This document shows, one piece after another, positions 1 through 64,000 of a DNA stretch of 64,000 bases; within the stretch, counting starts at the first letter, position 1; the number at the start of each line of letters is the position of its first letter. The stretch lies in sequence record MT127620; one strand, 5' to 3'. The notes under the pieces are model-generated. The model had not been told where the DNA came from. It saw nothing but the letters and a program-made list of their open reading frames with translations, and ran no database searches. A program made the translations under genes and the position numbers. The stretch comes from Escherichia phage PGN6866.

Positions 1-469
1 AATCACCTTTTTCACCTTGAGCGCCATCTTTACCATCAATGCCATCTTTACCATCAATGCCATCTTTACCATCAATGCCATCTTTACCATCAATGCCATC
101 TTTACCATCAATGCCATCTTTACCATCAATGCCATCTTTACCATCAATGCCATCTTTACCATCAATGCCATCTTTACCATTGATGCCAGCCGATCCAGTA
201 TCACCTTTTAAGCCCTGCTCTCCGCGATCACCCTTGTCACCTTTCGGACCTTGTTCGCCTTGAATACCCTGCAATCCTTGCTCCCCTCGGTCGCCTTTCT
301 CTCCCTGATCACCTTTTTCACCTTTAAACCAATCTCCGATACCGCAACCATTGGTAGATTGACCTACACCACAGCCTCCATTGCCATTGCCATTGTTTCC
401 ACTTTTAGCAAAAATAGGCGATGCCATTACGGACAGAGCTAAGATTGAGGATAATACAATTGCTTTCAT
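1..469 (-). CDS. collagen-like Gly-X-Y repeat protein with N-terminal signal peptide; 3' end runs off window start
   Basis: Minus-strand ATG at 469..467; N-terminus MKAIVLSSILALSVMASPIFA then GEKGDQGEKGDRGEQG... and (GIDGKD)n; not in ORF track because no stop in window. Confidence 0.55.
   Translation of the reverse strand, partial: MKAIVLSSILALSVMASPIFAKSGNNGNGNGGCGVGQSTNGCGIGDWFKGEKGDQGEKGDRGEQGLQGIQGEQGPKGDKGDRGEQGLKGDTGSAGINGKDGIDGKDGIDGKDGIDGKDGIDGKDGIDGKDGIDGKDGIDGKDGIDGKDGAQGEKGD
23..184. repeat. 18-bp tandem repeat GCCATCTTTACCATCAAT, 8 perfect copies plus 1 variant
   Basis: Counted directly; encodes GIDGKD repeats on minus strand and creates artefactual plus-strand ORFs. Confidence 0.9.
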
Positions 470-841
470 TTCATAGATTCCTATACAGTAGACATAAAAA
501 AGCCCCAGCCGTAGCCGGGGCAAACCTGAAAGCAACACATGACCGTTGCTATAAATACACTCGCAAATGTACTTACAGCAACGCAAAAAGCCGCTCAAAG
601 GCGGCTATGCGGAAGCTTCAAATGGGGAGAGGGCACGACGCGACAGAAAGAGCGTCATAGTACTAAAAGAGAGGGGTGCTATTCCGTAATGATTCCCTAT
701 CCCTTTCTCTACTTCTAGATTCTATCTCCTTCTTTAGCAAATCGTTTTCTTCTTGCAAGGATGCTACCAGATGAACCAAAACATCAACTACTGCATCACC
801 TTTCCGCATCTCTCTGACTTTATTTAGAATCTCTGAATAAA

Positions 842-1285
842 TCATTTTACCCTCGCCTCTTTTATGGGGTCAATGTATTTTTCAACTCCCCATTTGTGTT
901 TACTATCTGCGTAGAAAACATCAGGCGCACACTGACTTGTCTTAGGAAATGCTTGAGGGTCTTTAGTGCTACCTTTAAACTTCTGTTTACCACGGGTGCG
1001 ACCATTACAGAAGATTTCTAACTTCTTCTCCTCTTCTGTTTTAGCTCCCCCGCTCTGTAACAAAGAACGTTTATGATCGGCTAACAATAACGCATCAGCA
1101 CGATGAACACGATGGCCTACACGTTTTGCCACACTGGAAGGAACATGGGATTCAGCCTCAGCCTTTGCAGCACGACGTTTTAAACTACGCTTACTAACGT
1201 GATTAGTTGCCTTCGGTTTCTCTTTCTCCAGTTCAGAGATAGCAAAACAACGCCCGCCCTTCATGCTGATTTTAGATTTAGCCAC
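842..1285 (-). CDS. hypothetical basic protein
   Basis: 147-aa ORF, K/R-rich, in a co-oriented gene string. Confidence 0.4.
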   Translation of the reverse strand: MAKSKISMKGGRCFAISELEKEKPKATNHVSKRSLKRRAAKAEAESHVPSSVAKRVGHRVHRADALLLADHKRSLLQSGGAKTEEEKKLEIFCNGRTRGKQKFKGSTKDPQAFPKTSQCAPDVFYADSKHKWGVEKYIDPIKEARVK

Positions 1286-1354
1286 AATCTTATTCCTTTC
1301 AGTGATAAGTTATATCGGGCAAGCCCATCAAGTCGATAGGCTTGAACAAATAAC

Positions 1355-1564
1355 TTAATCAAGTAAACTAAACGATTTCCAACTGCGTAGCAGGATTGTA
1401 CCGTCATCCATAGCTACGCATAACTTTAACAGTTTCTTGTTAGCACTACTCACCGTTGTAATTCGTCCAGTTGTACATTTACCTTTATTGCTGTAAAGAT
1501 ATACAACACGACGGCCTAACAAGCGGGAAGGTGCTTTCTTAAATTCTGAAATGTTAGTGATCAT
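1355..1564 (-). CDS. hypothetical protein
   Basis: 69-aa ORF in co-oriented string. Confidence 0.3.
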   Translation of the reverse strand: MITNISEFKKAPSRLLGRRVVYLYSNKGKCTTGRITTVSSANKKLLKLCVAMDDGTILLRSWKSFSLLD

Positions 1565-1785
1565 AATGCTTGATACCTTTGAATGTGTTCAATACGGGTG
1601 GATTGAGCAAATGACGCTTTAACAGCCATTTTCCTAACTTCTTCTTTACGCTGGTTAGTGTGTACAGTATCCCAATGATTGTTATCACGTTGGCGCTGTA
1701 ATATCTTACTACATTTGCGATGGTTTCCCGTGCTGCGATGTTTCTCACAAATAGGACACTTACCAAAATTATTACTGAATATCAT
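1561..1785 (-). CDS. hypothetical Cys/His-containing protein
   Basis: 74-aa ORF with CPICEKH...NH...H; preferred over the overlapping 1554..1766 frame. Confidence 0.3.
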   Translation of the reverse strand: MIFSNNFGKCPICEKHRSTGNHRKCSKILQRQRDNNHWDTVHTNQRKEEVRKMAVKASFAQSTRIEHIQRYQAL

Positions 1786-2009
1786 TTTCTCAATCCCAAC
1801 TTTCTTAAGATACGGCCTAACGTTGTTTCTTGCGTGATAATATAGCTGATTGCTTCACGTTCCAATGTTTCAATCTTCATTGGTGACGGATACCATTCAC
1901 CGGTAATAACACATTTACATTCAACGCCATACTTTTTAGATAGGCGGTAATGTTGACCGTTGACAAGATTCCTATAAATCGTGGTATGCGTAATTAACAT
2001 GATCATCAC
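1782..2009 (-). CDS. hypothetical protein
   Basis: 75-aa ORF, stop/start coupled to neighbour. Confidence 0.3.
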   Translation of the reverse strand: MMIMLITHTTIYRNLVNGQHYRLSKKYGVECKCVITGEWYPSPMKIETLEREAISYIITQETTLGRILRKLGLRK

Positions 2010-2053
2010 CTTTGATTAAATTCTTTGATTAATGCACTGAATCAATGCACTGA

Positions 2054-2089
2054 TAAAAGAAAAGGCGCTACCCGTTAAGATAGCGCCTT
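2054..2089 (-). terminator. putative rho-independent terminator (minus strand)
   Basis: Inverted repeat AAGGCGCT/AGCGCCTT 2062..2089 followed by T-run on minus strand, just downstream of gene 2112..3011. Confidence 0.4.
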
Positions 2090-2111
2090 ATGTTTATTCA
2101 AATTGTCTTAC

Positions 2112-3011
2112 TTATGCCGCCTGACGTGCCGCCATAATTTCAGCCGCTTTACGCAACACTTCTTCCTCTTCTGCTTTCGCCGCTTGTTCGGTACGGGTAG
2201 CAACCGTTGAAGAGATACGACCGCGCAGACTTTCTAACTTCTCCTGCATAGCTGCAACAGTCTTTTCCATTTCATCAGCGTATGAATCGAGTGATTCTAA
2301 TTCCTTGCTTGATGCGTTCATCAGATAATCATCCGAGATCGCTACCGTTGAGGCCGTGACTTTCTTGATGAGTGAATCAAAGGACTTTTTAACCTTCCCA
2401 ACTTCTTCACTCAGGGCGATAGTGTTATCGCTAGTTGCGCCGTTGCGCTCATCAGCCAGTAATTTGGCTTCAATACGGATTGCATTCAAGCGTTCAACTA
2501 AAGCGTAAATATCCTGATTAAAATCTTCCTTGTTTTTCGCCGGAATTTGCAGGTGTGCCGCCACGTTGTCATTACAACCCTTGTAAAAGTTAGGGTTATC
2601 AACTTCAATTTCACGGCCTAAAGCAAAGTTTTCGAAAGCGTTTGACCAGCGAGCGCGGTTTTGTTCCATTTTGGCCTTAATTTGTGCTTCTTTCGCGTCT
2701 TCTTTAGCTTTCGCCTCACCTTCCAGATTAATCCACTTTTTACGACCATTTGCCGCATCGGTGTTAAACTTGATAGGAGTTAAGAAAGTAATTGCAGTGG
2801 CAATCACATCCATATCACGAAAACGTTCAGTTAACAAGAAGTCAACCGCCGTCTGCAATACGTCCAGCTTTTTACCATTACTGCGGAAGTGCTGCAAGTG
2901 CCCTAACAGGAAGTTAGAAACATCTTGTTTGATCGCCGCGTTATTGCTACGAATGTTGTTAGCCAGTGCGTTAAAACCGGATTCGTTAACCAGAGTAAAG
3001 ATTTTTGCCAT
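2112..3011 (-). CDS. hypothetical protein with coiled-coil-like C-terminus
   Basis: ATG at 3011 (MAKIF...) preceded by AGGTGA; the track start at 3020 is a GTG extension. Confidence 0.5.
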   Translation of the reverse strand: MAKIFTLVNESGFNALANNIRSNNAAIKQDVSNFLLGHLQHFRSNGKKLDVLQTAVDFLLTERFRDMDVIATAITFLTPIKFNTDAANGRKKWINLEGEAKAKEDAKEAQIKAKMEQNRARWSNAFENFALGREIEVDNPNFYKGCNDNVAAHLQIPAKNKEDFNQDIYALVERLNAIRIEAKLLADERNGATSDNTIALSEEVGKVKKSFDSLIKKVTASTVAISDDYLMNASSKELESLDSYADEMEKTVAAMQEKLESLRGRISSTVATRTEQAAKAEEEEVLRKAAEIMAARQAA

Positions 3012-4343
3012 GATATTCACCTTTCAATTGTAAGGGCGCTATTGCCCCGCTCTCTATGAGCTTATTTAAGTCACTATTAACTTAACTATAACCACTCGTT
3101 GTTAAGTAGTTATAGGTAAGCGGGGCGGTCTTATCAGGAGTTAACCTTGCCGCCCCCTTATCCGTGATGTTTCATCTGGTATCTTTAATTAGTCGCTATA
3201 AACGAAGCCGACCTGATAGCGATGATCAATCATCACAATAAGGCTATGCGTCCGACTCTATTTAATTACATTGCTGTAACCGTCGGCAATATCGTCTACT
3301 TTGTTTTCGCTCCCGCTTATCCTTTTGTATCAGCTCTCTATCGCTAGTCATCGCCCACTACGGGATACTATTGCGAAAGAGTCACTAACCGCCTAGTATT
3401 CCGGCGTTTTATATCTTTCGGCGGGTTTACTACATAACCCGACTATGTACTTTCATCTTGTGATGAATCTCAAGCCGTTCACATCGTAAACGTTCGCATT
3501 AAACCTTATTGTTAAATAGCAATTTGCCACTTTTTAACCACTCCCCGCCGCTCTCAATTGAGCGTTAATTCGTCGGGCTTGCCTACCCTGATTAACTTCT
3601 TTCACTGTAGCGCCTTGTTAGCGATGACCGCCGCTACCCTTAACCGTGGGCGATTAGCTTAAGTCTTTGCGTACACTCAATGAATCCGTTTATCAGTGGT
3701 GACGTTTCCAGTAAGGGAATGTAAAACTGTTTACCCTGATAATTTAGGGAGTTTTACGCCGTTTTATCTGGTATGTTATCCGATGGTTATTATCATCTAA
3801 CATATTCAACCGATATAGGAGAATGTTTAAATTATTAAAGAGCGGTAAATCTATCAGTGTGCTTTCTCACACTATGCAACTGTTAGCCGTTGTTACGCTT
3901 TTCACTGAAGCGATGATTTGCTTAGTGAGTGCTCATTATGAATCATGTTGTTTTCGCTGTCAACCGCTTTTTAATCTTTTTTCGTCGTTCCCGCTATTGG
4001 GAGGATATATCAATCAGCTTTATTTGATTGAAGATTAAGCGGTGAGGCTTAACTTATGATTCATATTGTTAAAGAGCGTTTTTTAGCCTTTTATAGTGTC
4101 TGCTAATCACTGCATCATTGAAGGCTTACTGATTCATTAACAGGACGCCTAACCCTGAACTACTCGCTGCACTATGTGCCACCTTTCCCGCGATACGTTG
4201 ATTTGGGAACTTGTTAGCGGTGTATCTGCTAACTTGTGGTTAGTATGGACTACTTTAACCACGTTTGCAACTCTTTTTATCATCTTCTTTTAATTCCTTT
4301 CCCTTATCTCGCGTGAATCTATGCGAAAGGGCAAGATGATAAG

Positions 4344-4359
4344 TTTTTAAAGAGCGGGA
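4344..4359. repeat. copy 1 of 15-mer TTTTTAAAGAGCGGG
   Basis: Identical 15-mer also at 4451..4465; shorter TTAAAGAGCG versions at 3835..3845 and 4069..4078. Confidence 0.8.
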
Positions 4360-4450
4360 TTTTTAAGTCATCGCTGACTATGCTCACTATATATCAGGCT
4401 GTTTTCGGTGTCAATACTCTTTTTGAGAATATTTTCACTTTCTAGCCTGA

Positions 4451-4465
4451 TTTTTAAAGAGCGGG
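4451..4465. repeat. copy 2 of 15-mer TTTTTAAAGAGCGGG
   Basis: Direct reading. Confidence 0.8.
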
Positions 4466-4692
4466 GGCAAGTTTCCTTGCCTTGTATGTTTTACATCGTA
4501 CCCGATGAATTGAAGTATACATTAACCAATGATGGTTGCAATAGGGTAAAGCAAATTATTTTAAACTTTTTTATAGTGGGATAGATAAAAGAACGGGCGC
4601 GCGTGATACATCATAGGAAACGGCTTGTAAAGCAACAATAAGCGTCCTAAAACGCATCACAACGAGCTAAAAGGGAGTAAGGCATACAATCA

Positions 4693-4726
4693 CCTCATAA
4701 AAGAGAAAAGCCTCACTAGGAGGCTT
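4693..4726 (-). terminator. putative rho-independent terminator (minus strand)
   Basis: 7-bp stem AAGCCTC/GAGGCTT 4708..4726 followed by T-rich run on minus strand, downstream of gene 4802..5176. Confidence 0.4.
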
Positions 4727-4801
4727 ACAGGAAGGATTAGAGAATCAGATAAATTATGACCATAGGCATGACTACGGCACAATACAGGAGAAAGATTAAG
4801 C

Positions 4802-5176
4802 CTATGGATTTACACATTGACCGTTACCGGATGCCATTTCATTCATGGACTCATCAAAGAGCGTCAACGATGAGCGCATCAAGTGATCGACCGTAATTTG
4901 CTTACCAGTGGTTTCATTTACCAGTTGAATAGTTTTATCATATGATTGTACATGTTCAAAATCATTTACATGTAAAATAATAACCTTAGGTGACTTTTTA
5001 CCAGTTTCATAGTTTTCTACAATATAGGTGCACTGTAAACCGTCAACCGTAGCAGGGGAGAACGTTGCAGCCTTAACGCTACCCATAGCCGACAGCAGGA
5101 CACCTAACAGGAGAACGACAAGGAAGAAGCCTACAAATACTTTCACTACGAATTTAATAATACCCATGATAATCAA
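4802..5176 (-). CDS. membrane-anchored hypothetical protein
   Basis: 124 aa; N-terminal hydrophobic segment FVVKVFVGFFLVVLLLGVLL. Confidence 0.45.
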   Translation of the reverse strand: MIIMGIIKFVVKVFVGFFLVVLLLGVLLSAMGSVKAATFSPATVDGLQCTYIVENYETGKKSPKVIILHVNDFEHVQSYDKTIQLVNETTGKQITVDHLMRSSLTLFDESMNEMASGNGQCVNP

Positions 5177-5266
5177 CCTTTAGTTAGAGAATGTAAGAAT
5201 ACAGCATATCAGCGACGAATAACGCCACCGTAGCAACGAACAAGCAACGCCAAAAATAATCATGAA

Positions 5267-5542
5267 TCATTGGTTGCTATCCTCGCCAAAAAATGATACG
5301 CTGATTTGTTCCACTTCTTCCAGCGACAGAAGAATCCCGCGTTGGGCTAAATACTTCCCAATAGTTAGATAATCTTGCACTAAGCAGACAATAGGAAAGC
5401 GTATATTTTGTATCTCACCTTTGGAAAGAAAAGACAAATAACCAACGTCGGTTGATTCATCAAAGGATAGTGTAACGCCACCGTAATTATGCGTGTCAAT
5501 CAGCGCAATAGTTTCATTCCCCATAACGTTTCCAATCCTCAT
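5267..5542 (-). CDS. hypothetical protein
   Basis: 91-aa ORF; true start may be the internal Met at 5524. Confidence 0.35.
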   Translation of the reverse strand: MRIGNVMGNETIALIDTHNYGGVTLSFDESTDVGYLSFLSKGEIQNIRFPIVCLVQDYLTIGKYLAQRGILLSLEEVEQISVSFFGEDSNQ

Positions 5543-5744
5543 AATGATTAACTAGTGCCTGATAATCGTCAGATGATAACTCACCGCCTAAATAGGCAAC
5601 GGTTATGCGTGCTTTGTATTCTGACAAATTGCATAGCGCGGGAGCGGATAACCTGCTTTCGCCATAACATCCTAGCACTTCAACGATACAACCGTTTAAA
5701 GATACTGATTTATTAATCACGATACGGTTAGCCATTAATATCAT
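5514..5744 (-). CDS. hypothetical protein
   Basis: 76-aa ORF, short overlaps with neighbours. Confidence 0.35.
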   Translation of the reverse strand: MILMANRIVINKSVSLNGCIVEVLGCYGESRLSAPALCNLSEYKARITVAYLGGELSSDDYQALVNHYEDWKRYGE

Positions 5745-5991
5745 CCTTAATTAGCCCATGATTGAGCAGGTTAGCCAGCGACAAATCACCGTCAATATAG
5801 ATTGATTTGAAATCTTCACGGGTAATTTCGAAATCAGCAAAGGCTAGCCAATCTTTAAGAGGCTGATATTCCATCCTGCAAAAAGTGATAACAGGCAAGA
5901 TTATCTGACCATCAAGTGTATTAAACAGGATAGATTGCCCACCAACAAAACAAGAAAAGCCGTTTGATAATTTAACTTCTTTGATAGCCAT
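5728..5991 (-). CDS. hypothetical protein
   Basis: 87-aa ORF. Confidence 0.35.
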   Translation of the reverse strand: MAIKEVKLSNGFSCFVGGQSILFNTLDGQIILPVITFCRMEYQPLKDWLAFADFEITREDFKSIYIDGDLSLANLLNHGLIKDDING

Positions 5992-6016
5992 TTTTACACT
6001 CCTGAAAATAGGTTAT

Positions 6017-6508
6017 TTATTTACTAGCCTTAATACAGTTGGCTAAATTAACGTGAACGGTATAAACAGCGTTATCAGCGTTATTGTAAACAGTTGTGGC
6101 GATCATTGACTCATTAACTGGGCCATAGCTCACAAGATTGGTAACAGCTTTAACGTCTTTGTAACGTTGTACAGTGCCAAATGTCACCATGTCCGCATCG
6201 TTATCAGTACGCTTGAGAACTAGATCATTGTTAGGCTGATTATCTAACGTTTTAGATTGAAAGAGAACGCCATTATTAGTAACGTTGCTAAATTTCATCT
6301 TTAGCACAATGGTAGTGCCGTCACTATCCGCACCGTTGCAAATCATCCAACCTTTGTTGATGGAACTAACGAAAACACTAGCCGCATCAGTTGCAGGAGC
6401 AGGACTAGCAACAGCCTTGTCAGAAAGAGATGTGACCAGTGCACTAACACCAATCGCTGCAACCAGTGCATAACTTGCCAGATTAACTACCTGCATTGAT
6501 TTAGCCAT
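6017..6508 (-). CDS. secreted hypothetical protein (signal peptide)
   Basis: 163 aa; N-terminal hydrophobic signal-like segment then Ser/Thr/Asn-rich body. Confidence 0.5.
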   Translation of the reverse strand: MAKSMQVVNLASYALVAAIGVSALVTSLSDKAVASPAPATDAASVFVSSINKGWMICNGADSDGTTIVLKMKFSNVTNNGVLFQSKTLDNQPNNDLVLKRTDNDADMVTFGTVQRYKDVKAVTNLVSYGPVNESMIATTVYNNADNAVYTVHVNLANCIKASK

Positions 6509-6561
6509 TTGTGAAGCCTCTTTGATATGTATTAGATAGGGATATAATAGGACACGATTTC

Positions 6562-6753
6562 CTACATTGCAACCATCTTTCTAACTTTCTTGTTACTGAA
6601 TTTAGCGCCGGTAAACTTACTCGTCTTATCTTTCGGGTTTAGCTTGCTATCGGTGAACAACTCGACCACTTCACAAGCAATCAGGGCAAGCAAAGGAAGC
6701 ACTACAGCCATGACCATCATAATCAGGACAACCATTTCTATTACTCCAACCAC
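6562..6753 (-). CDS. small membrane protein
   Basis: 63 aa; strongly hydrophobic N-terminus, basic C-terminus. Confidence 0.4.
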   Translation of the reverse strand: MVGVIEMVVLIMMVMAVVLPLLALIACEVVELFTDSKLNPKDKTSKFTGAKFSNKKVRKMVAM

Positions 6754-7418
6754 TCAATCGATAGCTTCAATTTACTACTACTTAATAAGGAAAGCAAGTG
6801 CCACGGGTAAACTATTTCTACTATCTATATAGGACGGGGAACACACAACCGCAGAACAGACCACGGGGAAACATAGCAAGATAGTGCGGTAGTAATATAC
6901 CACTTAAATAATTAGTTAACTATTAATAGCATTACTCAAACATCAAAGACCATTCGCTACGCTCATGTACGCTGAAAAAAGAAGTAATAAAAGAAACAAT
7001 AAACATCAAACATAATCTTTCCACTTAATTAATACATACATCATTATTGCACTCATAATCATTACTATTGAAACTATTATCAACGTAACTATGGGGGAAT
7101 GGGGTAGTAACTAGGGGGTATTATTAGCTTATTCATAGTGCCTTAATCTAATCATTATACAGTGCTAGCCTTTCTCTCACTCTTTAAAGGGGAACTAAAT
7201 AAACGGGTAGGTAATGTATTGGGTAGTATACACGGGGAAAGAATAACGGGGAGTAGGCACGGGGAAAGGTGGAACGTTGAAAGGGAAGGTAAAGGCATTG
7301 CCAATAACCCTTTTTTAAATGAGGACTCCCCCTTTTTAGGAAACACGCGGGAAGCGGCTAGCCCCATTCGGTCAAATCAGAATTTTAAACTCTTATATAT
7401 AAGGTTGAAAGAGAACTT

Positions 7419-7586
7419 ATGTGGAAAATTAAGTTAATCATTAAGCAATTCAAATGTGATCATGAGTACTATCGGATACGCAAAGCTTACGGGGATGAAA
7501 GAGTTCACACCCTTTATAAGTCCACTTGGAGATGTAGTAAATGTGGCAAGCTTAAACACAGCACATGGATGGACAGACCTTAACGT
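7419..7586 (+). CDS. small zinc-ribbon-like protein (55 aa)
   Basis: ATG at 7419; MWKIKLIIKQFKCDHEYY...WRCSKCGK; weak Shine-Dalgarno; below track cut-off. Confidence 0.3.
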
Positions 7587-7625
7587 GACATGGCCTTAAC
7601 ATGAGGGTGCCTTAACATGAAGTCC
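7578..7625. repeat. three direct repeats CCTTAAC(A/G)TGA at 16-bp spacing, followed by CCTTTA-type repeats to about 7730
   Basis: CCTTAACGTGACATGG / CCTTAACATGAGGGTG / CCTTAACATGAAGTCC read directly. Confidence 0.7.
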
Positions 7626-7736
7626 CCTTTATGACATGCCCTTTACTTCAGCGTACACGGGTTGTTGGTATGAAGTGGCCTTTACGGGTAGGTCTTATGA
7701 TGTGCCCTTTATACTCTTATTCAGAGGAGAAGAATT

Positions 7737-7991
7737 ATGGATTTAGTATTAGACTTTTTATCAGAGATGGTGCCTCGGTTCAGAACAGAGACATACGCTT
7801 TCGTAATCAACAGTGACTCTGAAGAAGGGATGGAAGCTACATGCTTAGGTCGTCTTGTTGATTTAGATGATGAAACAGATTTCGATATTACAATTGATGT
7901 AAGTAGTTTTGGTTGGCTCTTCTTCAGAGCATTCCGCACTTACAGAAAAGAAACATACAAAGATTACAGCAAGGGAGATACAAATGAATAA
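7737..7991 (+). CDS. hypothetical acidic protein
   Basis: Shine-Dalgarno GAGGAG upstream; first gene of rightward block. Confidence 0.45.
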   Translation: MDLVLDFLSEMVPRFRTETYAFVINSDSEEGMEATCLGRLVDLDDETDFDITIDVSSFGWLFFRAFRTYRKETYKDYSKGDTNE

Positions 7992-8616
7992 TCCAATAAC
8001 CGCAGTGAATATGGAAGGTGTTTATGGAGGTAGTTTCCCTTCTGGTTCTCCTTTCCACACTAAAGCGATGGACCTTAACGATTACAATTCACAGCTATGT
8101 CGCTCTGGTTGCAGCTTACAGCATTTAGAAACTATGGGAAATGTTTCAGGCTTAGCTGTACAAGATTTATATAGTGGAAGTATTCTTAAACCAAATATTA
8201 CGGAGAACAAAAATATGTTAGATTTGATTCATACTACTCGTCCTAATTCTAAAACTAAAACACAACCATCTACTCTGGAAGTAGTTGAATATGAATCTAC
8301 TAAACACGATCACCTCCCTGACTATGCTCGTGCAATGATTGAGATGATTGAAGAAGCTGAATATGAAATGCTCCATGATTACATTACCTCCAAAGATGAA
8401 TGGCATCGTGATGTTCGAATCGAAGAGGATGGTACAGAAACAATTACGTGGATTCACAAGAGTGAGCTAGTAGACGACGCACTGCGAGACTACGAAAAAT
8501 TTTTGGTCGACGGCTCTATTCTTTTAGAGGAAGAGAAGGGTGCAGAACTTCCGTGGGAAGGTGAGACGATTGCTCTTGGTAAGATGTTTAACCTGTCCGT
8601 TGGTGATTGTAAGTAA
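7984..8616 (+). CDS. hypothetical protein
   Basis: ATG at 7984 with AGGGAGA upstream, ATGAATAA overlap with upstream stop; track start 7909 is an extension. Confidence 0.5.
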   Translation: MNNPITAVNMEGVYGGSFPSGSPFHTKAMDLNDYNSQLCRSGCSLQHLETMGNVSGLAVQDLYSGSILKPNITENKNMLDLIHTTRPNSKTKTQPSTLEVVEYESTKHDHLPDYARAMIEMIEEAEYEMLHDYITSKDEWHRDVRIEEDGTETITWIHKSELVDDALRDYEKFLVDGSILLEEEKGAELPWEGETIALGKMFNLSVGDCK

Positions 8617-8621
8617 TATTT

Positions 8622-8650
8622 GCCTCCATTGGGAGGCTTTTTGTGTTGTT
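8622..8650 (+). terminator. putative rho-independent terminator
   Basis: GCCTCC-ATTG-GGAGGC hairpin followed by TTTTTGTGTTGTT. Confidence 0.5.
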
Positions 8651-8672
8651 GATAATGTAGAAGGAGTATAAA

Positions 8673-9146
8673 ATGTTTGGAGAAAACGGAGAACTCACGC
8701 CTGCACAGGTAGCTGAGATTACAGGAAGATTACCCGGAGTAACGGAAGAACTTGAAGGCCGTGGTATGAACCCAAGCAATGGGAAGTTTCAAAAGGGAAA
8801 TAAATTCGGACGACCCAGAGGTAGTAGAGGTAAACTGACACAATTAATGTTGGACCGTGTTGCTGCAAGTCATTTGTCTCCTGATGAAGTGTTAATTCAA
8901 ATTTACGAAGATCCTAATATTCCACCTGATCTTAGATTCAAGGCTGCATCAAAAGTTGCAGATCTGGTATATCCTAAGGCGGCCTCTGTTGAAGTTAAGA
9001 TTGAGGAAGAGAATGTAATCAACGAAGAATCATTGAATGCACAAATCAAGGACTTCTTGACTGGAGCACTTGGTATCGACGTTATGCCTCCAGAAGAAGA
9101 CAACTCTGAGGACGCTGAAAAGGGGGAGGAAGCGGACGAGAGTTAA
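8673..9146 (+). CDS. putative terminase small subunit
   Basis: 157-aa basic N-terminus and acidic C-terminus, immediately upstream of large terminase; positional inference. Confidence 0.4.
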   Translation: MFGENGELTPAQVAEITGRLPGVTEELEGRGMNPSNGKFQKGNKFGRPRGSRGKLTQLMLDRVAASHLSPDEVLIQIYEDPNIPPDLRFKAASKVADLVYPKAASVEVKIEEENVINEESLNAQIKDFLTGALGIDVMPPEEDNSEDAEKGEEADES

Positions 9147-9307
9147 GTAAAGGAAACAGGGAGCTGTCGAAGATCATCTGATTAGCAATCTGAGGATTGT
9201 TATAGTTTTATTGCCACGATGTTCTTTTGCAGTGTACCCTTGTAGTGGAGAGGGGAGGTTCTTTGACGAAGGGACTTTCCCTTTTCTATTTTTAAACTGG
9301 AGGAAGT

Positions 9308-10849
9308 ATGTCATTAGATAAACAAATTTATGAAGCTCTAACTGGTAACAACCTTAGTGTAGAGGAAAAGAAAGCACTATTGAATATGTTGAAAGAGCGT
9401 GACCAATGGAGGAAGTATAATAAGATTTTGTCTTTCAAGGCGTATGACTTCCAAAAGAAATTTTATGCAGCAGGATTGAAGCATCGCTTTAGATTCTTGT
9501 GTGCAGCGAACCGTGTTGGTAAATCTTATAGCGAGGCATACGAGTTTGCTTGTCATGTCACAGGTCGCTACCCAACTTGGTGGACAGGATATAAATTTAA
9601 AAGACCTATCTTAGCATGGGCAGTTGGTATTACAGGGGATTCCACAAGGAAAGTATTGCAAAAGGAATTGTTTGGTACACCTATCGGAAAGGATACAAAT
9701 TTATTAGGGACAGGTGTCATTCCTCGTGATGCTATCGTCATTGACACGATAGAACGAGATGGTAACAAACTTCAAATCGTACAAATCAAACATCAAAACG
9801 AAAGAGGAGAGTTTGACGGTTTAAGTACATTAGAATTCCGTTCAACCCAACAGGGTGAACACACATTGATGGGTGCAACAGTTGACTACATTTGGTTAGA
9901 CGAAGAAGATCCATACGAGTCTATGGCTATATTCGCACAGTGCGTCACACGTACACTCACAACTAAAGGTCTAGTTACAATTACAGCTACACCAGAGAAC
10001 GGTTTAACTGAACTGGTAGATAAATTTATGAAAGGTGAAGGGGATGAGAACACAGGTTCTCTGTATTTCCAGAATGCTTCTTGGTGGGATGCTCATGCAG
10101 ACCTAGGTGGACACATCACTGACCAAGATATAAAAGATATGACTGAAGGTATTCCAGCGTGGCAGTTAGAGATGCGTTCGAAAGGTATGCCATTGTTAGG
10201 AAGTGGTTTGATTTATGATGTATCGGATGACACAATTAAATGTGAACCATTCGAAATTCCTGATACGTGGAAACGTGTCTGTGCAATTGATATTGGTATT
10301 GATCACCCAACTGCTGCTGTTTGGACAGCTTACGATGCAAACACGGATACTATCTATGTTTACGACTCATATAAAGAAGGTGGCTTTACTCCAGTGTATC
10401 ATGCTCCAGCTATTAATGGTCGTGGTCAGTGGATTCCTGTCATCCTGCCGCACGATGCGGACAATATTGAGAAAGGTAGTGGCTCATCTGTTGCTCAATT
10501 CTATAAGAATGCAGGAGTTAACGTACAGAGTGAGACCTTCTACAACAAAATTGGAATGGATGGTAAAAAGAACTTCTTTGTAGAACCCGGAATCACAGAT
10601 ATCCGAGAAAGAATGATGAGTGGACGCTTTAAAATCTTTAACACAGCCGCTAATGCTAAGCTATTCGAAGAGAAAGCTAGATATCACCGTAAGGTTGGTA
10701 AGATTATTAAAGAACATGATGACTTAATGGATGCGATGCGCTATTCAGCGTGCTCTGTTACACATCGTGGTCGCTCTAAACATGACGTTAGCTACGGAAG
10801 TGCTTCTCTGTATGAGGCAAACGTAAGCAGATGGAATCAGAGTTACTAA
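9308..10849 (+). CDS. terminase large subunit
   Basis: 513 aa; Walker-A-like NRVGKS, Walker-B-like DYIWLDEED, nuclease-type acidic residues; precedes portal. Confidence 0.8.
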   Translation: MSLDKQIYEALTGNNLSVEEKKALLNMLKERDQWRKYNKILSFKAYDFQKKFYAAGLKHRFRFLCAANRVGKSYSEAYEFACHVTGRYPTWWTGYKFKRPILAWAVGITGDSTRKVLQKELFGTPIGKDTNLLGTGVIPRDAIVIDTIERDGNKLQIVQIKHQNERGEFDGLSTLEFRSTQQGEHTLMGATVDYIWLDEEDPYESMAIFAQCVTRTLTTKGLVTITATPENGLTELVDKFMKGEGDENTGSLYFQNASWWDAHADLGGHITDQDIKDMTEGIPAWQLEMRSKGMPLLGSGLIYDVSDDTIKCEPFEIPDTWKRVCAIDIGIDHPTAAVWTAYDANTDTIYVYDSYKEGGFTPVYHAPAINGRGQWIPVILPHDADNIEKGSGSSVAQFYKNAGVNVQSETFYNKIGMDGKKNFFVEPGITDIRERMMSGRFKIFNTAANAKLFEEKARYHRKVGKIIKEHDDLMDAMRYSACSVTHRGRSKHDVSYGSASLYEANVSRWNQSY

Positions 10850-10854
10850 AGTAA

Positions 10855-10880
10855 GGGGGAGGTTTGTCCTCCCTTCTTTT
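10855..10880 (+). terminator. putative hairpin/terminator
   Basis: GGGGGAGG...CCTCCCTT stem with G-U pairs followed by CTTTTATTT. Confidence 0.4.
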
Positions 10881-10910
10881 ATTTAAGCTATCAACCGAGG
10901 GAGAGAATCG

Positions 10911-13154
10911 ATGGCTAAGCAAAAATATAGTGAAGAGGTGTTGGACGAGTTACGTGTTGACCTTCAACGTCGTTTTAATTACGCTCAAGGTTACGTGGAC
11001 ATGGCTGTTAAGGGCTATGCTCGTGAAGCTTGGGAATATTTCTATGGTAACTTACCTGCACCAGTAACTGCTGGCAGCTCTAGTTGGGTAGATCGTACTG
11101 TTTGGGAATCTGTTAACGGTACATTGCAAGATATTATTAACGTATTCTGTTCTGGTGATGAAGCAGTTACTTTCGTAGCTGACAACCAACAGGATTCTGA
11201 TGCTGCTGATGTAGCAACTAAATTAGTTAACCAAATTCTTCTGCGTGATAATCCGGGATACAATATTATCTCTTCTGCTGCACAAGAATGTCTAGTTACT
11301 CGTAACTCTTTTATCAAGTATTATTGGGATGAACAAACTTCTACTCAAACTGAAGAAGCTGAAGGTGTACCACCGGAAGCATTGGCTGCATATGTTCAGG
11401 GATTAGAAGCTGGTGGACTCAAGAATCTGGAAGTCTTCACTGAAGAAAATGAAGACGGTACAGTCGATGTTAAAGTTACTTACGAACAAACTGTTAAACG
11501 TGTGAAAGTTGAATATGTTCCTTCAGAGCAAATCTTTGTTGATGAACATGCTACCTCTTTTGCAGATGCACAATACTTCTGTCATCGTGTACGTCGTTCT
11601 AAAGAAGATCTGGTTGCTATGGGCTTCCCTAAAGATGAGATTGAAGCATTCAACGACTGGACAGACACGATGGATACCACTCAATCTACAGTTGCTTGGT
11701 CTCGTACTGACTGGCGTCAGGACATTGATGCTGATATTGGTACAGATACCGAAGATATCGCTTCTATGGTTTGGGTTTATGAGCACTACATCCGTACTGG
11801 TGTTCTAGATAAGAATAAAGAGTCTAAACTCTATCAGGTTATTCAAGCTGGTGAGCATATCCTTCACACTGAAGAAGTAACTCACATTCCGTTTGTAACC
11901 TTCTGCCCGTATCCGATTCCGGGTTCCTTCTATGGTCAATCGGTCTATGACATTACGAAAGATATTCAAGATTTACGTACCGCGTTAGTTCGTGGTTATA
12001 TTGATAACGTCAACAATGCTAACTATGGTCGATACAAGGCTCTTGTTGGTGCATACGATCGTCGCTCTCTGCTTGATAACCGTCCCGGTGGAGTGGTTGA
12101 AATGGAACGTCAGGACGCTATTGACCTGTTCCCATACCATAACCTACCTCAAGGTATTGACGGCCTCCTAGGCATGTCTGAGGAGCTTAAAGAGACACGT
12201 ACAGGTGTAACCAAACTAGGCATGGGTATCAACCCTGATGTGTTTAAGAATGATAACGCTTATGCAACCGTAGGCTTGATGATGAATGCTGCACAGAACC
12301 GCCTCCGTATGGTATGTCGTAACATTGCTCACAATGGTATGGTTGAATTGATGCGTGGTATTTACAACCTTATCAGAGAAAATGGTGAAGTTCCTATCGA
12401 GGTACAAACCCCTCGTGGTATGATTCAGGTAAACCCAAAACAATTACCAGCTCGTCACAACCTCCAAGTTGTTGTAGCTATCTCTCCTAATGAGAAAGCA
12501 GAACGTGCACAGAAACTGATTAGCTTGAAACAGCTGATTGCAGCAGATGCACAGTTAGCGCCTCTCTTTGGTTTGGAGCAAGACCGTTACATGACTGCAC
12601 AGATCTTTGAGTTGATGGGCATTAAGGACACACATAAATACCTTCTGCCTCTGGAACAGTATCAGCCTCCAGAACCTTCTCCGATGGAAATCCTCCAGCT
12701 CGAGATGACTAAAGCACAGGTTGAGAACGTACAGGCTTCTTCTCAGAAGATGATTGCTGATGCATTCGACCAACGTGAACGTACTACATTCGAACAGCAG
12801 AAAGCTGCGGATGAATTAAGTCTACGTCAGGAAGAGTTGCAATTCAAGCAAGAAAATGCAGCAGATGCAATGACTCTGGAAAACCGTAAAGAAGATAACA
12901 ATGCTACTCTGGAACAAGCTAAGCACAAGTTAGCTCTTATGCAACAGCAGGTCCGTCAGTATGAATCTATACTGAAAGAATTGCAGATGGTTATGTCTCA
13001 TCAGGTAGACCAAGAGAAGATTGTTCAGCAAGCTCGTGTTCAGGATAAAACTTTGGAACTCCAAAAGAAAGAAGCTAATGTAACTAAGAAAGAGCAACAA
13101 GCTTCTCTCAAAGATTCACGGATTCCAGGCAAACGTCTTGGAAGTAAAAACTAA
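10911..13154 (+). CDS. portal protein
   Basis: 747 aa directly after large terminase, C-terminal Q/E-rich coiled coil; size and position. Confidence 0.7.
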   Translation: MAKQKYSEEVLDELRVDLQRRFNYAQGYVDMAVKGYAREAWEYFYGNLPAPVTAGSSSWVDRTVWESVNGTLQDIINVFCSGDEAVTFVADNQQDSDAADVATKLVNQILLRDNPGYNIISSAAQECLVTRNSFIKYYWDEQTSTQTEEAEGVPPEALAAYVQGLEAGGLKNLEVFTEENEDGTVDVKVTYEQTVKRVKVEYVPSEQIFVDEHATSFADAQYFCHRVRRSKEDLVAMGFPKDEIEAFNDWTDTMDTTQSTVAWSRTDWRQDIDADIGTDTEDIASMVWVYEHYIRTGVLDKNKESKLYQVIQAGEHILHTEEVTHIPFVTFCPYPIPGSFYGQSVYDITKDIQDLRTALVRGYIDNVNNANYGRYKALVGAYDRRSLLDNRPGGVVEMERQDAIDLFPYHNLPQGIDGLLGMSEELKETRTGVTKLGMGINPDVFKNDNAYATVGLMMNAAQNRLRMVCRNIAHNGMVELMRGIYNLIRENGEVPIEVQTPRGMIQVNPKQLPARHNLQVVVAISPNEKAERAQKLISLKQLIAADAQLAPLFGLEQDRYMTAQIFELMGIKDTHKYLLPLEQYQPPEPSPMEILQLEMTKAQVENVQASSQKMIADAFDQRERTTFEQQKAADELSLRQEELQFKQENAADAMTLENRKEDNNATLEQAKHKLALMQQQVRQYESILKELQMVMSHQVDQEKIVQQARVQDKTLELQKKEANVTKKEQQASLKDSRIPGKRLGSKN

Positions 13155-13163
13155 GGACGTCGA

Positions 13164-13400
13164 ATGAACATTAGACATCAATTTAATAAAGAGCACGCCG
13201 CCGCTTTGGCGGCTCTCAATCTTAACGGCAGTCTTGACGCAGCATTAGAGGCATTGAAAGAAAGACTCATGACAGAGATAGTTCAAACTGAACCTCATGA
13301 GAATAAGAAACGCGAAGATTGTTATCAAAAGTATAAAATGGTGGGTAGCTTAAAAGAGGTCATAAAAGCTGCTATCAATAGTGCAGGAGATGTTTCATAA
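13164..13400 (+). CDS. hypothetical small head-module protein
   Basis: 78 aa between portal and scaffold. Confidence 0.4.
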   Translation: MNIRHQFNKEHAAALAALNLNGSLDAALEALKERLMTEIVQTEPHENKKREDCYQKYKMVGSLKEVIKAAINSAGDVS

Positions 13401-14476
13401 TGCCACAAGATAATTATATTGACCCGAACGATTTTAAATCTTTCCTCCAACTGGATGACCTGAAAGGTTCTTTCAAAGAAGAACTCGGTCGATTAGAATC
13501 TGAACAAGAACCAGAAGTGGACATTGACGATGAGTTCCCGGAAAAAGACGGTGACGATTTCGACTTTGATACCGACCTTCTCGGTGAAAGCGATGAGCTT
13601 AAGTTCGAAGATGAAGATGGTTGGGAAGATCGTGAAGAGGAAGGCGAAGTCGAAGAAGATGAAGATGAATCCTCTGAAGCAGAAGAACAAGAGGAAGAAG
13701 ATTCAAGCGATGCAGAGTATGAAGATGATTCTGCTGACGGTGAAGGTGAAGTCTTTGATGTAGACTACGAAACCGTTATCACCCTTCCTGATGGACGTGA
13801 GATGACTATTGAAGAACTTTCTAATGGCTATCTTACTGGTGCTGATATGACAGAACGAGAATCAACTCTTCAGCGTCATATGGAAGCATTCGAGGAACGT
13901 GTAGTAGGTTTGAAGGATGTATTAGAACTAGCGTCTTTAGAAGCAGACCGAGTAATTGAAGATTATAACGGTTTTGATTGGGACAAGCTTGCAGTAGAAG
14001 ATCCTCAAGCATATGTTGAAAACAAACGTTTCCTAGAGAAGTACACAGCTCGCCGTCAACAGCTTGAACAGGCTCAGGTCCGTATTAAGCAGGAAGCAGC
14101 AGCTAAAGAGCAGGAAGCTTTCCAAGCCAAGAGTATTGAATGTGTTAATATTCTGAAACGTGAGATTCCAAATTGGGATGAAAACTTATATCAAAACTTA
14201 ATGCAATACGCAATTGACTTAGGTGCTACTGAAGAAGACGTACTGAAGGAAAACCGTCCGTCTATTTTCCTAGCTCTCCATAAAGCATACCAATTTGATA
14301 AAGGTAAGCAACAGGTGATGGCTAAGATTAAACGTCCCGGTGCTCCACGCAAGGTTGTGAAGTCTGATGCTGCAAAGTCTCGCACTTCCAATAAGCCCGA
14401 CAACGCTAAGGTTGCCAAGGCATTCGCAGAGGGTCGCGTTAGTCACGAAGACGCATTCAAATTCCTCGTAGACTAA
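13400..14476 (+). CDS. scaffolding protein
   Basis: 358 aa, extremely acidic N-terminal half, helical C-terminus, immediately upstream of capsid gene. Confidence 0.55.
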   Translation: MPQDNYIDPNDFKSFLQLDDLKGSFKEELGRLESEQEPEVDIDDEFPEKDGDDFDFDTDLLGESDELKFEDEDGWEDREEEGEVEEDEDESSEAEEQEEEDSSDAEYEDDSADGEGEVFDVDYETVITLPDGREMTIEELSNGYLTGADMTERESTLQRHMEAFEERVVGLKDVLELASLEADRVIEDYNGFDWDKLAVEDPQAYVENKRFLEKYTARRQQLEQAQVRIKQEAAAKEQEAFQAKSIECVNILKREIPNWDENLYQNLMQYAIDLGATEEDVLKENRPSIFLALHKAYQFDKGKQQVMAKIKRPGAPRKVVKSDAAKSRTSNKPDNAKVAKAFAEGRVSHEDAFKFLVD

Positions 14477-14516
14477 TCGACAAATTAATTATTAATAGTA
14501 TAGGAGCTAACATAAC

Positions 14517-15575
14517 ATGGCTAATCCAACTTTATTTGTATCGTATGACCAGAATGGTAAAAAACTTTCTTTTGCTAACTGGATTTCTGTTCTGTCCCCT
14601 CAGGATACCCCGTTCGTATCTATGACCGGTAAAGAGTCTATCAACCAGACTATCTTTAGCTGGCAGACCGATGCACTGGCAAGCGTTGACGGTAATAACG
14701 CACACGTCGAAGGCTCTCGTGCTGAAGACGGCGAAATGAAACCGACTGTTATCAAATCTAACGTTACTCAGATTCTGCGTAAGGTTGTTCGTGTTTCTGA
14801 TACTGCTAACACCACCGCTAACTACGGTCGTGGTCGTGAACTGATGTATCAGCTGGAGAAGAAAGGTAAAGAGATCAAGCGTGACCTCGAGAAAATCCTT
14901 CTGTCCGGTCAGGCTCGTACCGACGTTCTGGCTGACCAGTACCTGACTAACTCTGCAACTGATCCTGCAACTGTTGGTCTGAACGACACTCATGCAGCTC
15001 GTAAGACTGGTGCATTCCAGTTCCTGTGTGCTCACGGTGGTCTGGCTGGTGGTGTTGTTGACAAGACCAAGAATGGTCCTGCTGACCCGGATACTGGTGC
15101 AGTAACTGTTAAAGTTGCACAGAATGCTTCTAACCCGACCACTAACATTGGTTTCGACGAAGCTGATATCTTTGATATGACTCTGCAACTGTATACCGCT
15201 GGTTCTGAAGCAGATATCATCATGATTAACCCGGCTCATGCTAAGATCTTTGCTGGTCTGCAAGAAAATACTCAGGGTTCACGTAAGCGTATCTTTGAGA
15301 ACACCAAGCAGTTCATCTACGAAGTTAACAGCATCACTGACCCGCTGGGCCAGAGCTACAAAATCATCGTTAACCGTTGGATGCCTACCGATGCAGTTTA
15401 CTTCTTCCGTAGCGCTGACTGGACCCAGATGGTTCTGCGTGCTCCGAAACGTACTGAACTGGCGAAAGATGGTTCTTACGAGAAGTGGATGATTGAAATG
15501 GAAGTTGGTCTGCGTCACCGCAACCCGTATGCTTCCGGCGTTCTGTTCACTGCTGCGGGAAAGGTGGCGGCGTAA
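14517..15575 (+). CDS. major capsid protein
   Basis: 352 aa; strongly optimised codon usage, strong Shine-Dalgarno, position after scaffold. Confidence 0.8.
   Translation: MANPTLFVSYDQNGKKLSFANWISVLSPQDTPFVSMTGKESINQTIFSWQTDALASVDGNNAHVEGSRAEDGEMKPTVIKSNVTQILRKVVRVSDTANTTANYGRGRELMYQLEKKGKEIKRDLEKILLSGQARTDVLADQYLTNSATDPATVGLNDTHAARKTGAFQFLCAHGGLAGGVVDKTKNGPADPDTGAVTVKVAQNASNPTTNIGFDEADIFDMTLQLYTAGSEADIIMINPAHAKIFAGLQENTQGSRKRIFENTKQFIYEVNSITDPLGQSYKIIVNRWMPTDAVYFFRSADWTQMVLRAPKRTELAKDGSYEKWMIEMEVGLRHRNPYASGVLFTAAGKVAA
15557..15563 (+). other. -1 programmed ribosomal frameshift slippery heptamer G_GGA_AAG
   Basis: X_XXY_YYZ heptamer in capsid zero frame, 10 nt before the stop; the -1 frame is open from here to 16099. 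Confidence 0.6.
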
Positions 15576-16099
15576 CAGTAGACAGTGTGACTGTTAGCCC
15601 TGCGTCTTTAGCTAGTCTAGAGACAGGGGCTACTCGGCAGTTCACTGCAAGCGCGGAGAAAAGTGATGGTTCTACCGAAACAACTGGCTTTACTTGGTCA
15701 GTGACAGGAGGTGGTTCTATCACTCAGTCGGGTTTGTATACTGCTCCGAGTGCGTCTCAATCCACTGATGTATCCATTACTGCAACTTTAGAAGGTGTTT
15801 CTGGAACAGCAACCATTTCTGAAATTGTTGCTCCTACTCCTACTATTGTAGCTAAGGGTCCAATTACGGGTAAAACTGGTGGTTCCTCCACTAATTTCAC
15901 TACCATGTTTACTGTAACTAATTCTGCTGCTGCGGATTACACGTTTGTTGTAACTCCTACAGAAGCTGGTACAGTAAGCGCAGCTGGTGCGTTAACCTTA
16001 GATTCTGCTGCAAGTGGCGAAGTTACTGTTCAAGCAAGTTTGACAGCTGATCCGTCCATCAATGCAACATGCACTTTTACTGGTGTAACACCTGCTTAA
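15564..16099 (+). CDS. Ig-like (Big_2-type) C-terminal extension of the capsid protein, made by -1 frameshift
   Basis: -1 frame reads GKGGGVTVDSVTVSPASL...; Big_2-like pattern (SVTVSP..G.T.QFTA...TWSVTGGGSIT.SGLYTA...ITATL); no independent ATG or Shine-Dalgarno. Confidence 0.6.
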
Positions 16100-16105
16100 A
16101 ACTAG

Positions 16106-16135
16106 ACCCTGCCTTCGGGCGGGGTTTTTTCGTTT
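16106..16135 (+). terminator. rho-independent terminator after the capsid gene
   Basis: 8-bp stem ACCCTGCC / GGCGGGGT with UUCG loop followed by TTTTTTCGTTTT. Confidence 0.6.
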
Positions 16136-16200
16136 TAAGACCTATACAAGCAAGTGTGTAATGTATATTCTTTGTCTACATATAACAAGGAGGACAACCT

Positions 16201-16953
16201 ATGGCAATGCCAGATGTTCAATACCCCATCAATACCTATGGGTGGCTAAAGAAGGCCGTGGCCCTCTGGGCAGATAGGGACGACGATGAATTTGTTAATC
16301 AAATTCCAAACTTTATTAACTTTGCAGAGAAAGAGATTTATCGTAACTTACGTATTCCTCCTCTGGAAAAAGAAGTATATTTAGATATTAAAGATGGAGT
16401 AGCTTACATTCCTCCTGATTACTTAGAAGCTCAATGGATGATGAGAGCCAAAGATGGCACAATCTTCCAAGTAACCTCTCCTGAAGAGATTAGCTATCGT
16501 AGACAGCATGGAACAATTAACCCATCTCACTGGAATAACCAACCTGTCAACTTTGCTCGTTTCGGTAGTCGTTTCATTTTCTACCCTAGCATCGAAGCAG
16601 ATACTCCGTACTACCCTGATGATGGAAGCCCTTTGATTCCAGCAGAAAACTCAGTGATTCTTAGCTATTATGCAGACCCACCGGAATTCCATGAAGATAC
16701 AGATACTAGTACTATTCTTACTATAGCACCAGAACTTCTTCTGTACTTCACCCTACGTCATGCTTGTCTCTTTGTTCAAGATGATAATGGTGTTCAGAAA
16801 TGGTCAGCATTAGGAAAAGCTATCCTTGATGAAATGGTAGAACAGAATAAGAAACAAGAGTACTCAGGTTCACCTATCGCAATTCCGAATAACATGACTC
16901 GACTTCAGAGCAGCCTGCCTGATATTTATGGTATTCGTACTTCTCGTGTATAA
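16201..16953 (+). CDS. virion structural protein (adaptor or tail tubular candidate)
   Basis: 250 aa, strong Shine-Dalgarno AAGGAGG, first gene after the capsid terminator. Confidence 0.45.
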   Translation: MAMPDVQYPINTYGWLKKAVALWADRDDDEFVNQIPNFINFAEKEIYRNLRIPPLEKEVYLDIKDGVAYIPPDYLEAQWMMRAKDGTIFQVTSPEEISYRRQHGTINPSHWNNQPVNFARFGSRFIFYPSIEADTPYYPDDGSPLIPAENSVILSYYADPPEFHEDTDTSTILTIAPELLLYFTLRHACLFVQDDNGVQKWSALGKAILDEMVEQNKKQEYSGSPIAIPNNMTRLQSSLPDIYGIRTSRV

Positions 16954-16962
16954 GGAGACAAT

Positions 16963-19605
16963 ATGATCGTTTATAATAACCAAGCACCTGATGCAGTGAA
17001 TAACGTTGGGCAGTTTGGTGCTACTGAAGGCTCTATCGGAGCTTACAAGCAAGCAGCAGAGTATGCAGCTGACTCCAAATATTGGGCACTGCTAGCGGAG
17101 TCTAAGTTTGGTACAATCGATGACTTGATCGCTGAAGTGGAACGTCTGTATCAACAAGGTGTTCTGATGAAGCAAGATATCGAGGATCTTAAGCAGGATT
17201 TTAAAGATCAAGATGCTCGTCTAATGACGTTAATTGCTCAAACTAACGCAGCAGTCTCTGATGCAAATAACGCAGTCGCCCTGATTAACCAGAAACTCAT
17301 TGAAGTCCAGAATCAGCTTGATGTTCTGTTAGGAATGTCTGTTGATGTAACAACCCTCCCTCCGGGAACTCCGGCTACTGGTTCTTTTAATCCTAACACT
17401 GGTGTAATTTCTTTAGGTATCCCAGAAGGTGAACCCGGAAAAGATGGTTCTGTTAAAGACTTGGATACAGCACCTACAGGTGTTCCAGAGCTAGGTGACT
17501 TGGGTTTCTATGTTGACAAAGATGACAATACCGTCCATAAAACTACTCTAGAGAATATTGCTAACTTAATCCCATCTGTTCGTTCTGTTTCTGTTAATGG
17601 GGGACCAGCTCTTGATGGAGAGGTTGCTCTAACAATCAACAAAGAGACAGTAGGTTTAGGAAATGTTCTGAACGTTGCTCAATACAGTCGTCAAGAGATT
17701 AATGACAAATTTGACAAGACTACCAAGACATACCAATCAAAAGCAGAAGCTGATGCTGATGCTCAGTATCGTCAAGTAGGTGAGAAAGTTTTAGTTTGGG
17801 AAGCTACTAAGTATGAATTCTATACTGTTGCTGCTAACAAAACACTAACTCCTGTTAAAACTGAAGGTAGGATCCTTACTGTTAACTCCCGTTCTCCAGA
17901 TTCCAGTGGTAACATTGACATTACTATTCCAACAGGAAACCCTTCTCTGTATCTTGGTGAGATGGTGATGTTCCCTTATGACCCAACGAAGAATATCTCC
18001 TATCCGGGTGTTCTTCCAGCTGACGGTCGTCTAGTATCTAAAGAATCTGCTTCAGACTTAGGTCCATCTCTTGTCAGTGGACAACTTCCTGTTGTTTCTG
18101 AAACTGAATGGCAAGCAGGGGCTAAACAATATTTCTCATGGGGTAAGCTAGCAGATGGGATTACTGATGCGGATTCTACTAATTTCATCAATATTCGACT
18201 TCCTGATTGGACTGGAGGGGAGGCAATAAGAGCACCAGATTCTGATAAAGATTCTCAGTATAATGGGTCTGTACAGGCTCAGAAACCTTATGTTGTCACT
18301 GTAAATAACCAAGCTCCTGATGAGATTACTGGTAATGTGAACATCTCCAGATCTATCTTGGGAGCAGCTTCTTCTGGTGCAAACTCTGATATAACATCCC
18401 TGACAGGACTCACTACAGCTCTCTCTATCGCTCAAGGCGGTACAGGAGGGAAAACTCCATCTGAAGCTAGGGCAAACCTGAATCTTGAAAGATTTCAACA
18501 AGACAATTCGCAGACTTTGATATATTCTCCTGATTATGCCCGTCGTGTTTATGTTGACAACACTGGTGGTTCTTGGGGGTGCCAGAACGTAACAGATGGC
18601 GGTTTTATTGCTCTTGGTATTCCTCAAGGGGGTACGGGAGCTAAGGATGCTGCTGGTGCACGAAGCAATCTCGGTTTGGGTTCAGTGTCCACGCTAAACA
18701 ATATACCCGTAGCTAATGGAGGTACTGGAGCAACTACTGCTGCTGGTGCTCGTTCCAACTTAGGTCTCGGGAGTGTTTCTACTCTAGATAACGTCCCTAT
18801 CGCTAGCGGTGGGACAGGTGCTGGGGATGCTGCTGGTGCAAGGTTTAACCTAGGGTTGGGGAGTTCAGCTACTCTAAACACTGGAACTACCAGCGGTAAT
18901 GTTCTTAAGGTTGGTGATTTTGGAATTGGAAGACCTGACGGTGCTCTTGTTTTTGATACTACTTCACAAGACCAACTTCTTGCTGGACTTGACACTTATG
19001 GGCTGTGTGTGTTTAGGAATAACCAACAAATAGCAGCACCTTGGGATATATGGAATTACTCCTCAAACCTCTTCTTTAGGGCAGGAGACACATACAGTAT
19101 GATAAGTATTCCGTTTGAGTCTGCCGGTAAGATAAAAGTTTTTGGTGGTGCAGCAGGCAGTGGGTGGAAAACCTCAAGGACGGTATATGATACTGTAAAT
19201 ACAACTGTTGACGTCAATGGCTTTATCAAAGCAGCGTCACCAATAGTTAAGGTATTCCATGACGGAAGTTTTGAAACAAATGAACAATCTGATGGAGTTA
19301 GTGTTAAGAAAATCTCCACTGGGGTTTATTTAATTTCAGGGTGTCTTGGTCTTAATTCTGATGCAGGATGGGGTGGGGTAGATGGAGGCTTTGAAATCCC
19401 AATAGACCGAAACAAACAACCTAGAGTTTGGCTTGACTATGAGGTTAAAGAGGATGGTTCTCTTTTAATTAAAACTTATCATAGAACCCATTCAACATCC
19501 CCAGCTTTTGCTAGAAACGAGTTGGAAGGTTTTTCTGACGGAGACCCTGTTGACATTCCTAAGGATGCGTTCATTTCGGTTCGTGTTGAAATGCCTTCTA
19601 AGTAA
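16963..19605 (+). CDS. tail fibre protein with repeated GGTG...AAGAR.NLGLGS motifs
   Basis: 880 aa; three tandem copies of GGTGAxxAAGARxNLGLGSxSTL around residues 540-640. Confidence 0.6.
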   Translation: MIVYNNQAPDAVNNVGQFGATEGSIGAYKQAAEYAADSKYWALLAESKFGTIDDLIAEVERLYQQGVLMKQDIEDLKQDFKDQDARLMTLIAQTNAAVSDANNAVALINQKLIEVQNQLDVLLGMSVDVTTLPPGTPATGSFNPNTGVISLGIPEGEPGKDGSVKDLDTAPTGVPELGDLGFYVDKDDNTVHKTTLENIANLIPSVRSVSVNGGPALDGEVALTINKETVGLGNVLNVAQYSRQEINDKFDKTTKTYQSKAEADADAQYRQVGEKVLVWEATKYEFYTVAANKTLTPVKTEGRILTVNSRSPDSSGNIDITIPTGNPSLYLGEMVMFPYDPTKNISYPGVLPADGRLVSKESASDLGPSLVSGQLPVVSETEWQAGAKQYFSWGKLADGITDADSTNFINIRLPDWTGGEAIRAPDSDKDSQYNGSVQAQKPYVVTVNNQAPDEITGNVNISRSILGAASSGANSDITSLTGLTTALSIAQGGTGGKTPSEARANLNLERFQQDNSQTLIYSPDYARRVYVDNTGGSWGCQNVTDGGFIALGIPQGGTGAKDAAGARSNLGLGSVSTLNNIPVANGGTGATTAAGARSNLGLGSVSTLDNVPIASGGTGAGDAAGARFNLGLGSSATLNTGTTSGNVLKVGDFGIGRPDGALVFDTTSQDQLLAGLDTYGLCVFRNNQQIAAPWDIWNYSSNLFFRAGDTYSMISIPFESAGKIKVFGGAAGSGWKTSRTVYDTVNTTVDVNGFIKAASPIVKVFHDGSFETNEQSDGVSVKKISTGVYLISGCLGLNSDAGWGGVDGGFEIPIDRNKQPRVWLDYEVKEDGSLLIKTYHRTHSTSPAFARNELEGFSDGDPVDIPKDAFISVRVEMPSK

Positions 19606-19614
19606 ATTAACAAT

Positions 19615-19633
19615 GCTCCCTTCGGGGAGCTTT
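19615..19633 (+). other. GC hairpin with UUCG loop (processing site or weak terminator)
   Basis: GCTCCC-TTCG-GGGAGC followed by only TTT. Confidence 0.35.
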
Positions 19634-19645
19634 AAGGAGATTTAA

Positions 19646-21826
19646 ATGTCTAGAGAATTAATGCCCAAATCTGGTATAATGATGCCTCATGTGGTTGTAA
19701 CCAGAGATGCGGCTGTTGTTGGTGTTTCTACCGTAGATGGACAGGCAGGGGCTATTGACCTCACTGGAAAATATCTACAGAAAACCGACGCAGCTGCTAC
19801 ATACCAAACTAAAACAGAAGGTGCATCTAAAGATTTTGTGCTGGATTCAATTCAACCTATTATGTCTGGTGCTTTGTTCCGAGAAGACCCTTGGGTTGTT
19901 AACGATACCCCCTTCCGCTCTACTGGTGCTAATGGTGTAGAGTCTGTGGATATGATGAAAGTTACTACTGATAACTCAATTAAGATTGGTAGTTATGCCT
20001 CTTCAGTTCAAGGTGTAGAGATTCATTCTGCTGGTCGTCTTCAGGTTGTTGACCAGAATGACTCTGGAGTAGAAACTAAGTATCCTGTTTATTCTAAACG
20101 TTATCGTCCTGAGGTTGAGGATTTGCCTTTTGCTGCAATTGGTTCTTATGTTAAAGATTCCAAAGGTCGTACTGTTGGCGTAAGTCGTACTGGTATTAAC
20201 TCTGATATCAAACAGCTCACACAGAAAGTTACTTTCACTCAACCAGTAACTATTCCTGATGCAGTTGGTGATTATGATGCAGTCACTTTGAGACAACTTC
20301 GTAATAGTGGTGGCGGTTCTGGCGGTCCTACAATGAGTGGTATTTCTAACTTTGGTATTGGTGATTTCCACTTACGTGATAGTCGAGCTTTCATTCCAGC
20401 TTTCGAAGTGGTATCTGATGGTCAACTTTTAAACCGTGCCGATTACCCAGACCTTTGGGCTTACGCACAACTGTTGTCACCTATCGAAGATTCAGAATGG
20501 GTAAGTAACATCTACCAACGTGGTAAATACTCTAAAGGTAATGGCACAACTACTTTCCGTGTCCCTGACAGAAACGGTGTACAATCTGGTTCTATTCAAG
20601 GTCTTTTCGGGAGGGGTGATGCTGGTTCTTCTGGTAGCAATGGGGTTGTATCAGATTCTGGTGCACCAAATATCACATACGCATCTCCTCATACAATGGT
20701 AACTCTCGCCTCTGCTCCTGGGCAAGTGGCAACTAATGGGGCAATCCAATCTATCACTTCTACAGATGACGTTGCTCCTGTTGGCGCAGGAGGTAAATAT
20801 ATATCCACAAACTTTGATGCATCGCGTTCTAGCTCTATCTATGGTCGCTCTCCTTCTGAGATAGTTCCTCGTAACTTTATTGGTGTTTGGACTATCCGTG
20901 CACACGGTGGATTTACTGCTGCTAATACTTCTTGGTCTGTTATTAATAGTGACTCGACAGAACCTGCATCCGGAACGGTTGTCAGGGGTGGTAGTGTCAA
21001 ATCTGAATATAAGATTGGTACAAGCCTAAGGTATCAAGCATATCTTCAGGCATATGGGAGAATTGGTGGGTTGGCGTCTGAACAAGGCGCTGTGGTATCC
21101 AATGGGGTGCAAGAATGGTCATTCAACCAAGCTGGTACTTTGTACTTCCCAAGCGCAGAGATTCAGATTGGCACACTACGGCCTGATGGCGCATTACATA
21201 TTAACGCATACGTCAGACCGAATGATGTCGTTGTACAACCATTAAACTCTGTTGGGGTCGCAGCTTCAGAAAGAAACGCCATCAGGATGATAAACTACGC
21301 GAATGTGCCGGAAGGAGGTTATATAAACTCCGTTGGCGGCGACTGGTATGACGGGAATTGGTTACTTGGCGGAGTCAGAAGTGGCACAACAGCATTAGAC
21401 CGCGTGCAGATTAACGTCTCTGATGGGCTTGGTAGTGGTGCCTCATACTTATTTGGATCTGATGGTATAGCAAGATGCCAAGAATGGAGAAGTACATCTG
21501 ATGAACGAGTTAAAAGCAATATTGAGCGCATCAGTGACCCACTCTCTAAGATGAAGAATATCAAGGGGGTTTCATGGGTTCTGGAAACCAATGGCTCAAC
21601 AGGGTATGGATTCATCGCACAGGACGTAGAGAAGGATTTTCCTGAAGCTGTATCAGAAACAAAGGCTTCACCAGTCACTCTGCGAGATGGGTCTGTGTTG
21701 GATAACGTAAAGTCGGTTAACACCACGGGCGTTGCTGCTGCGTTGCACCATGAAGCTATTCTTGAACTCATGAAGCAGATTGAAGAGCTTAAGAAAGAGG
21801 TGTCAGAGCTTAAGTCTAGTAAGTAA
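19646..21826 (+). CDS. tail fibre/spike with C-terminal intramolecular chaperone (peptidase S74-like) domain
   Basis: 726 aa; C-terminus SDERVKSNIERISDPL...GFIAQDVEKDFPEAV...LELMKQIEELKKEVSELK. Confidence 0.7.
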   Translation: MSRELMPKSGIMMPHVVVTRDAAVVGVSTVDGQAGAIDLTGKYLQKTDAAATYQTKTEGASKDFVLDSIQPIMSGALFREDPWVVNDTPFRSTGANGVESVDMMKVTTDNSIKIGSYASSVQGVEIHSAGRLQVVDQNDSGVETKYPVYSKRYRPEVEDLPFAAIGSYVKDSKGRTVGVSRTGINSDIKQLTQKVTFTQPVTIPDAVGDYDAVTLRQLRNSGGGSGGPTMSGISNFGIGDFHLRDSRAFIPAFEVVSDGQLLNRADYPDLWAYAQLLSPIEDSEWVSNIYQRGKYSKGNGTTTFRVPDRNGVQSGSIQGLFGRGDAGSSGSNGVVSDSGAPNITYASPHTMVTLASAPGQVATNGAIQSITSTDDVAPVGAGGKYISTNFDASRSSSIYGRSPSEIVPRNFIGVWTIRAHGGFTAANTSWSVINSDSTEPASGTVVRGGSVKSEYKIGTSLRYQAYLQAYGRIGGLASEQGAVVSNGVQEWSFNQAGTLYFPSAEIQIGTLRPDGALHINAYVRPNDVVVQPLNSVGVAASERNAIRMINYANVPEGGYINSVGGDWYDGNWLLGGVRSGTTALDRVQINVSDGLGSGASYLFGSDGIARCQEWRSTSDERVKSNIERISDPLSKMKNIKGVSWVLETNGSTGYGFIAQDVEKDFPEAVSETKASPVTLRDGSVLDNVKSVNTTGVAAALHHEAILELMKQIEELKKEVSELKSSK

Positions 21827-21832
21827 TCTAGT

Positions 21833-21850
21833 AGCCCCTTCGGGGGCTTT
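21833..21850 (+). other. GC hairpin with UUCG loop
   Basis: AGCCCC-TTCG-GGGGCT, not followed by a T-run. Confidence 0.35.
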
Positions 21851-21920
21851 AGTAGTGAGTACCCTTAGTAAGTAATGAAACTAATATATCCCAAGAGGTT
21901 AATATATAGGAGACACTCAA

Positions 21921-22139
21921 ATGAAAATGATGAAACAAGCTGCATACGGTTTAATATGTTTAGGCGCAGGTGTTGTGGTGTCGACCGCAGTTCCTGTAGG
22001 CGCAGTTCATCCATTAGTAACTGTCCCTGCTCCAGTAGAGAAGCTTAGTTCTCAATGTAAGCAGAGAACAATTCAAAATAACTTAGTTGTTATTTGCCCT
22101 GATGCTGAATCTAACGCTCTGAGAAAGATACTACCTTAA
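21921..22139 (+). CDS. small membrane/secreted protein (holin or signal-anchored candidate)
   Basis: 72 aa, one N-terminal hydrophobic segment, directly upstream of lysozyme. Confidence 0.35.
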   Translation: MKMMKQAAYGLICLGAGVVVSTAVPVGAVHPLVTVPAPVEKLSSQCKQRTIQNNLVVICPDAESNALRKILP

Positions 22140-22168
22140 TTTAAAGGGACTACAAAAGGAGGTTAGAA

Positions 22169-22660
22169 ATGGATAACGTCGCATTGCCACCTGTACAACT
22201 AAACTTAAGCCCAGCGGGAATGGAATTCATCATGAAGCATGAGGGTATGAGAACCAAGGCTTATAAAGATTCCGCAGGTATCTGGACTATATGTGTAGGG
22301 GCTACGCGCGATATGAATGGTTATCCGGTTAGACAAGGATTAACGTATTCTATAGAGGATTGTCTAGCTCTGCTAGATAGAGACACACAAGACTCTGTTC
22401 GTGCTACTCAGAAGAACATAAAGGTTCCTTTACTAGTTCATGAGTTTGATGCACTCACTTCTTTCAACTTCAACGTTGGCAGTGGGGCTTTGAGCACATC
22501 TAAGTTAAGGAAGGTAATCAATGGAGATGTTAAGGGGGATGTTTATTCCGAATTTCTTCGTTGGGATAAAATAACGGTCAAGGGAGAGAAGCAGAGAAGT
22601 CAGGGTCTTCATAATAGAAGAGTTGCAGAAGCTAATCTTTACACCGAAGGTAAATATTAA
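22169..22660 (+). CDS. lysozyme (glycoside hydrolase family 24-like)
   Basis: 163 aa; MKHEGMRTKAYKDSAGIWTICVGAT and FNVGSGAL motifs. Confidence 0.8.
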   Translation: MDNVALPPVQLNLSPAGMEFIMKHEGMRTKAYKDSAGIWTICVGATRDMNGYPVRQGLTYSIEDCLALLDRDTQDSVRATQKNIKVPLLVHEFDALTSFNFNVGSGALSTSKLRKVINGDVKGDVYSEFLRWDKITVKGEKQRSQGLHNRRVAEANLYTEGKY

Positions 22661-22672
22661 TGGAGGTGCCTT

Positions 22673-23476
22673 TTGGCTATCGAAACTAATGCGGTAGTTA
22701 TTACCGACTTAAACCCGCTCTATCCTAGAGACAGGGATTACATCTACGAAGGGGCGGCTCAAATCCGCCTCATTAAACAAACGTTACAGAACACGTTCCC
22801 CAATGTTACAGAGCCAGTTGATATAGATTCTGACACATTTAAGATTATGTCAGAGAAGCTCAAGTTTACTGGTGATGCAATGGATGTTGGTGGTCTAATG
22901 ATTAAGAACGTTACTCCGGGAACTGGTGACAAGGATGTTGTTACTAAAGGCCAGATGGAAGCGTTCATGAAGAACTGGATGGAAAACAAGGTATTCCGTA
23001 TTGGTGCTTACTACATCACTGAAGAAGATATTAATCCCGGTGATTCCATCTCCTTAGGGTTTGGCTCTTGGGCTAAAGTGACTGGTGTCATTATGGGTAC
23101 TGGTGTAGTAAACCCTGATGGAACTGTTCCTAATGCTCAGAGGGTTGAGTTCCAAGCAGGTGGTACTGGTGGTCGTGTTTTCAATACCATTCGAACAGAG
23201 AACGTACCTTTGATGACAGTTAATGGCTCCAGCTTCTCTCTATCCAGTAACACTCACAGCCACAATATGGTATTTGGTCGTGGAGATGCTAGTGGTCATA
23301 ACAGCTCACCAAACTGGTATAGCCCGGGTGGTGGTTACAGCCAGAGAACTGATAATGACACACACACTCATACAATCTCTGGTAGTGTAAGTCTTGGTCG
23401 TGATGATATCTCTCGTCAACCTATTAACACTTTGCCACCATTCAGAGCAGCTCACATTTGGAGACGTATTAGCTAA
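22673..23476 (+). CDS. tail fibre-like protein
   Basis: 267 aa, TTG start after GGAGGTG; Gly/Ser/Thr-rich C-terminus. Confidence 0.4.
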   Translation: MAIETNAVVITDLNPLYPRDRDYIYEGAAQIRLIKQTLQNTFPNVTEPVDIDSDTFKIMSEKLKFTGDAMDVGGLMIKNVTPGTGDKDVVTKGQMEAFMKNWMENKVFRIGAYYITEEDINPGDSISLGFGSWAKVTGVIMGTGVVNPDGTVPNAQRVEFQAGGTGGRVFNTIRTENVPLMTVNGSSFSLSSNTHSHNMVFGRGDASGHNSSPNWYSPGGGYSQRTDNDTHTHTISGSVSLGRDDISRQPINTLPPFRAAHIWRRIS

Positions 23477-23485
23477 GGAGGAATT

Positions 23486-26400
23486 ATGGCGCTGTATCCA
23501 ATAAAGTCACTAGGTGCTGTAGGCGTTATCGCTGACCAGGCTCCGACAGACTTAGCTCCTAATGCTTTCACTAATGCTATAAATGCTCGATTTGTTGAGC
23601 AGAGAGTATTTAAGACGGGGGGCAATGCCCCTCTTTCTTATGTAGATGAAGATAAGGATTTAACCCCTCTGTCTTTCGTTTCTATGCCTTTCGATTATTA
23701 TAGCGCAGGTAATAGCTTTCTTGTTGTAGGTACTAATAAGAAGTTATATAAACTGACAGATGAAAGCTTGACTGATATTAGCCGTAAGGTTGCTACAGTC
23801 ACTAAGAAGGCTTCTGCCTCAATTAAGATTTATCCAGTTGTTTCTCAGATCGTTCCTAAAGAATCAACTATCTCAATGAACTTCAATCAGACCAAGAATC
23901 TAGAGGTTTCTCTTCTCCCTGCTGATGCTAACAATACTGATCTTATTTGGGAGGTTAGTAACTCATCCTATGGAAGTATTACGGTAGACCCTAGTGACTC
24001 TAAACTTGCTACTCTAACATCTTTTGAGAAAGAGGGTAATCTTGTAGTAACTATCTCTACTGCCAATGAGTCCGTAGTGGCTCAGATTGCTGTTAATATC
24101 ATCGATGGTGATTCAGGCATCTTCTTGAGTCAAGACACTGTTACAATTCGTAAAGGAGGGACTACTACCCTCACGGCTGTTACTGGCAAGACTCCTGTAA
24201 CTTGGTCCAGCAATAACGCTTCTATTGTATCTGTAACCCCTAACGCCAACTCTTTAACTGCTGTCATTACAGCGAATGGAGAAGGTAATGTAACAATCAC
24301 TGCTGACAACGGAACTAAGACTGCTTCTTGTGAGATTGTTTCTATCCCTCAGATTGATAGTATCTCTTTAAGCCAGTCAGATGTTACTGTGAGTAGAGGT
24401 TCTCAGTACATCTTAACTGCTACCCTTTCTCCTGCTAACGCCCCTAATCAAAATATTACTTGGACCTCTTCTAATCCAAATATTGCAACAGTATCAGGGA
24501 CTAGTACACAAGGGACGATCAACGCTCTACTTGCTGGTTTTACTGAGATTACAGCTACCACTGAAGAAGGTAACAGAGTTGCTGTCTGTACTGTACGTGT
24601 GGATTTAGCTGGAAGGACAATGAGAACAAGTGCTATGGCATTTGCCGCTCCTGTGTCAGAGTCGGTAGAAACTCAAGAGGAAGAAGTAGTAACTCCTCCT
24701 GAAAGTGAAGAGACGGTTTATTTTGCTGAGCCTACATCCGGTATAGATACGTCAGGGATGTATGAAGGTAACAACTTCTACGACTACTCTAACGTAAACG
24801 ATATTGAAGGTTTTGCAAGAGCTTCTTTACTAGCAACTCCTTTGTCATCCGTAACTTTAGATGTTGTCAGCGCCTCTCTCGATGTTGGTGAGGAAATAGT
24901 TATCACAGCTACAGCTTCTCCAGAAGGTGATTATTCTTATCAGTGGTCTGTTGATAAGACTGGTTATGTTTCTACAACTTCAGTTACTGGTAAATCTATT
25001 AAACTGGTTGCTCTTCGTAAAGGAGAGATTAATGTAACATGTACTGTCAGCCAAATGACTCAGAAGGATTACGATGCTTTTGATGACTACCCTTGGTATC
25101 ACGCTGTTATCTCTAACTGTGCAGTTGCTACAACTCACTATGAAACTCCTCAGGTAAAAGAATTCGAATCAGAATACTTTGTAGACCTTCCGGGATGGGG
25201 TGAGCAAACAGTTGTTGATAATGATGGAAACCCTTCAGTCAAGAAGTTTAACTGGAAATGTGAGAGAGTAAGATCTTTTAACAACCGTCTTTTTGCTCTG
25301 AATATGAGAGAGGCTAATGCTTCTGGTGTTACCACTAACTACCCGCTTCGTCTTCGTTGGTCTAACTTTGCCAATGAGAACAAGGCTCCTACACTGTGGG
25401 ACGACTTTGCCTATGATCGAGTTGTGTCTTCGGACTTAGCTTCTAACATCGTAGGGCAGACTCAGGCTCTAGAGAATGGATATGCTGGTTACATTGACCT
25501 AGCCGATTCTAATGGTAGCTTGATTGATATCCTACCTCTTAAAGACTACTTGTTCGTTTATACAGAGTTTGAAACGTATATTGGTTCTCCGACTAATAAC
25601 ACGTACCAACCTCTAATGTTCAAGAAGCTCTTTAACGACTCTGGTATCCTTGCTCCTGAGTGTGTGGTTGAAGTAGAAGGTAGCCACTTCGTAGTTACTC
25701 AGAATGATGTAATCTTACACAACGGTGCAACCAAGAAGTCAATTGCATCTAACCGTGTCAAGAACATGCTGATTAACGAGGTGTGTCTGGTTAATCCTCT
25801 AGCAACTCGAGTACACTTGCATCAGGATAAGAAAGAAGTTTGGGTTCTGTACGTAGGTCCGGGAGAACCAAAAGAAAGCTTCGCTTGTACTAAAGCTGCT
25901 GTATGGAATTATGAGTTTGATACTTGGTCTTTCCGTACTATCCCATATGCTCAGTGTATTGGTCTGGTTGATCCTCCTGTTTTAGAAAGAGGTCCAATCT
26001 GGTCTGACTTCCAAGAAATCACTTGGGATGACCCATCTATTAAAGAACTCGTTTGGAGAAAGGATGCAACAAACTTTAGACAGAGGGTTACGATAGTAGG
26101 TTCATTCTTGAAGGGATTCTATCAAGTGGATGTAGGTGCTCTTGATTATTTCTATGACAGGCTAAACGATGTTGTTATAGAGAAGCCTCTGGAAATGAGG
26201 TTGGAGAGGACTGGTATAGATTTTGATAATGTGACGAATGAGTGGAATCAGAAGCATATTAACAGGTTCCGACCTCAGACAACTGGCTCAGGTACTTACA
26301 TATTTGAAGCTGGTGGTAGTCAATTCTCAAATGAATATGGACACCCACACACATCTAAGACATATACGATCGGTGTTGACAGGCATGTCTCGGTGAGACT

Positions 26401-26503
26401 GAACCATCCATACCTTTTCTATAATGTTATAGATAATGATGTTAACAGTAATGCTGCTATCAATGGTTTAACGATAGAGTTTGCTGTTGGCGGGCGGAGA
26501 TAA
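23486..26503 (+). CDS. large virion protein with tandem Big_2-type Ig-like domains
   Basis: 1005 aa; at least three Big_2-like repeats between residues about 110 and 370. Confidence 0.5.
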   Translation: MALYPIKSLGAVGVIADQAPTDLAPNAFTNAINARFVEQRVFKTGGNAPLSYVDEDKDLTPLSFVSMPFDYYSAGNSFLVVGTNKKLYKLTDESLTDISRKVATVTKKASASIKIYPVVSQIVPKESTISMNFNQTKNLEVSLLPADANNTDLIWEVSNSSYGSITVDPSDSKLATLTSFEKEGNLVVTISTANESVVAQIAVNIIDGDSGIFLSQDTVTIRKGGTTTLTAVTGKTPVTWSSNNASIVSVTPNANSLTAVITANGEGNVTITADNGTKTASCEIVSIPQIDSISLSQSDVTVSRGSQYILTATLSPANAPNQNITWTSSNPNIATVSGTSTQGTINALLAGFTEITATTEEGNRVAVCTVRVDLAGRTMRTSAMAFAAPVSESVETQEEEVVTPPESEETVYFAEPTSGIDTSGMYEGNNFYDYSNVNDIEGFARASLLATPLSSVTLDVVSASLDVGEEIVITATASPEGDYSYQWSVDKTGYVSTTSVTGKSIKLVALRKGEINVTCTVSQMTQKDYDAFDDYPWYHAVISNCAVATTHYETPQVKEFESEYFVDLPGWGEQTVVDNDGNPSVKKFNWKCERVRSFNNRLFALNMREANASGVTTNYPLRLRWSNFANENKAPTLWDDFAYDRVVSSDLASNIVGQTQALENGYAGYIDLADSNGSLIDILPLKDYLFVYTEFETYIGSPTNNTYQPLMFKKLFNDSGILAPECVVEVEGSHFVVTQNDVILHNGATKKSIASNRVKNMLINEVCLVNPLATRVHLHQDKKEVWVLYVGPGEPKESFACTKAAVWNYEFDTWSFRTIPYAQCIGLVDPPVLERGPIWSDFQEITWDDPSIKELVWRKDATNFRQRVTIVGSFLKGFYQVDVGALDYFYDRLNDVVIEKPLEMRLERTGIDFDNVTNEWNQKHINRFRPQTTGSGTYIFEAGGSQFSNEYGHPHTSKTYTIGVDRHVSVRLNHPYLFYNVIDNDVNSNAAINGLTIEFAVGGRR

Positions 26504-26507
26504 CAAC

Positions 26508-26535
26508 AAGGGGCTTCGTGCCCCTTTTATTGTTT
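26508..26535 (+). terminator. rho-independent terminator
   Basis: AAGGGGC-TTCGT-GCCCCTT followed by TTATTGTTTT. Confidence 0.5.
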
Positions 26536-26546
26536 TGGAGGAACTT

Positions 26547-27515
26547 ATGGGTGCAGGTGGTTTTCGTAAGAACACTGGTCGCAATAACACCACACTCCCG
26601 TACAACGTTGGGTTTCTCAATAATGTACAGGACACAGAAACATATAACGTAGCCGTATATGATGAGCTACAAAAAGTCAGTACAGCTACTAACCAAATGT
26701 TCCAAGCTATAGATGAAATTCACGAAGAGATTGATGTTCGTATTAAAGCTCTTAATGCAATGAATCTACAATTTGATGAGCTTGAGAATAGAATTACTAC
26801 AGAGATAGAAACAGCTATTGCAGATATCCAAACCCAGATGGGGAACCTGTCCACTGAGGACATTTGGGATAATTCTGTTCAACCTCCTGTGAAGCTGGAA
26901 AGCACTGTATCTGGTTTTAAGACCAGCATCGAAGGTAACACAACTAAAATTCAGACAGTAGAAGGTATTGTTAATGATCAAGGTCAAGAGATTGCTCTTG
27001 TTCAGACAGAACTACAAAATATCAACGGAAGCCTTTCTCAGTATATGAAACTCTCTGAGTATGAAGCTACGTGGGGTATTAACTCTACAGTCAACGGAAG
27101 ATATGCTGGGGTCAAGTTAACTAATAATGGTACAAACAGTCAATTCCAAGTAACAGCTAACAAATTTATTGTTGGTGATGGTAGCTCTGGGAATACTCCC
27201 TTCGTGTTTGAGGGTGGGCGAGCTAGGATGGAATTTGCTGATATAAAGAATGTCAATATCACAACAGCTCAGATTGCTAACGCTAGAATCCAATGGGCAC
27301 AGATCGATAACGTATCCATCTCCAATGCTCAGATTCAGAACTTGTCAGCGGATAAGATTACTGCTGGCTCTATGTGGGGTTCTAACTGGAGACTTACTGT
27401 TGGTGGGGACTTTGTTATGGGTGGCACAGGTGGGGCACAATTGTGGATGAATGGTAACAGAATAGACTTCTACGATGGAAGCGGTGCTCTGAGAATCAGG
27501 ATAGGGAGTTGGTAA
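26547..27515 (+). CDS. virion-associated protein with coiled-coil N-terminus
   Basis: ATG at 26547 after GGAGG; track start 26481 would run through the terminator hairpin. Confidence 0.45.
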   Translation: MGAGGFRKNTGRNNTTLPYNVGFLNNVQDTETYNVAVYDELQKVSTATNQMFQAIDEIHEEIDVRIKALNAMNLQFDELENRITTEIETAIADIQTQMGNLSTEDIWDNSVQPPVKLESTVSGFKTSIEGNTTKIQTVEGIVNDQGQEIALVQTELQNINGSLSQYMKLSEYEATWGINSTVNGRYAGVKLTNNGTNSQFQVTANKFIVGDGSSGNTPFVFEGGRARMEFADIKNVNITTAQIANARIQWAQIDNVSISNAQIQNLSADKITAGSMWGSNWRLTVGGDFVMGGTGGAQLWMNGNRIDFYDGSGALRIRIGSW

Positions 27516-27516
27516 T

Positions 27517-28548
27517 ATGGCATACGGAATATGGACACAACCAGTAGGGCCGGGGCCAGCAACCCCCGCTCCCTTATTTATTGATAGCGGAAGCACTTTC
27601 CCTCAGTTCAAGAATAGTATAAGAGGGAGTTTTAACTTTAATGGGGCTGGGAGATCTTTCCCTATTAGTGGATGGGATGGCAGTGGTCAGATAGTTATTG
27701 TTCCTACCGGTTCTTTATGCTGGCAATGGGAAGTCCCTCCTAACCTAGTTCCTGATGTTTATTGTGTGAATAATATCTACGTAGAAAACAGTTCCTCTTT
27801 TAGAGTTACTCTGAATCAGAACCCCGGCAGTAACCCCTTGTTTGACTGTGGGTTCAACGTATATCAAATATGGCCTAGAGCGGATAGGAATTACGGAATT
27901 ACCTTTTCTAATACAGCAGACTACTTCTCGATATCTGATAGTGGGGTCGTCGGTCAATGTATTTGGGCTTGGCAGGGGACCATAAACAATGCCCTTCAGA
28001 TACCAAATATCGGTGGGTTCAATATGACCAATGCTGTTGTGTTTGCTAATTGGTCTGATGGAGGGATAGGACTATCTTATACTTCTGATGACAGGGTTAT
28101 TCGTGTTTATCAGAACAGACCTTACATAAACGGCAACACTAATGAGGGTGGTTCTGTGTTTGCTAGAGTTGCAGTATTCTGCAATGGAGCAGGAGTTCCG
28201 GAACATAATGGAGGTTTGAATATTTACTCTCCGGGTACCACGCAATGTGTCTTCTCTACTAACAGAACACCTTTCACTGTTGATACTTTTATAGGCTCAG
28301 GAGGTGGTAACACAGGAATGGCATACCCTATGATACCTCTTACCTCTGGAATAGGTGCGATAAAAGGCCAAGGCAGTGGATGGAGATATCAGCAAATGAG
28401 ATCTCACACAATGAGTGGTTCTACGATAGGAACGGGCTATGGAAGGTATTTATTTCAGTGGGATCAGAATTACGACCTAGGAGCTGATACTGTAGTTAAT
28501 TTATCAGTTCCTGTAATAAATGCAGCTAAGGTTTTTGCTGGACTATAA
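27517..28548 (+). CDS. virion-associated protein
   Basis: 343 aa, Gly/Asn-rich, coupled to upstream gene. Confidence 0.4.
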   Translation: MAYGIWTQPVGPGPATPAPLFIDSGSTFPQFKNSIRGSFNFNGAGRSFPISGWDGSGQIVIVPTGSLCWQWEVPPNLVPDVYCVNNIYVENSSSFRVTLNQNPGSNPLFDCGFNVYQIWPRADRNYGITFSNTADYFSISDSGVVGQCIWAWQGTINNALQIPNIGGFNMTNAVVFANWSDGGIGLSYTSDDRVIRVYQNRPYINGNTNEGGSVFARVAVFCNGAGVPEHNGGLNIYSPGTTQCVFSTNRTPFTVDTFIGSGGGNTGMAYPMIPLTSGIGAIKGQGSGWRYQQMRSHTMSGSTIGTGYGRYLFQWDQNYDLGADTVVNLSVPVINAAKVFAGL

Positions 28549-28560
28549 CAAGGAGATATT

Positions 28561-29343
28561 ATGGCAATTAGAATGGGTATCGAAGAACTAGACCCAATGG
28601 TACAGCAAGCTTCAAAGAAGTATGGGATTCCTGCTGCTTTGATTCATGCTGTAATCCAAAGGGAGTCTAGTGGTCGTCCTACAGTGGCTTCTGGAACTGG
28701 TCCTGTAGGTTTAATGCAGATCAGTAAAGGGTTGGCTAAAGATTACGGTTACAAACTAGAAGACAGACTTGACCCAGCAAAGAATATTGATATGGGTGCT
28801 CGTTATATTAGAGATAACTTAAAAGCTTTTAATGGTGATGTTAAGAAAGCAATGGTTGGTTATTCAGAAGGTATCGGCGGAGCTAAGCAAATGTTCGCTG
28901 GTAAAAAGGGATTTACACCTCAAGCTCTTGACTCCATGAACAATAAACACTTTCTTCCTTTCTATGGTGATGCAGCTTCTCAGATTGCTAACCCTGTTGG
29001 AGCTTTGCAAGCTGTTCAACCAGTCAATCAGTTTAGTTCTGACTTACTAGACAGAGAGAAAGCCGCACAAGCTCCAACTCAGGCAGAGATTGCTGCTTCT
29101 AAGACAGGTGCTTTAGGCGGAAATCCAGTAGAGTTTTACTCTGATGAAGTGCAGGAAGGTGAAAACCAGAAGCCTCAACAGAACTTTGGTAATGCAGTAT
29201 TAGGGGTAGCTGCTATGCTTGCTGGCAAACCTCCCACCTCTCAAACAGTTCAGAGGGCAAGTGCACCACATGCAGCAGGTTCTCAGTACAGTCCACAAAC
29301 ACAAGCAGTGCTCAGACGTTTAGCTAGCATTGGTGTAAAGTAA
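28561..29343 (+). CDS. lytic transglycosylase (SLT) domain virion protein
   Basis: 260 aa; IHAVIQRESSGRP...GLMQI SLT catalytic motif. Confidence 0.6.
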   Translation: MAIRMGIEELDPMVQQASKKYGIPAALIHAVIQRESSGRPTVASGTGPVGLMQISKGLAKDYGYKLEDRLDPAKNIDMGARYIRDNLKAFNGDVKKAMVGYSEGIGGAKQMFAGKKGFTPQALDSMNNKHFLPFYGDAASQIANPVGALQAVQPVNQFSSDLLDREKAAQAPTQAEIAASKTGALGGNPVEFYSDEVQEGENQKPQQNFGNAVLGVAAMLAGKPPTSQTVQRASAPHAAGSQYSPQTQAVLRRLASIGVK

Positions 29344-29362
29344 TAATCTTTAAGGAGGACTT

Positions 29363-30415
29363 ATGTCTTTATTTGGAAAATCAGCTTCTAGCAAAACCAC
29401 AGTGGCCCCTTCCTCTCAGGTTGATGCCCTGCTGAAGCAGATTGTTGCTAATGCTCAAAATATGCAGAACAACGATCCGGGATTCATCTCCCAACAGCTG
29501 GCTGGGTTTAATGGCAACCAACAAGGTGCTCTGAACAACTTAGCAGCTTCTATTACTCAGAAGAAACTAGCTGATATGTATACACCACGTACACAGCAAG
29601 GGTTGGACCAATTAAACTCTCTTGCCCAGCAGTATCAGAATATTGTTAATGGTGGTGGAGTAACGGCTGAAGGGGTTAATAACTTTAGTAAAGGTTTGAA
29701 TAACTCAGCCCTTGCACAAGCTACTAGCAAAGCAGCTTCTAATGTCTCTCTTGGCAATGGTTCTGATTCAGGTTCTCTCCGTAGAGCTGCTGCTCAAGGT
29801 GCTGCTCTGAACAGTGCTAATACAAACTTAGCTCGTACTATCAGTGGCAAGAATATGGGAATCAGCGCTCTTCAACAAGATCAAAACTTCCAGAGAGGCT
29901 TACTTGGCGCTCAGTCAGGATTGGCTGGACAGAATCTCAATCTTGGTGCTCAAGGTGTTCAGGCAACTCAACAAGCTATCCAGAATCAACTCATGGCTGG
30001 TAATCTACAACAACAACAAGCCCAAGCTCAAGCTGATATTAATTGGCAGAACGCTATTGGCTCTCAGCAGTATGGGTGGAATCAGCTTAACAACCAACTT
30101 AATGTATTAAATAGTGTAAGCCCAATGGCTGGGTATACGATTAAGAATGCCACTCCGGGCGTTAATACAGGACAGCAGATTCTCGGCGCTGGTATCACTG
30201 GATTAGGTATTGCAGGTCGTATGGGTGCTTTCTCTCCTAATCAACAGACTCAGAATGCTTGGAGTTCCTATAACAACTCAGGTGGGCAATCTGGAATGGC
30301 TGGCCCTATGATTGGAGGTTCTAATCTTTCTCAACAGAGAGGTCAGTCTAACTGGTTATCCACAGCAGGTAGTAATATCTTAGGTGGTGTCTTAGGGGCG
30401 TTTGGAGCAAACTAA
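29363..30415 (+). CDS. Q/N/G-rich low-complexity virion protein
   Basis: 350 aa; NLQQQQAQAQADINWQNA and related tracts. Confidence 0.45.
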   Translation: MSLFGKSASSKTTVAPSSQVDALLKQIVANAQNMQNNDPGFISQQLAGFNGNQQGALNNLAASITQKKLADMYTPRTQQGLDQLNSLAQQYQNIVNGGGVTAEGVNNFSKGLNNSALAQATSKAASNVSLGNGSDSGSLRRAAAQGAALNSANTNLARTISGKNMGISALQQDQNFQRGLLGAQSGLAGQNLNLGAQGVQATQQAIQNQLMAGNLQQQQAQAQADINWQNAIGSQQYGWNQLNNQLNVLNSVSPMAGYTIKNATPGVNTGQQILGAGITGLGIAGRMGAFSPNQQTQNAWSSYNNSGGQSGMAGPMIGGSNLSQQRGQSNWLSTAGSNILGGVLGAFGAN

Positions 30416-30427
30416 AGGAGATTTGAT

Positions 30428-31396
30428 ATGGGACTTTTCGGAGGCGGGGGTAGTAAAACTACTTCCCAAATGATTCGCCCTGAATACATTCAACAGTATA
30501 TTGACCAGCTTAACCAACAGATTGGTAATACTAGTTCAGGGGATTATGTTTATCACGACAATGTAGGGTTTAATAATAATCAGACAGAGGCACTTAATAA
30601 CCTAGCACAATCTGGAGCTTTAGGCACTCTCTCACAGCAATACATGGATGCAGCAGGTCAAGGGTTAGGATATCTGGATAATGCCTATAAAGGCTATCAG
30701 AGCCTCTCTGGACAAGGTGGGATTACTGGAGAACAGATTGGTGCTCTCGCTGGTCAACTGTATGATGATGACGCTGTGCAAGCAGCCATTACAGCTAATA
30801 ATGAACAGGTTCAACAGAACTTGGCACGTAATGCTCTTCCTCAGTTAGCTCAACAGTTTGCTGGTCAACAAGGTTCAGGTGCTCGTATGGCTAAGTCTTT
30901 TGCCCAAGGTGATGCTCTGAATCAGATGCAAGGCCAAGCAACAGACATTACCAATAGTGCCTATAACTCGGCTATTAGCCAAGCTGAAAGCATCCTCTCT
31001 GGTAATAGACAGAATCAGGCAGCTGCTCTCTCTGGTCTTTCTAATATTGGTTCTAACCTTTCTAATCTAGGTCAGCAGGGTGCTAATTTGTCTCAACAGC
31101 AAATAATGAATCAATGGAATGCAGGGTTGCAGCAACAACAGCAACAACAGAATGAATATGATAATGCCTACCAGAATGCTCAGAACGCAGCTAATTGGGG
31201 ATGGCAAGATATCAATAACCAACTCGGTGCAGCAGGTGTACTTAACGGTGCTCTCGGACAAACCACAACTACTAAAACATCTGGTGGCAAAGGTGGTTTC
31301 CTTGGTGGAGCTATGAGTGGTGCAGCAGCTGGCTCTTCCTTTGGACCTTGGGGTGCATTAGCTGGGGGTGTAATCGGTGGGTTGGCTAGTACTTAA
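30428..31396 (+). CDS. Q/N/G-rich low-complexity virion protein
   Basis: 322 aa; GLQQQQQQQNEYDNAYQNAQNAANWGWQ; compositional paralogue of upstream gene. Confidence 0.45.
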   Translation: MGLFGGGGSKTTSQMIRPEYIQQYIDQLNQQIGNTSSGDYVYHDNVGFNNNQTEALNNLAQSGALGTLSQQYMDAAGQGLGYLDNAYKGYQSLSGQGGITGEQIGALAGQLYDDDAVQAAITANNEQVQQNLARNALPQLAQQFAGQQGSGARMAKSFAQGDALNQMQGQATDITNSAYNSAISQAESILSGNRQNQAAALSGLSNIGSNLSNLGQQGANLSQQQIMNQWNAGLQQQQQQQNEYDNAYQNAQNAANWGWQDINNQLGAAGVLNGALGQTTTTKTSGGKGGFLGGAMSGAAAGSSFGPWGALAGGVIGGLAST

Positions 31397-31409
31397 TTAG
31401 GAGATAAAT

Positions 31410-33065
31410 ATGCAACAGACAACTTACGCTCAGGTCAGAAGTCGTGACCCGAGAAATACTTTCTATGGTGTTAATCCGGGAGCGGCTTCGGCCTCTCCTT
31501 ATATGGCTAGACCAACTCAGACAGCAGATATTTCTATGTATCAACGTCCTGCTGTACCTTCATCTCTTGCGGGTCTTGTCTCTCAGGCAGAAGAAGATCA
31601 GAATGCTATGGTTAATCCGGGATTCCAGCAACGTCTTATGGAACAGCAGAATCAAGGAACTCCTACCAGTCTTCAGGGTATTGATATTGGAGCACCGGCC
31701 CCTGTAGCAGCTAATCCTAACCTATCCACTGATCAGGGTTTACAGGATGCTGGGCTTATGCCTAGTGACCCTCTTCCGGTAACACCTCCTCCTAAACCAC
31801 TAGAAGCTGGTCCTATAGAGTTTACTCCTTCTCAGGTGGAGCAGGCACAAGGTGTGATTAATACTCTTGCTCAAGGACAAGACGCTGGTGATGGGATGAC
31901 TGCTGCTACTCGTGCTAAAGATCAAGAACGTGTTAACAATGATATCTTGCAAGTTGCGAAAGCTAAAGACCCTTCAGAAGCTTGGAACAAACTACAGAAA
32001 GAACCATTCTATCAGAACTCTAGTTTCTACACAGGGTTGATGGGTGTAGGTCTTTCCATTATGTCAGGTAAGTCTCCTATCGAAGCTTTCCAGATTGGTC
32101 AGGGAATGGCTAATCAAGATGAGACTAAGAAGCAACTGGAAGCTAACCGTGATGCTCTGATTGAACAAGGTTTCTCTCAAGACTCAATCGCAGCTGCTAT
32201 TGCTAACGGAGACCCATCTCTTCTGAAGATGAAAGCTGTAGACCCTGCTCAGAAAGAAGCTCTGTATGCTGCTCGTGAAGAACGTCAGAATGCTGAATGG
32301 GACAGACGTCAACAGATTCAAGAGCAGGCTATGCGTGAACGTGCCGAGGAAACTCGTCGTGCTGCTGAAAAGAGAACTGATATGAACTTTGAACGTCAGA
32401 AAGAGTTGATTGGCTATCGTGATAAAGTTAAGGCTGAACGTGCTGAACAAGTTGCTCAAAGTTTCAACTTCCCCACGAAAGAAATTCGTAACGCTCAGAA
32501 TACAGCTGAAGGTACTATCGCTAAGCAATGGGCAGAGAAAGGTGGCTTGTTTAACCAGTCTAATAAAGACTTGGATTTGGCTGATAAAGCTGTTAAGGAC
32601 AAAGACTATCAGACGGCCCGTTCTGCTTACATGCAGGCTATCATGAACTCCGCAAGGGCTGAAATTGGTTCTACTCGTTCTCTCACTGAAGAAGATTTGG
32701 GACATTTTGCAGAAGACCCATCAATCTTTATCCGTGTAGGTAACAAGTTTGCTCTGAAGTCTGGATGGCGTCCTACTGATGCTGCTCTTGCTTATGCTCG
32801 TAAACAGGCTAACGTCGGTCACACCTCTGCTATGAAAGGTGTTGCTGATGCTAAGAGAGATACCATCAACGCTTATATTGGTTCTGGTATGGATAAGAAG
32901 AGAGCTACTGCATTGGTTAACCGTGCAATTCCTTCTGGCGGTTTCTATGACCCTCTTGGTGCTTTCTCTGAAGAAGCAGAGGAGGCAGTTGGTGGTGCAG
33001 CAACCAATCCTAAGCTTAACGGTGCTTTATCAGCTGTCGAAGACACTAGCTGGTTCACACAATAA
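31410..33065 (+). CDS. internal virion protein candidate
   Basis: 551 aa in the same co-oriented string. Confidence 0.4.
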   Translation: MQQTTYAQVRSRDPRNTFYGVNPGAASASPYMARPTQTADISMYQRPAVPSSLAGLVSQAEEDQNAMVNPGFQQRLMEQQNQGTPTSLQGIDIGAPAPVAANPNLSTDQGLQDAGLMPSDPLPVTPPPKPLEAGPIEFTPSQVEQAQGVINTLAQGQDAGDGMTAATRAKDQERVNNDILQVAKAKDPSEAWNKLQKEPFYQNSSFYTGLMGVGLSIMSGKSPIEAFQIGQGMANQDETKKQLEANRDALIEQGFSQDSIAAAIANGDPSLLKMKAVDPAQKEALYAAREERQNAEWDRRQQIQEQAMRERAEETRRAAEKRTDMNFERQKELIGYRDKVKAERAEQVAQSFNFPTKEIRNAQNTAEGTIAKQWAEKGGLFNQSNKDLDLADKAVKDKDYQTARSAYMQAIMNSARAEIGSTRSLTEEDLGHFAEDPSIFIRVGNKFALKSGWRPTDAALAYARKQANVGHTSAMKGVADAKRDTINAYIGSGMDKKRATALVNRAIPSGGFYDPLGAFSEEAEEAVGGAATNPKLNGALSAVEDTSWFTQ

Positions 33066-33132
33066 GACCTAAGTCCTGCCTTCTATAATGTATATAGGGG
33101 GTAGGACATTTTTATTTATAAAAGGAGACGTT

Positions 33133-36100
33133 ATGGCTAACATTAAACCGTGGGAAGAAGCTTCCAAAGCTCCTGCGTATCTGAATGCCTCTCCGGAGCA
33201 ACAAGCTCAAATGAGAGAACAATATAAGGCAGCAGGTGGCTCTATTCCTGAGGAACAACCAGTAGCACAACCACAACAAGAAGAACGTGGTGCTATAGGT
33301 GAGTTTGCTCAAGGTGTGTCAAATGCTCTTCAATCTGGTGGTGCAAATATTGCAGCTAGTGCTGCTAAAGGTATTGGTGGTTTAGTTGAGATTGGTGAGA
33401 ATCTAGCTGGAGCACAGACTAGTTATGGTAAGCGTATCCAAGAGAACTCTCAGAACCTTCTGAAAGAACGTATGGATAAGATTGAGGATGGGATTGGCAA
33501 AACTGTCGGTCAGTATGCTGGCGTTGCTGGCGATATTGGTATGACTGTTGCTAACCCATTGGCTGCTGCTGCTATCATCGCAGGTCGTGAGACAGGTCGT
33601 GCATATGCAGACCAAACCCCTGAAGAGGGAGAAGATAAGTCTATTCTAGATGCAGCCTTAGTTGGTGGTGCTAACTATGCGGCTCAGAGAATCCTTCCGG
33701 GTGCTGTTGGTACAGCTGAGTCCACACTTGGACGTATTGGTCAGAACGTTGCTAGTAACGCAGTGGCTGGTGCTAAAGGTGGTGCTCTTGTGGGTGCTGC
33801 TGAAGCTCAGAACAAGCACGGAGATGACACAACCTTTGCTAATGTATTAGAAAGTGCTATCGAAGAAGGTGCTATGGGTGCTGCATTCGGTGGTGCAGTT
33901 GGTGGGGTTCATGGTTTGATTAGCCGTCCGGATTCTGCTGTCTTCAAGAATACTCCAGAGTATGCGAAGACTGATATTGCTGCTGATGACGAACTGATTC
34001 GTAGTGCTAAGAATATTGATGAATTGAAAGAAGCTTACTCTAAAGCTGAAACTGCTAACGCTGCTTCTGCTCTGAACCTTCTGGATGAGAATGGATTCCG
34101 TATTACAGATGCTGTTGCTGTAGATTCTCCTGCTGCTCAGCGTATTCTTAATACTGACCAAGCTCGTGCTGAGAAAGCTGCTTCCGTTCAGAAAGAACAT
34201 TCCAACATTCCGGGCCTCAACCCTTTAGCTTCTCCTGCTAAGACTCGGGGTAAAGCATTCGCTGATAACGAGCACAACCAGAAGCAGGCTGTTGCTATGA
34301 AGGATGCAATGGCTGATTACACCAAAGACAACACGAAAGCCCTTACAGATGTTCTAGATAACCTAGACCGTGAATTAACTTCTCTCCGAGCTTCTGGTGA
34401 TTTTACTGGTAGTCCGATTGATATTAAGAACCGTACACAAGCCGACCGTGATTTCATTGATGCTTATAAGACTTTCTACAATGAAGCAAATCGATTCAAA
34501 GCTCGTGATGGTGAAGACTTTAATAACTTTGTAGAGAAAGCTGCTGAACTACAGAAGATGGCTGATAATGTTTCTCCAGAGATGAAGAAAGCTATCGGTG
34601 GGTTGAAGAAACTGAAAGGTATGCCTGAAGGTTTTAATCCTATTCAAGATGCTTACACTCTGAATAATACAGCTAAGTTTATGAGTAACCAAGATCGTGG
34701 TTGGACTTCCCTGACTGATGATGGATTCCGTGAGGCTTCTTCTCCTAGTCTGGTAATGAACACTCTCGGTGCTGCTAAATATGCTCTGAATCGCTTCTCT
34801 TCTCAGCGTGCCCGTTCTCAACGTGTTAAGCAACAAGAGTCTAACAGTGAAGCTATCCGCTCTCTGGCTCGTGGTGATTTGGAAGTTGCTCGTGCTAAAT
34901 CTACTGCTGATGAAGCTCGTGCTAAAATGGAAGAAGAACCAGTTGTTGATGACATTAAATTTAAGACGCAAAATGACGTAGAAACCGAACCGGTTCGGGA
35001 GCCTTCTTCTAGTACTGTGACGGAAGAAAATCTTCCTTCTTCTACTCCTCAAGAAACCCCTCTCACAGCTCGTGATTTAGTTGCGCAAAGACGCGCTATC
35101 CGTCAGGCTGAACAGCGTCGCGCTGAAGAAGAGGCAGCAGCAGCAGCTCAAGAAGCTCCGGTCGAACAAGCTCCACAGGCTGAACCTCTCCCTGCTCGTA
35201 ACCCTCTAGAGGAGCGTCGTGCAATGGAACAGCAACGTGCTCAAGAAGAGGCCGCACAGGCTCCAGAACCAACCGTAGAGGAACCAACAGTCAAAGCTGA
35301 GCCATTACCTGCTCGTGCTCCTAAAGCTCCTAAGGAAGCTGTACAGGACGTTAAACCGGCAAGTGGTGTAGAACGTTTAGCTGCTATGTCTAGTGCTGCT
35401 CGTCAGGCTACTAAAGATCGTGCAGAACGCTTTGCTCGTTCTCTGTACTCTAAGGCTGCTAAAGCTAAAGCTACTGCTGAAAACTTCTTGGCTTATAAAG
35501 GCGATCCTAAGGAACTGATGCGTCGTATTCGTCAGGAAGATAATGCTATCAACACTGAACGTCATGAAGAAATGGCTCGTAACCAGCTGGCTTCTCAGCA
35601 AGGTATTGCTACTGCTAAGAACAACACTGTACGAACTAATTTTGCTGAATGGGTTAAGGAACGTGGCCTGCCAGAAGATATTGCTACTAAGGCATTACGT
35701 GCTGAAGAGAAAGGCTTAGGTGGGAACGTAACTAACTTGGATAGTCTGAAACGTCGTGCTGAAAGGTTGTATCAGAAGCAGCGTGAGGATGAGTTTGATA
35801 GACTGTACCAACAAGCTCTAGAAGAGAACAAAGCTTTCGATAAGAAAGATGCTCCTAAACTGGTTGATCAGAAGAAAGAGCTTCAGTCTGAGATTGATGC
35901 TTTGATTGATTCAGAACCTTTACGTCCTGCTCAGAAAGATGCTATGCGTAAGCTGATGAATGACTTTGTAGATGGGAAGTTTAAATCTTCAGAGAAGGCT
36001 GGTAGGGAAGAGGCTTTGGAAGTTGGTCAGATGAAGGATATTTGGGATGGGTTTATTAACACCTATAACAGAGAAGTGAATGCCTTCAACAAAGCTAACA

Positions 36101-37557
36101 AGAACTCTCAGTATGAAGCTGCTGCTAAGCATTTACAGGCTCGTGAAGAACGTCTTGCTACCCTCAGGAAAAAAGCTCAGGCTCGTTCAGATGCTAAGGC
36201 TGCTGTTGAGAATGAACGTAAAACTCTAGAGGCTATTGCAGCTCAGAAGAGTGAGATTGAGAAGATGATGGAAGGTTTACCTAAACCTGTTCGTGAGGCT
36301 CAGGAATCTCGTACATTGAAACAGTTGGCTGCTCACCATGACAAGAACTCTCCAGTTCCTCCAGAGAAGTTCCGTAGTTACATTGAACGTATCCACAACG
36401 CCGAGTCAGATTACCTTGATCGTCAGCGTCGTTTAACTGATGCAGAGGAAGACGCTCGTCAGGCCAAGTGGAACAAGATGTATGAGCAAGCGGAAGAAAT
36501 GAACCGTAAGTTTGATGTGGACAAGAGAGTTAAGCGCAGTGAAGAGCTTAAAGCGGCCCAAGAGCGTGAGAATGACCTTATGGCAGTACAACGTCAACGT
36601 GATGACATTCATCTCCGCCTGATGCGTACTATGGAAGATAAGGGCATATCTAGAGAGGATGCTGAAGCATTTGCTGGTTCCTATATGGATAACCGTTATG
36701 CACTTCTTGAGAAGCCTATGACTCCCACTGAACATCAGAATGCTCGTTCTCGTATCGAAGCTGATGTTGAGAAGTTTGCTAAGAAGTACGAATCAATGAC
36801 TCCTATCGAGAAAGAGATTGTTAAGGTTACTGGAGATACTGAAGGTAAGCTTGATAACTTGGATGCGGATACTAGGAAGGCTATTGAGGAGGCTCAGAAG
36901 GTTGACTCTGATATTAAGAAACTGCAAGAGGAAGAGTTGGAGATGGAGAAGATTCGTTCTGCTCTGCCTGATGATGAAAGATCTCAAGCAAATTCTGATA
37001 TCTTGGAAAGCATTAAACAACAGGAAGAGGTCTTTGCTGATAAAGTAGAGAAAGCTTTCTTGAGTGGGAAGAGCTTGGATGAGTTGGCTAGTGTGGCTGA
37101 AGTTTTAGACAGGGTTCATGGTGCAGATAAGGCTGGTAACAACCGTCGCTTTGTACGTGCATTGCAGACTGCTGCTGAAAACAAGAAGAAGTATGGTGAT
37201 AATCCAGTAGCTTGGTTTAGTGCTGATGATTACTCTGCCATTGCTAAACTTGGTGCTTCTTCCGCAGGTGGTAACAAATCCAGAGCACTGGAGAAGATCT
37301 TTGGTTCTACAGCTGAACAGGCTAAGAGTAAGTTGCTTGGTAGGGATGATGTAGCGAAGATTAGACGTGTGATTGAAGAGAACCCTGATATCAAGATTCC
37401 TTCTTACAAGACAACGAATCGTACTGAGTACTTGCAGTTCTTGGAGAAGTTTAATGACGAAGGGAAGCCGAAGATTAAACGTGGCTCATTGTCAGAGAAG
37501 CTTGAACGCAGTAAGCGTCAATCGAGACTCCGTGTAAGAGTTCGACCTAAGGAGTGA
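33133..37557 (+). CDS. very large internal virion/ejection protein
   Basis: ATG at 33133 after AAGGAG; 1474 aa, highly charged, alanine-rich, helical; last gene of late block. Confidence 0.5.
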   Translation: MANIKPWEEASKAPAYLNASPEQQAQMREQYKAAGGSIPEEQPVAQPQQEERGAIGEFAQGVSNALQSGGANIAASAAKGIGGLVEIGENLAGAQTSYGKRIQENSQNLLKERMDKIEDGIGKTVGQYAGVAGDIGMTVANPLAAAAIIAGRETGRAYADQTPEEGEDKSILDAALVGGANYAAQRILPGAVGTAESTLGRIGQNVASNAVAGAKGGALVGAAEAQNKHGDDTTFANVLESAIEEGAMGAAFGGAVGGVHGLISRPDSAVFKNTPEYAKTDIAADDELIRSAKNIDELKEAYSKAETANAASALNLLDENGFRITDAVAVDSPAAQRILNTDQARAEKAASVQKEHSNIPGLNPLASPAKTRGKAFADNEHNQKQAVAMKDAMADYTKDNTKALTDVLDNLDRELTSLRASGDFTGSPIDIKNRTQADRDFIDAYKTFYNEANRFKARDGEDFNNFVEKAAELQKMADNVSPEMKKAIGGLKKLKGMPEGFNPIQDAYTLNNTAKFMSNQDRGWTSLTDDGFREASSPSLVMNTLGAAKYALNRFSSQRARSQRVKQQESNSEAIRSLARGDLEVARAKSTADEARAKMEEEPVVDDIKFKTQNDVETEPVREPSSSTVTEENLPSSTPQETPLTARDLVAQRRAIRQAEQRRAEEEAAAAAQEAPVEQAPQAEPLPARNPLEERRAMEQQRAQEEAAQAPEPTVEEPTVKAEPLPARAPKAPKEAVQDVKPASGVERLAAMSSAARQATKDRAERFARSLYSKAAKAKATAENFLAYKGDPKELMRRIRQEDNAINTERHEEMARNQLASQQGIATAKNNTVRTNFAEWVKERGLPEDIATKALRAEEKGLGGNVTNLDSLKRRAERLYQKQREDEFDRLYQQALEENKAFDKKDAPKLVDQKKELQSEIDALIDSEPLRPAQKDAMRKLMNDFVDGKFKSSEKAGREEALEVGQMKDIWDGFINTYNREVNAFNKANKNSQYEAAAKHLQAREERLATLRKKAQARSDAKAAVENERKTLEAIAAQKSEIEKMMEGLPKPVREAQESRTLKQLAAHHDKNSPVPPEKFRSYIERIHNAESDYLDRQRRLTDAEEDARQAKWNKMYEQAEEMNRKFDVDKRVKRSEELKAAQERENDLMAVQRQRDDIHLRLMRTMEDKGISREDAEAFAGSYMDNRYALLEKPMTPTEHQNARSRIEADVEKFAKKYESMTPIEKEIVKVTGDTEGKLDNLDADTRKAIEEAQKVDSDIKKLQEEELEMEKIRSALPDDERSQANSDILESIKQQEEVFADKVEKAFLSGKSLDELASVAEVLDRVHGADKAGNNRRFVRALQTAAENKKKYGDNPVAWFSADDYSAIAKLGASSAGGNKSRALEKIFGSTAEQAKSKLLGRDDVAKIRRVIEENPDIKIPSYKTTNRTEYLQFLEKFNDEGKPKIKRGSLSEKLERSKRQSRLRVRVRPKE

Positions 37558-37566
37558 TAAAAGAAA

Positions 37567-37605
37567 AGCCCCCAACCGAAAGGAAGGGGGCTTTATTATT
37601 TCTAA
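37567..37605. terminator. bidirectional rho-independent terminator between convergent modules
   Basis: AGCCCCC...GGGGGCT stem with 12-nt loop flanked by T-runs on both strands. Confidence 0.55.
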
Positions 37606-37917
37606 GTTTTAAAAACCATCAAATTCGTCATACATCCCAATTTTCTTCAGAGGTCTGGATGTTCATCTTCAAAGCACCCTGAGATACCACCAGTGAACCA
37701 ATCTGCTTTACTACCAAGAATTACAACTTCTTCACTCATACGTCCTCCTATATTGTGTTTATAAAATTAGTAAGTTTCTCTTCACTTTCATCAAAAGCTT
37801 TTCCAGCTGCTTCCATCTCCCAAGTATCGGCATTGTCAATAAAGCTCTGAGCTTCTAATAGGTCGTGGATTAAGTCGAAGAGTTTATTTTTATCTGCTTG
37901 TGTGATCATGTCAGTTC

Positions 37918-38145
37918 CTAGATTAAATCGTAATACTGAATAATGTCAGAGAGTTTGAACTCTCGAATCTCATCTTTCTCTACATCTATCGCTGTCATAA
38001 TCCAACAAGGTTTGCCACCGTTATGAAAACGGGAGCTAGCAACGGAGGTTCGGAGTGGAATAACGGACCGGTCAGCAACCTCGCCTCTCCAATTGCGATA
38101 GCGAAAGCGAAGCACTTGTTGCGTAGATTTTTGATCATCACTCAT
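37918..38145 (-). CDS. hypothetical protein
   Basis: ATG at 38145 (MSDDQKST...); track start 38286 would overlap the HNH gene by about 150 nt. Confidence 0.35.
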   Translation of the reverse strand: MSDDQKSTQQVLRFRYRNWRGEVADRSVIPLRTSVASSRFHNGGKPCWIMTAIDVEKDEIREFKLSDIIQYYDLI

Positions 38146-38539
38146 TTCCTTTTTTGAATTGTTTTCTTGCATCATTCTCTTCTTTTGTTTTAATCTTATG
38201 ACAAGGGTCTTTACACAGAACCTGAAAACCTTCTTTCTCACATAGAGCACGAGAGATGATTTCATCCCAAGTTGCTTCATGGTCAAGAGGAACTATAGGC
38301 TCTATGTGGTCAATAGCCATATCCTTTACAGGGCGGTCAGAACCACACATGGCGCACTTAAAGTGCATTGCCAGTCTGCCTGTCTTTGGATTAATCTTTT
38401 GCTCTGTCTTGGCGTCTGCTAGTGCATCGAACATTGGCTTCCACTTTCTAGTCAGAGAACGAATCCCTGACTTGATGAAAGAGTTGTAACGAGCTTCAGT
38501 CCACATTCCAGAGCATCTAGTCTTCTCAGCTTTCGCCAT
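38138..38539 (-). CDS. HNH endonuclease
   Basis: 133 aa; CAMCGS...IDHIEP...LCKDPCHKIK. Confidence 0.7.
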   Translation of the reverse strand: MAKAEKTRCSGMWTEARYNSFIKSGIRSLTRKWKPMFDALADAKTEQKINPKTGRLAMHFKCAMCGSDRPVKDMAIDHIEPIVPLDHEATWDEIISRALCEKEGFQVLCKDPCHKIKTKEENDARKQFKKGNE

Positions 38540-38717
38540 AACCTACACTCATATCATCTTCTTCCCATACACGTTTATCCACTCGGTGTGATACTTTTTC
38601 ACGTTTTTCTTTGATATAGCGGTTGCCTAATTCGTGGCTATATTTAATACGCTGCTCTTTACGAGATTCACGGTTGGAGGAGTTTTCATCATATGAACGA
38701 TAATCAAATTTACCCAT
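38526..38717 (-). CDS. hypothetical highly charged small protein
   Basis: 63-aa ORF between exonuclease and HNH genes. Confidence 0.3.
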   Translation of the reverse strand: MGKFDYRSYDENSSNRESRKEQRIKYSHELGNRYIKEKREKVSHRVDKRVWEEDDMSVGYGES

Positions 38718-38730
38718 TATAATATCCTTA

Positions 38731-39549
38731 TTACCAAGATTTATCTAACCATGTCCAGTCGAACAGGTCTTCCGGAGTCTGACCAACAAAGAGCAGCCGA
38801 GCATTCTCAAGCATCTTCTCTTCATCTTCAGTATCGAACTTCTTATAATATTCCATTCGTACTATATGATACATGGTCCACTTATCTGTAACACCAGCCA
38901 ACAGATTAGCTGCTGCTTTCTTTCCAACACCTTGGCGTCGTAGCTGGAGCTTACCACCCCACATAACTTCTTTACGTTCACCGCATCCGGGGATATTATC
39001 TGTACCATCCCCAATCAACATTTGATAGAAGAAGTTTTGCCATGATACCAAATCAGATACATAATGAGGAGGTACTTCTCTTTGTTTCTCTCCACAAGCC
39101 CAGCGATAATGCCATCCGGGGGTTATTAATAAATCTTTGTCTCTAGTACAGATGATGGTGTTCTTATCCCTACGCTGTCTCTCAGCTAGCGCATCATCAG
39201 CCTCTCTTCCAAACACATCAATGTATTCGTACTTGTCTTTGATGTAATCTCCAACATTCTGCCAATGGAATGGTCTTTCTCCAGGAGGTCTATTTGCTTT
39301 GTAACCTTGTTGCTTGGCAACATCGAAACGGAAGTTACCACCTTCGCTGAAGTAGAATACAACCTTACTACAACCCGAGCGAGCTATGATTGTATCGATC
39401 TTGTACTGAAGTCGTTCAATCATGAAATTGTAATCAACTGGAACACGTCCTGTGTCAAGAAAGGGATGCTCCTGAGTAAGAGCACCCACTTCATATCGAA
39501 GAACGTCAGCATCCACTATAGCTACCTCAGGGAGCTTAACGTCTTCCAT
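38731..39549 (-). CDS. 5'-3' exonuclease / flap endonuclease family
   Basis: 272 aa; N-terminal IVDADVLRYE acidic cluster and internal TRDKDLL motif. Confidence 0.6.
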   Translation of the reverse strand: MEDVKLPEVAIVDADVLRYEVGALTQEHPFLDTGRVPVDYNFMIERLQYKIDTIIARSGCSKVVFYFSEGGNFRFDVAKQQGYKANRPPGERPFHWQNVGDYIKDKYEYIDVFGREADDALAERQRRDKNTIICTRDKDLLITPGWHYRWACGEKQREVPPHYVSDLVSWQNFFYQMLIGDGTDNIPGCGERKEVMWGGKLQLRRQGVGKKAAANLLAGVTDKWTMYHIVRMEYYKKFDTEDEEKMLENARLLFVGQTPEDLFDWTWLDKSW

Positions 39550-39550
39550 A

Positions 39551-40077
39551 TTATTCTCCTAACAACTTACGGATTTCATTGCGGAAGTTATCATACTCTT
39601 CAGGGTATTCAAACCCACACTCAAGAAGGGCGTAGTGAACAACCTTCAACAAATCCTGAACCTTATTCTTATCTTTGTGTCGATAAGCGTATTTGATCAT
39701 ATTGGTTTGTTGGAAGTTCAACTGAGGGTTTGCATGGTAAAACTCAACAGGCTGAATGATTTTAGATTCAGGGTTATAGTGTGCACCCCCAACCATAGTA
39801 TCTAAAGCTGGATTTCTTTTGCTGGTTTGTTCAGTTGTAGGCTTAAAACTGACTACAGGAACAGAGGAATAAATTGGATACTCTTCACCTACTGGCGGCT
39901 TTACTATCAACCTTTTCATTGCATACCGAATTTCTGTATCAGCAGAACACGAAGAGATTTCTTCAACAGATTTACGATAGCTATCAATAACTGCACGTAA
40001 CATAGAAATCGTTCTGGTCTTATCTCTTAATTTGTGACACAGATCAGCAATCTCTTCTTCCATAAGGTTAAACTTAT

Positions 40078-40087
<10 letters not shown>
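39551..40087 (-). CDS. hypothetical protein, DUF3310-like C-terminus
   Basis: 178 aa; GGAHY...IKYAYRHKDKN...DLLKVVHYALLE pattern recalled from memory. Confidence 0.35.
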
Positions 40088-41573
<1,486 letters not shown>

Positions 41574-41574
<1 letters not shown>

Positions 41575-41834
41575 TATTCTATTCCACGCTCTTTCAGAGC
41601 TTCTAACAATCCGTTGTGATTGGCAGCACATTCTGTGTACTGGTCCTGATACCACTCCAACGTAGTGGCTAGTGCTTTTCCTTGAGCACTTTCTAAAAGA
41701 GGCAGGTCAACCCTACATTCAGCTTTTAGGTTTGTTGGTAAGGGCATTGATTGCCTGCTGTTGTCGCTCATTGAACAAGCTGACATACTCATCACTAGCG
41801 CAGACATTATAAAAAACTGGTTTAGTTTTCTCAT
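41574..41834 (-). CDS. putative outer-membrane lipoprotein (o-spanin candidate)
   Basis: Start MRKLNQFFIMSALVMSMSAC with lipobox-like Cys; overlaps the upstream gene in another frame. Confidence 0.4.
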
Positions 41835-42069
41835 AATGCATCTCTTTATAAACGGTTTCCGTGTTCTTCTTCCAGTTAGATAAACCGGTAAGAACCCTCT
41901 GAGCAACTTCATCAGCTGCTCTACTTCTTTCAATCTCTAACTCTTGCTGGTGCTTCTCTTTGTCCAGATTACTGCTGTCTGTTTGATATTCGTTAAACTT
42001 CATACCACCAAAGAATACAAGAGCTGAGAAAACGATAAACCCTAAGTTGTCACTTAATGTGTTTTGCAT
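41719..42069 (-). CDS. putative i-spanin (N-terminal TM plus coiled coil)
   Basis: ATG at 42069 after GGAGA; TM segment LGFIVFSALVFFGG then charged helical region; track start 42093 would include a terminator hairpin. Confidence 0.45.
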   Translation of the reverse strand: MQNTLSDNLGFIVFSALVFFGGMKFNEYQTDSSNLDKEKHQQELEIERSRAADEVAQRVLTGLSNWKKNTETVYKEMHYEKTKPVFYNVCASDEYVSLFNERQQQAINALTNKPKS

Positions 42070-42081
42070 GTTGTCTCCAAC

Positions 42082-42107
42082 GAAAAAAGCCACCCGGAGG
42101 TGGCTAA
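42082..42107 (-). terminator. rho-independent terminator (minus strand) after the SSB-like gene
   Basis: GCCACC-CGGA-GGTGGC hairpin with TTTTTT on minus strand. Confidence 0.5.
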
Positions 42108-42126
42108 GCTATAACAAGGAGAGTTA

Positions 42127-42873
42127 TTAGAATGGGCTATCGTTGTCGTCTTCGTAAGTAGAAGCAGGCTCTTTATCAATCGTAGGGATTGAAGGGGTAG
42201 CTTCTTTCTGCTCTGTTTCAGAAGCACGAGTAATTTCACGACCAGCCAGAGGCATGTTCTTAGCGTCATTAGCTTGAGTAAGCAGGTTGCGCTGGAACGG
42301 GAACATCAGTTGATAGGATGCTACGTTCTCATCGGTTTCAGCATACGGTTCGAAGAATACCAGAGGACTACGAGCTTCACCAACTGCTGCACGATATTTG
42401 GTTGGGATTGGAGAAATAGTCTTGATGGAGTTTTTAACTTCACCAGCTTTGTTAGTGTAAGAGTTAACCAGAATGTTAACAGGCTGACCTAACAGAACAT
42501 CCTTGAACCAAGACAGATCACCTTTCAGTGCTTGAATACTTGGGTCAATCATCTTGCAAAGATCAAGAATACCAGAGTTCTTAGCTCGTGGGTTTACATC
42601 ATAGCTCTTGAACTGGCAAGCCGGACGTGGTTCTAATGCCTTACCATCGGAATCTTTACCAGTAGCATCAACACCAATCAGCTCGAAAGCTAAATCCATA
42701 CGGAAAGCCGGATTCTTAGGAGTCACTGCTTTGGTCTTCGGGTCAACCCAAGGGTCACGATTGTGAACACCCAAACCTACTACACGAACGATACGTGCTT
42801 CGTACTCACCATCAGGGATGATGTCGTAGTTGGATTTACGAGAAGAAGTTGCGATAGTTGGAATCATAGACAT
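42127..42873 (-). CDS. single-stranded DNA-binding protein candidate (T7 gp2.5-like architecture)
   Basis: 248 aa ending in acidic tail YEDDNDSPF with terminal Phe; lies in the replication module. Confidence 0.5.
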   Translation of the reverse strand: MSMIPTIATSSRKSNYDIIPDGEYEARIVRVVGLGVHNRDPWVDPKTKAVTPKNPAFRMDLAFELIGVDATGKDSDGKALEPRPACQFKSYDVNPRAKNSGILDLCKMIDPSIQALKGDLSWFKDVLLGQPVNILVNSYTNKAGEVKNSIKTISPIPTKYRAAVGEARSPLVFFEPYAETDENVASYQLMFPFQRNLLTQANDAKNMPLAGREITRASETEQKEATPSIPTIDKEPASTYEDDNDSPF

Positions 42874-43289
42874 ATTTTAATTTCCTTATTTAATTTGAAA
42901 GATTGTTGCTCTCTTTGAGCGGTTATGTATAGTATACATTACGCTTATACCGATAAGAGTACTATATAATATAAGTATCTTTGGTAGTAGATATAACACA
43001 CTAGTAATGTATATATTGTATAGCTGATAAAGTTATTGCAGGCTTGTATATTGGGCAATTCACAGAATCCCTTGCAAGTACCGAAGGGCAGGAGCCACCT
43101 GCGAGATAAAAATAGAGAATTAAGGAATCCTTGATTTAGGTTGTAGGGACTCCTAGGGACTTTGATTCTCTATTTAAAAGAATATTAATTACTTATTACC
43201 TAAATAATTAACTAACTTACTTAAACCAAATTCAATAAGAATAGATAAAAAGATTATTCCTAAGAAAGCTAAAAAGTAAAGGATATAAG

Positions 43290-43466
43290 TTACCATTCAA
43301 GTAAACCTTTAAAGTTAGACTGTTCTACTATCCTCTGATAACGAAGATTAGAATCAGCTTGTTTCTTTAACATCTCATTATATTTATCTCTGATAGAGTC
43401 TTTATAAACTACAGGTTCTTTAAATAATGAGATCTTCTTTTTCTCAGAGTTAGATAGTACATCCAT
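43290..43466 (-). CDS. hypothetical protein
   Basis: Trimmed to internal Met (MDVLSNSEKKK); overlaps 43450..43677. Confidence 0.3.
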   Translation of the reverse strand: MDVLSNSEKKKISLFKEPVVYKDSIRDKYNEMLKKQADSNLRYQRIVEQSNFKGLLEW

Positions 43467-43677
43467 CACAAGTAAGATCTCCGAGAAGGGACAGCGATAA
43501 CAAACGAGACTGCTCATCGCTATACAGTTGATCAATCTCTTCTTTAAGTTTTGCCAACTCGATGAAATTTATAAGTTGACCATGTTCAAGACAGTCTGTT
43601 TTTAGTATAAATAAAACTTCAGCGTCTGTTGAATCTTCAGTTGAATATTTATCAATGTATTCCATTTTCACTCCCAT
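43450..43677 (-). CDS. hypothetical acidic protein
   Basis: 75-aa ORF. Confidence 0.35.
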   Translation of the reverse strand: MGVKMEYIDKYSTEDSTDAEVLFILKTDCLEHGQLINFIELAKLKEEIDQLYSDEQSRLLSLSLLGDLTCDGCTI

Positions 43678-43820
43678 AAATTATGACCAAGACTTAGCTT
43701 TTACTTCAACATATGTTTTAACTTCACCTTTCAAGACTTCCTGAGAAGCATTTGCACTTTCCTCAGAGTGATGTACAACGGTGATCTCTTTCTTTCCAAT
43801 CTTATAAGTGTGAATCCAAA

Positions 43821-43988
43821 TCATACTTCTTCCTTGTATTCCCAATTTCTTTCATAATACCCAGAGTTATAGTTTAGGGCGCACTTCTCGGCCTCTTCTA
43901 TGTCGTCAGTGTTTAGGATATTTACCCATCCTCCAACTTCATCAAAACCTTCTTCTACTTCGTTAAACCATACACTATACTTTTTCAT
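43821..43988 (-). CDS. hypothetical protein
   Basis: Start MKKYSVWF in ATGA overlap with upstream stop. Confidence 0.35.
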   Translation of the reverse strand: MKKYSVWFNEVEEGFDEVGGWVNILNTDDIEEAEKCALNYNSGYYERNWEYKEEV

Positions 43989-44161
43989 CGAGAAGTTCTT
44001 CCCCAATCTTTTACATAGCATCGACCGTTAACCCACTTTGTCTCTGACTTAAATTCCTGAGACAATCTCACTTCACAGTCTTCTCTACTGGCATCTCCTC
44101 CGATATCAATCAGATACAGGAAAAGAGCTATACCTAAAGCCCAAAGAATTATCTTTTTCAT
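43985..44161 (-). CDS. small secreted/membrane protein (58 aa)
   Basis: Hand-translated MKKIILWALGIALFLYLIDIGGDASREDCEV...; ATGA overlap with upstream stop; below track cut-off. Confidence 0.35.
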   Translation of the reverse strand: MKKIILWALGIALFLYLIDIGGDASREDCEVRLSQEFKSETKWVNGRCYVKDWGRTSR

Positions 44162-44568
44162 CGAATCACCAAAGGCTCTTCAGAGTACACAGGAGCGGCT
44201 ATTTCTACAGGAGGTGCTGCCCTAAGGTCATTAAGTCTTACGCCCTTCAGCATACCATCTAGGTGGTCCTTTTTGGGGATTCCAACAGGGAAGTCATCAA
44301 TCCAGATATCGACGAAGAAACCTAACTGTCGACACACCTCATCCTTCTGCACACCATTACAAAAGATGACAGGGATTTGCAGGGTCTCTGCATCATAGAG
44401 GATATCCACGTTATCATAACCATTAGGCTCTGAGAAACGGAAAGTAACGAATCTTACATCATGTCCATACCCTTTCATCAATCCTATCACATCTCTCCAC
44501 AGTCGTCTGTCTGCTGTGTAAGTGTCATCATAATCTAAACCAATATTCATGTCAAACCCTTTAGACAA
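44158..44568 (-). CDS. HAD-like phosphatase/nucleotidase candidate
   Basis: 136 aa; N-terminal GLDYDDT fits HAD motif I DxDxT. Confidence 0.4.
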   Translation of the reverse strand: MSKGFDMNIGLDYDDTYTADRRLWRDVIGLMKGYGHDVRFVTFRFSEPNGYDNVDILYDAETLQIPVIFCNGVQKDEVCRQLGFFVDIWIDDFPVGIPKKDHLDGMLKGVRLNDLRAAPPVEIAAPVYSEEPLVIR

Positions 44569-44782
44569 GAAAAGCCGCCCGAAGGCAGCTTCTTATTTAA
44601 CTGTTCACTTTAGCTTCAAGTGTTTCGTTTTCAATACTCAAGTCAATCACTACACCAGTAAGCTCAACGACTGCTTGGCGAAGGGCATCTTTACCCATAG
44701 AGTGTACTTGAGATAAGAAGAAAGCTTTACCTTCTTCAGTGGATAGGGTTTCTTTTAATTCAGAAGCAGTCATTGATATTCC

Positions 44783-44977
44783 TTATGTTATGTTATAAAT
44801 TCGCATGATTGTACCACCATTGGCTTCAATAGCAGCAACCATTTGGTTTCGTTCTTCATCCGTGTAAACTAACACACTTCTAAACTCGCCTGTTGCATCA
44901 GTATAAAGGATGTTATATTTTGGAGGCGGTTTACGGTAAATACCTTCCATCACTCTTTCTCCTCTCGTTCTTTCCAC
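44783..44977 (-). CDS. hypothetical protein
   Basis: 64-aa ORF. Confidence 0.3.
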   Translation of the reverse strand: MERTRGERVMEGIYRKPPPKYNILYTDATGEFRSVLVYTDEERNQMVAAIEANGGTIMRIYNIT

Positions 44978-45133
44978 AGTTCGGCTAGCTCTAGATAGAA
45001 CTCAGCCTCATCAGGACGACCTTGTTCATTACAGATGGCGCTCTGACGATAACACCAATCCGATGGCATCTCTTCCACTTCAATCTCCTTGTTACGAACC
45101 AATCAATAAGAATAGTTCATTCGTCTTATTTAT

Positions 45134-45328
45134 TCACTCTACCAATGCAGGTACTTCTATCCTTTTAACTGTGAATGTCTTGTTTGGAAACTTTCGAACT
45201 AGCTCTGCTGCTTTGGTTATTGCTAAGTTCTCTGTCTCAAAGATACACAGTTGACCATTTAATGCTACGAGAGTGGAGCCACCGCTGAAGACGGCCCAAG
45301 ATTCATAATAACCACGAACACTCATCAC
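45134..45328 (-). CDS. hypothetical protein
   Basis: 64-aa ORF coupled to upstream gene. Confidence 0.35.
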   Translation of the reverse strand: MMSVRGYYESWAVFSGGSTLVALNGQLCIFETENLAITKAAELVRKFPNKTFTVKRIEVPALVE

Positions 45329-45693
45329 TCAACCTCAATATTATATAGAGTTTTCAGTGTATCTTTAATCCAAGTAATTCTTTTTTGGTTCTTGTGGTGT
45401 GATCTGTTATCCCTATCTCTGAAATATTGGTCACAGCCAAAAGGGTATGTATGGTCCGAGAATTTATCTTGGTTAAACATATTCTTCATGTCATCCACGT
45501 CTAGATGTTTTGTGAAATAATAATACTTCTTATAACAGCGGAAGTTGAAGCATAGTCCGTGATCTTCGTTAAACCAAGGAGGACACTCTTCTGTTTGAGT
45601 TATATGATAATACTGGAGGAGGAAATCTTCCATCCCTCTCTCCTTGAATAAACACCTAAGTGTTCTATAGATTATATTAGTTTCTTTCATCAC
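45325..45693 (-). CDS. hypothetical Cys-containing protein
   Basis: 122 aa directly downstream of the polymerase gene. Confidence 0.4.
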   Translation of the reverse strand: MMKETNIIYRTLRCLFKERGMEDFLLQYYHITQTEECPPWFNEDHGLCFNFRCYKKYYYFTKHLDVDDMKNMFNQDKFSDHTYPFGCDQYFRDRDNRSHHKNQKRITWIKDTLKTLYNIEVE

Positions 45694-45698
45694 TCACC

Positions 45699-47543
45699 TT
45701 AGTGTGTGTGCATCCAGTTAAGTCCAATCTGACAATCAGATGCCAGAGGACATTCCATGTTCAGATACTCGCCAGCTTTCTTAACACAAAGCTCAGTGTG
45801 CTCTTTGAGTTTCTGTACATCATTACGGTTTACTGAGAATTGACCTTCATCGTGCATATCAATTACCTTAGCACAACGAACCTTATCTTTCTCAATCCAC
45901 TTGTTAAGGAACATCATAGCATATTTCATAACAACAGCACCAGCACATTGCAGGAGTGTGTTAAGGGCTTTATGAACCATAACCTTACCAGTGGCATCCC
46001 GTCTCATTGTAATCTTACGACCATCAACTCCAATCAAGTATCCTTGAGCAGCTTTCTCTGTCATACGATCAATGAGGATTGCAATACATGGGTTCTCTGC
46101 TAAGAAACGTGCTCGCATCACTGAACCTTCGTCAGCCCCACCACCTACAATTGAACCAAGCTTAGCGTCACCAGCACCATAGTTGAATGCGTAGATAAAC
46201 GTCTTAGCGTTGTCACGAGTAGGAAGACCAGCAAGTTTCTGGTTGTGGGAGTGGATATCACCTTCAAGGAGAATATCACGATACATAATAGCAGAAGCTA
46301 AACCACGTTCTGCCAGAGCTTTCTTAGCTGGGTTGTTCTCTTCGATTGCCTCAGCAAGCATATCCCTACACTCTTTAATGAGGTAGTGAGCGAGCATACG
46401 AAGTTCAAGTCCAGAACCATCATACCCTAAGAATACTTCTTTACCAGCGGGTATGTAATATTTGTAAGCACCTACAGGTTTGTCTTTCTTCCCCGGCTTA
46501 CCTTTCTCGTAAATTACGTTAGTACCTTTTCGTATATAACAACCATCAGGAACAACGTTAGTAATAACGAAAGGACGAGAGTGATCACTGTCTGAGTTAT
46601 AGTCAGACTCAAACAAACTGCGACACTCGTGACCAAACAAACCACGGGAGGGAATATTAACCACGATACGATGTTTGAATCGAAAAGTTGGCGTAGCGCA
46701 GCTGTTAGCTTCTGCCGAAAGTTTACCATCTTCGCGTTCCTTTGCTATAAGTCCACTGATAAGACCCAGCCTGTGAGCCGCTACAACGCGTCTCTTAAGC
46801 AAACTTCCGACACTCCCTAGCTCACCCCCTAACCCTTCTTCAAGAGTCTCCTCGAGGTTTGTAGGAGCTGTAGGCCACTTGTTTGATGTGGCTAGTGCTT
46901 TCTTAATCTCATCAAACGTTACAGGATTACGTCGATTAGGGTTTAATCCCAAACCAAATACGTAAGCCTTCATATAGTTCTTAGTTTTAAACCTAAAATG
47001 CTTTTCTAAGAACTTCTTAATATCAGCGTCAACCATCTCGGCTGTCTGTTTTTGCTTAGCATTACCTCGCATCCAAGCAGTATACCATGCTTGGTATGTT
47101 CCATACTTTCTCATATCTTTCTTAATTTCGAAAGTATTCCAAGGCTTCTTAGATACGTTAAACTCTGGAGGAAGAAAGCCCTCATCCATAAGAGCTTCTT
47201 TAACTCGTGCATCTTTCGATGGGTCAAAGTCTACGTATTCGACACAGGTGAAAGCTCCACCAATATCTTCTCTCTTCAGCCCAACCCTATCACAATAGGC
47301 TTGAGGCCACTTCTGTAAAGCTCCAGACTTCTTAAACGGCTTCATATAAGTAGAGCCATCTAATCTCATCTTAGGTAAGAGAGGAATCAGTTCTTTGTCA
47401 ATATTAACAATAATCTCTTTAAGGAGGTGAACATACCACCGAGCATTTCTTCGGTTGAAACTCACTCCGTGCTTTGCTTGCTTAGAGATTATATCAGCGA
47501 CAGTCATCTCTGTCAAAAATGGAAGAGCGTCCGGGTTGCTCAC
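45699..47543 (-). CDS. DNA polymerase family A, polymerase domain only
   Basis: 614 aa; motif A LGYDGSGLELRMLAHY, motif B RDNAKTFIYAFNYGAGDAKLG, motif C IDMHDEG; GTG start after AAGGAG; no exonuclease motifs. Confidence 0.85.
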   Translation of the reverse strand: MSNPDALPFLTEMTVADIISKQAKHGVSFNRRNARWYVHLLKEIIVNIDKELIPLLPKMRLDGSTYMKPFKKSGALQKWPQAYCDRVGLKREDIGGAFTCVEYVDFDPSKDARVKEALMDEGFLPPEFNVSKKPWNTFEIKKDMRKYGTYQAWYTAWMRGNAKQKQTAEMVDADIKKFLEKHFRFKTKNYMKAYVFGLGLNPNRRNPVTFDEIKKALATSNKWPTAPTNLEETLEEGLGGELGSVGSLLKRRVVAAHRLGLISGLIAKEREDGKLSAEANSCATPTFRFKHRIVVNIPSRGLFGHECRSLFESDYNSDSDHSRPFVITNVVPDGCYIRKGTNVIYEKGKPGKKDKPVGAYKYYIPAGKEVFLGYDGSGLELRMLAHYLIKECRDMLAEAIEENNPAKKALAERGLASAIMYRDILLEGDIHSHNQKLAGLPTRDNAKTFIYAFNYGAGDAKLGSIVGGGADEGSVMRARFLAENPCIAILIDRMTEKAAQGYLIGVDGRKITMRRDATGKVMVHKALNTLLQCAGAVVMKYAMMFLNKWIEKDKVRCAKVIDMHDEGQFSVNRNDVQKLKEHTELCVKKAGEYLNMECPLASDCQIGLNWMHTH

Positions 47544-47559
47544 TTTATACTCCTTTAAA

Positions 47560-47982
47560 TTATTGGTAAAGTAAATCTGTAAATGCTTGGTTATCTTCTA
47601 CTACATTCAGCATGGTTGCTTCATCACTATAAGCCCTAACTGTCCCGTTGACAACTGTCCAAGGAGGGGGCGGAGGTGGTGTATGTGTAGCTCTGGCTTC
47701 ACGAGGTTGTTCTCGTACCAGATGAGCCACAACCCTCTGATTAGCAACTTCTTCTCTTTCTCTAATAGCTCTCTGAATGTAGGCCAGCTTCATACCCCAA
47801 GCTTCTTCAAACTCTTGAGGGTGTTTATCACTGATAACCACATACTGACGTTCAGGAATACCAGAGCGAATCTCTGATAATAATTCATGGAACAAATCTA
47901 GTTCATGTTCAGTGAGATTCATTTCGATATCATCCCACTTTAGAACTAAGAAACGGTTTTGGTGTCTAGCTGGTAATGGCAT
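47560..47982 (-). CDS. hypothetical protein with poly-Pro tract
   Basis: 140-aa ORF. Confidence 0.4.
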   Translation of the reverse strand: MPLPARHQNRFLVLKWDDIEMNLTEHELDLFHELLSEIRSGIPERQYVVISDKHPQEFEEAWGMKLAYIQRAIREREEVANQRVVAHLVREQPREARATHTPPPPPPWTVVNGTVRAYSDEATMLNVVEDNQAFTDLLYQ

Positions 47983-48145
47983 CCTACTCCACCTCTACTT
48001 CAATGTAAGTTCTCTCGCCAACGTCGTCTTTTAAGACCCATGACTTGGCATCTTCTTCAGACTTAAAAGCTTTCACAACGCTGTATCCCCCTTCCCATTC
48101 ATCACCGAACCAGCGCTGTCCTACGTAAATGTATTCTTTCATTAT

Positions 48146-48430
48146 TTAACCTTTTGGGAACGGCATTAAAAATTCCATAGCAGATTTAATTTCATTATTG
48201 ATTCGTGCATCTCGATAAGAGATAAACTTACCTTTGCTATCACGTAACATTACATGAGTTCTAGCCGTTTTATGAGGAAGTAAAGTGATACTGGTTGGGA
48301 TAGTATCAATCCCCACAGAGAACGAATTAACAGTCTTACTCTTGGTTAACAGGTAAGACCAAGTACGTGGTTTCTGCTCTGGGCGGTTAGGGTATGTGTC
48401 TCGAATCTGTACCATAGCTAACTTATTCAT
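48146..48430 (-). CDS. hypothetical protein, tandem paralogue A
   Basis: 94 aa; shares DSKGKFISYRDA...FLMPFPKG with neighbour. Confidence 0.45.
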   Translation of the reverse strand: MNKLAMVQIRDTYPNRPEQKPRTWSYLLTKSKTVNSFSVGIDTIPTSITLLPHKTARTHVMLRDSKGKFISYRDARINNEIKSAMEFLMPFPKG

Positions 48431-48431
48431 A

Positions 48432-48686
48432 TTAAACTCCTTTGGGGAACGGGATGAGGTTTTCTACTGCAACACGGAAAGATTTTTCTACGTTCTTATT
48501 CTTATAAGAGATAAATTTTCCATCAGCTCCTCGAAGGAGTACGTTAGTGCGAGCTGTATTTGGGTTTTGTTGAATCATAGAACGAATGATGTTCTCTGAA
48601 CCTCTATGCTTATTGGTGAATTTCCAACTGATAGTTTTACCGGTACGAGTTACATCAATGATATTTACGATTTTTACAATAGACAT
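48432..48686 (-). CDS. hypothetical protein, tandem paralogue B
   Basis: 84 aa; GADGKFISYKNK...NLIPFPKGV. Confidence 0.45.
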   Translation of the reverse strand: MSIVKIVNIIDVTRTGKTISWKFTNKHRGSENIIRSMIQQNPNTARTNVLLRGADGKFISYKNKNVEKSFRVAVENLIPFPKGV

Positions 48687-48755
48687 ATTTATTACCTAAG
48701 AAGTTTAATTTGGTTTATATAAAAGAAAAGGCCACCTGATTAGGCAGCCTTTGTT

Positions 48756-49049
48756 CTAGAGACGAAGCCAAGTTTGATAGTCAGCTTCAGTGTAATGGTT
48801 GTTTCGAGAGTTGTTTTTCATTTCCTTGAGAGTAGCTCTCAGGTCAATGTTATGCTCTCTCCTTGTTCTATTCGGGTCTGTATCTTCTAATAGATGGGAG
48901 TGATCACTACAAGAGTAGTGCTTATAGTGGTCCCTGTATCCTCTACTTGGAGAATACTTGGTCATTAAAGTTGCAACTCTTTTTACACCCTCTGCTTTAC
49001 AGAATTTACAATAAGTGTGAATTGTACATCTTTTTGTTTCTGCTGACAC
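48756..49049 (-). CDS. hypothetical Cys/His-rich protein
   Basis: 97 aa; CKFCKAEG...HYSCSDHSH. Confidence 0.35.
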   Translation of the reverse strand: MSAETKRCTIHTYCKFCKAEGVKRVATLMTKYSPSRGYRDHYKHYSCSDHSHLLEDTDPNRTRREHNIDLRATLKEMKNNSRNNHYTEADYQTWLRL

Positions 49050-49067
49050 TATAACCTCTTTATGAGC

Positions 49068-49346
49068 TTAAAGCTCCTTTGCGTGCTCCAGCTGCTTTTC
49101 CAGCTCGATCACCACTTTTGCCGCCGTTTGAACGGTTTGAGCTGACTGATTCAACACGTAAGTTGCTTGACGCATTAGAGCCTCCAGACTTGACAGCTCG
49201 TTTGTGTCCAACGTCTTTACCTCTGACAGCAGCTTTTCCATCGCGCTTTTCAACGATGCGACGTGCACGGTGGCGCTGAGCATCTCCGCTCTTGCTCCCA
49301 ATTCCCGTTTCACCGCGCTTGATCGCAGTCCTTCTTTCTTGTGCAT
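49068..49346 (-). CDS. hypothetical helical protein
   Basis: 92 aa; host-like codon usage with frequent CTG; preferred over the overlapping 49060..49374 frame. Confidence 0.4.
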   Translation of the reverse strand: MHKKEGLRSSAVKRELGARAEMLSATVHVASLKSAMEKLLSEVKTLDTNELSSLEALMRQATYVLNQSAQTVQTAAKVVIELEKQLEHAKEL

Positions 49347-49373
49347 AGTCTCTTTTTCCTACATGATCTGCCA

Positions 49374-49703
49374 TTAGATTTCTCCTGATTCTCTTTGATT
49401 AAAGGTGTGGATGGCGTGGCAATTAGCACACAATATCCTGCACTTCCTCATCTCTTCTTTTACTTGAGATAAAGATCTGGTGTGCCCTTTGGAGAGTTCG
49501 AATGACTTAGTTAATGGATTTAAATGATCAAACTGAAGAGCAGATGCGTGGCCCTTAAAGCCACACTCAGAGCATCCATAGAATGTTTTAACTCTACGGA
49601 TAAAAGCTAGTTGCCTAACTCTTCTTTTCTCGTTATCTGCCTTTCTCTTATCTCTATTTCCTGGGTCGGCCCATCTACACGAGTCATTGCAAAACCTCTG
49701 CAT
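49374..49703 (-). CDS. HNH endonuclease
   Basis: 109 aa; CSECGF...LQFDHLNP...CRILCANCH. Confidence 0.65.
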   Translation of the reverse strand: MQRFCNDSCRWADPGNRDKRKADNEKRRVRQLAFIRRVKTFYGCSECGFKGHASALQFDHLNPLTKSFELSKGHTRSLSQVKEEMRKCRILCANCHAIHTFNQRESGEI

Positions 49704-49791
49704 TATATACTTCGTTACAAATGGTACCTTACAGGTTTCACATTCCTTGTGGTATGTTGCTATTTGGACCCCCTTGTGTGAACTATAAGAA

Positions 49792-50241
49792 TCAACTCTC
49801 TTCTAGTATAATCCTGTACATTGCTTCCTGAGCATCTTTCATATCTACATATGGACCAAGCACCTCACTATCTTTTCTGATGAACCAATCACCTTCTTTG
49901 AATATCAGAGATACGTGAACATCTTTATTATTTGCTTTGACTGCTCGCCCCCATGCTGGGTTATGTCGGGATAAATTATCAATATGACAATTATCAGTGC
50001 GCCCATCCAGATGGTGTAAATAAGATTGAGGCCACTGGCCTGTCTCTTTATACCATACGGCTTTCTTCAATTCAACAATGCCACATGGTAGTCCTATGTA
50101 TAGGATATTAGGCTGTAAGCTAAAATTATACCACTTAGATGTGAAAGGGATTAGAGGTTCCCTTTTGGTGAAAAACATCGGCCCCTCTCGAATGTATTCT
50201 AGACTATCTATACACTTCAAAATCTTTTCACTATAAAGCAT
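49792..50241 (-). CDS. HNH endonuclease (HNH_3-like)
   Basis: 149 aa; YLHHLDGRTDNCHIDNLSRHN. Confidence 0.55.
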   Translation of the reverse strand: MLYSEKILKCIDSLEYIREGPMFFTKREPLIPFTSKWYNFSLQPNILYIGLPCGIVELKKAVWYKETGQWPQSYLHHLDGRTDNCHIDNLSRHNPAWGRAVKANNKDVHVSLIFKEGDWFIRKDSEVLGPYVDMKDAQEAMYRIILEES

Positions 50242-50981
50242 TAACTGTTTACCTTTTCCATAGCTTTAACAATAGCTTTACAGAAACCAGAACGAACAAT
50301 GTCATCTGATTCGCCGTCTACAATCTCAGCAAACTCATACAGATCGTGTTCATCAATAAAGTTAGTAGCCCAAGTAAGACCGCTCTCACGACCACGCATA
50401 TCATGCTGGTTAGTATCACCCATGCAGAACAGCTGAGAGGTTTCTCCCAATCGAGTCATGATTGAGAAGGCTTCATCTTTAGTGGTGTTCTGGAACTCAT
50501 CAACAATAACAATAGCATCATTGAAAGAACGACCACGGAGATATTCCAGAGGTACGAACTCAATGTTACTGTTACCGAGCTGGCATTCATAGAACCCCTT
50601 ACCGTATCGCTGAGTAATAACATCAATGATAGGCATCAGGTACGGTTCAAACTTCTCACGCATTCCTCCCGGAAGTAACCCAAGAGAGTTGCCCATGCCG
50701 ACAGAAGGGCGACTCAGAATGATCTTCTGAATCTTACCGCTCTTCAGTGCATCAATAACTGTGGAAGTGATTACAAAGGTCTTACCACAGCCCGCAGGAG
50801 CGTCTGTGAACACAACTTGTTTAGTCTTAATAGCATTGAGTAGCTCAGACTGAAACTGGTTCTGAGGGACTACAGGCTTTGCTAAAACCACCTCTTCATA
50901 CTCTCGCTTACCTTTACGAGTAACAAGTGCTTCCCGACGAAGGTCTTTCCGTGATTCTTTCCGTGATTGACGACGACTCAT
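50241..50981 (-). CDS. phoH: PhoH-like ATPase
   Basis: 246 aa; Walker A FTDAPAGCGKTF and Walker B IVIVDEFQN. Confidence 0.8.
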   Translation of the reverse strand: MSRRQSRKESRKDLRREALVTRKGKREYEEVVLAKPVVPQNQFQSELLNAIKTKQVVFTDAPAGCGKTFVITSTVIDALKSGKIQKIILSRPSVGMGNSLGLLPGGMREKFEPYLMPIIDVITQRYGKGFYECQLGNSNIEFVPLEYLRGRSFNDAIVIVDEFQNTTKDEAFSIMTRLGETSQLFCMGDTNQHDMRGRESGLTWATNFIDEHDLYEFAEIVDGESDDIVRSGFCKAIVKAMEKVNS

Positions 50982-51163
50982 TTACGCTCTCCAATTTCTT
51001 CGTAATGACACTCAGTAGTTAAGCAGTCTTTACAGATTGCTGTATAAACCCTGACGTTAGTAAATCGTTTGTTCTTCCCTTTGGTTGGAGAGCCTTTGGC
51101 AAGCTCTCTGATAACCTTGTTACTTAAGTGAAGGTTTGTTCCTTCACATTTAGAGCACTTCAT
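50978..51163 (-). CDS. small zinc-ribbon protein
   Basis: 61 aa; CSKCEG...CKDCLTTEC. Confidence 0.35.
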   Translation of the reverse strand: MKCSKCEGTNLHLSNKVIRELAKGSPTKGKNKRFTNVRVYTAICKDCLTTECHYEEIGERK

Positions 51164-51479
51164 GGTTCATATCTTTATGAATCCTGTAAACAGCTGTCGC
51201 CATACAAGCAACAGCCTCGTTGTGTGGGAGGTGCATCCCTGTAGAACCATCCCAATCTTTGAACTCATTGTCAAAGACTCCGGTAGGCTCTGGATATAGA
51301 GCTTGCAGCTCCACTAGATCATTAGCAACTTGTTGCCATTTATCATCAGACCAGATAGGGTCATCCAACCAGTAATACAAATAGGAATGGATGATCAATT
51401 GCCTTCTATGCCGATTTATTACTTCAGCGGGACTTATCTCACTTCCATTTGAAGTCCTAAATGTATTACTGTCAATCAT
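51150..51479 (-). CDS. hypothetical protein
   Basis: 109-aa ORF. Confidence 0.4.
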   Translation of the reverse strand: MIDSNTFRTSNGSEISPAEVINRHRRQLIIHSYLYYWLDDPIWSDDKWQQVANDLVELQALYPEPTGVFDNEFKDWDGSTGMHLPHNEAVACMATAVYRIHKDMNHEVL

Positions 51480-51661
51480 TTTACAACCTTAAATTTGAAT
51501 GTTGTTGGGTGGTAATAGTGCAATCTATTGATAGTGTGCTTTGTTTCAAGGTATATCCTGCAAGAGTGGCACATGACATGGGTCAGACCAGTCACAGGGT
51601 TGGGTTTGAAGTTAGCGATAGGTTTCTCTTTCTTACAGAAGCTACAGACTTTCTTTTCCAT
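51476..51661 (-). CDS. small zinc-ribbon protein
   Basis: CSFCKK...CHSCRIY; trimmed to internal Met MEKKVCSF. Confidence 0.3.
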   Translation of the reverse strand: MEKKVCSFCKKEKPIANFKPNPVTGLTHVMCHSCRIYLETKHTINRLHYYHPTTFKFKVVK

Positions 51662-51875
51662 CTTTTCTCCAGTGGTCAACGAATTGCTGAAACACTTTAC
51701 GGTCAAATGTGAAATTACGAGCAATTCCGCATTCTCTAAAAGTGGCAGGCATATAATCTACATCACCTTCAGATGTATGACCATAGACTTGAATAAGCTT
51801 CTTAATCTTATCCTTCTCTCTTCGAGGAAGCATTCTAAATGCCTCCTGAATATCTGTAATATGTTTGATTTTCAT
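51642..51875 (-). CDS. hypothetical protein
   Basis: 77 aa; ATG at 51875 after AGGAA. Confidence 0.4.
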   Translation of the reverse strand: MKIKHITDIQEAFRMLPRREKDKIKKLIQVYGHTSEGDVDYMPATFRECGIARNFTFDRKVFQQFVDHWRKDGKESL

Positions 51876-51887
51876 CAGAAATTCCTG

Positions 51888-52022
51888 CTAATCCTCTGGA
51901 TTATGAGAACAGCAATACTCACATACTCCACAACAAGGGCAAATTTCTACACTTGGGTCATATGCATCATCAACTGTCATCCCACACTTGGTGCAGAACA
52001 CATCGTCATCTTCTTCCAACAT
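51888..52022 (-). CDS. small Cys-rich zinc-binding protein (43 aa)
   Basis: Hand-translated MLEEDDDVFCTKCGMTVDDAYDPSVEICPCCGVCEYCCSHNPED; GGAGA upstream; TAATG overlap; below track cut-off. Confidence 0.35.
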   Translation of the reverse strand: MLEEDDDVFCTKCGMTVDDAYDPSVEICPCCGVCEYCCSHNPED

Positions 52023-52270
52023 TAATTCTCCAAACAAGAATCATTCATCAGTAGCTCCAAACTATCAAGTGTGTAGTAATAACCAAAGAATGGGGCTGTT
52101 GACTTGGAAACCTTTTTATCAAAAAGAGATTGAGAAAGATTTATTTCTACTCCAGCATCTTCAAGCTGTTGTTTTGTGGGGTATGTAATGAAAGAGCAAA
52201 GCACTTCTGTGTACTCCCCTCTGTCTGTCTCTTCAACACGACTCAGAATCCAAATACTTTTACTAGCCAT
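52022..52270 (-). CDS. hypothetical protein
   Basis: 82-aa ORF. Confidence 0.4.
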   Translation of the reverse strand: MASKSIWILSRVEETDRGEYTEVLCSFITYPTKQQLEDAGVEINLSQSLFDKKVSKSTAPFFGYYYTLDSLELLMNDSCLEN

Positions 52271-52271
52271 T

Positions 52272-52928
52272 TTAACTCTCCAAAGTTTTCTTCAGAGCTG
52301 CCCATGAGATTGGGTAGAGTTTAGCCATCTCTTCATCTAGAGATTTAGCAAACACTCGAACTTCATATTGAGCGTGAGAGGAGAGTCGCTGACGGCACAA
52401 CTCAAACCAGCCATACAAAGAACCAGTCCACACCCACTCAGTGATCATCCCCTGAGGAAGAACAAATCGAGCTTGCTCTGGTGCAATAAATTCAATCAAC
52501 TTGTCATATGCTGCTAGAGAAGCTTCATATGCATCGTTAATCAGCATTAATGCTTCAGCTCGCTCTCCGTCGATGAGTTGAATCCCTGAACCTGCATGGA
52601 GGTCCGAAGGTCTCGCAAAAATCTCTTTAGGGATGAAGACTTCAACTGCTCCATCTTTATACCGCCGGGACATTTCGTTCCACGAGAATCCAACCTGATG
52701 CTTCTGTAGTTGACGAGCGATTGCAATTGGAGCCTTACAACGAAAGGACACTTGTGGATGACGGAACGGGGTGCAATGTTTCTCTCTAGCTAAGAAGTTA
52801 ATCAGCCGAGTATCACGATCATTCAAATCACCCTCTCGAACAACACCAAAAGAAACCCTTGCAGCATTAACAACAGTTTTATCACTGCCCATAGCTTCAA
52901 TCAATGTTGCTTGCAATTGTTCATTCAT
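52272..52928 (-). CDS. thyX: flavin-dependent thymidylate synthase (ThyX)-like protein
   Basis: 218 aa; RHPQVSFR and SWNEMSRRY resemble the ThyX RHR...S and SxxESxRY motifs, with Pro in place of the second Arg. Confidence 0.55.
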   Translation of the reverse strand: MNEQLQATLIEAMGSDKTVVNAARVSFGVVREGDLNDRDTRLINFLAREKHCTPFRHPQVSFRCKAPIAIARQLQKHQVGFSWNEMSRRYKDGAVEVFIPKEIFARPSDLHAGSGIQLIDGERAEALMLINDAYEASLAAYDKLIEFIAPEQARFVLPQGMITEWVWTGSLYGWFELCRQRLSSHAQYEVRVFAKSLDEEMAKLYPISWAALKKTLES

Positions 52929-53400
52929 ACTTCAACTTCTCCTTGTTATAAGCAATCTCTGCTTCCTCTGGAGTGTGGAAAGTTCCTAAATGCTTAGTCT
53001 TTCCATTAACTCCGATGATAGCTCTGAATTTTGTACCACTAGCCGTTTCTCTGATGTAAACACCCATTGGAAGTTTTCCAGCTTTTCCGGCTCTGTTGTA
53101 TTGTTTTCTGTTATGACAGTTTGTAGATGGGTCAACATCTCTTAGATTTTTAAGAGAGTCATCCAGTTTAATCTGGTTGATATGATCAATCTCAAACTCA
53201 GGCATCTTTCCATAAGAGAAAAACCAAGCTAATCGACACGCTCTGTAAGATTTCCCTTCATAATAAATGTACCTGTAACCGGATGTTGAGACACACCCAG
53301 CAATGCTCCCTGATACTCTCCTACCTTTAGTATTCTTCCACCTAAAGATTCCAGTATCAGGGTCATATGCTAGGTCTTCTTTTATCTTATCAGTTAACAC
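52921..53400 (-). CDS. HNH homing endonuclease with AP2-like DNA-binding domain
   Basis: 159 aa; EFEIDHINQIKLDDSLKNLRDV...NCHNRK then YRGV-type AP2-like C-terminus. Confidence 0.65.
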   Translation of the reverse strand: MLTDKIKEDLAYDPDTGIFRWKNTKGRRVSGSIAGCVSTSGYRYIYYEGKSYRACRLAWFFSYGKMPEFEIDHINQIKLDDSLKNLRDVDPSTNCHNRKQYNRAGKAGKLPMGVYIRETASGTKFRAIIGVNGKTKHLGTFHTPEEAEIAYNKEKLKYE

Positions 53401-53665
53401 CTAAAGCTGTATCCAAAAATGCTTTCAGGTTTGCTTCAGTCTGCATACCAGAGAGGCTGTAGTGTGCACCACTGTTACGGTCAGGAACAACGAAAGCAGG
53501 GATACTTCGTACACCATACTTAACAGCTTGCTCACGACCATCACCTTCAAGGATGTTAATCTCTTCCACTTCTACATCAAACTCCTTAACAACCTTCTCA
53601 AAGGTAGGAGCCATTGCTTTACATGGAGCACACTGATCACTATAAAACTTAATTACTTTAGACAT
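53390..53665 (-). CDS. thioredoxin/glutaredoxin-like protein
   Basis: 91 aa; active site CAPC, cis-Pro region SIPAF. Confidence 0.7.
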   Translation of the reverse strand: MSKVIKFYSDQCAPCKAMAPTFEKVVKEFDVEVEEINILEGDGREQAVKYGVRSIPAFVVPDRNSGAHYSLSGMQTEANLKAFLDTALGVN

Positions 53666-53673
53666 GTAAATCC

Positions 53674-53853
53674 TTATGCAGTCAGGAGGTGAAGCAGGAA
53701 TGGGATAACAACAGCTACGATAACCATGATGGTTGATGCTGTTTGAATCTCACCTTTCTTATCAGGAGTTTCTTCAATAAGCTTACCAGAAGCCCAATAA
53801 ATACCACCACCAATAAAGATAGCCCAAATACCCCATACGATTGCTGATAACAT
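53674..53853 (-). CDS. small two-TM membrane protein (59 aa)
   Basis: Hand-translated MLSAIVWGIWAIFIGGGIYW...IMVIVAVVIPFLLHLLTA; AAGGA upstream; replaces track ORF 53715..53987. Confidence 0.4.
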   Translation of the reverse strand: MLSAIVWGIWAIFIGGGIYWASGKLIEETPDKKGEIQTASTIMVIVAVVIPFLLHLLTA

Positions 53854-53913
53854 ATATCTATATCCTTATAAATAAGTTCGCCCCACCTCGGGTTAGGAGA
53901 CAGGGCGGAGGTT

Positions 53914-54477
53914 TTAGTAAGACACGTCACCACTTGAATGGGACATGTTGCTCTTGACGAAGTAGCAATATTTGCCAAGACCTTCATTAATTTCTTGAAG
54001 CATACTCTGATCGACAGGGTAGGTGGCTAAATCACCATCAAACTCATCCATCTTCTCAATAATACACATCAAGGTCATGCACATATCAGAGAGCATACCG
54101 TCCATATCTAGGTCAGCATTACCCTCTGAGAACCAAGCATGAGAAAGATAGTTAGCTGCTGTAGCGTCCACTTTAACGCAGTGGTAACGCATACGTTCAG
54201 CAATACGATCTCCTACCTGTCGTGCGTAATCTTCCAGCTCATCAAACATACCATGAACACCCTGAAATCCTGCACCAGAGACGTTCCAGTGGTAGTTTTT
54301 AGCTTTGATATGCAAGAGTTCCATGTTAGCTTGTAAGCAGCTCAGGATGTGTTCTAGGCTGTTTCCACTAATCATACCTTGCATCGTTTCAAGGCGAGAG
54401 ATTGATAGGTCGGACCGGTCTAACATGCTATAACTGTCACGACCAATCTCAGGTAAATCAAAGACATTCTTATGCAT
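53914..54477 (-). CDS. Dps-like ferritin-superfamily protein
   Basis: KNYHWNVSGAGFQGVHGMFDELEDYARQVGDRIAER matches the Dps signature; start set to ATG 54477 after GGAG. Confidence 0.6.
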   Translation of the reverse strand: MHKNVFDLPEIGRDSYSMLDRSDLSISRLETMQGMISGNSLEHILSCLQANMELLHIKAKNYHWNVSGAGFQGVHGMFDELEDYARQVGDRIAERMRYHCVKVDATAANYLSHAWFSEGNADLDMDGMLSDMCMTLMCIIEKMDEFDGDLATYPVDQSMLQEINEGLGKYCYFVKSNMSHSSGDVSY

Positions 54478-54799
54478 TTGGGTTTTCTCCATCAAGTTCA
54501 ACTGAGTTAGCAACGTTACGTGCAATATTATCCATTACCTGCTGGGTAATTACGATGCAGTTCTGTGGGTCTACTGACTTAGAACGCCCCATTTCAGGGT
54601 CATACACCTTAACTCGCTTAGCAGTTGAACCTGTAACCTGAAGAACCTTCAACAGATACCCCTGATTACCAATAGACCAAGCAACAACATCACGATTCTT
54701 GATAAAGCGACCAAGCATATCACGATGATAAAACTGTTGCATCACCTTGGATTTTGTAATCTCTTCAGTGGGCGGGGCCACTTTACTCAAATCTAACAT
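54470..54799 (-). CDS. hypothetical protein
   Basis: 109-aa ORF. Confidence 0.4.
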   Translation of the reverse strand: MLDLSKVAPPTEEITKSKVMQQFYHRDMLGRFIKNRDVVAWSIGNQGYLLKVLQVTGSTAKRVKVYDPEMGRSKSVDPQNCIVITQQVMDNIARNVANSVELDGENPNA

Positions 54800-54871
54800 A
54801 ACTCTCTCCTGTAAAATACAAATTCTTATTGTACTCTATATACATTTGAGAGTTATCATATCTACTACCAA

Positions 54872-55081
54872 TCAGTAGTAAAGTACTTTAGACATAAAAG
54901 AACCAGTGTTAGGGTCTTCATACCAGCGATGTATGTCAGCGCTTTTTACTATTGTGCCCAGAGTCTTCAACTGTTTCTTAGCAATACGAGCCTCTTTGCG
55001 AGTGTCAAACAATTTGATGCTATCTTTTCTCATGTGTTGCTCAAGATCCCAAACAACATGAATAGCCCACATCTTTTTCAT
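54872..55081 (-). CDS. hypothetical small protein, tandem paralogue
   Basis: 69 aa; similar length and pattern to neighbour. Confidence 0.4.
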   Translation of the reverse strand: MKKMWAIHVVWDLEQHMRKDSIKLFDTRKEARIAKKQLKTLGTIVKSADIHRWYEDPNTGSFMSKVLYY

Positions 55082-55290
55082 TAGTAATGCACCTTTCCAC
55101 TGATATAAATACGACCAGAAGAATACTCCTTGGCCTTATGGATACTGATACTATTGACCACATCACCAGTAAGCATAGTCTTTTTAAAATCTCGAGCTTG
55201 TTGGCGAGTGGGTAGTGCAGTCATAGTCATGCCACCTGATGCCCACTTAATCTTTGCTAACCAAAATTGTCTCATAGTGATCGGTCTCAT
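55081..55290 (-). CDS. hypothetical small protein, tandem paralogue
   Basis: 69-aa ORF. Confidence 0.4.
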   Translation of the reverse strand: MRPITMRQFWLAKIKWASGGMTMTALPTRQQARDFKKTMLTGDVVNSISIHKAKEYSSGRIYISGKVHY

Positions 55291-55493
55291 TTTACTAAAC
55301 CCTTCATGTAGTCATAAAGATCATTAGAAGCTTTACCCCATTCAAGGTGCTTCTTATCCATATAACGCTTACAGACTTCTTTATCACTTTCATCACAAGT
55401 GTCAAATCGATGACACGCCCGACCAAATACCATTGCTTTTAACTGAGCATCGGTAGTTAAATATTTAAGTTCTTGAAACTCTTCTTTATTCAT
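55287..55493 (-). CDS. hypothetical protein
   Basis: 68-aa ORF. Confidence 0.35.
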   Translation of the reverse strand: MNKEEFQELKYLTTDAQLKAMVFGRACHRFDTCDESDKEVCKRYMDKKHLEWGKASNDLYDYMKGLVK

Positions 55494-56027
55494 TTACACA
55501 CCCTTAGATGCAACTACACCTTCAGAGTTATTATAACGCCCCTTCACTGCATAGGAGTGTTCCCCTGCATGAGAGTGCTCAAACATGACCATCTGACCAA
55601 CACGCATACCAGCACGAACTCGTAAGCTGTGGTGCTTGGTTACGTTATGGAACTCAAATGTCAGCTTACTGCTATTGAATCCAGCGTCTGCCCATCCAGC
55701 GTGGAGGTGATTCAAACCACAACGAGCCATAGACGAACGCAGAACAAACAGGCTTGAGATGTTATCTGGAAGGTTAAACTCCTCCATAGAGTGAGCCAAG
55801 AAGAACTGACCCGGAGTGATAACCAAACCCTCTTCAGGAATCTTTACTTCCTTCCACTGAAGATTCTCTTTCGCATCAATATCAACGATGCCATCAGCCT
55901 GTTCTTCAACAAGGATAGTATCACCAATACGGATATCCACACTAGCAGCGTTAACATACTTATGCTCCGCATCCAGATAGCCATTGTCAATTACATCATG
56001 CAGTTCAATACTTCCTAGTAAACTCAT
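55494..56027 (-). CDS. dCTP deaminase/dUTPase-family protein
   Basis: 177 aa; N-terminal ...VNAASVDIRIGD... resembles dCTP deaminase. Confidence 0.65.
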   Translation of the reverse strand: MSLLGSIELHDVIDNGYLDAEHKYVNAASVDIRIGDTILVEEQADGIVDIDAKENLQWKEVKIPEEGLVITPGQFFLAHSMEEFNLPDNISSLFVLRSSMARCGLNHLHAGWADAGFNSSKLTFEFHNVTKHHSLRVRAGMRVGQMVMFEHSHAGEHSYAVKGRYNNSEGVVASKGV

Positions 56028-56036
56028 TCTTATTCC

Positions 56037-57407
56037 TTAGTTATTTGTTTCCATGTCAAAAGAGATTCCACGACCCGCTTCATCGGCAAACCGAACTGTA
56101 CGGGTTTGAGGTTCTAATACTTCAGGGTTGTTAGCAATAAAGCGATCAGCGAGACTGCGGCTGTCAGCCGCAGCGAGTTCCTCATGAGAAGGAGTATCAA
56201 GATCGGAGAGACTGCCTACCACATCTTGGGCCACACCTTCATCAGTCCACACAGCCCTAACAGGTGCGTTGATATCACCGACAGCAAAACCCTGACCAGA
56301 GAACTGACGTGCGCTAACAGTTAAACCATTTGGTCGACCACGAGAGGGTCTAGCCATCCATCGCTCCATAGAATCACTTGTAATACCGAGAGCTTCTTCA
56401 AAAGATGCTCTACGAGTAGGGCTTACTCTTCGTGACTCTTGTGCTCTACGCATTGCAGGGGCTACAAACACCCCTTCAATTGCATTATGTCGGTTAGGTT
56501 CTTCTTCCCTTCCAAGCAAATCTCCACCCGTGTTGGTTGTTAAGTTTGTCAACCCTTCAGACCAATATGCATAAATCTGACCAGAGCCATGAACACTTGA
56601 CATTAACTGAATTTCTTCGTAAGGGATTCCAAAGAATCGACTCATGTCTCGGTTAACACAATATTGAGCACTTGTTGTATCCTCAACAAGAGCAACCTGA
56701 CCTCGTTCGTTGACCAGATGATTAATCGGTTGAGGTGTAGGAAGGTATCGAGTTTGTGCCATATATTGATATGCAACAGATGGAGCGGAGAATCTTAATA
56801 CCTGTGAATTAGGCCACTTCTTGTGAACATACTTGATTTCACGACTAGAGACAACCACTGGACAAGGAGAGGTCATAGCCAAATATCCATGGGGGGTCAT
56901 GAACAGCTTGTCAAGAGTCATCGCACCACGGCACATCATAGGAAAATTATCCAATACCTCTTCAATAGAAGTAGGATAATTAAACATGAATTGGATACGA
57001 ACCCCATTCCACTGAAACTCAATAATATCAGTGAATGTTAATTGAGAACCCCCAGCATAGGATTCGTTTGTAGCTTCAGCAAGAAGTGATGAATACTCAA
57101 TATCTTGCGACTCTAGCCATTCCTTCACATTACTTTCAATCTCTCTTCCAAGAGCTTGCCAACGGTCAGTTGATGTGAAAGTGTTTCTACCAGCAGGAAG
57201 CTGCCCTCTGACAATAAAGATATCAATGTCATGTGGTGCTATATTGTTAAGAACAGCATCACGAATAGCCCCACCAGTAATGATGGGATAGATACCGTCT
57301 GGAATCAAGTTGTTGTTAATCAACTGTTCAATGAAGTGACGACCAACAGTGATATCAGGTTGTTGAGCAACCTTATCTTCAATTTGGTTAATCGGGATAA
57401 CAATCAT
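56037..57407 (-). CDS. nucleotidyltransferase of the CCA-adding/poly(A) polymerase head-domain family with divergent C-terminal region
   Basis: PIITGGAIRDAVLNNIAPHDIDIFIV; ATG at 57407 in TAAAATG coupling with exonuclease stop. Confidence 0.55.
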   Translation of the reverse strand: MIVIPINQIEDKVAQQPDITVGRHFIEQLINNNLIPDGIYPIITGGAIRDAVLNNIAPHDIDIFIVRGQLPAGRNTFTSTDRWQALGREIESNVKEWLESQDIEYSSLLAEATNESYAGGSQLTFTDIIEFQWNGVRIQFMFNYPTSIEEVLDNFPMMCRGAMTLDKLFMTPHGYLAMTSPCPVVVSSREIKYVHKKWPNSQVLRFSAPSVAYQYMAQTRYLPTPQPINHLVNERGQVALVEDTTSAQYCVNRDMSRFFGIPYEEIQLMSSVHGSGQIYAYWSEGLTNLTTNTGGDLLGREEEPNRHNAIEGVFVAPAMRRAQESRRVSPTRRASFEEALGITSDSMERWMARPSRGRPNGLTVSARQFSGQGFAVGDINAPVRAVWTDEGVAQDVVGSLSDLDTPSHEELAAADSRSLADRFIANNPEVLEPQTRTVRFADEAGRGISFDMETNN

Positions 57408-57408
57408 T

Positions 57409-57966
57409 TTACATTTTCCAATATAATGAAGGTGGGTCGTAAGGGTCAAATCCCGTGAGTTCACACAAGAAAAGATAAACCTTAACAGTTAAGTTAACGT
57501 CCTGTTCACAATAAGTAAACATATCTTCAGTGAAAGCATCCCATGCTTCCTCTTGCTCACCATAATCGCCCTTAAGCTCTCCTAAGAACTCACCCCACTG
57601 CTTCAAACCATGACCTCTTGGGCCACGTCTAGGGTCGCCTTTCGGATACTCAGGACTGTCACCAATACGGTCAGGTTTAAGATATCGACTAAGACATAAA
57701 GTGTCAAAGACGTTAAAATGATAGTTGATTAAAGAGGGATACATCTTCTTCAGAGCAGGTAAGTCGAAGTCAATAATATTATGACCCACTAGTACATCTG
57801 CTTCTGTAAGTTTACGAATCCCGTCTTCAATTTGGTGAGGCCGATAGCCCCACCTTTCACCAGTTTCAACATCAAAGATATAAATACACCATACTTTAGT
57901 TATGTCATCGTATAGTGCATTACTCTCGATATCGAATGCAAACACTTTCTTCTTTTTCTTTACCAC
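57409..57966 (-). CDS. 3'-5' exonuclease (DnaQ-like), stand-alone
   Basis: 185 aa; Exo I FAFDIES and [15 protein letters not shown]. Confidence 0.7.
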
Positions 57967-59750
57967 GGTGAAGCTCCATCTGCTTGGTTGACGAGAGAAG
58001 CTGCATCCTCTCCGTTAGTTAAAACGAATGGATTATCTTCATCAACTTCAAAGTCTTCCCTTTCTACAAGTCTACCGGTTTCACTGATATACTTAGTATA
58101 GCAGACACCTGTCTGACCGTAGTTACGTTCTTTCAGTAATCGAATGACTGAGAGGTTCTTAGCTAAGCCATCAGCTTGCTTGTCACGCTCAAAGCCAATG
58201 ATACACTGACACCAACGCATAAGAGAACGAGAGCCAGTGAACTGTACTTCACGTACCTGTCCACCTTCTTCATGAGGAGCACCACCTGCCGGAGCATTAA
58301 GGTGAGATAGCACGAAAGCGGTAAAGTCTAGCTCTTTACACATACCAGCAAGCTCGGAAGCAATCTTACTGATTTCAGTGTTAATCTCTGAAGGTGTTAA
58401 ATGAGATACCAGAGCGGTAATGTTATCAAGGATGATAAATTTACACTGGTTTTCAACTACCCAGAAACGGATGCACTGTTTAATGTCTTCCCATTCGTTC
58501 TGTCCGAAGTTGTCATACAAGAAGAATTTGTCTGCATAACGAAGTGCTTCATTACGCAAATCCTCCTCATCATATTCAACATCAGGTCGGTGGAAAGGAA
58601 TTGATGCCGACTTACCAGCAATGTTCTTAACAGACATGCCTACCTTCTCTTCCAAGAAGAAGCCACCTCCATTAAAACCATGCTCTAAGCACAGATGAGC
58701 AACCAGCTCATGAGCAATGAGTGTTTTACCACTACCTACTCCACCACCAATTGCTACCACCTCTCCCCATCGAATACCGAAGGTCATCTCATTCAGAGTC
58801 TTCCACGGATATGGGATACCCCACTCCGCTTTCTTCAGAGCGTCATCAAGACAATCAAAGATTGTTACAGCACCAGCAGGAGATTCCCGCTTTGCTGAAT
58901 ACTTGAGAATGTTGAATAACTCTTGACCACGACCAGACAGAAGCATGTCATTCGCATCCTTAATCTCTTTCTCCACACCGTTGTATGGGAAAGTTCCTTT
59001 AGGAATACGAGCAAACTTAACATGAGGGAATAAAGAACGACCTTTTGTTAAAGCTATCTCACCTGCATCATCGTTGTCCATGCAGAGCACAACCTCCTCA
59101 AAACCATTTACGAAGTCTCGATTACGAGACAACACAGAAGAGATTGAACCTGCACCGAACGGTAAAGAAACACATGCTGGTTTAATGTTTGTTGCATTTG
59201 TAAAAGCTGTAAGGACATGGAAACCTGACATACAGGATAGCGGGTCTTCAAAAATGAAGAGCTTCTTGTTGTACACATCTCCACGTTGAGCTTGTGCCAT
59301 ACCAAACAAATCCGCTTCTTTCACACTGCCGACGTAATAGAACTTCTTACTATCTAGCAGCTTAACCTCATATCCGACAATGTTTCCATCACGTTCACGA
59401 GGAAAGAAGTAACTGTCTGGTGTCTGACCATCAGTTTGACTGAGGCCAATACGACACTCAAAACGCTCTGATACAGCTTTAGGGATTAAACGTCGAGTAA
59501 GTTCGCCCTGAGGAAGCTCTAAGCAATCATCTAAGACTTCTCTCAACTCTTCAGGGGATAACTCTTTCTTCTCGTTTGGAGTAGGTGTAGTGCCCTTTTC
59601 GAACACTTCGTAATTCCCACAACGGTTACAACTTCCCCACTCCTCACCAGTCTCTTCGTTACGGAAGAGAATCATGTGGTTGTGGGTTTTATCACGACCA
59701 TGAGAGATACATTCCTTACAACCTGTGTCTCCCAAAATGATCTTTGACAT
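57960..59750 (-). CDS. DNA primase-helicase (T7 gp4-like)
   Basis: 596 aa; N-terminal Cys zinc-binding segment, TOPRIM-like acidic motifs, Walker [12 protein letters not shown]. Confidence 0.85.
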
Positions 59751-59776
59751 GCTCTTCCTCCTTGGAATCCTTGAGC

Positions 59777-59989
59777 TTAGTAGAACGAACGAATTTCATC
59801 CCACACTTGTTCCTGTTCTTTCCTATAAAAAGAAAGTTGGGTCTTGAACATCTCCACTGATGATTCAAAGTTTTTGGTTTGTGCAGCTTCAACGAAACGT
59901 TCATGTCGGTTGATTTTGCACCGTAGCATTAAATACTTGGCTTCAAGTCTCCGAAGAGCCTGCCTTTTCTCAAGATTCATTTTAGTCAC
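59777..59989 (-). CDS. hypothetical protein
   Basis: 70-aa ORF. Confidence 0.35.
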   Translation of the reverse strand: MTKMNLEKRQALRRLEAKYLMLRCKINRHERFVEAAQTKNFESSVEMFKTQLSFYRKEQEQVWDEIRSFY

Positions 59990-60215
59990 ACTCTACTTCT
60001 ATATCATAGTCAATATAGGGTAGAAGCTCTAGGAGCTCAGGCGGGAAATCATCTTGAGTGATACGGTCAGTTCTTGTATTATAGGCTACATCACCTCCCT
60101 CAGAGATGGCCCAATCTCCATTCTCTATCTGGGGGATTGTGGAGAAGTTATAAAAAACAATATTGGTATCCTCATCATAGAATGCGGATACACATTTTAT
60201 CTTTTTGAACTCCAT
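59982..60215 (-). CDS. hypothetical acidic protein
   Basis: 77-aa ORF. Confidence 0.35.
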   Translation of the reverse strand: MEFKKIKCVSAFYDEDTNIVFYNFSTIPQIENGDWAISEGGDVAYNTRTDRITQDDFPPELLELLPYIDYDIEVECD

Positions 60216-60216
60216 A

Positions 60217-60636
60217 TTAACCCTCGTTTTTCAGATACTCTGACCAGTCTCCTGACTCAACCAGAACATCTTGTTCTTCGTCGATATGATAAATCCAAGC
60301 GATAACAGTTTCACCTGAGTCCATCTTAACAGCAATCTGAGTACGCTGATAGAAGCTGTCTTCAGGGCTACGTTTGTTGTAACCTTCCAGACGGTCATAC
60401 GGACCTTCCAGACCTGCTTTGTCAGTAGCAAACACTTCTACACGAACAGGCTTGTTGTTATTGCTGTGTGCGAGAGAGATGCTCGGGAAGTAGGAACCAC
60501 CGTAACGGAACAGATCAAAGTTGTCTTCAGTCCAACCTTCACCAATTGACTTAGCACCAGCTCGGTCATTAACTAAATAGTTAGCTTGACCACGACGAAG
60601 AGAACCATAAGTTGCTACGTAAATTACTTCTGACAT
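60217..60636 (-). CDS. gamma-glutamyl cyclotransferase (AIG2/GGCT)-like protein
   Basis: 139 aa; N-terminal VIYVATYGSLRRGQANY fits the YGSL/YGTL-type motif. Confidence 0.5.
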   Translation of the reverse strand: MSEVIYVATYGSLRRGQANYLVNDRAGAKSIGEGWTEDNFDLFRYGGSYFPSISLAHSNNNKPVRVEVFATDKAGLEGPYDRLEGYNKRSPEDSFYQRTQIAVKMDSGETVIAWIYHIDEEQDVLVESGDWSEYLKNEG

Positions 60637-60705
60637 TATCTATACCTTTGTTGGTTTGTTTAGTTTATCCGAACTAGCCTCCTCTTTCGAAGAGGCTAAA
60701 GCAGA

Positions 60706-60891
60706 TTACTCTGTAATAAAGATTTTGATTACACCACAGATTGCTGCACTCTCAAACACTGCAACATTTTCACTTCCCTGAAAGAAGGCCACTTTGCCGT
60801 CAGAGAAGTTAAACATGTCAGCATCTAGGTCCATAGCTCGCATTTCACCAGCGGCATTGGTATCTTTAAACAGAACTTTATACTTATTCAC
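60706..60891 (-). CDS. hypothetical protein
   Basis: 61-aa ORF. Confidence 0.3.
   Translation of the reverse strand: MNKYKVLFKDTNAAGEMRAMDLDADMFNFSDGKVAFFQGSENVAVFESAAICGVIKIFITE

Positions 60892-64000: not shown

What the first reader, a model, noticed from the sequence alone, without database searches (positions are those of the whole stretch)
43005..43200. Structured AT-rich intergenic element with an 11-bp inverted repeat, a palindrome and direct repeats
The 417-bp intergenic region upstream of the SSB-like gene contains a plus-oriented TAATGTATA at 43005..43013. It is followed by a perfect 11-bp inverted repeat AAATAGAGAAT / ATTCTCTATTT (43110..43120 and 43165..43175) that encloses the palindrome AAGGAATCCTT (43122..43132) and two TAGGGACT direct repeats (43144..43161). 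No plus-strand gene lies downstream, so this may be a small non-coding RNA, a replication origin or a regulatory protein-binding site.
Basis: seen in the sequence. Interest (0 to 1): 0.5.

Follow-up and report, generated by a model that had tools for sequence, protein, structure and literature searches.

The report
Unannotated phage promoter and noncoding RNA
In this phiEco32-type E. coli phage, the gap upstream of the SSB-like gene holds an unlisted copy of the phage sigma-factor promoter that points against all neighbouring genes and probably makes a conserved, folded RNA of about 155 nt that codes for nothing and whose job (regulator or replication primer) is still open.

Summary
Taken alone they are chance-level: one perfect 11-bp inverted repeat per 64 kb is what simulations give. 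The window is a phiEco32-like phage (Kuravirus). The plus-strand TAATGTATA (43005-43013) lies 11 nt after TTGGTAGTAGATA (42981-42993). This composite occurs only twice in the window. The other copy is P68, a published promoter of the phage sigma factor gp36 that carries the G-37, A-34 and AATG bases reported to contact gp36. The predicted start is A43020. A hairpin begins exactly there (43020-43036) and shows compensatory changes in relatives, with G.U pairs that only work on the plus strand. Then come a swappable middle domain and a 93-nt block (43083-43175). The stretch is non-coding, matches no Rfam family, and is absent from E. coli and from more distant relatives. Best reading: an unlisted seventh gp36 promoter driving a stable structured non-coding RNA of about 155-160 nt. 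Its function is not resolved; a replication-primer origin is the main rival. No transcript data were available.

The parts
42981..42993 (+). -35 box TTGGTAGTAGATA of the plus-strand promoter (positions -39 to -27; G-37 = 42983, A-34 = 42986)
   Evidence: There are only two exact copies in the window; the other belongs to P68. G-37 and A-34 are the bases reported to contact the gp36 C-terminal domain (PMC12276001). Mean pairwise difference is 0.057 per site, against 0.50 in the spacer. G-37 and A-34 are kept in all 25 sequences.
43005..43013 (+). -10-type element TAATGTATA (AATG = -14 to -11)
   Evidence: Exact match to the published gp36 consensus tAATGTAtA. There are 5 exact copies in the window against 0.63 expected. 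Pairwise difference is 0.0 among 18 phages. One metagenome contig has G-11 changed to A.
43020..43020 (+). Predicted transcription start (A)
   Evidence: Inferred, not measured. Two published rules give the same position: the start lies 6-8 nt after the motif, and AATGTA is centred at -11.5.
43020..43036 (+). 5'-terminal hairpin (43020-25 pairs with 43031-36; loop 43026-30; G43023.U43033)
   Evidence: Compensatory changes are seen at two pairs: UA/GC, and CG/UA/AU. A third pair alternates GC/GU. 98.3% of cells are paired against 90.4% in shuffles, with 0/500 shuffles reaching the covariation score. Slid controls give 22-50% paired. The stem starts at +1/+2 in every variant.
43037..43082 (+). 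Variable middle domain (type 1 here)
   Evidence: In 12 phage records it is replaced by an unrelated stretch of about 67 nt (type 2). The flanks UUGCA and CCUGCGAG are kept. 1-nt indels occur.
43083..43109 (+). Invariant segment with hairpin GCAGG-AGCCA-CCUGC (43088-43102)
   Evidence: Pairwise difference is 0.02. The only variable base, C/A at 43095, lies in the loop. The hairpin is in the RNAalifold consensus.
43110..43175 (+).
   Evidence: MFE structures. z is about -3.4 against shuffles on both strands. The arms are invariant in 20 distinct sequences, so no covariation is available. Two single changes were seen: A43123G gives G.U, and T43173A in Ptacy1479 breaks a pair.
43122..43132 (+). 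AAGG-loop-CCTT mini-palindrome inside the long hairpin
   Evidence: The arms AAGG/CCTT are invariant. All variation is in the centre: AAT, AAAT, ATT, AAAC.
43144..43161 (+). Two TAGGGACT direct repeats, 10 nt apart
   Evidence: Both copies change together to (T)AGGACT in the phages that lack gp41.
43020..43179 (+). Proposed non-coding RNA (about 155-160 nt)
   Evidence: Conservation collapses after about 43179: 0.043 inside the hairpin against 0.425 after it. G 39 and C 26 on the plus strand. Fold energy is -45.8 kcal/mol on the plus strand and -35.3 on the minus strand. No Rfam hit. No conserved ORF.
43181..43300 (.). Tract of 80% A+T just downstream (mostly the gp41 ORF)
   Evidence: GC is 0.18-0.23. 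The tract is deleted in at least 9 sampled phages.
42933..42941 (-). Known middle promoter P40 (TAATGTATA) for gp40, back to back with the new promoter
   Evidence: It matches the SU10 promoter listed between CDS37 and CDS38 and P40 in Table S3 of PMC8948821.
42127..42873 (-). gp40, the 'SSB-like' gene
   Evidence: Homologue of phi32_40. No Pfam or PDB sequence match, and its PHROG family has unknown function. The single-sequence AlphaFold model is unusable, with pLDDT 36.7. One GenBank record calls it an ssDNA-binding protein.
43189..43296 (-). gp41, a 35-aa hydrophobic peptide
42088..42105 (-). Intrinsic terminator right after gp40
   Evidence: 7 pairs, 5 of them G-C, followed by TTTTTCG.

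Best explanation
The region is a self-contained transcription unit on the plus strand, spanning 42981 to about 43179. It points against the surrounding middle genes.

Host RNA polymerase carrying the phage sigma factor gp36 (helped by gp79) binds a promoter that has the functional boxes and spacing of the characterised middle promoter P68. It starts at A43020. The product is a non-coding RNA of about 155-160 nt.

The RNA begins with a 5'-terminal hairpin. From general E. coli RNA biology, such a hairpin shields the 5' end from RNase E-dependent decay. A replaceable middle domain follows. That hairpin would block 3' exonucleases and so define the 3' end.

The RNA most likely acts as RNA. At the least it is perfectly antisense to any transcript that reads through from gp41 into gp40. 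The invariance of its 3' domain suggests that it also contacts an unchanging partner.

What is shown: motif identity, conservation pattern, covariation of the 5' hairpin, absence of coding potential. What is inferred: promoter activity, start site, 3' end, stability, function.
For: - Promoter identity. GGTAGTAGATA-N12-AATGTATA occurs only at P68 and here. The -35 box has the same N11 spacing to the 9-mer in both.
- Published contacts. P68 is a published, in vitro active gp36 promoter. The cryo-EM and mutational contacts G-37, A-34 and A-14 A-13 T-12 G-11 (PMC12276001) are all present in register.
- Conservation has the shape of a promoter: boxes 0.057 and 0.0, spacer 0.50.
- The hairpin starting at +1/+2 shows compensatory substitutions at two pairs and GC/GU alternation at a third.
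- Strand. The G.U pairs would be A.C mismatches on the other strand. The plus strand folds 10 kcal/mol better. Local GC skew is positive only inside the unit.
- The block 43083-43175 differs by 0.02-0.04 per site, against 0.274 at gp40 third codon positions. It is present in all 98 Gordonclarkvirinae records.
- Conservation ends right after the hairpin.
- 1-nt indels and a domain swap rule out a conserved ORF.
- The unit is intact in phages that lack gp41, and in phages with a 145-bp insertion between it and P40. So it is an independent module.
Against: - No transcript data of any kind were available.
- The six published gp36 promoters (P6, P13, P26, P40, P58, P68) do not include this one. The primary paper (Pavlova 2012) could not be read. 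The published bioinformatic searches scanned only the strand of the downstream gene.
- No intrinsic terminator follows on the plus strand, so the 3' end is conjecture.
- The long hairpin and the rest of the 3' domain show no covariation. They are simply invariant, and a DNA-level function would explain that equally well.
- One metagenome contig has G-11 changed to A in the promoter.
- One phage has an uncompensated change in the stem.
- Near-total sequence invariance is more than RNA secondary structure alone requires.
Confidence: 0.5

Rival explanations
1. Transcription-primed replication origin. The plus-strand gp36 promoter fires into a G-rich, structured stretch followed by a tract of 80% A+T. 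The transcript forms a persistent RNA-DNA hybrid and primes rightward leading-strand synthesis. Known examples are the T7 primary origin (promoters plus an AT-rich region), T4 oriF/oriG (a middle promoter plus an unwinding element) and ColE1 RNA II.
For: - The promoter has no gene to express.
- GC skew on the non-template strand is positive within 42970-43179.
- GC falls to 0.18-0.23 immediately downstream.
- The unit sits in the middle (replication) gene block, between the DNA polymerase and the exonuclease genes, next to the gene one record annotates as SSB.
- Strong sequence conservation would fit recognition by replication proteins.
Against: - The AT-rich tract is mostly the gp41 ORF and is deleted in at least 9 phages, while conservation stops at the hairpin.
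- Cumulative GC skew follows transcription direction and shows no separate inflection here.
- A covarying 5' hairpin and a sharp 3' conservation boundary fit a discrete stable RNA better.
- There are no iterons beyond two 8-mers.
- gp40's SSB identity is unverified.
Confidence: 0.22
2. A DNA-level protein-binding site. The inverted repeat, the AAGG/CCTT palindrome and the two TAGGGACT repeats one helical turn apart are operators for a phage or host DNA-binding protein. That protein would control the back-to-back promoters P40 and the plus-strand one, or organise the DNA.
For: - The block is invariant without covariation.
- The direct repeats are spaced 10 bp apart and change together in one clade.
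- The palindrome arms are kept while the centre varies.
Against: - The motifs lie 90-155 bp downstream of the plus-strand start and 185-250 bp upstream of the P40 start. In some phages they are a further 145 bp from P40. That is far for an operator.
- Each motif is individually chance-level.
- This reading does not explain the dedicated promoter or the covarying 5' hairpin.
Confidence: 0.1
3. An element of the minus-strand mRNA. On transcripts reading from gp41 into gp40, the hairpin followed by UUUUUAUCUC would act as a leaky terminator, an RNase III processing site, or a stabiliser of the gp41 3' end. This would insulate the P40-gp40-terminator unit.
For: - The element sits immediately after the gp41 stop codon.
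- A U-rich run follows the hairpin only on the minus strand.
- The hairpin is as significant against shuffles on the minus strand, z -3.3 to -3.75.
- gp40 has its own promoter and terminator.
Against: - The stem is AT-rich with a 44-nt interior, and the terminator scan does not call it.
- The two G.U pairs and the 5' hairpin become A.C mismatches on this strand, and the whole-unit fold is weaker: -35.3 kcal/mol, z -1.5.
- The element is retained unchanged where gp41 is deleted.
- This reading leaves the plus-strand promoter unexplained.
Confidence: 0.1
4. No function of its own. The motifs would be chance features of a spacer that is conserved only because these phages are close relatives.
For: The inverted repeat alone is expected about once per 64 kb. 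All 98 phages belong to one subfamily.
Against: Within the same alignment, neighbouring spacer segments differ by 0.35-0.50 per site and synonymous sites by 0.27, against 0.0-0.06 for the boxes and the 3' domain. The composite promoter has zero chance expectation. The 5' hairpin shows compensatory changes.
Confidence: 0.03

Closest known systems
phiEco32 middle promoter P68 (gp36/gp79-dependent)
   Same: It has the same 13-nt -35 box TTGGTAGTAGATA, the same 11-nt spacing, and the same AATGTATA(TA) element. The contact bases G-37, A-34 and AATG(-14..-11) are all present. The transcript starts with a hairpin close to +1.
   Different: P68 heads the middle operon and is followed by a ribosome-binding site and a gene. 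This promoter faces the opposite way, has no ORF behind it, and is not in the published list of six.
Phage lambda oop RNA (from my own knowledge)
   Same: A short RNA made from its own promoter, running against the flow of the main operon, in a gap next to replication genes. It was historically debated as primer versus antisense regulator.
   Different: oop is 77 nt, uses a sigma-70 promoter, ends at a classical terminator and overlaps the cII 3' end. Here the RNA is about twice as long, uses a phage sigma factor, has no terminator, and keeps its sequence even where the convergent gene (gp41) is absent.
Transcription-primed origins: T7 primary origin, T4 oriF/oriG, ColE1 RNA II (from my own knowledge)
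   Same: A phage-specific or dedicated promoter points into a structured or G-rich stretch and then into AT-rich DNA. In T4 the promoter is of the middle class, as here.
   Different: No mapped hybrid or initiation site exists here. In T7 and T4 the promoters also express downstream genes. The AT-rich tract here is dispensable in some relatives.
T7 RNase III processing hairpins (R0.3-R18.5) (from my own knowledge)
   Same: An irregular intergenic hairpin of about 60-66 nt, with a long lower stem and an internal loop, in a lytic coliphage.
   Different: The T7 sites lie on the coding strand between genes and are not invariant in sequence. Cleavage here is untested.

Membership tests
gp36-dependent promoters of phiEco32-like phages | tAATGTAtA element with AATGTA at -14 to -9 | tested here: met
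   Exact TAATGTATA at 43005-43013.
gp36-dependent promoters of phiEco32-like phages | -35 region contacted by the gp36 C-terminal domain (G-37, A-34 in the solved middle promoter) | tested here: met
   G42983 and A42986 are in register, and the box is identical to P68.
gp36-dependent promoters of phiEco32-like phages | Boxes conserved in relatives while the spacer drifts | tested here: met
   Difference per site is 0.057, 0.50 and 0.0 for the -35 box, spacer and -10 box. One contig has G-11 changed to A.
gp36-dependent promoters of phiEco32-like phages | Lies upstream of, and points toward, a middle or late gene | tested here: not met
   All annotated genes and long ORFs downstream are on the opposite strand.
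gp36-dependent promoters of phiEco32-like phages | Transcript 5' end mapped 6-8 nt downstream; gp36-dependent in vitro | not testable with these tools
   This needs primer extension or in vitro transcription.
Rho-independent terminator | G+C-rich stem, short loop, U-run directly after the stem | tested here: not met
   Not called on either strand. The stem is AT-rich with a 44-nt interior. There is no U-run on the plus strand.
Any described RNA family (Rfam 15) | Covariance-model match | tested here: not met
   No hit overlaps the element in 40000-46000 at E up to 10. No tRNA or tmRNA was found.
Transcription-primed origin (T7 / T4 oriF / ColE1 type) | Dedicated promoter followed by an easily unwound AT-rich region | tested here: inconclusive
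   The promoter is present, and 43181-43300 is 80% A+T. But that tract is the gp41 ORF and is deleted in at least 9 phages.
Transcription-primed origin (T7 / T4 oriF / ColE1 type) | Mapped RNA-DNA hybrid and replication start | not testable with these tools
   This needs marker-frequency analysis, 2D gels or R-loop mapping.
Iteron-type origin | Three or more direct repeats of about 17-22 bp | tested here: not met
   The only local direct repeat in the element is the pair of 8-bp copies; the other family found (13 nt, 85%, 351 nt apart) lies outside it.
Type I toxin-antitoxin antisense RNA (gp41 as a small hydrophobic toxin) | The RNA co-occurs with, and overlaps, the toxin gene | tested here: not met
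   The RNA unit is intact and conserved in phages where gp41 is deleted.

The most novel reading that the evidence does not exclude
The 93-nt invariant 3' domain would define a new phage RNA class, made from a sigma-appropriation-type promoter dedicated to a non-coding product. It would work by engaging an unchanging partner. [quoted passage not shown]
Probability: 0.25. Interest if true: 0.7.

Novelty: new member of a known kind. Interest (0 to 1): 0.5.

Why it matters
phiEco32 is the model for phages that replace the host sigma factor (gp36) and remodel RNA polymerase (gp79). Its transcription map is considered complete with six promoters.

A seventh promoter that serves no gene would add a non-coding product to that programme. 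It is a twin of the promoter used in the structural work. It would also give a concrete, small target of about 200 bp for finding either the first regulatory RNA or the replication origin of this widespread group. Members of the group are often proposed for therapy.

The 93-nt block is more conserved than the second codon positions of the neighbouring gene. That marks it as one of the most constrained sequences in these genomes.

Tried and rejected
- **Rfam and tRNA.** The Rfam E-value scan and ARAGORN found nothing in the element.
- **Coding potential.** The only plus-strand ORF is 43036-43134, 32 codons with a TTG start. It is broken by 1-nt indels and by the domain swap in relatives.
- **Mimicry of host sequence.** No blastn match in 5,426 E. 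coli genomes or in PLSDB plasmids.
- **Trans base-pairing within the phage.** No complementarity longer than 11 nt elsewhere in the window, which is chance level by my own estimate.
- **Second copy or diverged homologue.** nhmmer finds only the element itself in the window. It finds nothing in the gp40 loci of Grimontviridae, Lahexavirus and three IMG/VR relatives. The metagenome and IMG/VR pattern scans returned only close relatives.
- **Covariation in the long hairpin.** Two alternative inner folds were counted. Both are fully compatible and neither is informative.
- **Terminator reading.** Rejected.
- **gp41 antitoxin reading.** Rejected because of the phages that lack gp41.
- **CRISPR I-E repeat mimic.** I compared, from memory, the hairpin with a GCCA loop followed by GAUAAA. 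I dropped it because the loop base varies (C/A) and the stem differs.
- **CsrA-sponge idea.** There are four GGA motifs. By my own rough estimate that is not above expectation, so I did not pursue it.
- **GC-skew search for an origin.** The skew only tracks transcription direction.
- **Checking the 'SSB-like' label.** No Pfam or PDB hit, and the single-sequence AlphaFold model was unusable at pLDDT 36.7.
- **Primary phiEco32 papers.** The 2008 and 2012 J Mol Biol papers are not held.

Full report
**What the window is.** Megablast of 42000-44500 hits 98 phage records at 80-98% identity. All are phiEco32-like coliphages of the genera Kuravirus, Suseptimavirus and Nieuwekanaalvirus, subfamily Gordonclarkvirinae. 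The finding lies between two minus-strand genes. The other is the 35-codon phi32_41 (43189-43296). Every annotated neighbour is on the minus strand, including the sigma factor gp36 (40467-41114) and the DNA polymerase. The true spacer is therefore 315 bp, not 417 bp.

**The observation.**
- Taken singly they are unremarkable. The window has one perfect inverted repeat of 11 bp or more with a spacer of 60 nt or less, and Markov simulations give 0.97.
- TAATGTATA within one mismatch occurs 19 times against 19.35 expected.
- Exact TAATGTATA is enriched: 5 copies against 0.63 expected.

**The promoter.** TAATGTATA is the published consensus of promoters read by E. coli RNA polymerase carrying phiEco32 gp36. 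Six are known: P6, P13 and P26 (late), and P40, P58 and P68 (middle).
- The minus-strand copy at 42933-42941 is P40. It matches the SU10 sequence listed between CDS37 and CDS38.
- The plus-strand copy at 43005-43013 is in none of the lists I could read.
- It is preceded by TTGGTAGTAGATA (42981-42993). That 13-mer occurs only once more in the window, at 54858-54870 on the minus strand. There it lies the same 11 nt upstream of AAATGTATA, and that site is P68.
- The composite pattern has two matches against zero expected.
- The 2025 cryo-EM study of the gp79-gp36 open complex on a middle promoter reports contacts of gp36 with A-14, A-13, T-12 and G-11, and with G-37 and A-34. Mutating them abolishes activity. 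Counting back from AATG, both P68 and the plus-strand site carry G-37 and A-34. The late promoters P13 and P26 carry A at -37 and a different box, TAAGACCTA.
- With AATGTA at -14 to -9 and starts 6-8 nt after the motif, the predicted +1 is A43020.
- The published computational searches scanned only the strand of the downstream gene. That would miss this site. I could not read the primary 2012 paper.

**Comparative evidence.** I aligned the spacer from 17 GenBank phages, and later from 25 distinct sequences including IMG/VR and metagenome contigs. Mean pairwise difference per site among 18 phages:

| Segment | Difference per site |
|---|---|
| gp40 third codon positions | 0.274 |
| gp40 second codon positions | 0.054 |
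| Between the two promoters | 0.354 |
| -35 box | 0.057 |
| Promoter spacer | 0.50 |
| -10 box | 0.0 |
| 43083-43109 | 0.02 |
| 43110-43175 | 0.043 |
| After 43176 | 0.425 |

This is the footprint of a promoter followed by a constrained product that ends at about 43179.
- The 98-nt core is found in all 98 records of the subfamily at 91.8% identity or more. The lower values reflect mostly three small indels.
- The unit behaves as a module. It is intact in at least nine sampled phages that have lost gp41. It is also intact in phages with a 145-bp insertion between it and P40.
- The stretch 43037-43082 is replaced by an unrelated sequence of about 67 nt in 12 records, while its flanks stay.
- Single-base indels inside the conserved part exclude a conserved reading frame.

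**RNA structure.** The plus-strand RNA from 43020 folds to -45.8 kcal/mol, z about -2.3 to -2.5. The complementary strand gives -35.3, z -1.5. RNAalifold gives three consensus elements.
1. A hairpin at the very 5' end, with 43020-25 pairing with 43031-36. It carries real covariation. One pair is UA in 18 sequences and GC in 2. Another is CG in 15, UA in 3 and AU in 2. A third alternates GC (12) and GU (8). 98.3% of cells pair, against 90.4% in shuffles and 22-50% when the partner is slid. No shuffle out of 500 reaches the covariation score. In every haplotype the stem starts at +1/+2. The G.U pairs exist only on the plus strand.
2. GCAGG-AGNCA-CCUGC (43088-43102). The stem is invariant, and the only variable base is in the loop.
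3. On the RNA it extends from 11 to 16 pairs through two G.U pairs.

The third hairpin is significantly stable against shuffles on both strands, z about -3.4. But it never varies in a way that tests pairing. Two alternative inner folds fit equally well. Among the single changes, A43123G keeps a wobble pair, T43173A (Ptacy1479) breaks one, and changes in the AAGG-loop-CCTT element all fall in its centre.

**What it is not.**
- No Rfam family, tRNA or tmRNA.
- Not an intrinsic terminator on either strand.
- Not similar to anything in E. coli genomes or plasmids.
- Not complementary to another part of the window beyond 11 nt.
- Not repeated in the window.
- Not present upstream of the gp40 homologue in more distant relatives (GAP52, 7-11, P59, LAh_8, Vp_R1) or in IMG/VR contigs with 67-69% gp40 identity.
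- Not a gp41-specific antitoxin RNA, since it outlives gp41.

**Mechanism.**
- Shown: a complete P68-type promoter pointing into a gene-less, conserved, non-coding stretch, and a covarying hairpin at its predicted start.
- Inferred: the promoter fires in the middle phase with gp36 and gp79. The 5' hairpin protects the 5' end from decay. The long hairpin sets or protects the 3' end. The outcome is a stable RNA of about 155-160 nt.
- Once made, it must be antisense to any read-through from gp41 into gp40. gp40 otherwise runs from its own promoter to its own terminator at 42105-42088.
- That does not explain why 93 nt are frozen. Neither antisense pairing nor hairpin stability needs that. I take it as a sign of contact with an invariant partner.

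**Rivals.** The main rival is a transcription-primed replication origin. It fits the orphan promoter, the plus-strand G excess (39 G against 26 C; positive skew only inside the unit) and the 80% A+T tract that follows. It fits less well with the sharp conservation boundary at the hairpin and with the loss of the AT-rich tract in some phages. Genome-wide skew only tracks transcription direction. A pure DNA operator and a minus-strand mRNA element are weaker, and pure chance is excluded by the conservation contrast.

**Verdict.** The most likely object is an unlisted seventh gp36 promoter plus a new, family-less non-coding RNA. This is a new member of a known kind (phage small RNAs and phage sigma promoters) with unknown function. 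Confidence in the transcription-unit reading is about 0.5 as stated, or about 0.7 if the primer variant is counted with it. Interest is 0.5.

Noticed in passing
window 4516..4524 (-): A fifth exact TAATGTATA lies in a stretch with no long ORF (about 4284-4801) near the genome end. It may be another unlisted gp36 promoter. It has no P68-type or late-type -35 box.
   Followed up: partly
window 16125..16167 (+), 33052..33094 (+), 41178..41198 (-): The late promoters P13 and P26 share an upstream TAAGACCTA box at about -38 to -30. The middle promoter P68 and the new promoter share TTGGTAGTAGATA. So gp36 promoters seem to come in two -35 classes that match the temporal classes. A TAAGACCTA-TAATGTTTA pair also sits just upstream of the sigma gene itself.
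   Followed up: no
window 45700..54500: No counterpart of the published middle promoter P58 (SU10 P56) was found in this phage. This holds both for the motif within one mismatch and for its flanking sequence.
   Followed up: partly
L007 701..1173 (EcM-vB1; also ES17, myPSH2311, myPSH1131 and several metagenome contigs): An insertion of about 145 bp carrying an annotated 48-aa minus-strand ORF separates P40 from the plus-strand promoter in one group of phages.
   Followed up: no
window 43189..43296 (-): gp41 is a 35-aa, almost entirely hydrophobic peptide (PHROG 24970, unknown function). It is cleanly deleted in at least nine sampled relatives.
   Followed up: partly
window 43144..43161 and relatives (A1 columns 155-172): Both TAGGGACT repeats lose a G together, becoming (T)AGGACT, in the clade that lacks gp41. 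The repeat period changes from 10 to 9 nt.
   Followed up: no
L039-L041, about 170 bp upstream of the gp40 homologue: IMG/VR relatives with 67-69% gp40 identity carry a different spacer that is conserved among themselves and rich in repeats: CTAGCAAAGCTAG ... GCTAAGCTAAGCTATATGC. It has no TAATGTATA.
   Followed up: no
window 42923..42941: The P40 -10 element is half of a near-palindrome, TTATGTATA-G-TATACATTA. This places a one-mismatch plus-strand copy of the motif directly opposite it. The partner is not conserved in Suseptimavirus.
   Followed up: no
window 42127..42873 (-): The 'SSB-like' label of gp40 has no support from Pfam, PDB sequences or PHROG annotation. It rests on one GenBank product name and on an acidic C-terminal tail ending in F. 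The single-sequence structure model was unusable.
   Followed up: partly

What the first reader, a model, noticed from the sequence alone, without database searches (positions are those of the whole stretch)
45699..57966. Family-A DNA polymerase split into separate polymerase and 3'-5' exonuclease genes 10 kb apart
The polymerase gene at 45699..47543 has motifs A, B and C but no exonuclease motifs. A DnaQ-like exonuclease with the Exo I FDIES motif is a separate gene at 57409..57966, next to the primase-helicase. In T7-like replisomes both activities are in one polypeptide. The separation, with HNH genes in between, suggests an ancient split or a complex assembled in trans.
Basis: partly seen in the sequence, partly recalled or inferred. 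Interest (0 to 1): 0.45.

Follow-up and report, generated by a model that had tools for sequence, protein, structure and literature searches.

The report
Known split T7-type phage DNA polymerase
This phiEco32-like (Kuravirus) coliphage encodes its T7-type DNA polymerase as two genes, a proofreading exonuclease and an exonuclease-less polymerase; the split is real and old, but it was annotated in 2008 and has been described in print since.

Summary
ORF 45699-47543(-) is a 614-aa family A polymerase with motifs A, B and C and no exonuclease domain. ORF 57409-57966(-) is a 185-aa 3'-5' exonuclease that overlaps the stop codon of a T7 gp4-like primase-helicase gene.

The two proteins are consecutive halves of a T7 gene 5-type polymerase. 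The exonuclease aligns to gp5 residues 5-196 and the polymerase from about residue 205 to 704. They also match adjacent segments of a single PHROG profile. The exonuclease is the PolA proofreading type (DEDDy), not DnaQ or RNase T (DEDDh).

The window is a Kuravirus, 98-99% identical to phiEco32, SU10 and DE5. The phiEco32 GenBank record already carries exactly this annotation. Two papers state that the separation is shared by all Kuravirus-group and LUZ24-group phages. I found the same break point and gene order in Lahexavirus and Bruynoghevirus, so a single old split is likely.

The three HNH genes between the two halves are absent from SU10, and none is annotated there in phiEco32. They are later insertions unrelated to the split.

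Proofreading in trans is the best mechanistic reading, but no experiment has tested it. Verdict: already known, low interest.

The parts
45699..47543 (-). Exonuclease-less family A DNA polymerase (614 aa), homologue of phiEco32 gp53 / SU10 gp051. It corresponds to T7 gp5 from about residue 205 to 704.
   Evidence: PF00476 at 83.1 bits. phmmer against T7 gp5 gives E 1.5e-32. The AF2 model has pLDDT 90.5, and its 27 best PDB matches are all T7 gp5. The gene is 99% identical in DNA to phage DE5.
46392..46433 (-). Polymerase motif A (FLGYDGSGLELRML; catalytic D375)
   Evidence: Translation. D375 and E380 are invariant in 41 homologues. The motif aligns to T7 'DASGLELR'.
46167..46226 (-). Polymerase motif B / O-helix (LPTRDNAKTFIYAFNYGAGD; R443, K447, Y451)
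   Evidence: It is nearly identical to T7 'PTRDNAKTFIYGFLYGAG'.
45840..45866 (-). Polymerase motif C (VIDMHDEGQ; H564-D565-E566)
   Evidence: It aligns to T7 'VHDE'.
57409..57966 (-). Stand-alone 3'-5' proofreading exonuclease (185 aa, DEDDy), homologue of phiEco32 gp74 / SU10 gp075. It corresponds to T7 gp5 residues 5-196.
   Evidence: PF01612 at 36.4 bits. The only PDB sequence hits are T7 gp5 residues 3-178, E 2.4e-13. blastp gives E 1e-19. phrog_403 and phrog_38876, both named 'DNA polymerase exonuclease subunit', hit at E 1e-38 and 7e-78.
57919..57942 (-). Exo I motif (FAFDIESN; D12, E14)
   Evidence: D12 and E14 are invariant in 45 stand-alone homologues.
57751..57789 (-). Exo II motif ([13 protein letters not shown]; H62, N63, D68)
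   Evidence: It aligns to T7 'HNGHKYDVPAL'.
57496..57522 (-). Exo III motif (MFTYCEQDV; Y152, D156). The Y-x3-D pattern marks the DEDDy subtype.
   Evidence: It aligns to T7 'YNVQD'.
57960..59750 (-). T7 gp4-like primase-helicase (596 aa). Its stop codon overlaps the exonuclease start codon by 7 nt.
   Evidence: phmmer against T7 gp4 structures (5ikn, 6n7i) gives E 1.5e-32. Pfam finds DnaB_C and a weak Toprim_2. The overlap is shown.
53390..53665 (-). Phage thioredoxin (91 aa) lying between the two halves. It is a candidate T7-style processivity partner. This is inferred, not tested.
   Evidence: PF00085 at E 2e-13. The hypothesis is stated for the related phage Privateer in PMC7881722. Polymerase aa 63-134 align to T7 gp5 289-356; by my recollection this lies within or next to gp5's thioredoxin-binding insertion.
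38731..39549 (-). Separately encoded 5'-3' exonuclease (272 aa) downstream of the polymerase gene, in the same relative position as T7 gene 6.
   Evidence: phrog_107 'exonuclease' at E 2e-64. It corresponds to SU10 gp029 'exonuclease'. The YF01 paper calls the homologue a 5'-3' exonuclease subunit.
52921..53400 (-). HNH_3 homing-endonuclease gene inserted between the thioredoxin and thyX genes. It is strain-specific and not part of the conserved split.
   Evidence: PF13392 at 29.3 bits against a cut-off of 24.8. The whole segment 52929-53405 is missing from SU10. No HNH is annotated at this place in SU10 or phiEco32.
49374..50241 (-). Two adjacent HNH-like ORFs (49792-50241 and 49374-49703) downstream of phoH. 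They are strain-specific insertions.
   Evidence: Pfam HNH_3 scores 23.5 bits and HNH 21.1 bits, both just under their cut-offs. Segment 49376-50252 has no counterpart in SU10.

Best explanation
The window comes from a phiEco32-like Kuravirus. Its replicative polymerase is a T7 gene 5-type family A enzyme whose two domains are encoded by separate genes.

- The N-terminal proofreading domain is a 185-aa protein. Its gene immediately follows, and overlaps, the gp4-like primase-helicase gene.
- The thumb-palm-fingers part is a 614-aa protein encoded 9.9 kb further downstream on the same strand.
- The break falls where the T7 gp5 exonuclease domain ends and its thumb begins.
- Gene order is still that of T7: primase-helicase, exonuclease part, polymerase part, 5'-3' exonuclease.

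Shown here: homology, colinearity, the break point, intact catalytic residues in both halves, and the same arrangement in three phage groups.

Inferred:
- A fused ancestral gene was cut once. The cut happened in a common ancestor of the Kuravirus/Lahexavirus and LUZ24-like lineages, by insertion of genes at the interdomain linker.
- The inserted region then grew from about 2 kb to 8-10 kb of nucleotide-metabolism genes.
- The two proteins re-associate non-covalently at the replication fork, so that the exonuclease proofreads for the polymerase. The phage thioredoxin may act as a processivity factor.

The HNH genes are later mobile insertions with no role in the split.
For: Homology and colinearity with T7 gp5: and the adjacent profile segments of phrog_17.

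The polymerase has no exonuclease domain. In the AF2 model (pLDDT 90.5) the protein starts with two long helices, and T7 gp5 is the top structural match.

Active-site conservation:
- D12, E14, D68 and D156 are invariant and Y152 is at least 90% conserved in 45 stand-alone exonuclease homologues of 32-80% identity.
- The polymerase motif residues are invariant in 41 homologues.

Shared break point and synteny:
- SU10 and phiEco32.
- Aeromonas phage 4_4572, with a 9.6-kb gap.
- Pseudomonas phage phiIBB-PAA2, with a 1.9-kb gap and the same upstream amidotransferase / ATP-grasp / cyclotransferase / primase-helicase block.
- Alignments of the exonuclease C-termini and polymerase N-termini.

Fused state in T7-like phages JSF11 and HTVC105P, with the same flanking order.

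Co-occurrence: I inferred shared contigs from matching longest-contig lengths in the two hit lists, for six divergent metagenomic relatives. I did not confirm that each pair lies on the same contig.

Distribution:
- The best 109 polymerase homologues lack an exonuclease domain. Five of ranks 110-119 have one.
- All 65 exonuclease hits are short proteins of 101-247 aa, none fused to a polymerase.
- In an NJ tree the split and fused polymerases form one bipartition.

Literature: PMC9965538, PMC3517423 and the notes in the phiEco32 GenBank record.
Against: - No experiment shows that the two proteins bind each other or that the exonuclease edits for this polymerase. The literature searches returned genome descriptions, and none of the listed titles or the two papers I read reports such a test.
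- The complex could not be modelled.
- The single-origin tree has only moderate support (57 of 100 bootstraps, NJ, midpoint root, no cellular outgroup).
- The direction of change (split versus fusion) rests on outgroup reasoning, not on a rooted tree.
- The thioredoxin role is weakly supported. The polymerase has a shorter counterpart of the T7 thioredoxin-binding insertion, lacking about 19 residues of the basic loop.
Confidence: 0.8

Rival explanations
1. The stand-alone exonuclease works independently of the polymerase, for example in host DNA degradation, recombination or primer/end processing. Under this reading the phage polymerase simply lacks proofreading.
For: - No binding data exist.
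- The genes are 9.9 kb apart.
- The exonuclease gene is translationally coupled to the primase-helicase gene, not to the polymerase gene.
- The phage has other nucleases as well.
Against: - Its only solved relatives by sequence are the proofreading domain of T7 gp5.
- It matches the same PHROG profile as the polymerase, in the adjacent segment.
- It accompanies the exonuclease-less polymerase in every relative whose gene context I examined: SU10, phiEco32, 4_4572 and phiIBB-PAA2.
- A 77-kb genome copied without editing would carry a high mutational load. This last point is inference.
Confidence: 0.1
2. The separate state is ancestral, and the single-chain T7 gp5 arose by gene fusion. There was never a split.
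For: - The tree is unrooted in practice, so its single split|fused bipartition fits either direction.
- The colinear gene order is what either direction predicts.
Against: - From general knowledge, bacterial Pol I and most other family A polymerases carry the 3'-5' exonuclease domain, or a remnant of it, fused N-terminal to the polymerase domain. The fused state is therefore the more parsimonious ancestor.
- The fused relatives P0110-P0119 and the T7-like phages sit on both sides of the midpoint root.
Confidence: 0.12
3. The split is recent and was caused by the HNH homing endonuclease genes that now lie between the halves.
For: Three HNH-like ORFs do lie in the interval.
Against: - SU10 has the same split and lacks all three HNH segments. 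phiEco32 has the same split and no HNH is annotated in the interval.
- The split has the same break point in Lahexavirus and Bruynoghevirus.
- None of the HNH genes abuts either half.
Confidence: 0.01
4. The two halves are joined after transcription or translation, by trans-splicing, a split intein or ribosomal bypass, to give one chain.
For: Relatives carry a group I intron inside the polymerase gene, so self-splicing elements do occur in this gene family.
Against: - No Rfam family reaches threshold anywhere in the window.
- Each ORF has its own ribosome-binding site, start and stop codons.
- About 25 same-strand genes lie between them.
- The alignment with T7 gp5 shows no leftover intein-sized sequence at the junction.
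Confidence: 0.01

Closest known systems
phiEco32 gp74 + gp53 (and SU10 gp075 + gp051): the split DNA polymerase of Kuravirus / Gordonclarkvirinae
   Same: It is essentially the same genes. The exonuclease is 99.5% identical in protein to phiEco32's, and the polymerase gene is 98-99% identical in DNA to DE5, SU10 and others. Lengths, order and neighbours are the same. GenBank notes read 'contains 3'-5' exonuclease domain' and 'lacks 5'-3' and 3'-5' exonuclease domains'.
   Different: This strain carries three extra HNH genes in the interval, and small ORFs differ.
LUZ24-group (Bruynoghevirus) split polymerase, e.g. phiIBB-PAA2 orf29 + orf37; also PaP3 and tf
   Same: The break point is the same. 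The exonuclease gene directly follows the primase-helicase gene, and the same amidotransferase / ATP-grasp / cyclotransferase block lies upstream. The literature states the parallel with phiEco32.
   Different: Only 1.9 kb and seven small ORFs separate the halves. The polymerase is shorter (545 aa). Identity to the window's proteins is about 35-40%.
T7 gene 5 DNA polymerase (with host thioredoxin, gp4 and gp2.5)
   Same: It is the best sequence and structure match for both halves. Catalytic motifs match, including the motif B tyrosine. The replication gene order matches. The partner is a gp4-like primase-helicase.
   Different: T7 has one 704-aa chain. The window's polymerase carries about 100 extra residues of insertions (aa ~135-268 and ~338-370, plus ~390-420) and has a shorter counterpart of the thioredoxin-binding loop. 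Here the thioredoxin is phage-encoded.
E. coli Pol III core, alpha (DnaE) with epsilon (DnaQ): proofreading supplied by a separate subunit
   Same: It is a functional analogy only: polymerase and 3'-5' exonuclease on separate polypeptides that act together. This comes from general knowledge and was not tested here.
   Different: Pol III is a family C polymerase with a DEDDh exonuclease. The enzyme here is family A with a DEDDy exonuclease. The two systems are not homologous as systems.

Membership tests
Family A DNA polymerase (Pfam PF00476), T7 gp5 subgroup | Pfam DNA_pol_A match above the gathering score | tested here: met
   83.1 bits against 34.3, over aa 361-611.
Family A DNA polymerase (Pfam PF00476), T7 gp5 subgroup | Motifs A, B and C with the catalytic Asp/Glu and the O-helix Arg, Lys and Tyr | tested here: met
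   D375, R443, K447, Y451 and H564-D565-E566 are present and invariant in 41 homologues.
Family A DNA polymerase (Pfam PF00476), T7 gp5 subgroup | Overall fold closest to T7 gp5 | tested here: met
   The AF2 model has pLDDT 90.5. Foldseek ranks 1-27 are all T7 gp5 chains, with E down to 1e-25 and TM about 0.56.
Family A DNA polymerase (Pfam PF00476), T7 gp5 subgroup | 3'-5' exonuclease domain in the same polypeptide | tested here: not met
   No PF01612 or RNase H-clan hit in the polymerase. The alignment to gp5 starts at about residue 205. This is the feature that defines the split variant.
Family A DNA polymerase (Pfam PF00476), T7 gp5 subgroup | Thioredoxin-binding insertion in the thumb | tested here: inconclusive
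   Polymerase aa 63-134 align weakly to gp5 289-356. About 19 residues of the basic loop are missing.
DEDDy 3'-5' exonuclease, PolA proofreading type (Pfam PF01612) | Pfam DNA_pol_A_exo1 match above the gathering score | tested here: met
   36.4 bits against 23.6, over aa 4-167.
DEDDy 3'-5' exonuclease, PolA proofreading type (Pfam PF01612) | Exo I D-x-E, Exo II N-x(2-3)-(F/Y)-D, Exo III Y-x3-D | tested here: met
   D12/E14, N63...D68 and Y152/D156 are present and conserved in 45 homologues.
DEDDy 3'-5' exonuclease, PolA proofreading type (Pfam PF01612) | 3'-5' exonuclease activity on mismatched primer ends | not testable with these tools
   Requires biochemistry.
DnaQ / RNase T type exonuclease (DEDDh) | Exo III motif H-x4-D, and a match to RNase_T-type families | tested here: not met
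   Exo III is YCEQD. The only Pfam hits are PF01612 and a weak PF13482. The only PDB sequence hits are T7 gp5.
Phage 'DNA polymerase exonuclease subunit' with exonuclease-less PolA (split polymerase of the Kuravirus and LUZ24 groups) | Match to the curated phage families of that name | tested here: met
   phrog_38876 at E 7e-78 and phrog_403 at E 1e-38.
Phage 'DNA polymerase exonuclease subunit' with exonuclease-less PolA (split polymerase of the Kuravirus and LUZ24 groups) | Exonuclease gene directly after the primase-helicase gene, and exonuclease-less polymerase gene downstream on the same strand | tested here: met
   Window, SU10, phiEco32, 4_4572 and phiIBB-PAA2.
Phage 'DNA polymerase exonuclease subunit' with exonuclease-less PolA (split polymerase of the Kuravirus and LUZ24 groups) | Physical complex of the two proteins | not testable with these tools
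No biochemical report appeared among the search results I inspected.
Intron-, intein- or trans-splicing-split gene | A self-splicing RNA or intein at the break | tested here: not met
   No Rfam family in the window reaches its gathering score. The ORFs have independent start and stop codons. No extra sequence is present at the junction.

The most novel reading that the evidence does not exclude
The exonuclease may be a dissociable replisome module, not a permanently bound half of the polymerase. It would be made in fixed ratio with the primase-helicase, because the two genes overlap by 7 nt in the window, SU10 and phiEco32 and also overlap in phiIBB-PAA2. The helicase would then bring it to the fork. 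On this reading editing could be tuned separately from synthesis, making this a family A counterpart of the alpha-epsilon arrangement of Pol III. My evidence neither supports nor excludes this beyond the gene adjacency, and adjacency is also what simple inheritance of the T7 gene order predicts.
Probability: 0.1. Interest if true: 0.5.

Novelty: already known. Interest (0 to 1): 0.1.

Why it matters
For discovery purposes it matters little. The arrangement has been annotated since 2008 and described in at least two papers.

Its residual value is as a natural experiment. A T7-type polymerase has been cut cleanly at the domain boundary and maintained that way across several phage groups. A biochemist could use it to ask how a family A polymerase and its editing domain communicate when they are not covalently linked. 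The same system would show whether a phage-encoded thioredoxin replaces the host one. The search results I inspected contained no experimental study of either question.

Tried and rejected
- Modelling the exonuclease+polymerase complex. I made no further attempt.
- Reading Savalia et al. 2008 (PMC2587145). The paper is not held. I relied on the citation in PMC3517423 and on the GenBank notes in EU330206.
- First tree script. It timed out and I re-ran it with a faster distance routine.
- Vestigial exonuclease domain in the polymerase N-terminus. Rejected: no family hit at E<=10, the model starts with a helical hairpin, and the alignment to gp5 begins at about residue 205.
- DnaQ / RNase T identity for the exonuclease. 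Rejected on the Exo III motif and on the database hits.
- HNH-driven split. Rejected.
- Intron or intein joining. Rejected.
- ORF 42127-42873 as a gp2.5-like single-strand-binding protein. No solved relative was found by sequence, and PHROGs lists its family as unknown function. It remains only a suggestion, based on its acidic C-terminal tail.
- The second structure job and the large representative-library search were not used. Their results could not have changed the verdict.

Full report
**What the window is.** The polymerase gene is 98-99% identical in DNA to Escherichia phages vB_EcoP_DE5, SU10 and many other Kuravirus members; 93 phage records hold at least 80% of it. The exonuclease protein is 99.5% identical to that of phiEco32. 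The window is therefore a phiEco32-like podophage (Gordonclarkvirinae, Kuravirus). From about 38 kb onward the genes run on the minus strand.

**Checking the observation.** ORF 45699-47543(-) encodes 614 aa. It starts at a GTG 6 nt after AAAGGAG. Its only Pfam hit is DNA_pol_A (83.1 bits, aa 361-611). Motifs A (D375), B (R443, K447, Y451) and C (H564-D565-E566) are present and invariant across 41 homologues. The first 360 residues match no exonuclease or RNase H-like family, even at E<=10.

ORF 57409-57966(-) encodes 185 aa and hits DNA_pol_A_exo1 above Pfam's cut-off. It carries Exo I D12/E14, Exo II D68 and Exo III Y152/D156. Across 45 stand-alone homologues of 32-80% identity, the four acidic residues are invariant and Y152 is at least 90% conserved. 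The Y-x3-D motif makes this the PolA (DEDDy) type, not the DnaQ/RNase T (DEDDh) type.

The exonuclease start codon overlaps the stop codon of the upstream gene by 7 nt. That upstream gene is a T7 gp4-like primase-helicase (E 1.5e-32 to 5ikn and 6n7i). All descriptive parts of the finding are correct.

**Are they two halves of one enzyme?** Yes.
- T7 gp5 is the only solved protein the exonuclease hits by sequence, over gp5 residues 3-178. It is also by far the best hit of the polymerase.
- By blastp, exonuclease aa 12-181 match gp5 5-196 and polymerase aa 72-614 match gp5 293-704.
- The exonuclease+polymerase concatenation aligns colinearly with gp5. The junction falls at about gp5 residues 200-205, where by my recollection of the gp5 structure the exonuclease domain ends and the thumb begins.
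- Independently, both proteins match the same PHROG profile (phrog_17, 'DNA polymerase') in adjacent, non-overlapping segments: positions 667-826 and 836-1233.
- An AlphaFold2 model of the polymerase (pLDDT 90.5) begins with two long helices. Its 27 best PDB matches are all T7 gp5 chains.

**How old and how widespread is the split?**
- SU10 and phiEco32 have the same two genes, 8.0-8.6 kb apart.
- Aeromonas phage 4_4572 (Lahexavirus, 103 kb) has primase-helicase, one small ORF, the exonuclease, then 9.6 kb, then the polymerase.
- Pseudomonas phage phiIBB-PAA2 (Bruynoghevirus, LUZ24 group) has the exonuclease overlapping the primase-helicase gene and the polymerase only 1.9 kb downstream. The same amidotransferase / ATP-grasp / cyclotransferase block lies upstream, as in Kuravirus.
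- Alignments show that in all three groups the exonuclease ends and the polymerase begins at the same place relative to gp5.
- T7-like phages JSF11 and HTVC105P have the fused gene in the same flanking order.
- In the large protein database, the 109 best polymerase homologues lack an exonuclease domain, and five of ranks 110-119 have one. All 65 exonuclease hits are short proteins of 101-247 aa, none fused to a polymerase.
- Six divergent metagenomic relatives appear to carry both genes on one contig. I inferred this from matching longest-contig lengths and did not confirm it.
- An NJ tree separates split from fused polymerases by a single branch, with moderate support (57 of 100 bootstraps).

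The simplest reading is one fission event in a common ancestor, followed by growth of the inserted region. The direction of change (fission rather than fusion) is inferred from the fused state of family A polymerases generally.

**The HNH genes.** Three HNH-type ORFs lie in the interval. Comparison with SU10 shows that exactly these segments (49376-50252 and 52929-53405) have no counterpart there. Neither SU10 nor phiEco32 annotates an HNH gene between the two halves. They are free-standing, strain-variable insertions and say nothing about the origin of the split.

**Mechanism.** Shown here: both halves keep every catalytic residue, they are inherited together, and they sit in a T7-type replication module. 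That module comprises a gp4-like primase-helicase, a separate 5'-3' exonuclease at 38731-39549, and a phage thioredoxin at 53390-53665.

Inferred: the proteins re-associate non-covalently to give a proofreading polymerase. I put this at about 0.7. The literature searches returned genome descriptions, and nothing I inspected reports a biochemical test.

**Comparison with what is known.** The arrangement is already on record.
- GenBank EU330206 (phiEco32) labels gp74 'type I DNA polymerase, contains 3'-5' exonuclease domain' and gp53 'DNA polymerase-like protein, lacks 5'-3' and 3'-5' exonuclease domains'.
- PMC3517423 (2012) states that in all LUZ24-group phages the polymerase and the proofreading exonuclease are separate genes, and that a similar organisation was reported for phiEco32.
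- PMC9965538 (2023) states that the separation is common to all Kuravirus-group members and to Salmonella phage 7-11, Privateer, Vp_R1 and BUCT695.
- PHROGs and RefSeq use the name 'DNA polymerase exonuclease subunit'.

**Verdict.** The finding is already known, so interest is low. Only the biochemistry of the trans-acting pair remains open.

Noticed in passing
window 47488-47516 (- strand), inside codons 10-19 of the polymerase gene: This is the only perfect sigma-70 consensus promoter in the whole 64-kb window (TTGACA, 17 nt, TATAAT, with an extended -10 TG). It lies inside the 5' end of the polymerase ORF. It is identical in SU10. In a relative with 88% protein identity the -35 is degraded (TTAACG) but TGATATAAT remains. 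The -10 coincides with the conserved codons for A-D-I-I in all five phages compared. Its function is unknown: it could be an internal promoter, an RNA polymerase-binding site, or a by-product of coding.
   Followed up: partly
L007:5354-5617 (metagenomic Kuravirus relative), equivalent to about codon 451 of the window's polymerase (motif B): In some close relatives the polymerase gene is itself interrupted. A 454-aa ORF and a 139-aa ORF are separated by an ORF-less group I intron (Rfam RF00028, 102 bits, E 3e-27) inserted in motif B. Similarly short polymerase ORFs of about 437-460 aa, for example in Aeromonas phage BUCT695, may have the same cause; I did not check them. The window's gene is intact and the window holds no Rfam match.
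   Followed up: partly
window 53390-53665 (-): A phage-encoded thioredoxin (PF00085, E 2e-13) lies between the two polymerase halves. The polymerase has a shortened counterpart of the region of T7 gp5 that I recall as its thioredoxin-binding insertion. The Privateer paper proposes that the phage thioredoxin acts as a processivity factor. This is untested.
   Followed up: partly
window 57960-58060 (-) and 42127-42220 (-): The primase-helicase ends in an acidic tail with a terminal aromatic residue (...[11 protein letters not shown]...ADGASPW). A 248-aa protein of unknown function (42127-42873) ends ...YEDDNDSPF. By recollection this resembles the acidic, aromatic-ended C-tails by which T7 gp4 and gp2.5 bind the polymerase. 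The 248-aa protein has no PDB sequence hit, and its PHROG family has no assigned function.
   Followed up: partly
window 51150-51479 (-): A 109-aa protein consists only of the N-terminal NAD+-binding Ia domain of NAD-dependent DNA ligase (PF22745, E 2e-35). It is annotated 'DNA ligase' in SU10 and phiEco32, but it is far too short to be a ligase. It may modulate the host LigA; this is speculation.
   Followed up: no
window 56037-57407 (-): A 456-aa protein is encoded immediately after the exonuclease stop codon; its real ATG start is at 57407, not the longer ORF listed. It has no Pfam hit. It matches phrog_12715 'nucleotidyltransferase', and SU10 notes a class II CCA-adding enzyme-like domain. 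Its role in the replication operon is unknown.
   Followed up: no
SU10 locus L001:1-2805 and phiIBB-PAA2 locus L005:1-3903 (the corresponding window region lies above ~59.8 kb): A block of glutamine amidotransferase, ATP-grasp (RimK-like) ligase and gamma-glutamyl cyclotransferase-like genes sits just upstream of the primase-helicase gene in both Kuravirus and LUZ24-group phages. This conserved module has no established function in these phages.
   Followed up: no

What the first reader, a model, noticed from the sequence alone, without database searches (positions are those of the whole stretch)
56037..57407. CCA-adding/poly(A)-polymerase-family nucleotidyltransferase with a long divergent C-terminal region
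The N-terminal GGAIRD...DIDIF block matches the catalytic head of class II tRNA nucleotidyltransferases and poly(A) polymerases, but the 300 residues that follow do not resemble the canonical body and tail as far as I can read. It is start-coupled to the replisome exonuclease. It could repair tRNA 3' ends damaged by host defence or toxin nucleases, or tail a different RNA substrate.
Basis: partly seen in the sequence, partly recalled or inferred. Interest (0 to 1): 0.55.

Follow-up and report, generated by a model that had tools for sequence, protein, structure and literature searches.

The report
Gad2-like phage nucleotidyltransferase, lysine-free tail
This phage gene encodes an apparently active nucleotide-adding enzyme whose core resembles only the catalytic "head" of tRNA CCA-adding enzymes; it is distantly related to Gad2, a phage protein that disables the bacterial Gabija defence, and its real job is still unknown.

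Summary
The ORF is real: minus strand, 56037-57407, 456 aa. The window is a phiEco32-like Kuravirus, and the gene is the ortholog of phiEco32 gp73. It is already annotated as "nucleotidyltransferase" in many records. The GGAIRD...DIDIF motif occurs once in the window. It is invariant across a small phage-only family (33 clusters among 1.84 billion proteins), as is an acidic residue at position 127.

[quoted passage not shown] There is no tRNA-binding body or tail and no conserved RRD or EDxxR motif, and the Pfam head score is below threshold. So it is not a canonical CCA-adding enzyme.

Close orthologs carry weak precomputed hits to Pfam PF26128 "Gad2". Profile comparison with the founding Gad2 family gives 75-89% probability.

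Residues 291-456 are a predicted disordered tail that is rich in arginine and has no lysine at all. Every relative that has a tail shares this.

The gene is present in all 97 related cultured phages found, but absent from the same gene block in a more distant relative.

Best reading: a Gad2-like auxiliary or counter-defence transferase with an unknown acceptor. tRNA repair remains a weaker rival.

The parts
56037..57407 (-). Nucleotidyltransferase gene (456 aa plus stop); ortholog of phiEco32 gp73 (phi32_73); PHROG 12715
   Evidence: ORF and sequence; 78-95% identical over the full length to Kuravirus genes annotated 'nucleotidyltransferase' or 'hypothetical'; phrog_12715 E 8.6e-261; synteny with phiEco32
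56538..57407 (-). Folded catalytic domain, residues 1-290: class II-like head plus a small helical subdomain
57216..57275 (-). Motif A, G45-G46-A-I-R49-D50 ... D60-I-D62-I-F64: nucleotide-binding turn and the two metal-binding aspartates
   Evidence: G45, G46, R49, D50, D60, D62 and F64 are invariant in 38 of 38 family sequences; single occurrence in the window; aligns to class II motif A
57024..57029 (-). D127-I128 on the strand after the long helix: candidate third catalytic carboxylate
   Evidence: Position 127 is D in 20 and E in 18 of 38 sequences; I128 is invariant; lies on predicted strand 125-133. The catalytic role is inferred from the Pol-beta superfamily pattern
56817..56843 (-). 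Conserved R189-[D/E]190-x-x-Y193-x-x-K196-K197 helix at the start of the helical subdomain; family signature of unknown role
   Evidence: K197 in 38/38, Y193 in 33/38, R189 in 31/38, K196 in 30/38, acidic residue at 190 in 33/38; helix 188-197 in the model
56040..56537 (-). C-terminal tail, residues 291-456: predicted disordered, Arg/Ala/Glu/Gly/Ser-rich, no Lys, Tyr or Cys; basic first half and acidic second half
   Evidence: pLDDT below 50 from residue 274 in the full-length model and for 289-300 in the second model; composition; lysine-free in all family tails
56154..56267 (-). Hypervariable, indel-prone stretch of the tail (residues 381-418)
   Evidence: Among 43 Kuravirus sequences (the query plus 42 orthologs): mean identity to the query 0.74 and gap fraction 0.29, against 0.83-0.94 identity and 0-0.08 gap elsewhere
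57409..57966 (-). Upstream neighbour: separate 3'-5' exonuclease subunit of the family-A DNA polymerase; its stop codon lies 1 nt before the transferase start
   Evidence: PF01612 E 6e-9 and phrog 'DNA polymerase exonuclease subunit'; sequence
55494..56027 (-). Downstream neighbour: dCTP deaminase
   Evidence: PF22769 E 3.6e-34; the same neighbour is found in distant relatives L007 and L008

Best explanation
The gene encodes a catalytically competent, probably template-independent nucleotidyltransferase. [quoted passage not shown] That radiation also contains Gad2, the Gabija anti-defence protein.

Proposed mechanism:
- The ~290-residue domain binds an NTP or dNTP with two metal ions, using G45-G46, D60, D62 and D/E127. 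It transfers the nucleotidyl group to a hydroxyl acceptor.
- The lysine-free tail, basic in its first half and acidic in its second, tethers or targets the enzyme.
- I think the role is auxiliary or counter-defence, as for Gad2, rather than housekeeping CCA addition. I favour a nucleic-acid 3' end as the acceptor. That end could be RNA/tRNA or a phage DNA end exposed to OLD/Gabija-type nucleases.

Shown: the ORF, the fold, the conservation of catalytic residues, the family distribution, the gene order and the homology signals.

Inferred: enzymatic activity, the acceptor and the counter-defence role.
For: - Invariant G45, G46, R49, D50, D60, D62 and F64, with an acidic residue at 127 in 38/38 sequences.
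- Confident model (pLDDT 85.4) whose best structural matches are class II heads.
- Small, phage-only family: 33 clusters at E<1e-3 among 1.84 billion representatives, with no cellular CCA enzymes among them.
- 30 of the 44 close orthologs (77-98% identical) listed carry precomputed Pfam PF26128, whose name is 'Gad2'. The match is graded 'weak' for P0010, which is 89% identical to the target.
- hhalign of the family against the founding Gad2 family gives 88.6% probability, E 2.6e-6, 112 columns. Without the bridging sequences it gives 75%, E 2.5e-5, 130 columns.
- The target and SPbetaL7 Gad2 both hit phrog_1614, at E 5.9e-7 and 8.2e-6.
- Deleting gad2 sensitises SPbetaL7 to Gabija, and Gad2 is predicted to have a nucleotidyltransferase domain (bioRxiv 10.1101/2023.05.01.538930).
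- The gene is dispensable for the replication module. Cronobacter phage A24 keeps primase-helicase, exonuclease, dCTP deaminase and thioredoxin in order without it.
- Gordonclarkvirinae are reported to be unusually resistant to the defence systems tested, with no known cause (PMC11990801).
- The tail is hypervariable and indel-prone at residues 381-418, as expected for an interaction surface.
Against: - The Gad2 link is only at head-domain level and of moderate strength. Gad2's conserved C-terminal half is not shared.
- Gad2 lacks the R-D after GG, which the target shares with class II enzymes.
- The two proteins fall in different PHROGs.
- Gad2's own mechanism is unknown (PMC12904381), so 'works like Gad2' predicts little.
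- Anti-defence genes are usually variable accessory genes. This one is present in all 97 related records and sits in a fixed position among replication genes, also in distant uncultured relatives. That pattern fits a core metabolic or replicative role.
- Gabija was not among the systems tested on these phages.
- No activity data exist.
Confidence: 0.4

Rival explanations
1. tRNA 3'-end repair enzyme. A minimal CCA-, CC- or A-adding enzyme restores tRNA acceptor ends damaged by host toxins or defence nucleases. The Arg-rich tail replaces the missing body and tail domains in binding tRNA.
For: - The nearest structures are all class II tRNA nucleotidyltransferases and PAP I.
- The GGAxRD signature is typical of class II.
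- The first half of the tail is Arg-rich and could bind RNA.
- Some OLD-family nucleases are now known to cut tRNA (PMC12445682 abstract).
- The more distant phage A24 carries RNA ligase 2 and RtcB near the same module, so RNA repair is a theme in this wider group.
Against: - Only the head is shared (143-167 aligned residues, TM 0.3-0.4).
- No conserved RRD or EDxxR motif to select CTP or ATP.
- Pfam head below cutoff and no RNA-binding domain hit.
- No tRNA gene in the window and no ligase or kinase-phosphatase partner.
- The host already has Cca.
- The tail is net acidic overall, and many family members lack it entirely.
Confidence: 0.2
2. DNA-directed role tied to the replication and nucleotide-metabolism module. 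Either the enzyme is a step in a covalent DNA modification that gives restriction resistance (the suggestion in the BASEL paper), or it tails phage DNA ends or primers without a template.
For: - Fixed position between the polymerase exonuclease subunit and dCTP deaminase, close-coupled to the former, across the subfamily and in distant uncultured relatives.
- Related small transferases in Autographiviridae also sit next to the DNA polymerase gene (PMC7693777).
- These phages resist restriction systems (PMC11990801), yet the window holds 33 EcoRV, 10 EcoKI and 102 EcoP1 sites, so site avoidance does not explain it.
- Loss of the ribose-sensing RRD motif would be compatible with dNTP use (inference).
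Against: - The phage encodes ThyX (52272-52928). dCTP deaminase is therefore explained by ordinary dTTP supply, and uracil-DNA is unlikely.
- Strong avoidance of CCWGG, GATC, PstI and BamHI sites and of 6-bp palindromes in general argues that at least those sites are not chemically protected.
- Known DNA hypermodification pathways do not use this fold (my own knowledge).
- Phage A24 has the same module without the gene.
- No modification has been reported for these phages.
Confidence: 0.15
3. Protein nucleotidylation. The enzyme AMPylates or NMPylates a host or defence protein, as the Pol-beta-fold enzymes GlnE, GlnD and MNT antitoxins do on tyrosine. The absence of Lys, Tyr and Cys from its own flexible tail would then avoid self-modification.
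For: - No Lys or Cys in 9,544 tail residues from 62 family proteins, and only 6 Tyr, against a background of 5.9% Lys in the window's proteins.
- The folded domain is also poor in Lys (2.1%).
- Gad2 and a related Pseudomonas phage transferase are toxic when overexpressed.
Against: - Purely compositional and indirect.
- Tyr and Cys are generally rare in disordered regions.
- Ser and Thr are abundant in the tail.
- The closest folds act on RNA 3' ends.
- Gad2 itself is rich in Lys and Tyr.
Confidence: 0.1
4. General RNA tailing. A phage poly(A) or poly(N) polymerase marks host transcripts for decay, to shut off the host and recycle nucleotides.
Against: The match to PAP I is no better than to CCA enzymes and covers only the head. 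No RNA-binding domain is present. Nothing specific supports this.
Confidence: 0.07

Closest known systems
Class II tRNA nucleotidyltransferases and bacterial poly(A) polymerase I (Pfam PF01743 head; e.g. PDB 1miv, 3aql, 4wby, 3h37, 1ou5)
   Different: Only ~145-165 residues superpose. There is no neck, body or tail and no conserved RRD or EDxxR. The Pfam score is 14.1 against a cutoff of 23. hhalign to E. coli Cca gives only 42% probability over 60 columns. The target carries a disordered, lysine-free tail instead of RNA-binding domains.
Gad2, Gabija anti-defence protein 2 of Bacillus phage SPbetaL7 (Pfam PF26128; GenBank OQ921347.1 109563-110765)
   Same: A phage-encoded enzyme with a predicted nucleotidyltransferase head. 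Profile-profile probability is 75-89% over 112-130 columns. Orthologs of the target carry weak PF26128 hits. Both hit phrog_1614.
   Different: Gad2 has GGAITS, without the R-D. It has a conserved, folded ~200-residue C-terminal half that is not found here, and it is rich in Lys and Tyr. It lies in a swap-in anti-defence locus of a temperate Bacillus phage rather than a replication module. It belongs to a different PHROG, 18122.
Small 'poly A polymerase head domain' proteins of Autographiviridae and other phages (phrog_1614 and 10174; e.g. Pectobacterium PP47 gp28, Pseudomonas LKD16, Emajogi gp22)
   Same: Head-only architecture, phage-restricted, placed among replication genes, functionally uncharacterised. 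They match the model in BFVD (E 1e-8 to 1e-4) and bridge the target family to Gad2 in PHROG searches. Some are now annotated 'Gad2 family'.
   Different: They are much shorter (about 170-230 aa) and have no long tail. Some pass the Pfam PF01743 cutoff, which the target does not.

Membership tests
Pol-beta superfamily nucleotidyltransferase | hG[GS] turn, DxD pair and a third acidic residue on a later strand of the core sheet | tested here: met
Class II CCA-adding enzyme / poly(A) polymerase | Motif A GGxVRD...DxD | tested here: met
   GGAIRD...DID is present. The profile-to-PDB alignment to CCA enzymes covers exactly this block.
Class II CCA-adding enzyme / poly(A) polymerase | Pfam PF01743 head domain at or above the gathering score | tested here: not met
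   14.1 bits against a cutoff of 23, E 0.06. The best member of the 38-sequence alignment reaches 22.0 bits, and that is the bridging protein P0081. The 95%-identical ortholog P0002 reaches 20.1 bits.
Class II CCA-adding enzyme / poly(A) polymerase | Motif B (RRD, ribose recognition) and motif D (EDxxR, base templating) | tested here: not met
   The only invariant columns in the family are M1, G45, G46, R49, D50, D60, D62, F64, I128 and K197. The segment in the expected place reads FPxxC, not RRDFT, and no ED..R is conserved. This rests on sequence and profile alignment, because model coordinates could not be inspected.
Class II CCA-adding enzyme / poly(A) polymerase | Neck, body and tail domains that hold the tRNA or RNA primer | tested here: not met
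   No Pfam hit beyond the head. Structural alignments cover 143-167 residues at TM 0.3-0.4. Residues 291-456 are predicted disordered.
Class II CCA-adding enzyme / poly(A) polymerase | Template-independent addition of C/A to a tRNA or RNA 3' end | not testable with these tools
   Needs biochemistry.
Gad2 (Pfam PF26128) | Match to the PF26128 model | tested here: inconclusive
   The local Pfam copy lacks the model. Precomputed hits exist for many orthologs up to 95% identical, but the one whose grade was shown is 'weak'.
Gad2 (Pfam PF26128) | Homology to the founding SPbetaL7 Gad2 family | tested here: met
   Met at head-domain level only. hhalign gives 88.6%, E 2.6e-6, or 75%, E 2.5e-5 without bridging sequences. 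Pairwise BLASTP gives E 0.004 over motif A.
Gad2 (Pfam PF26128) | Gad2's conserved C-terminal half (about residues 150-400) | tested here: not met
   No alignment extends past Gad2 residue ~145. Gad2 has many invariant C-terminal columns. The target tail is disordered and of a different composition.
Gad2 (Pfam PF26128) | Inhibition of Gabija defence | not testable with these tools
   Needs phage genetics. Gabija was not in the panel tested on these phages.

The most novel reading that the evidence does not exclude
This subfamily-wide transferase could be the unexplained determinant, or one of them, of the unusually broad defence and restriction resistance of Gordonclarkvirinae. It would act by nucleotidylating an unconventional acceptor: phage DNA ends or bases, or a host defence protein. 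The strictly lysine-free tail would be an adaptation to that chemistry or to a lysine-directed host response. If so, it would also reveal how Gad2-type enzymes work.
Probability: 0.15. Interest if true: 0.75.

Novelty: new variant of a known kind. Interest (0 to 1): 0.45.

Why it matters
- Head-only transferases of this kind are widespread in phages. One of them, Gad2, is a proven inhibitor of the Gabija defence, yet none has a known reaction.
- The enzyme studied here is fixed in a whole subfamily of therapeutically used E. coli phages that resist most tested defences.
- Those phages now include isolates that grow on E. coli K-12 and can be handled genetically (Bas86-94).
- This makes a long-annotated 'nucleotidyltransferase' a practical entry point for finding the substrate of the Gad2-like superfamily. 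It also allows a test of whether the enzyme underlies the robustness of these phages.
- It is not a new kind of system. The gene itself is already in public annotation.

Tried and rejected
- Replicative polymerase standing in for a missing PolA domain: rejected. A family-A polymerase domain gene lies at 45699-47543.
- Uracil-DNA made with dCTP deaminase: unlikely, because ThyX is present.
- Exonuclease-transferase fusion by frameshifting at the GGAAAATG overlap: no support. All homologs start at the ATG, and distant relatives have 16-18 nt spacers.
- Hidden overlapping gene explaining the odd composition of the tail: no ORF of 50 aa or more on either strand at 56037-56540. GC3 is similar in the domain and the tail.
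- Full-length AF2 with a shallow 11-sequence alignment gave an unusable model (pLDDT 46.5). It was replaced by the 38-sequence run.
- A BLASTP-level 'RxxKYxxK' correspondence with Gad2 residues 151-158 conflicts with the profile alignment, which pairs K197 with Gad2 K129. I dropped it.
- NCBIfam and PADLOC gave no hits. Sequence search of PDB with the single protein gave only noise.
- The afdb50 fold library was unavailable.
- tblastn with P0092, one of the PF26128-carrying proteins, to locate Gad2 found nothing useful. Gad2 was found by accession instead.
- Literature searches found no biochemical study of this protein, of small phage head-only transferases or of Gad2's mechanism. A search for restriction digests of these phages' DNA found nothing relevant.

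Full report
**What is there.** The window is a phiEco32-like podophage (Kuravirus, Gordonclarkvirinae). The target protein is 78-95% identical over its full length to genes of Escherichia and Shigella phages such as DE5, SGF2, SU10 and phiEco32. The local gene order matches phiEco32 gp75-gp72.

The ORF runs on the minus strand from ATG 57407 to TAA 56037 and encodes 456 aa. A longer GTG-initiated version exists, but every homolog starts at 'MI.IP', including those at 25-30% identity. Upstream lies the separate 3'-5' exonuclease subunit of a family-A DNA polymerase (57409-57966). Its TAA stop is one base from the transferase ATG. Downstream is a dCTP deaminase (55494-56027).

The gene is not new to the databases:
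- It belongs to PHROG 12715, 'nucleotidyltransferase'.
- It was pointed out in 2025 as a conserved neighbour of the dCTP deaminase (PMC11990801).

**Is the motif real?** GGAIRD...DIDIF is the only such pattern in the six-frame translation of the window. An exhaustive profile search of 1.84 billion representative proteins with the N-terminal 220 residues found only 33 clusters. All are phage-like proteins of 274-482 aa or fragments, and none is a cellular CCA enzyme. Across 38 aligned members the following hold:
- G45, G46, R49, D50, D60, D62, F64, I128 and K197 are invariant.
- Position 127 is always Asp or Glu.
- Y117, Q139, Y193 and K196 are nearly invariant.

The three acidic residues expected for a two-metal Pol-beta-type active site are therefore all kept. 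This argues for an active enzyme.

**Fold.** A first full-length AlphaFold run on a shallow alignment failed (pLDDT 46.5). A second run on residues 1-300 with 38 diverse sequences gave pLDDT 85.4 and pTM 0.83.
- Foldseek agrees: its top ~30 PDB hits are class II enzymes.
- Only 143-167 residues superpose, and TM-scores are 0.3-0.4. The resemblance is to the head.

By sequence, only motif A aligns. Pfam PolyA_pol gives 14.1 bits against a cutoff of 23. The profile against PDB gives E 0.002 over 26 residues. hhalign to E. coli Cca gives 42% over 60 columns. No RRD or EDxxR motif is conserved, and no neck, body or tail domain is detected. The protein therefore fails the defining tests for a CCA-adding enzyme while clearly descending from, or sharing ancestry with, its head.

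**The Gad2 connection.** 30 of the 44 close orthologs (77-98% identical) listed carry a precomputed hit to Pfam PF26128. This model is missing from the local Pfam copy. Its name appeared in gene tables as 'Gad2'. The match is graded 'weak' for P0010, an ortholog 89% identical to the target.

Gad2 is the second Gabija anti-defence protein of SPbeta-like Bacillus phages. It is 400 aa long and AlphaFold predicts a nucleotidyltransferase domain. Deleting it sensitises SPbetaL7 to Gabija, and the SPbetaL7 gene is toxic when expressed in bacteria (bioRxiv 10.1101/2023.05.01.538930). A 2026 review still lists its mechanism as unknown (PMC12904381).

I retrieved the founding gene (OQ921347.1 109563-110765) and built a 21-sequence Gad2 alignment. 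Comparing profiles gave:
- 88.6% probability, E 2.6e-6, 112 columns;
- 75%, E 2.5e-5, 130 columns when the bridging sequences are removed.

The target and Gad2 also both hit phrog_1614. This PHROG holds the small 'poly A polymerase head' proteins common in Autographiviridae and other phages.

The relationship is limited to the head. Gad2 has GGAITS rather than GGAIRD, has a conserved folded C-terminal half, and shows no signal to E. coli Cca. The target family thus sits between class II heads and Gad2, inside a phage-specific radiation of head-only transferases.

**The C-terminal region.** Residues ~65-290 finish the folded domain. Residues 291-456 form a tail predicted to be disordered, with these properties:
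- The tail is rich in Arg, Ala, Glu, Gly and Ser. Its first half is basic (net +4) and its second half acidic (net -10; my own count from the sequence).
- Within Kuravirus it is fairly well conserved, especially residues 281-300, except for an indel-prone stretch at 381-418.
- Between genera it is barely alignable. In many uncultured relatives it is short or absent.
- It has no lysine, tyrosine or cysteine.

This composition holds for every tail in the family. Eight divergent representatives with tails of 79-198 residues have none of the three residues. Over 62 proteins (9,544 tail residues) there are 0 Lys, 0 Cys, 6 Tyr and 1,076 Arg. Lysine makes up 5.85% of the window's other proteins. I have no tested explanation for this. 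Possibilities are arginine-mediated nucleic-acid binding, or avoidance of self-modification or of a lysine-directed host modification.

**Context and distribution.** The gene is present in all 97 records of the phage collection that carry a closely related exonuclease subunit (at least 60% identity), so it is universal in the cultured Escherichia and Shigella Gordonclarkvirinae. The block primase-helicase / exonuclease / transferase / dCTP deaminase is kept in two distant uncultured relatives.

Cronobacter phage A24 (Grimontviridae) has the same block without the transferase, and carries RNA ligase 2 and RtcB nearby. The transferase is therefore an addition to the replication module rather than an essential part of it. 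More remote PF26128-bearing relatives sit next to ClpP and PhoH genes, not replisome genes. The phage's polymerase domain is a separate gene at 45699-47543, so the transferase is not the replicase.

**Weighing the functions.**
- *Counter-defence, Gad2-like (confidence about 0.4).* I favour an active, template-independent transferase with an auxiliary or counter-defence role like Gad2, most likely acting on a nucleic-acid end. The grounds are the Gad2 and phrog_1614 homology, its absence from the otherwise syntenic replication block of phage A24, the variable tail and the unexplained defence resistance of this subfamily. The fixed, universal position among replication genes and the weakness of the Gad2 link count against it.
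- *DNA modification or DNA-end role (about 0.15).* Gene order supports it, as do the many EcoRV, EcoKI and EcoP1 sites in a phage group reported to resist those systems. ThyX weakens it, because it accounts for the dCTP deaminase. So does the strong avoidance of CCWGG, GATC and palindromes in general.
- *Protein nucleotidylation (about 0.1) and general RNA tailing (about 0.07).* These are minor rivals.

**Verdict.** The gene is an already annotated, functionally uncharacterised member of a phage head-only transferase radiation related to Gad2, with an unusual lysine-free tail. It is of moderate interest as a tractable route to the unknown chemistry of Gad2-type enzymes. It is not a new kind of system.

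Noticed in passing
window 56040-56537 (-), and the tails of family members P0001-P0087: The disordered tails of all family members have no lysine or cysteine and almost no tyrosine. Across 62 proteins (9,544 tail residues) there are 0 Lys, 0 Cys, 6 Tyr and 1,076 Arg, although the tails do not align between lineages. The folded domain is also poor in lysine (2.1% against 5.85% in the window's other proteins).
   Followed up: partly
window 52921-53400 (-): An HNH endonuclease ORF (159 aa, PF13392) sits between the thioredoxin and ThyX genes. These two are directly adjacent in phiEco32, so this is probably a homing-endonuclease insertion.
   Followed up: partly
window 57409-57966 (-) and 45699-47543 (-): The family-A DNA polymerase is split into a separate exonuclease subunit and a polymerase-domain gene about 10 kb apart. 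In a relative (Bas94) the polymerase gene is itself interrupted by an endonuclease VII gene.
   Followed up: partly
whole window 1-64000: Restriction-site counts are uneven. Depleted (observed vs expected): CCWGG 5 vs 87, GATC 117 vs 252, PstI 0 vs 17, BamHI 1 vs 10, EcoRI 6 vs 22, all 6-bp palindromes 655 vs 929. Enriched: EcoRV 33 vs 15 and CAGCAG 87 vs 35. EcoKI sites (10 vs 6) are at about the expected number. The reported restriction resistance of these phages is therefore not explained by site avoidance for EcoRV or EcoKI.
   Followed up: partly
L017 (Cronobacter phage A24, MW343794.1 42100-51585): This more distant relative keeps the primase-helicase / exonuclease / dCTP deaminase / thioredoxin order without the transferase. 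It carries RNA ligase 2 and an RtcB-type ligase close by.
   Followed up: no
window 60217-60636 (-), 61143-62336 (-) and beyond: Upstream lies a GGACT-type gamma-glutamyl cyclotransferase (PF06094). The next ORF has no Pfam hit, but by gene order with phiEco32 and Bas94 it corresponds to the genes annotated there as an ATP-grasp enzyme, followed in those records by a glutamine amidotransferase. This is a conserved block predicted to make or modify a peptide-like compound, and its product is unknown.
   Followed up: no
whole window 1-64000: ARAGORN finds no tRNA or tmRNA gene in the 64 kb, so the phage supplies no tRNA substrate of its own within this window.
   Followed up: yes
L009 and L011 (metagenomic phage contigs of 80-99 kb): Remote relatives that carry PF26128 (311-376 aa) sit in a conserved block with a ClpP-like protease, PhoH and an AAA_28 ATPase, not next to replisome genes.
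   Followed up: no
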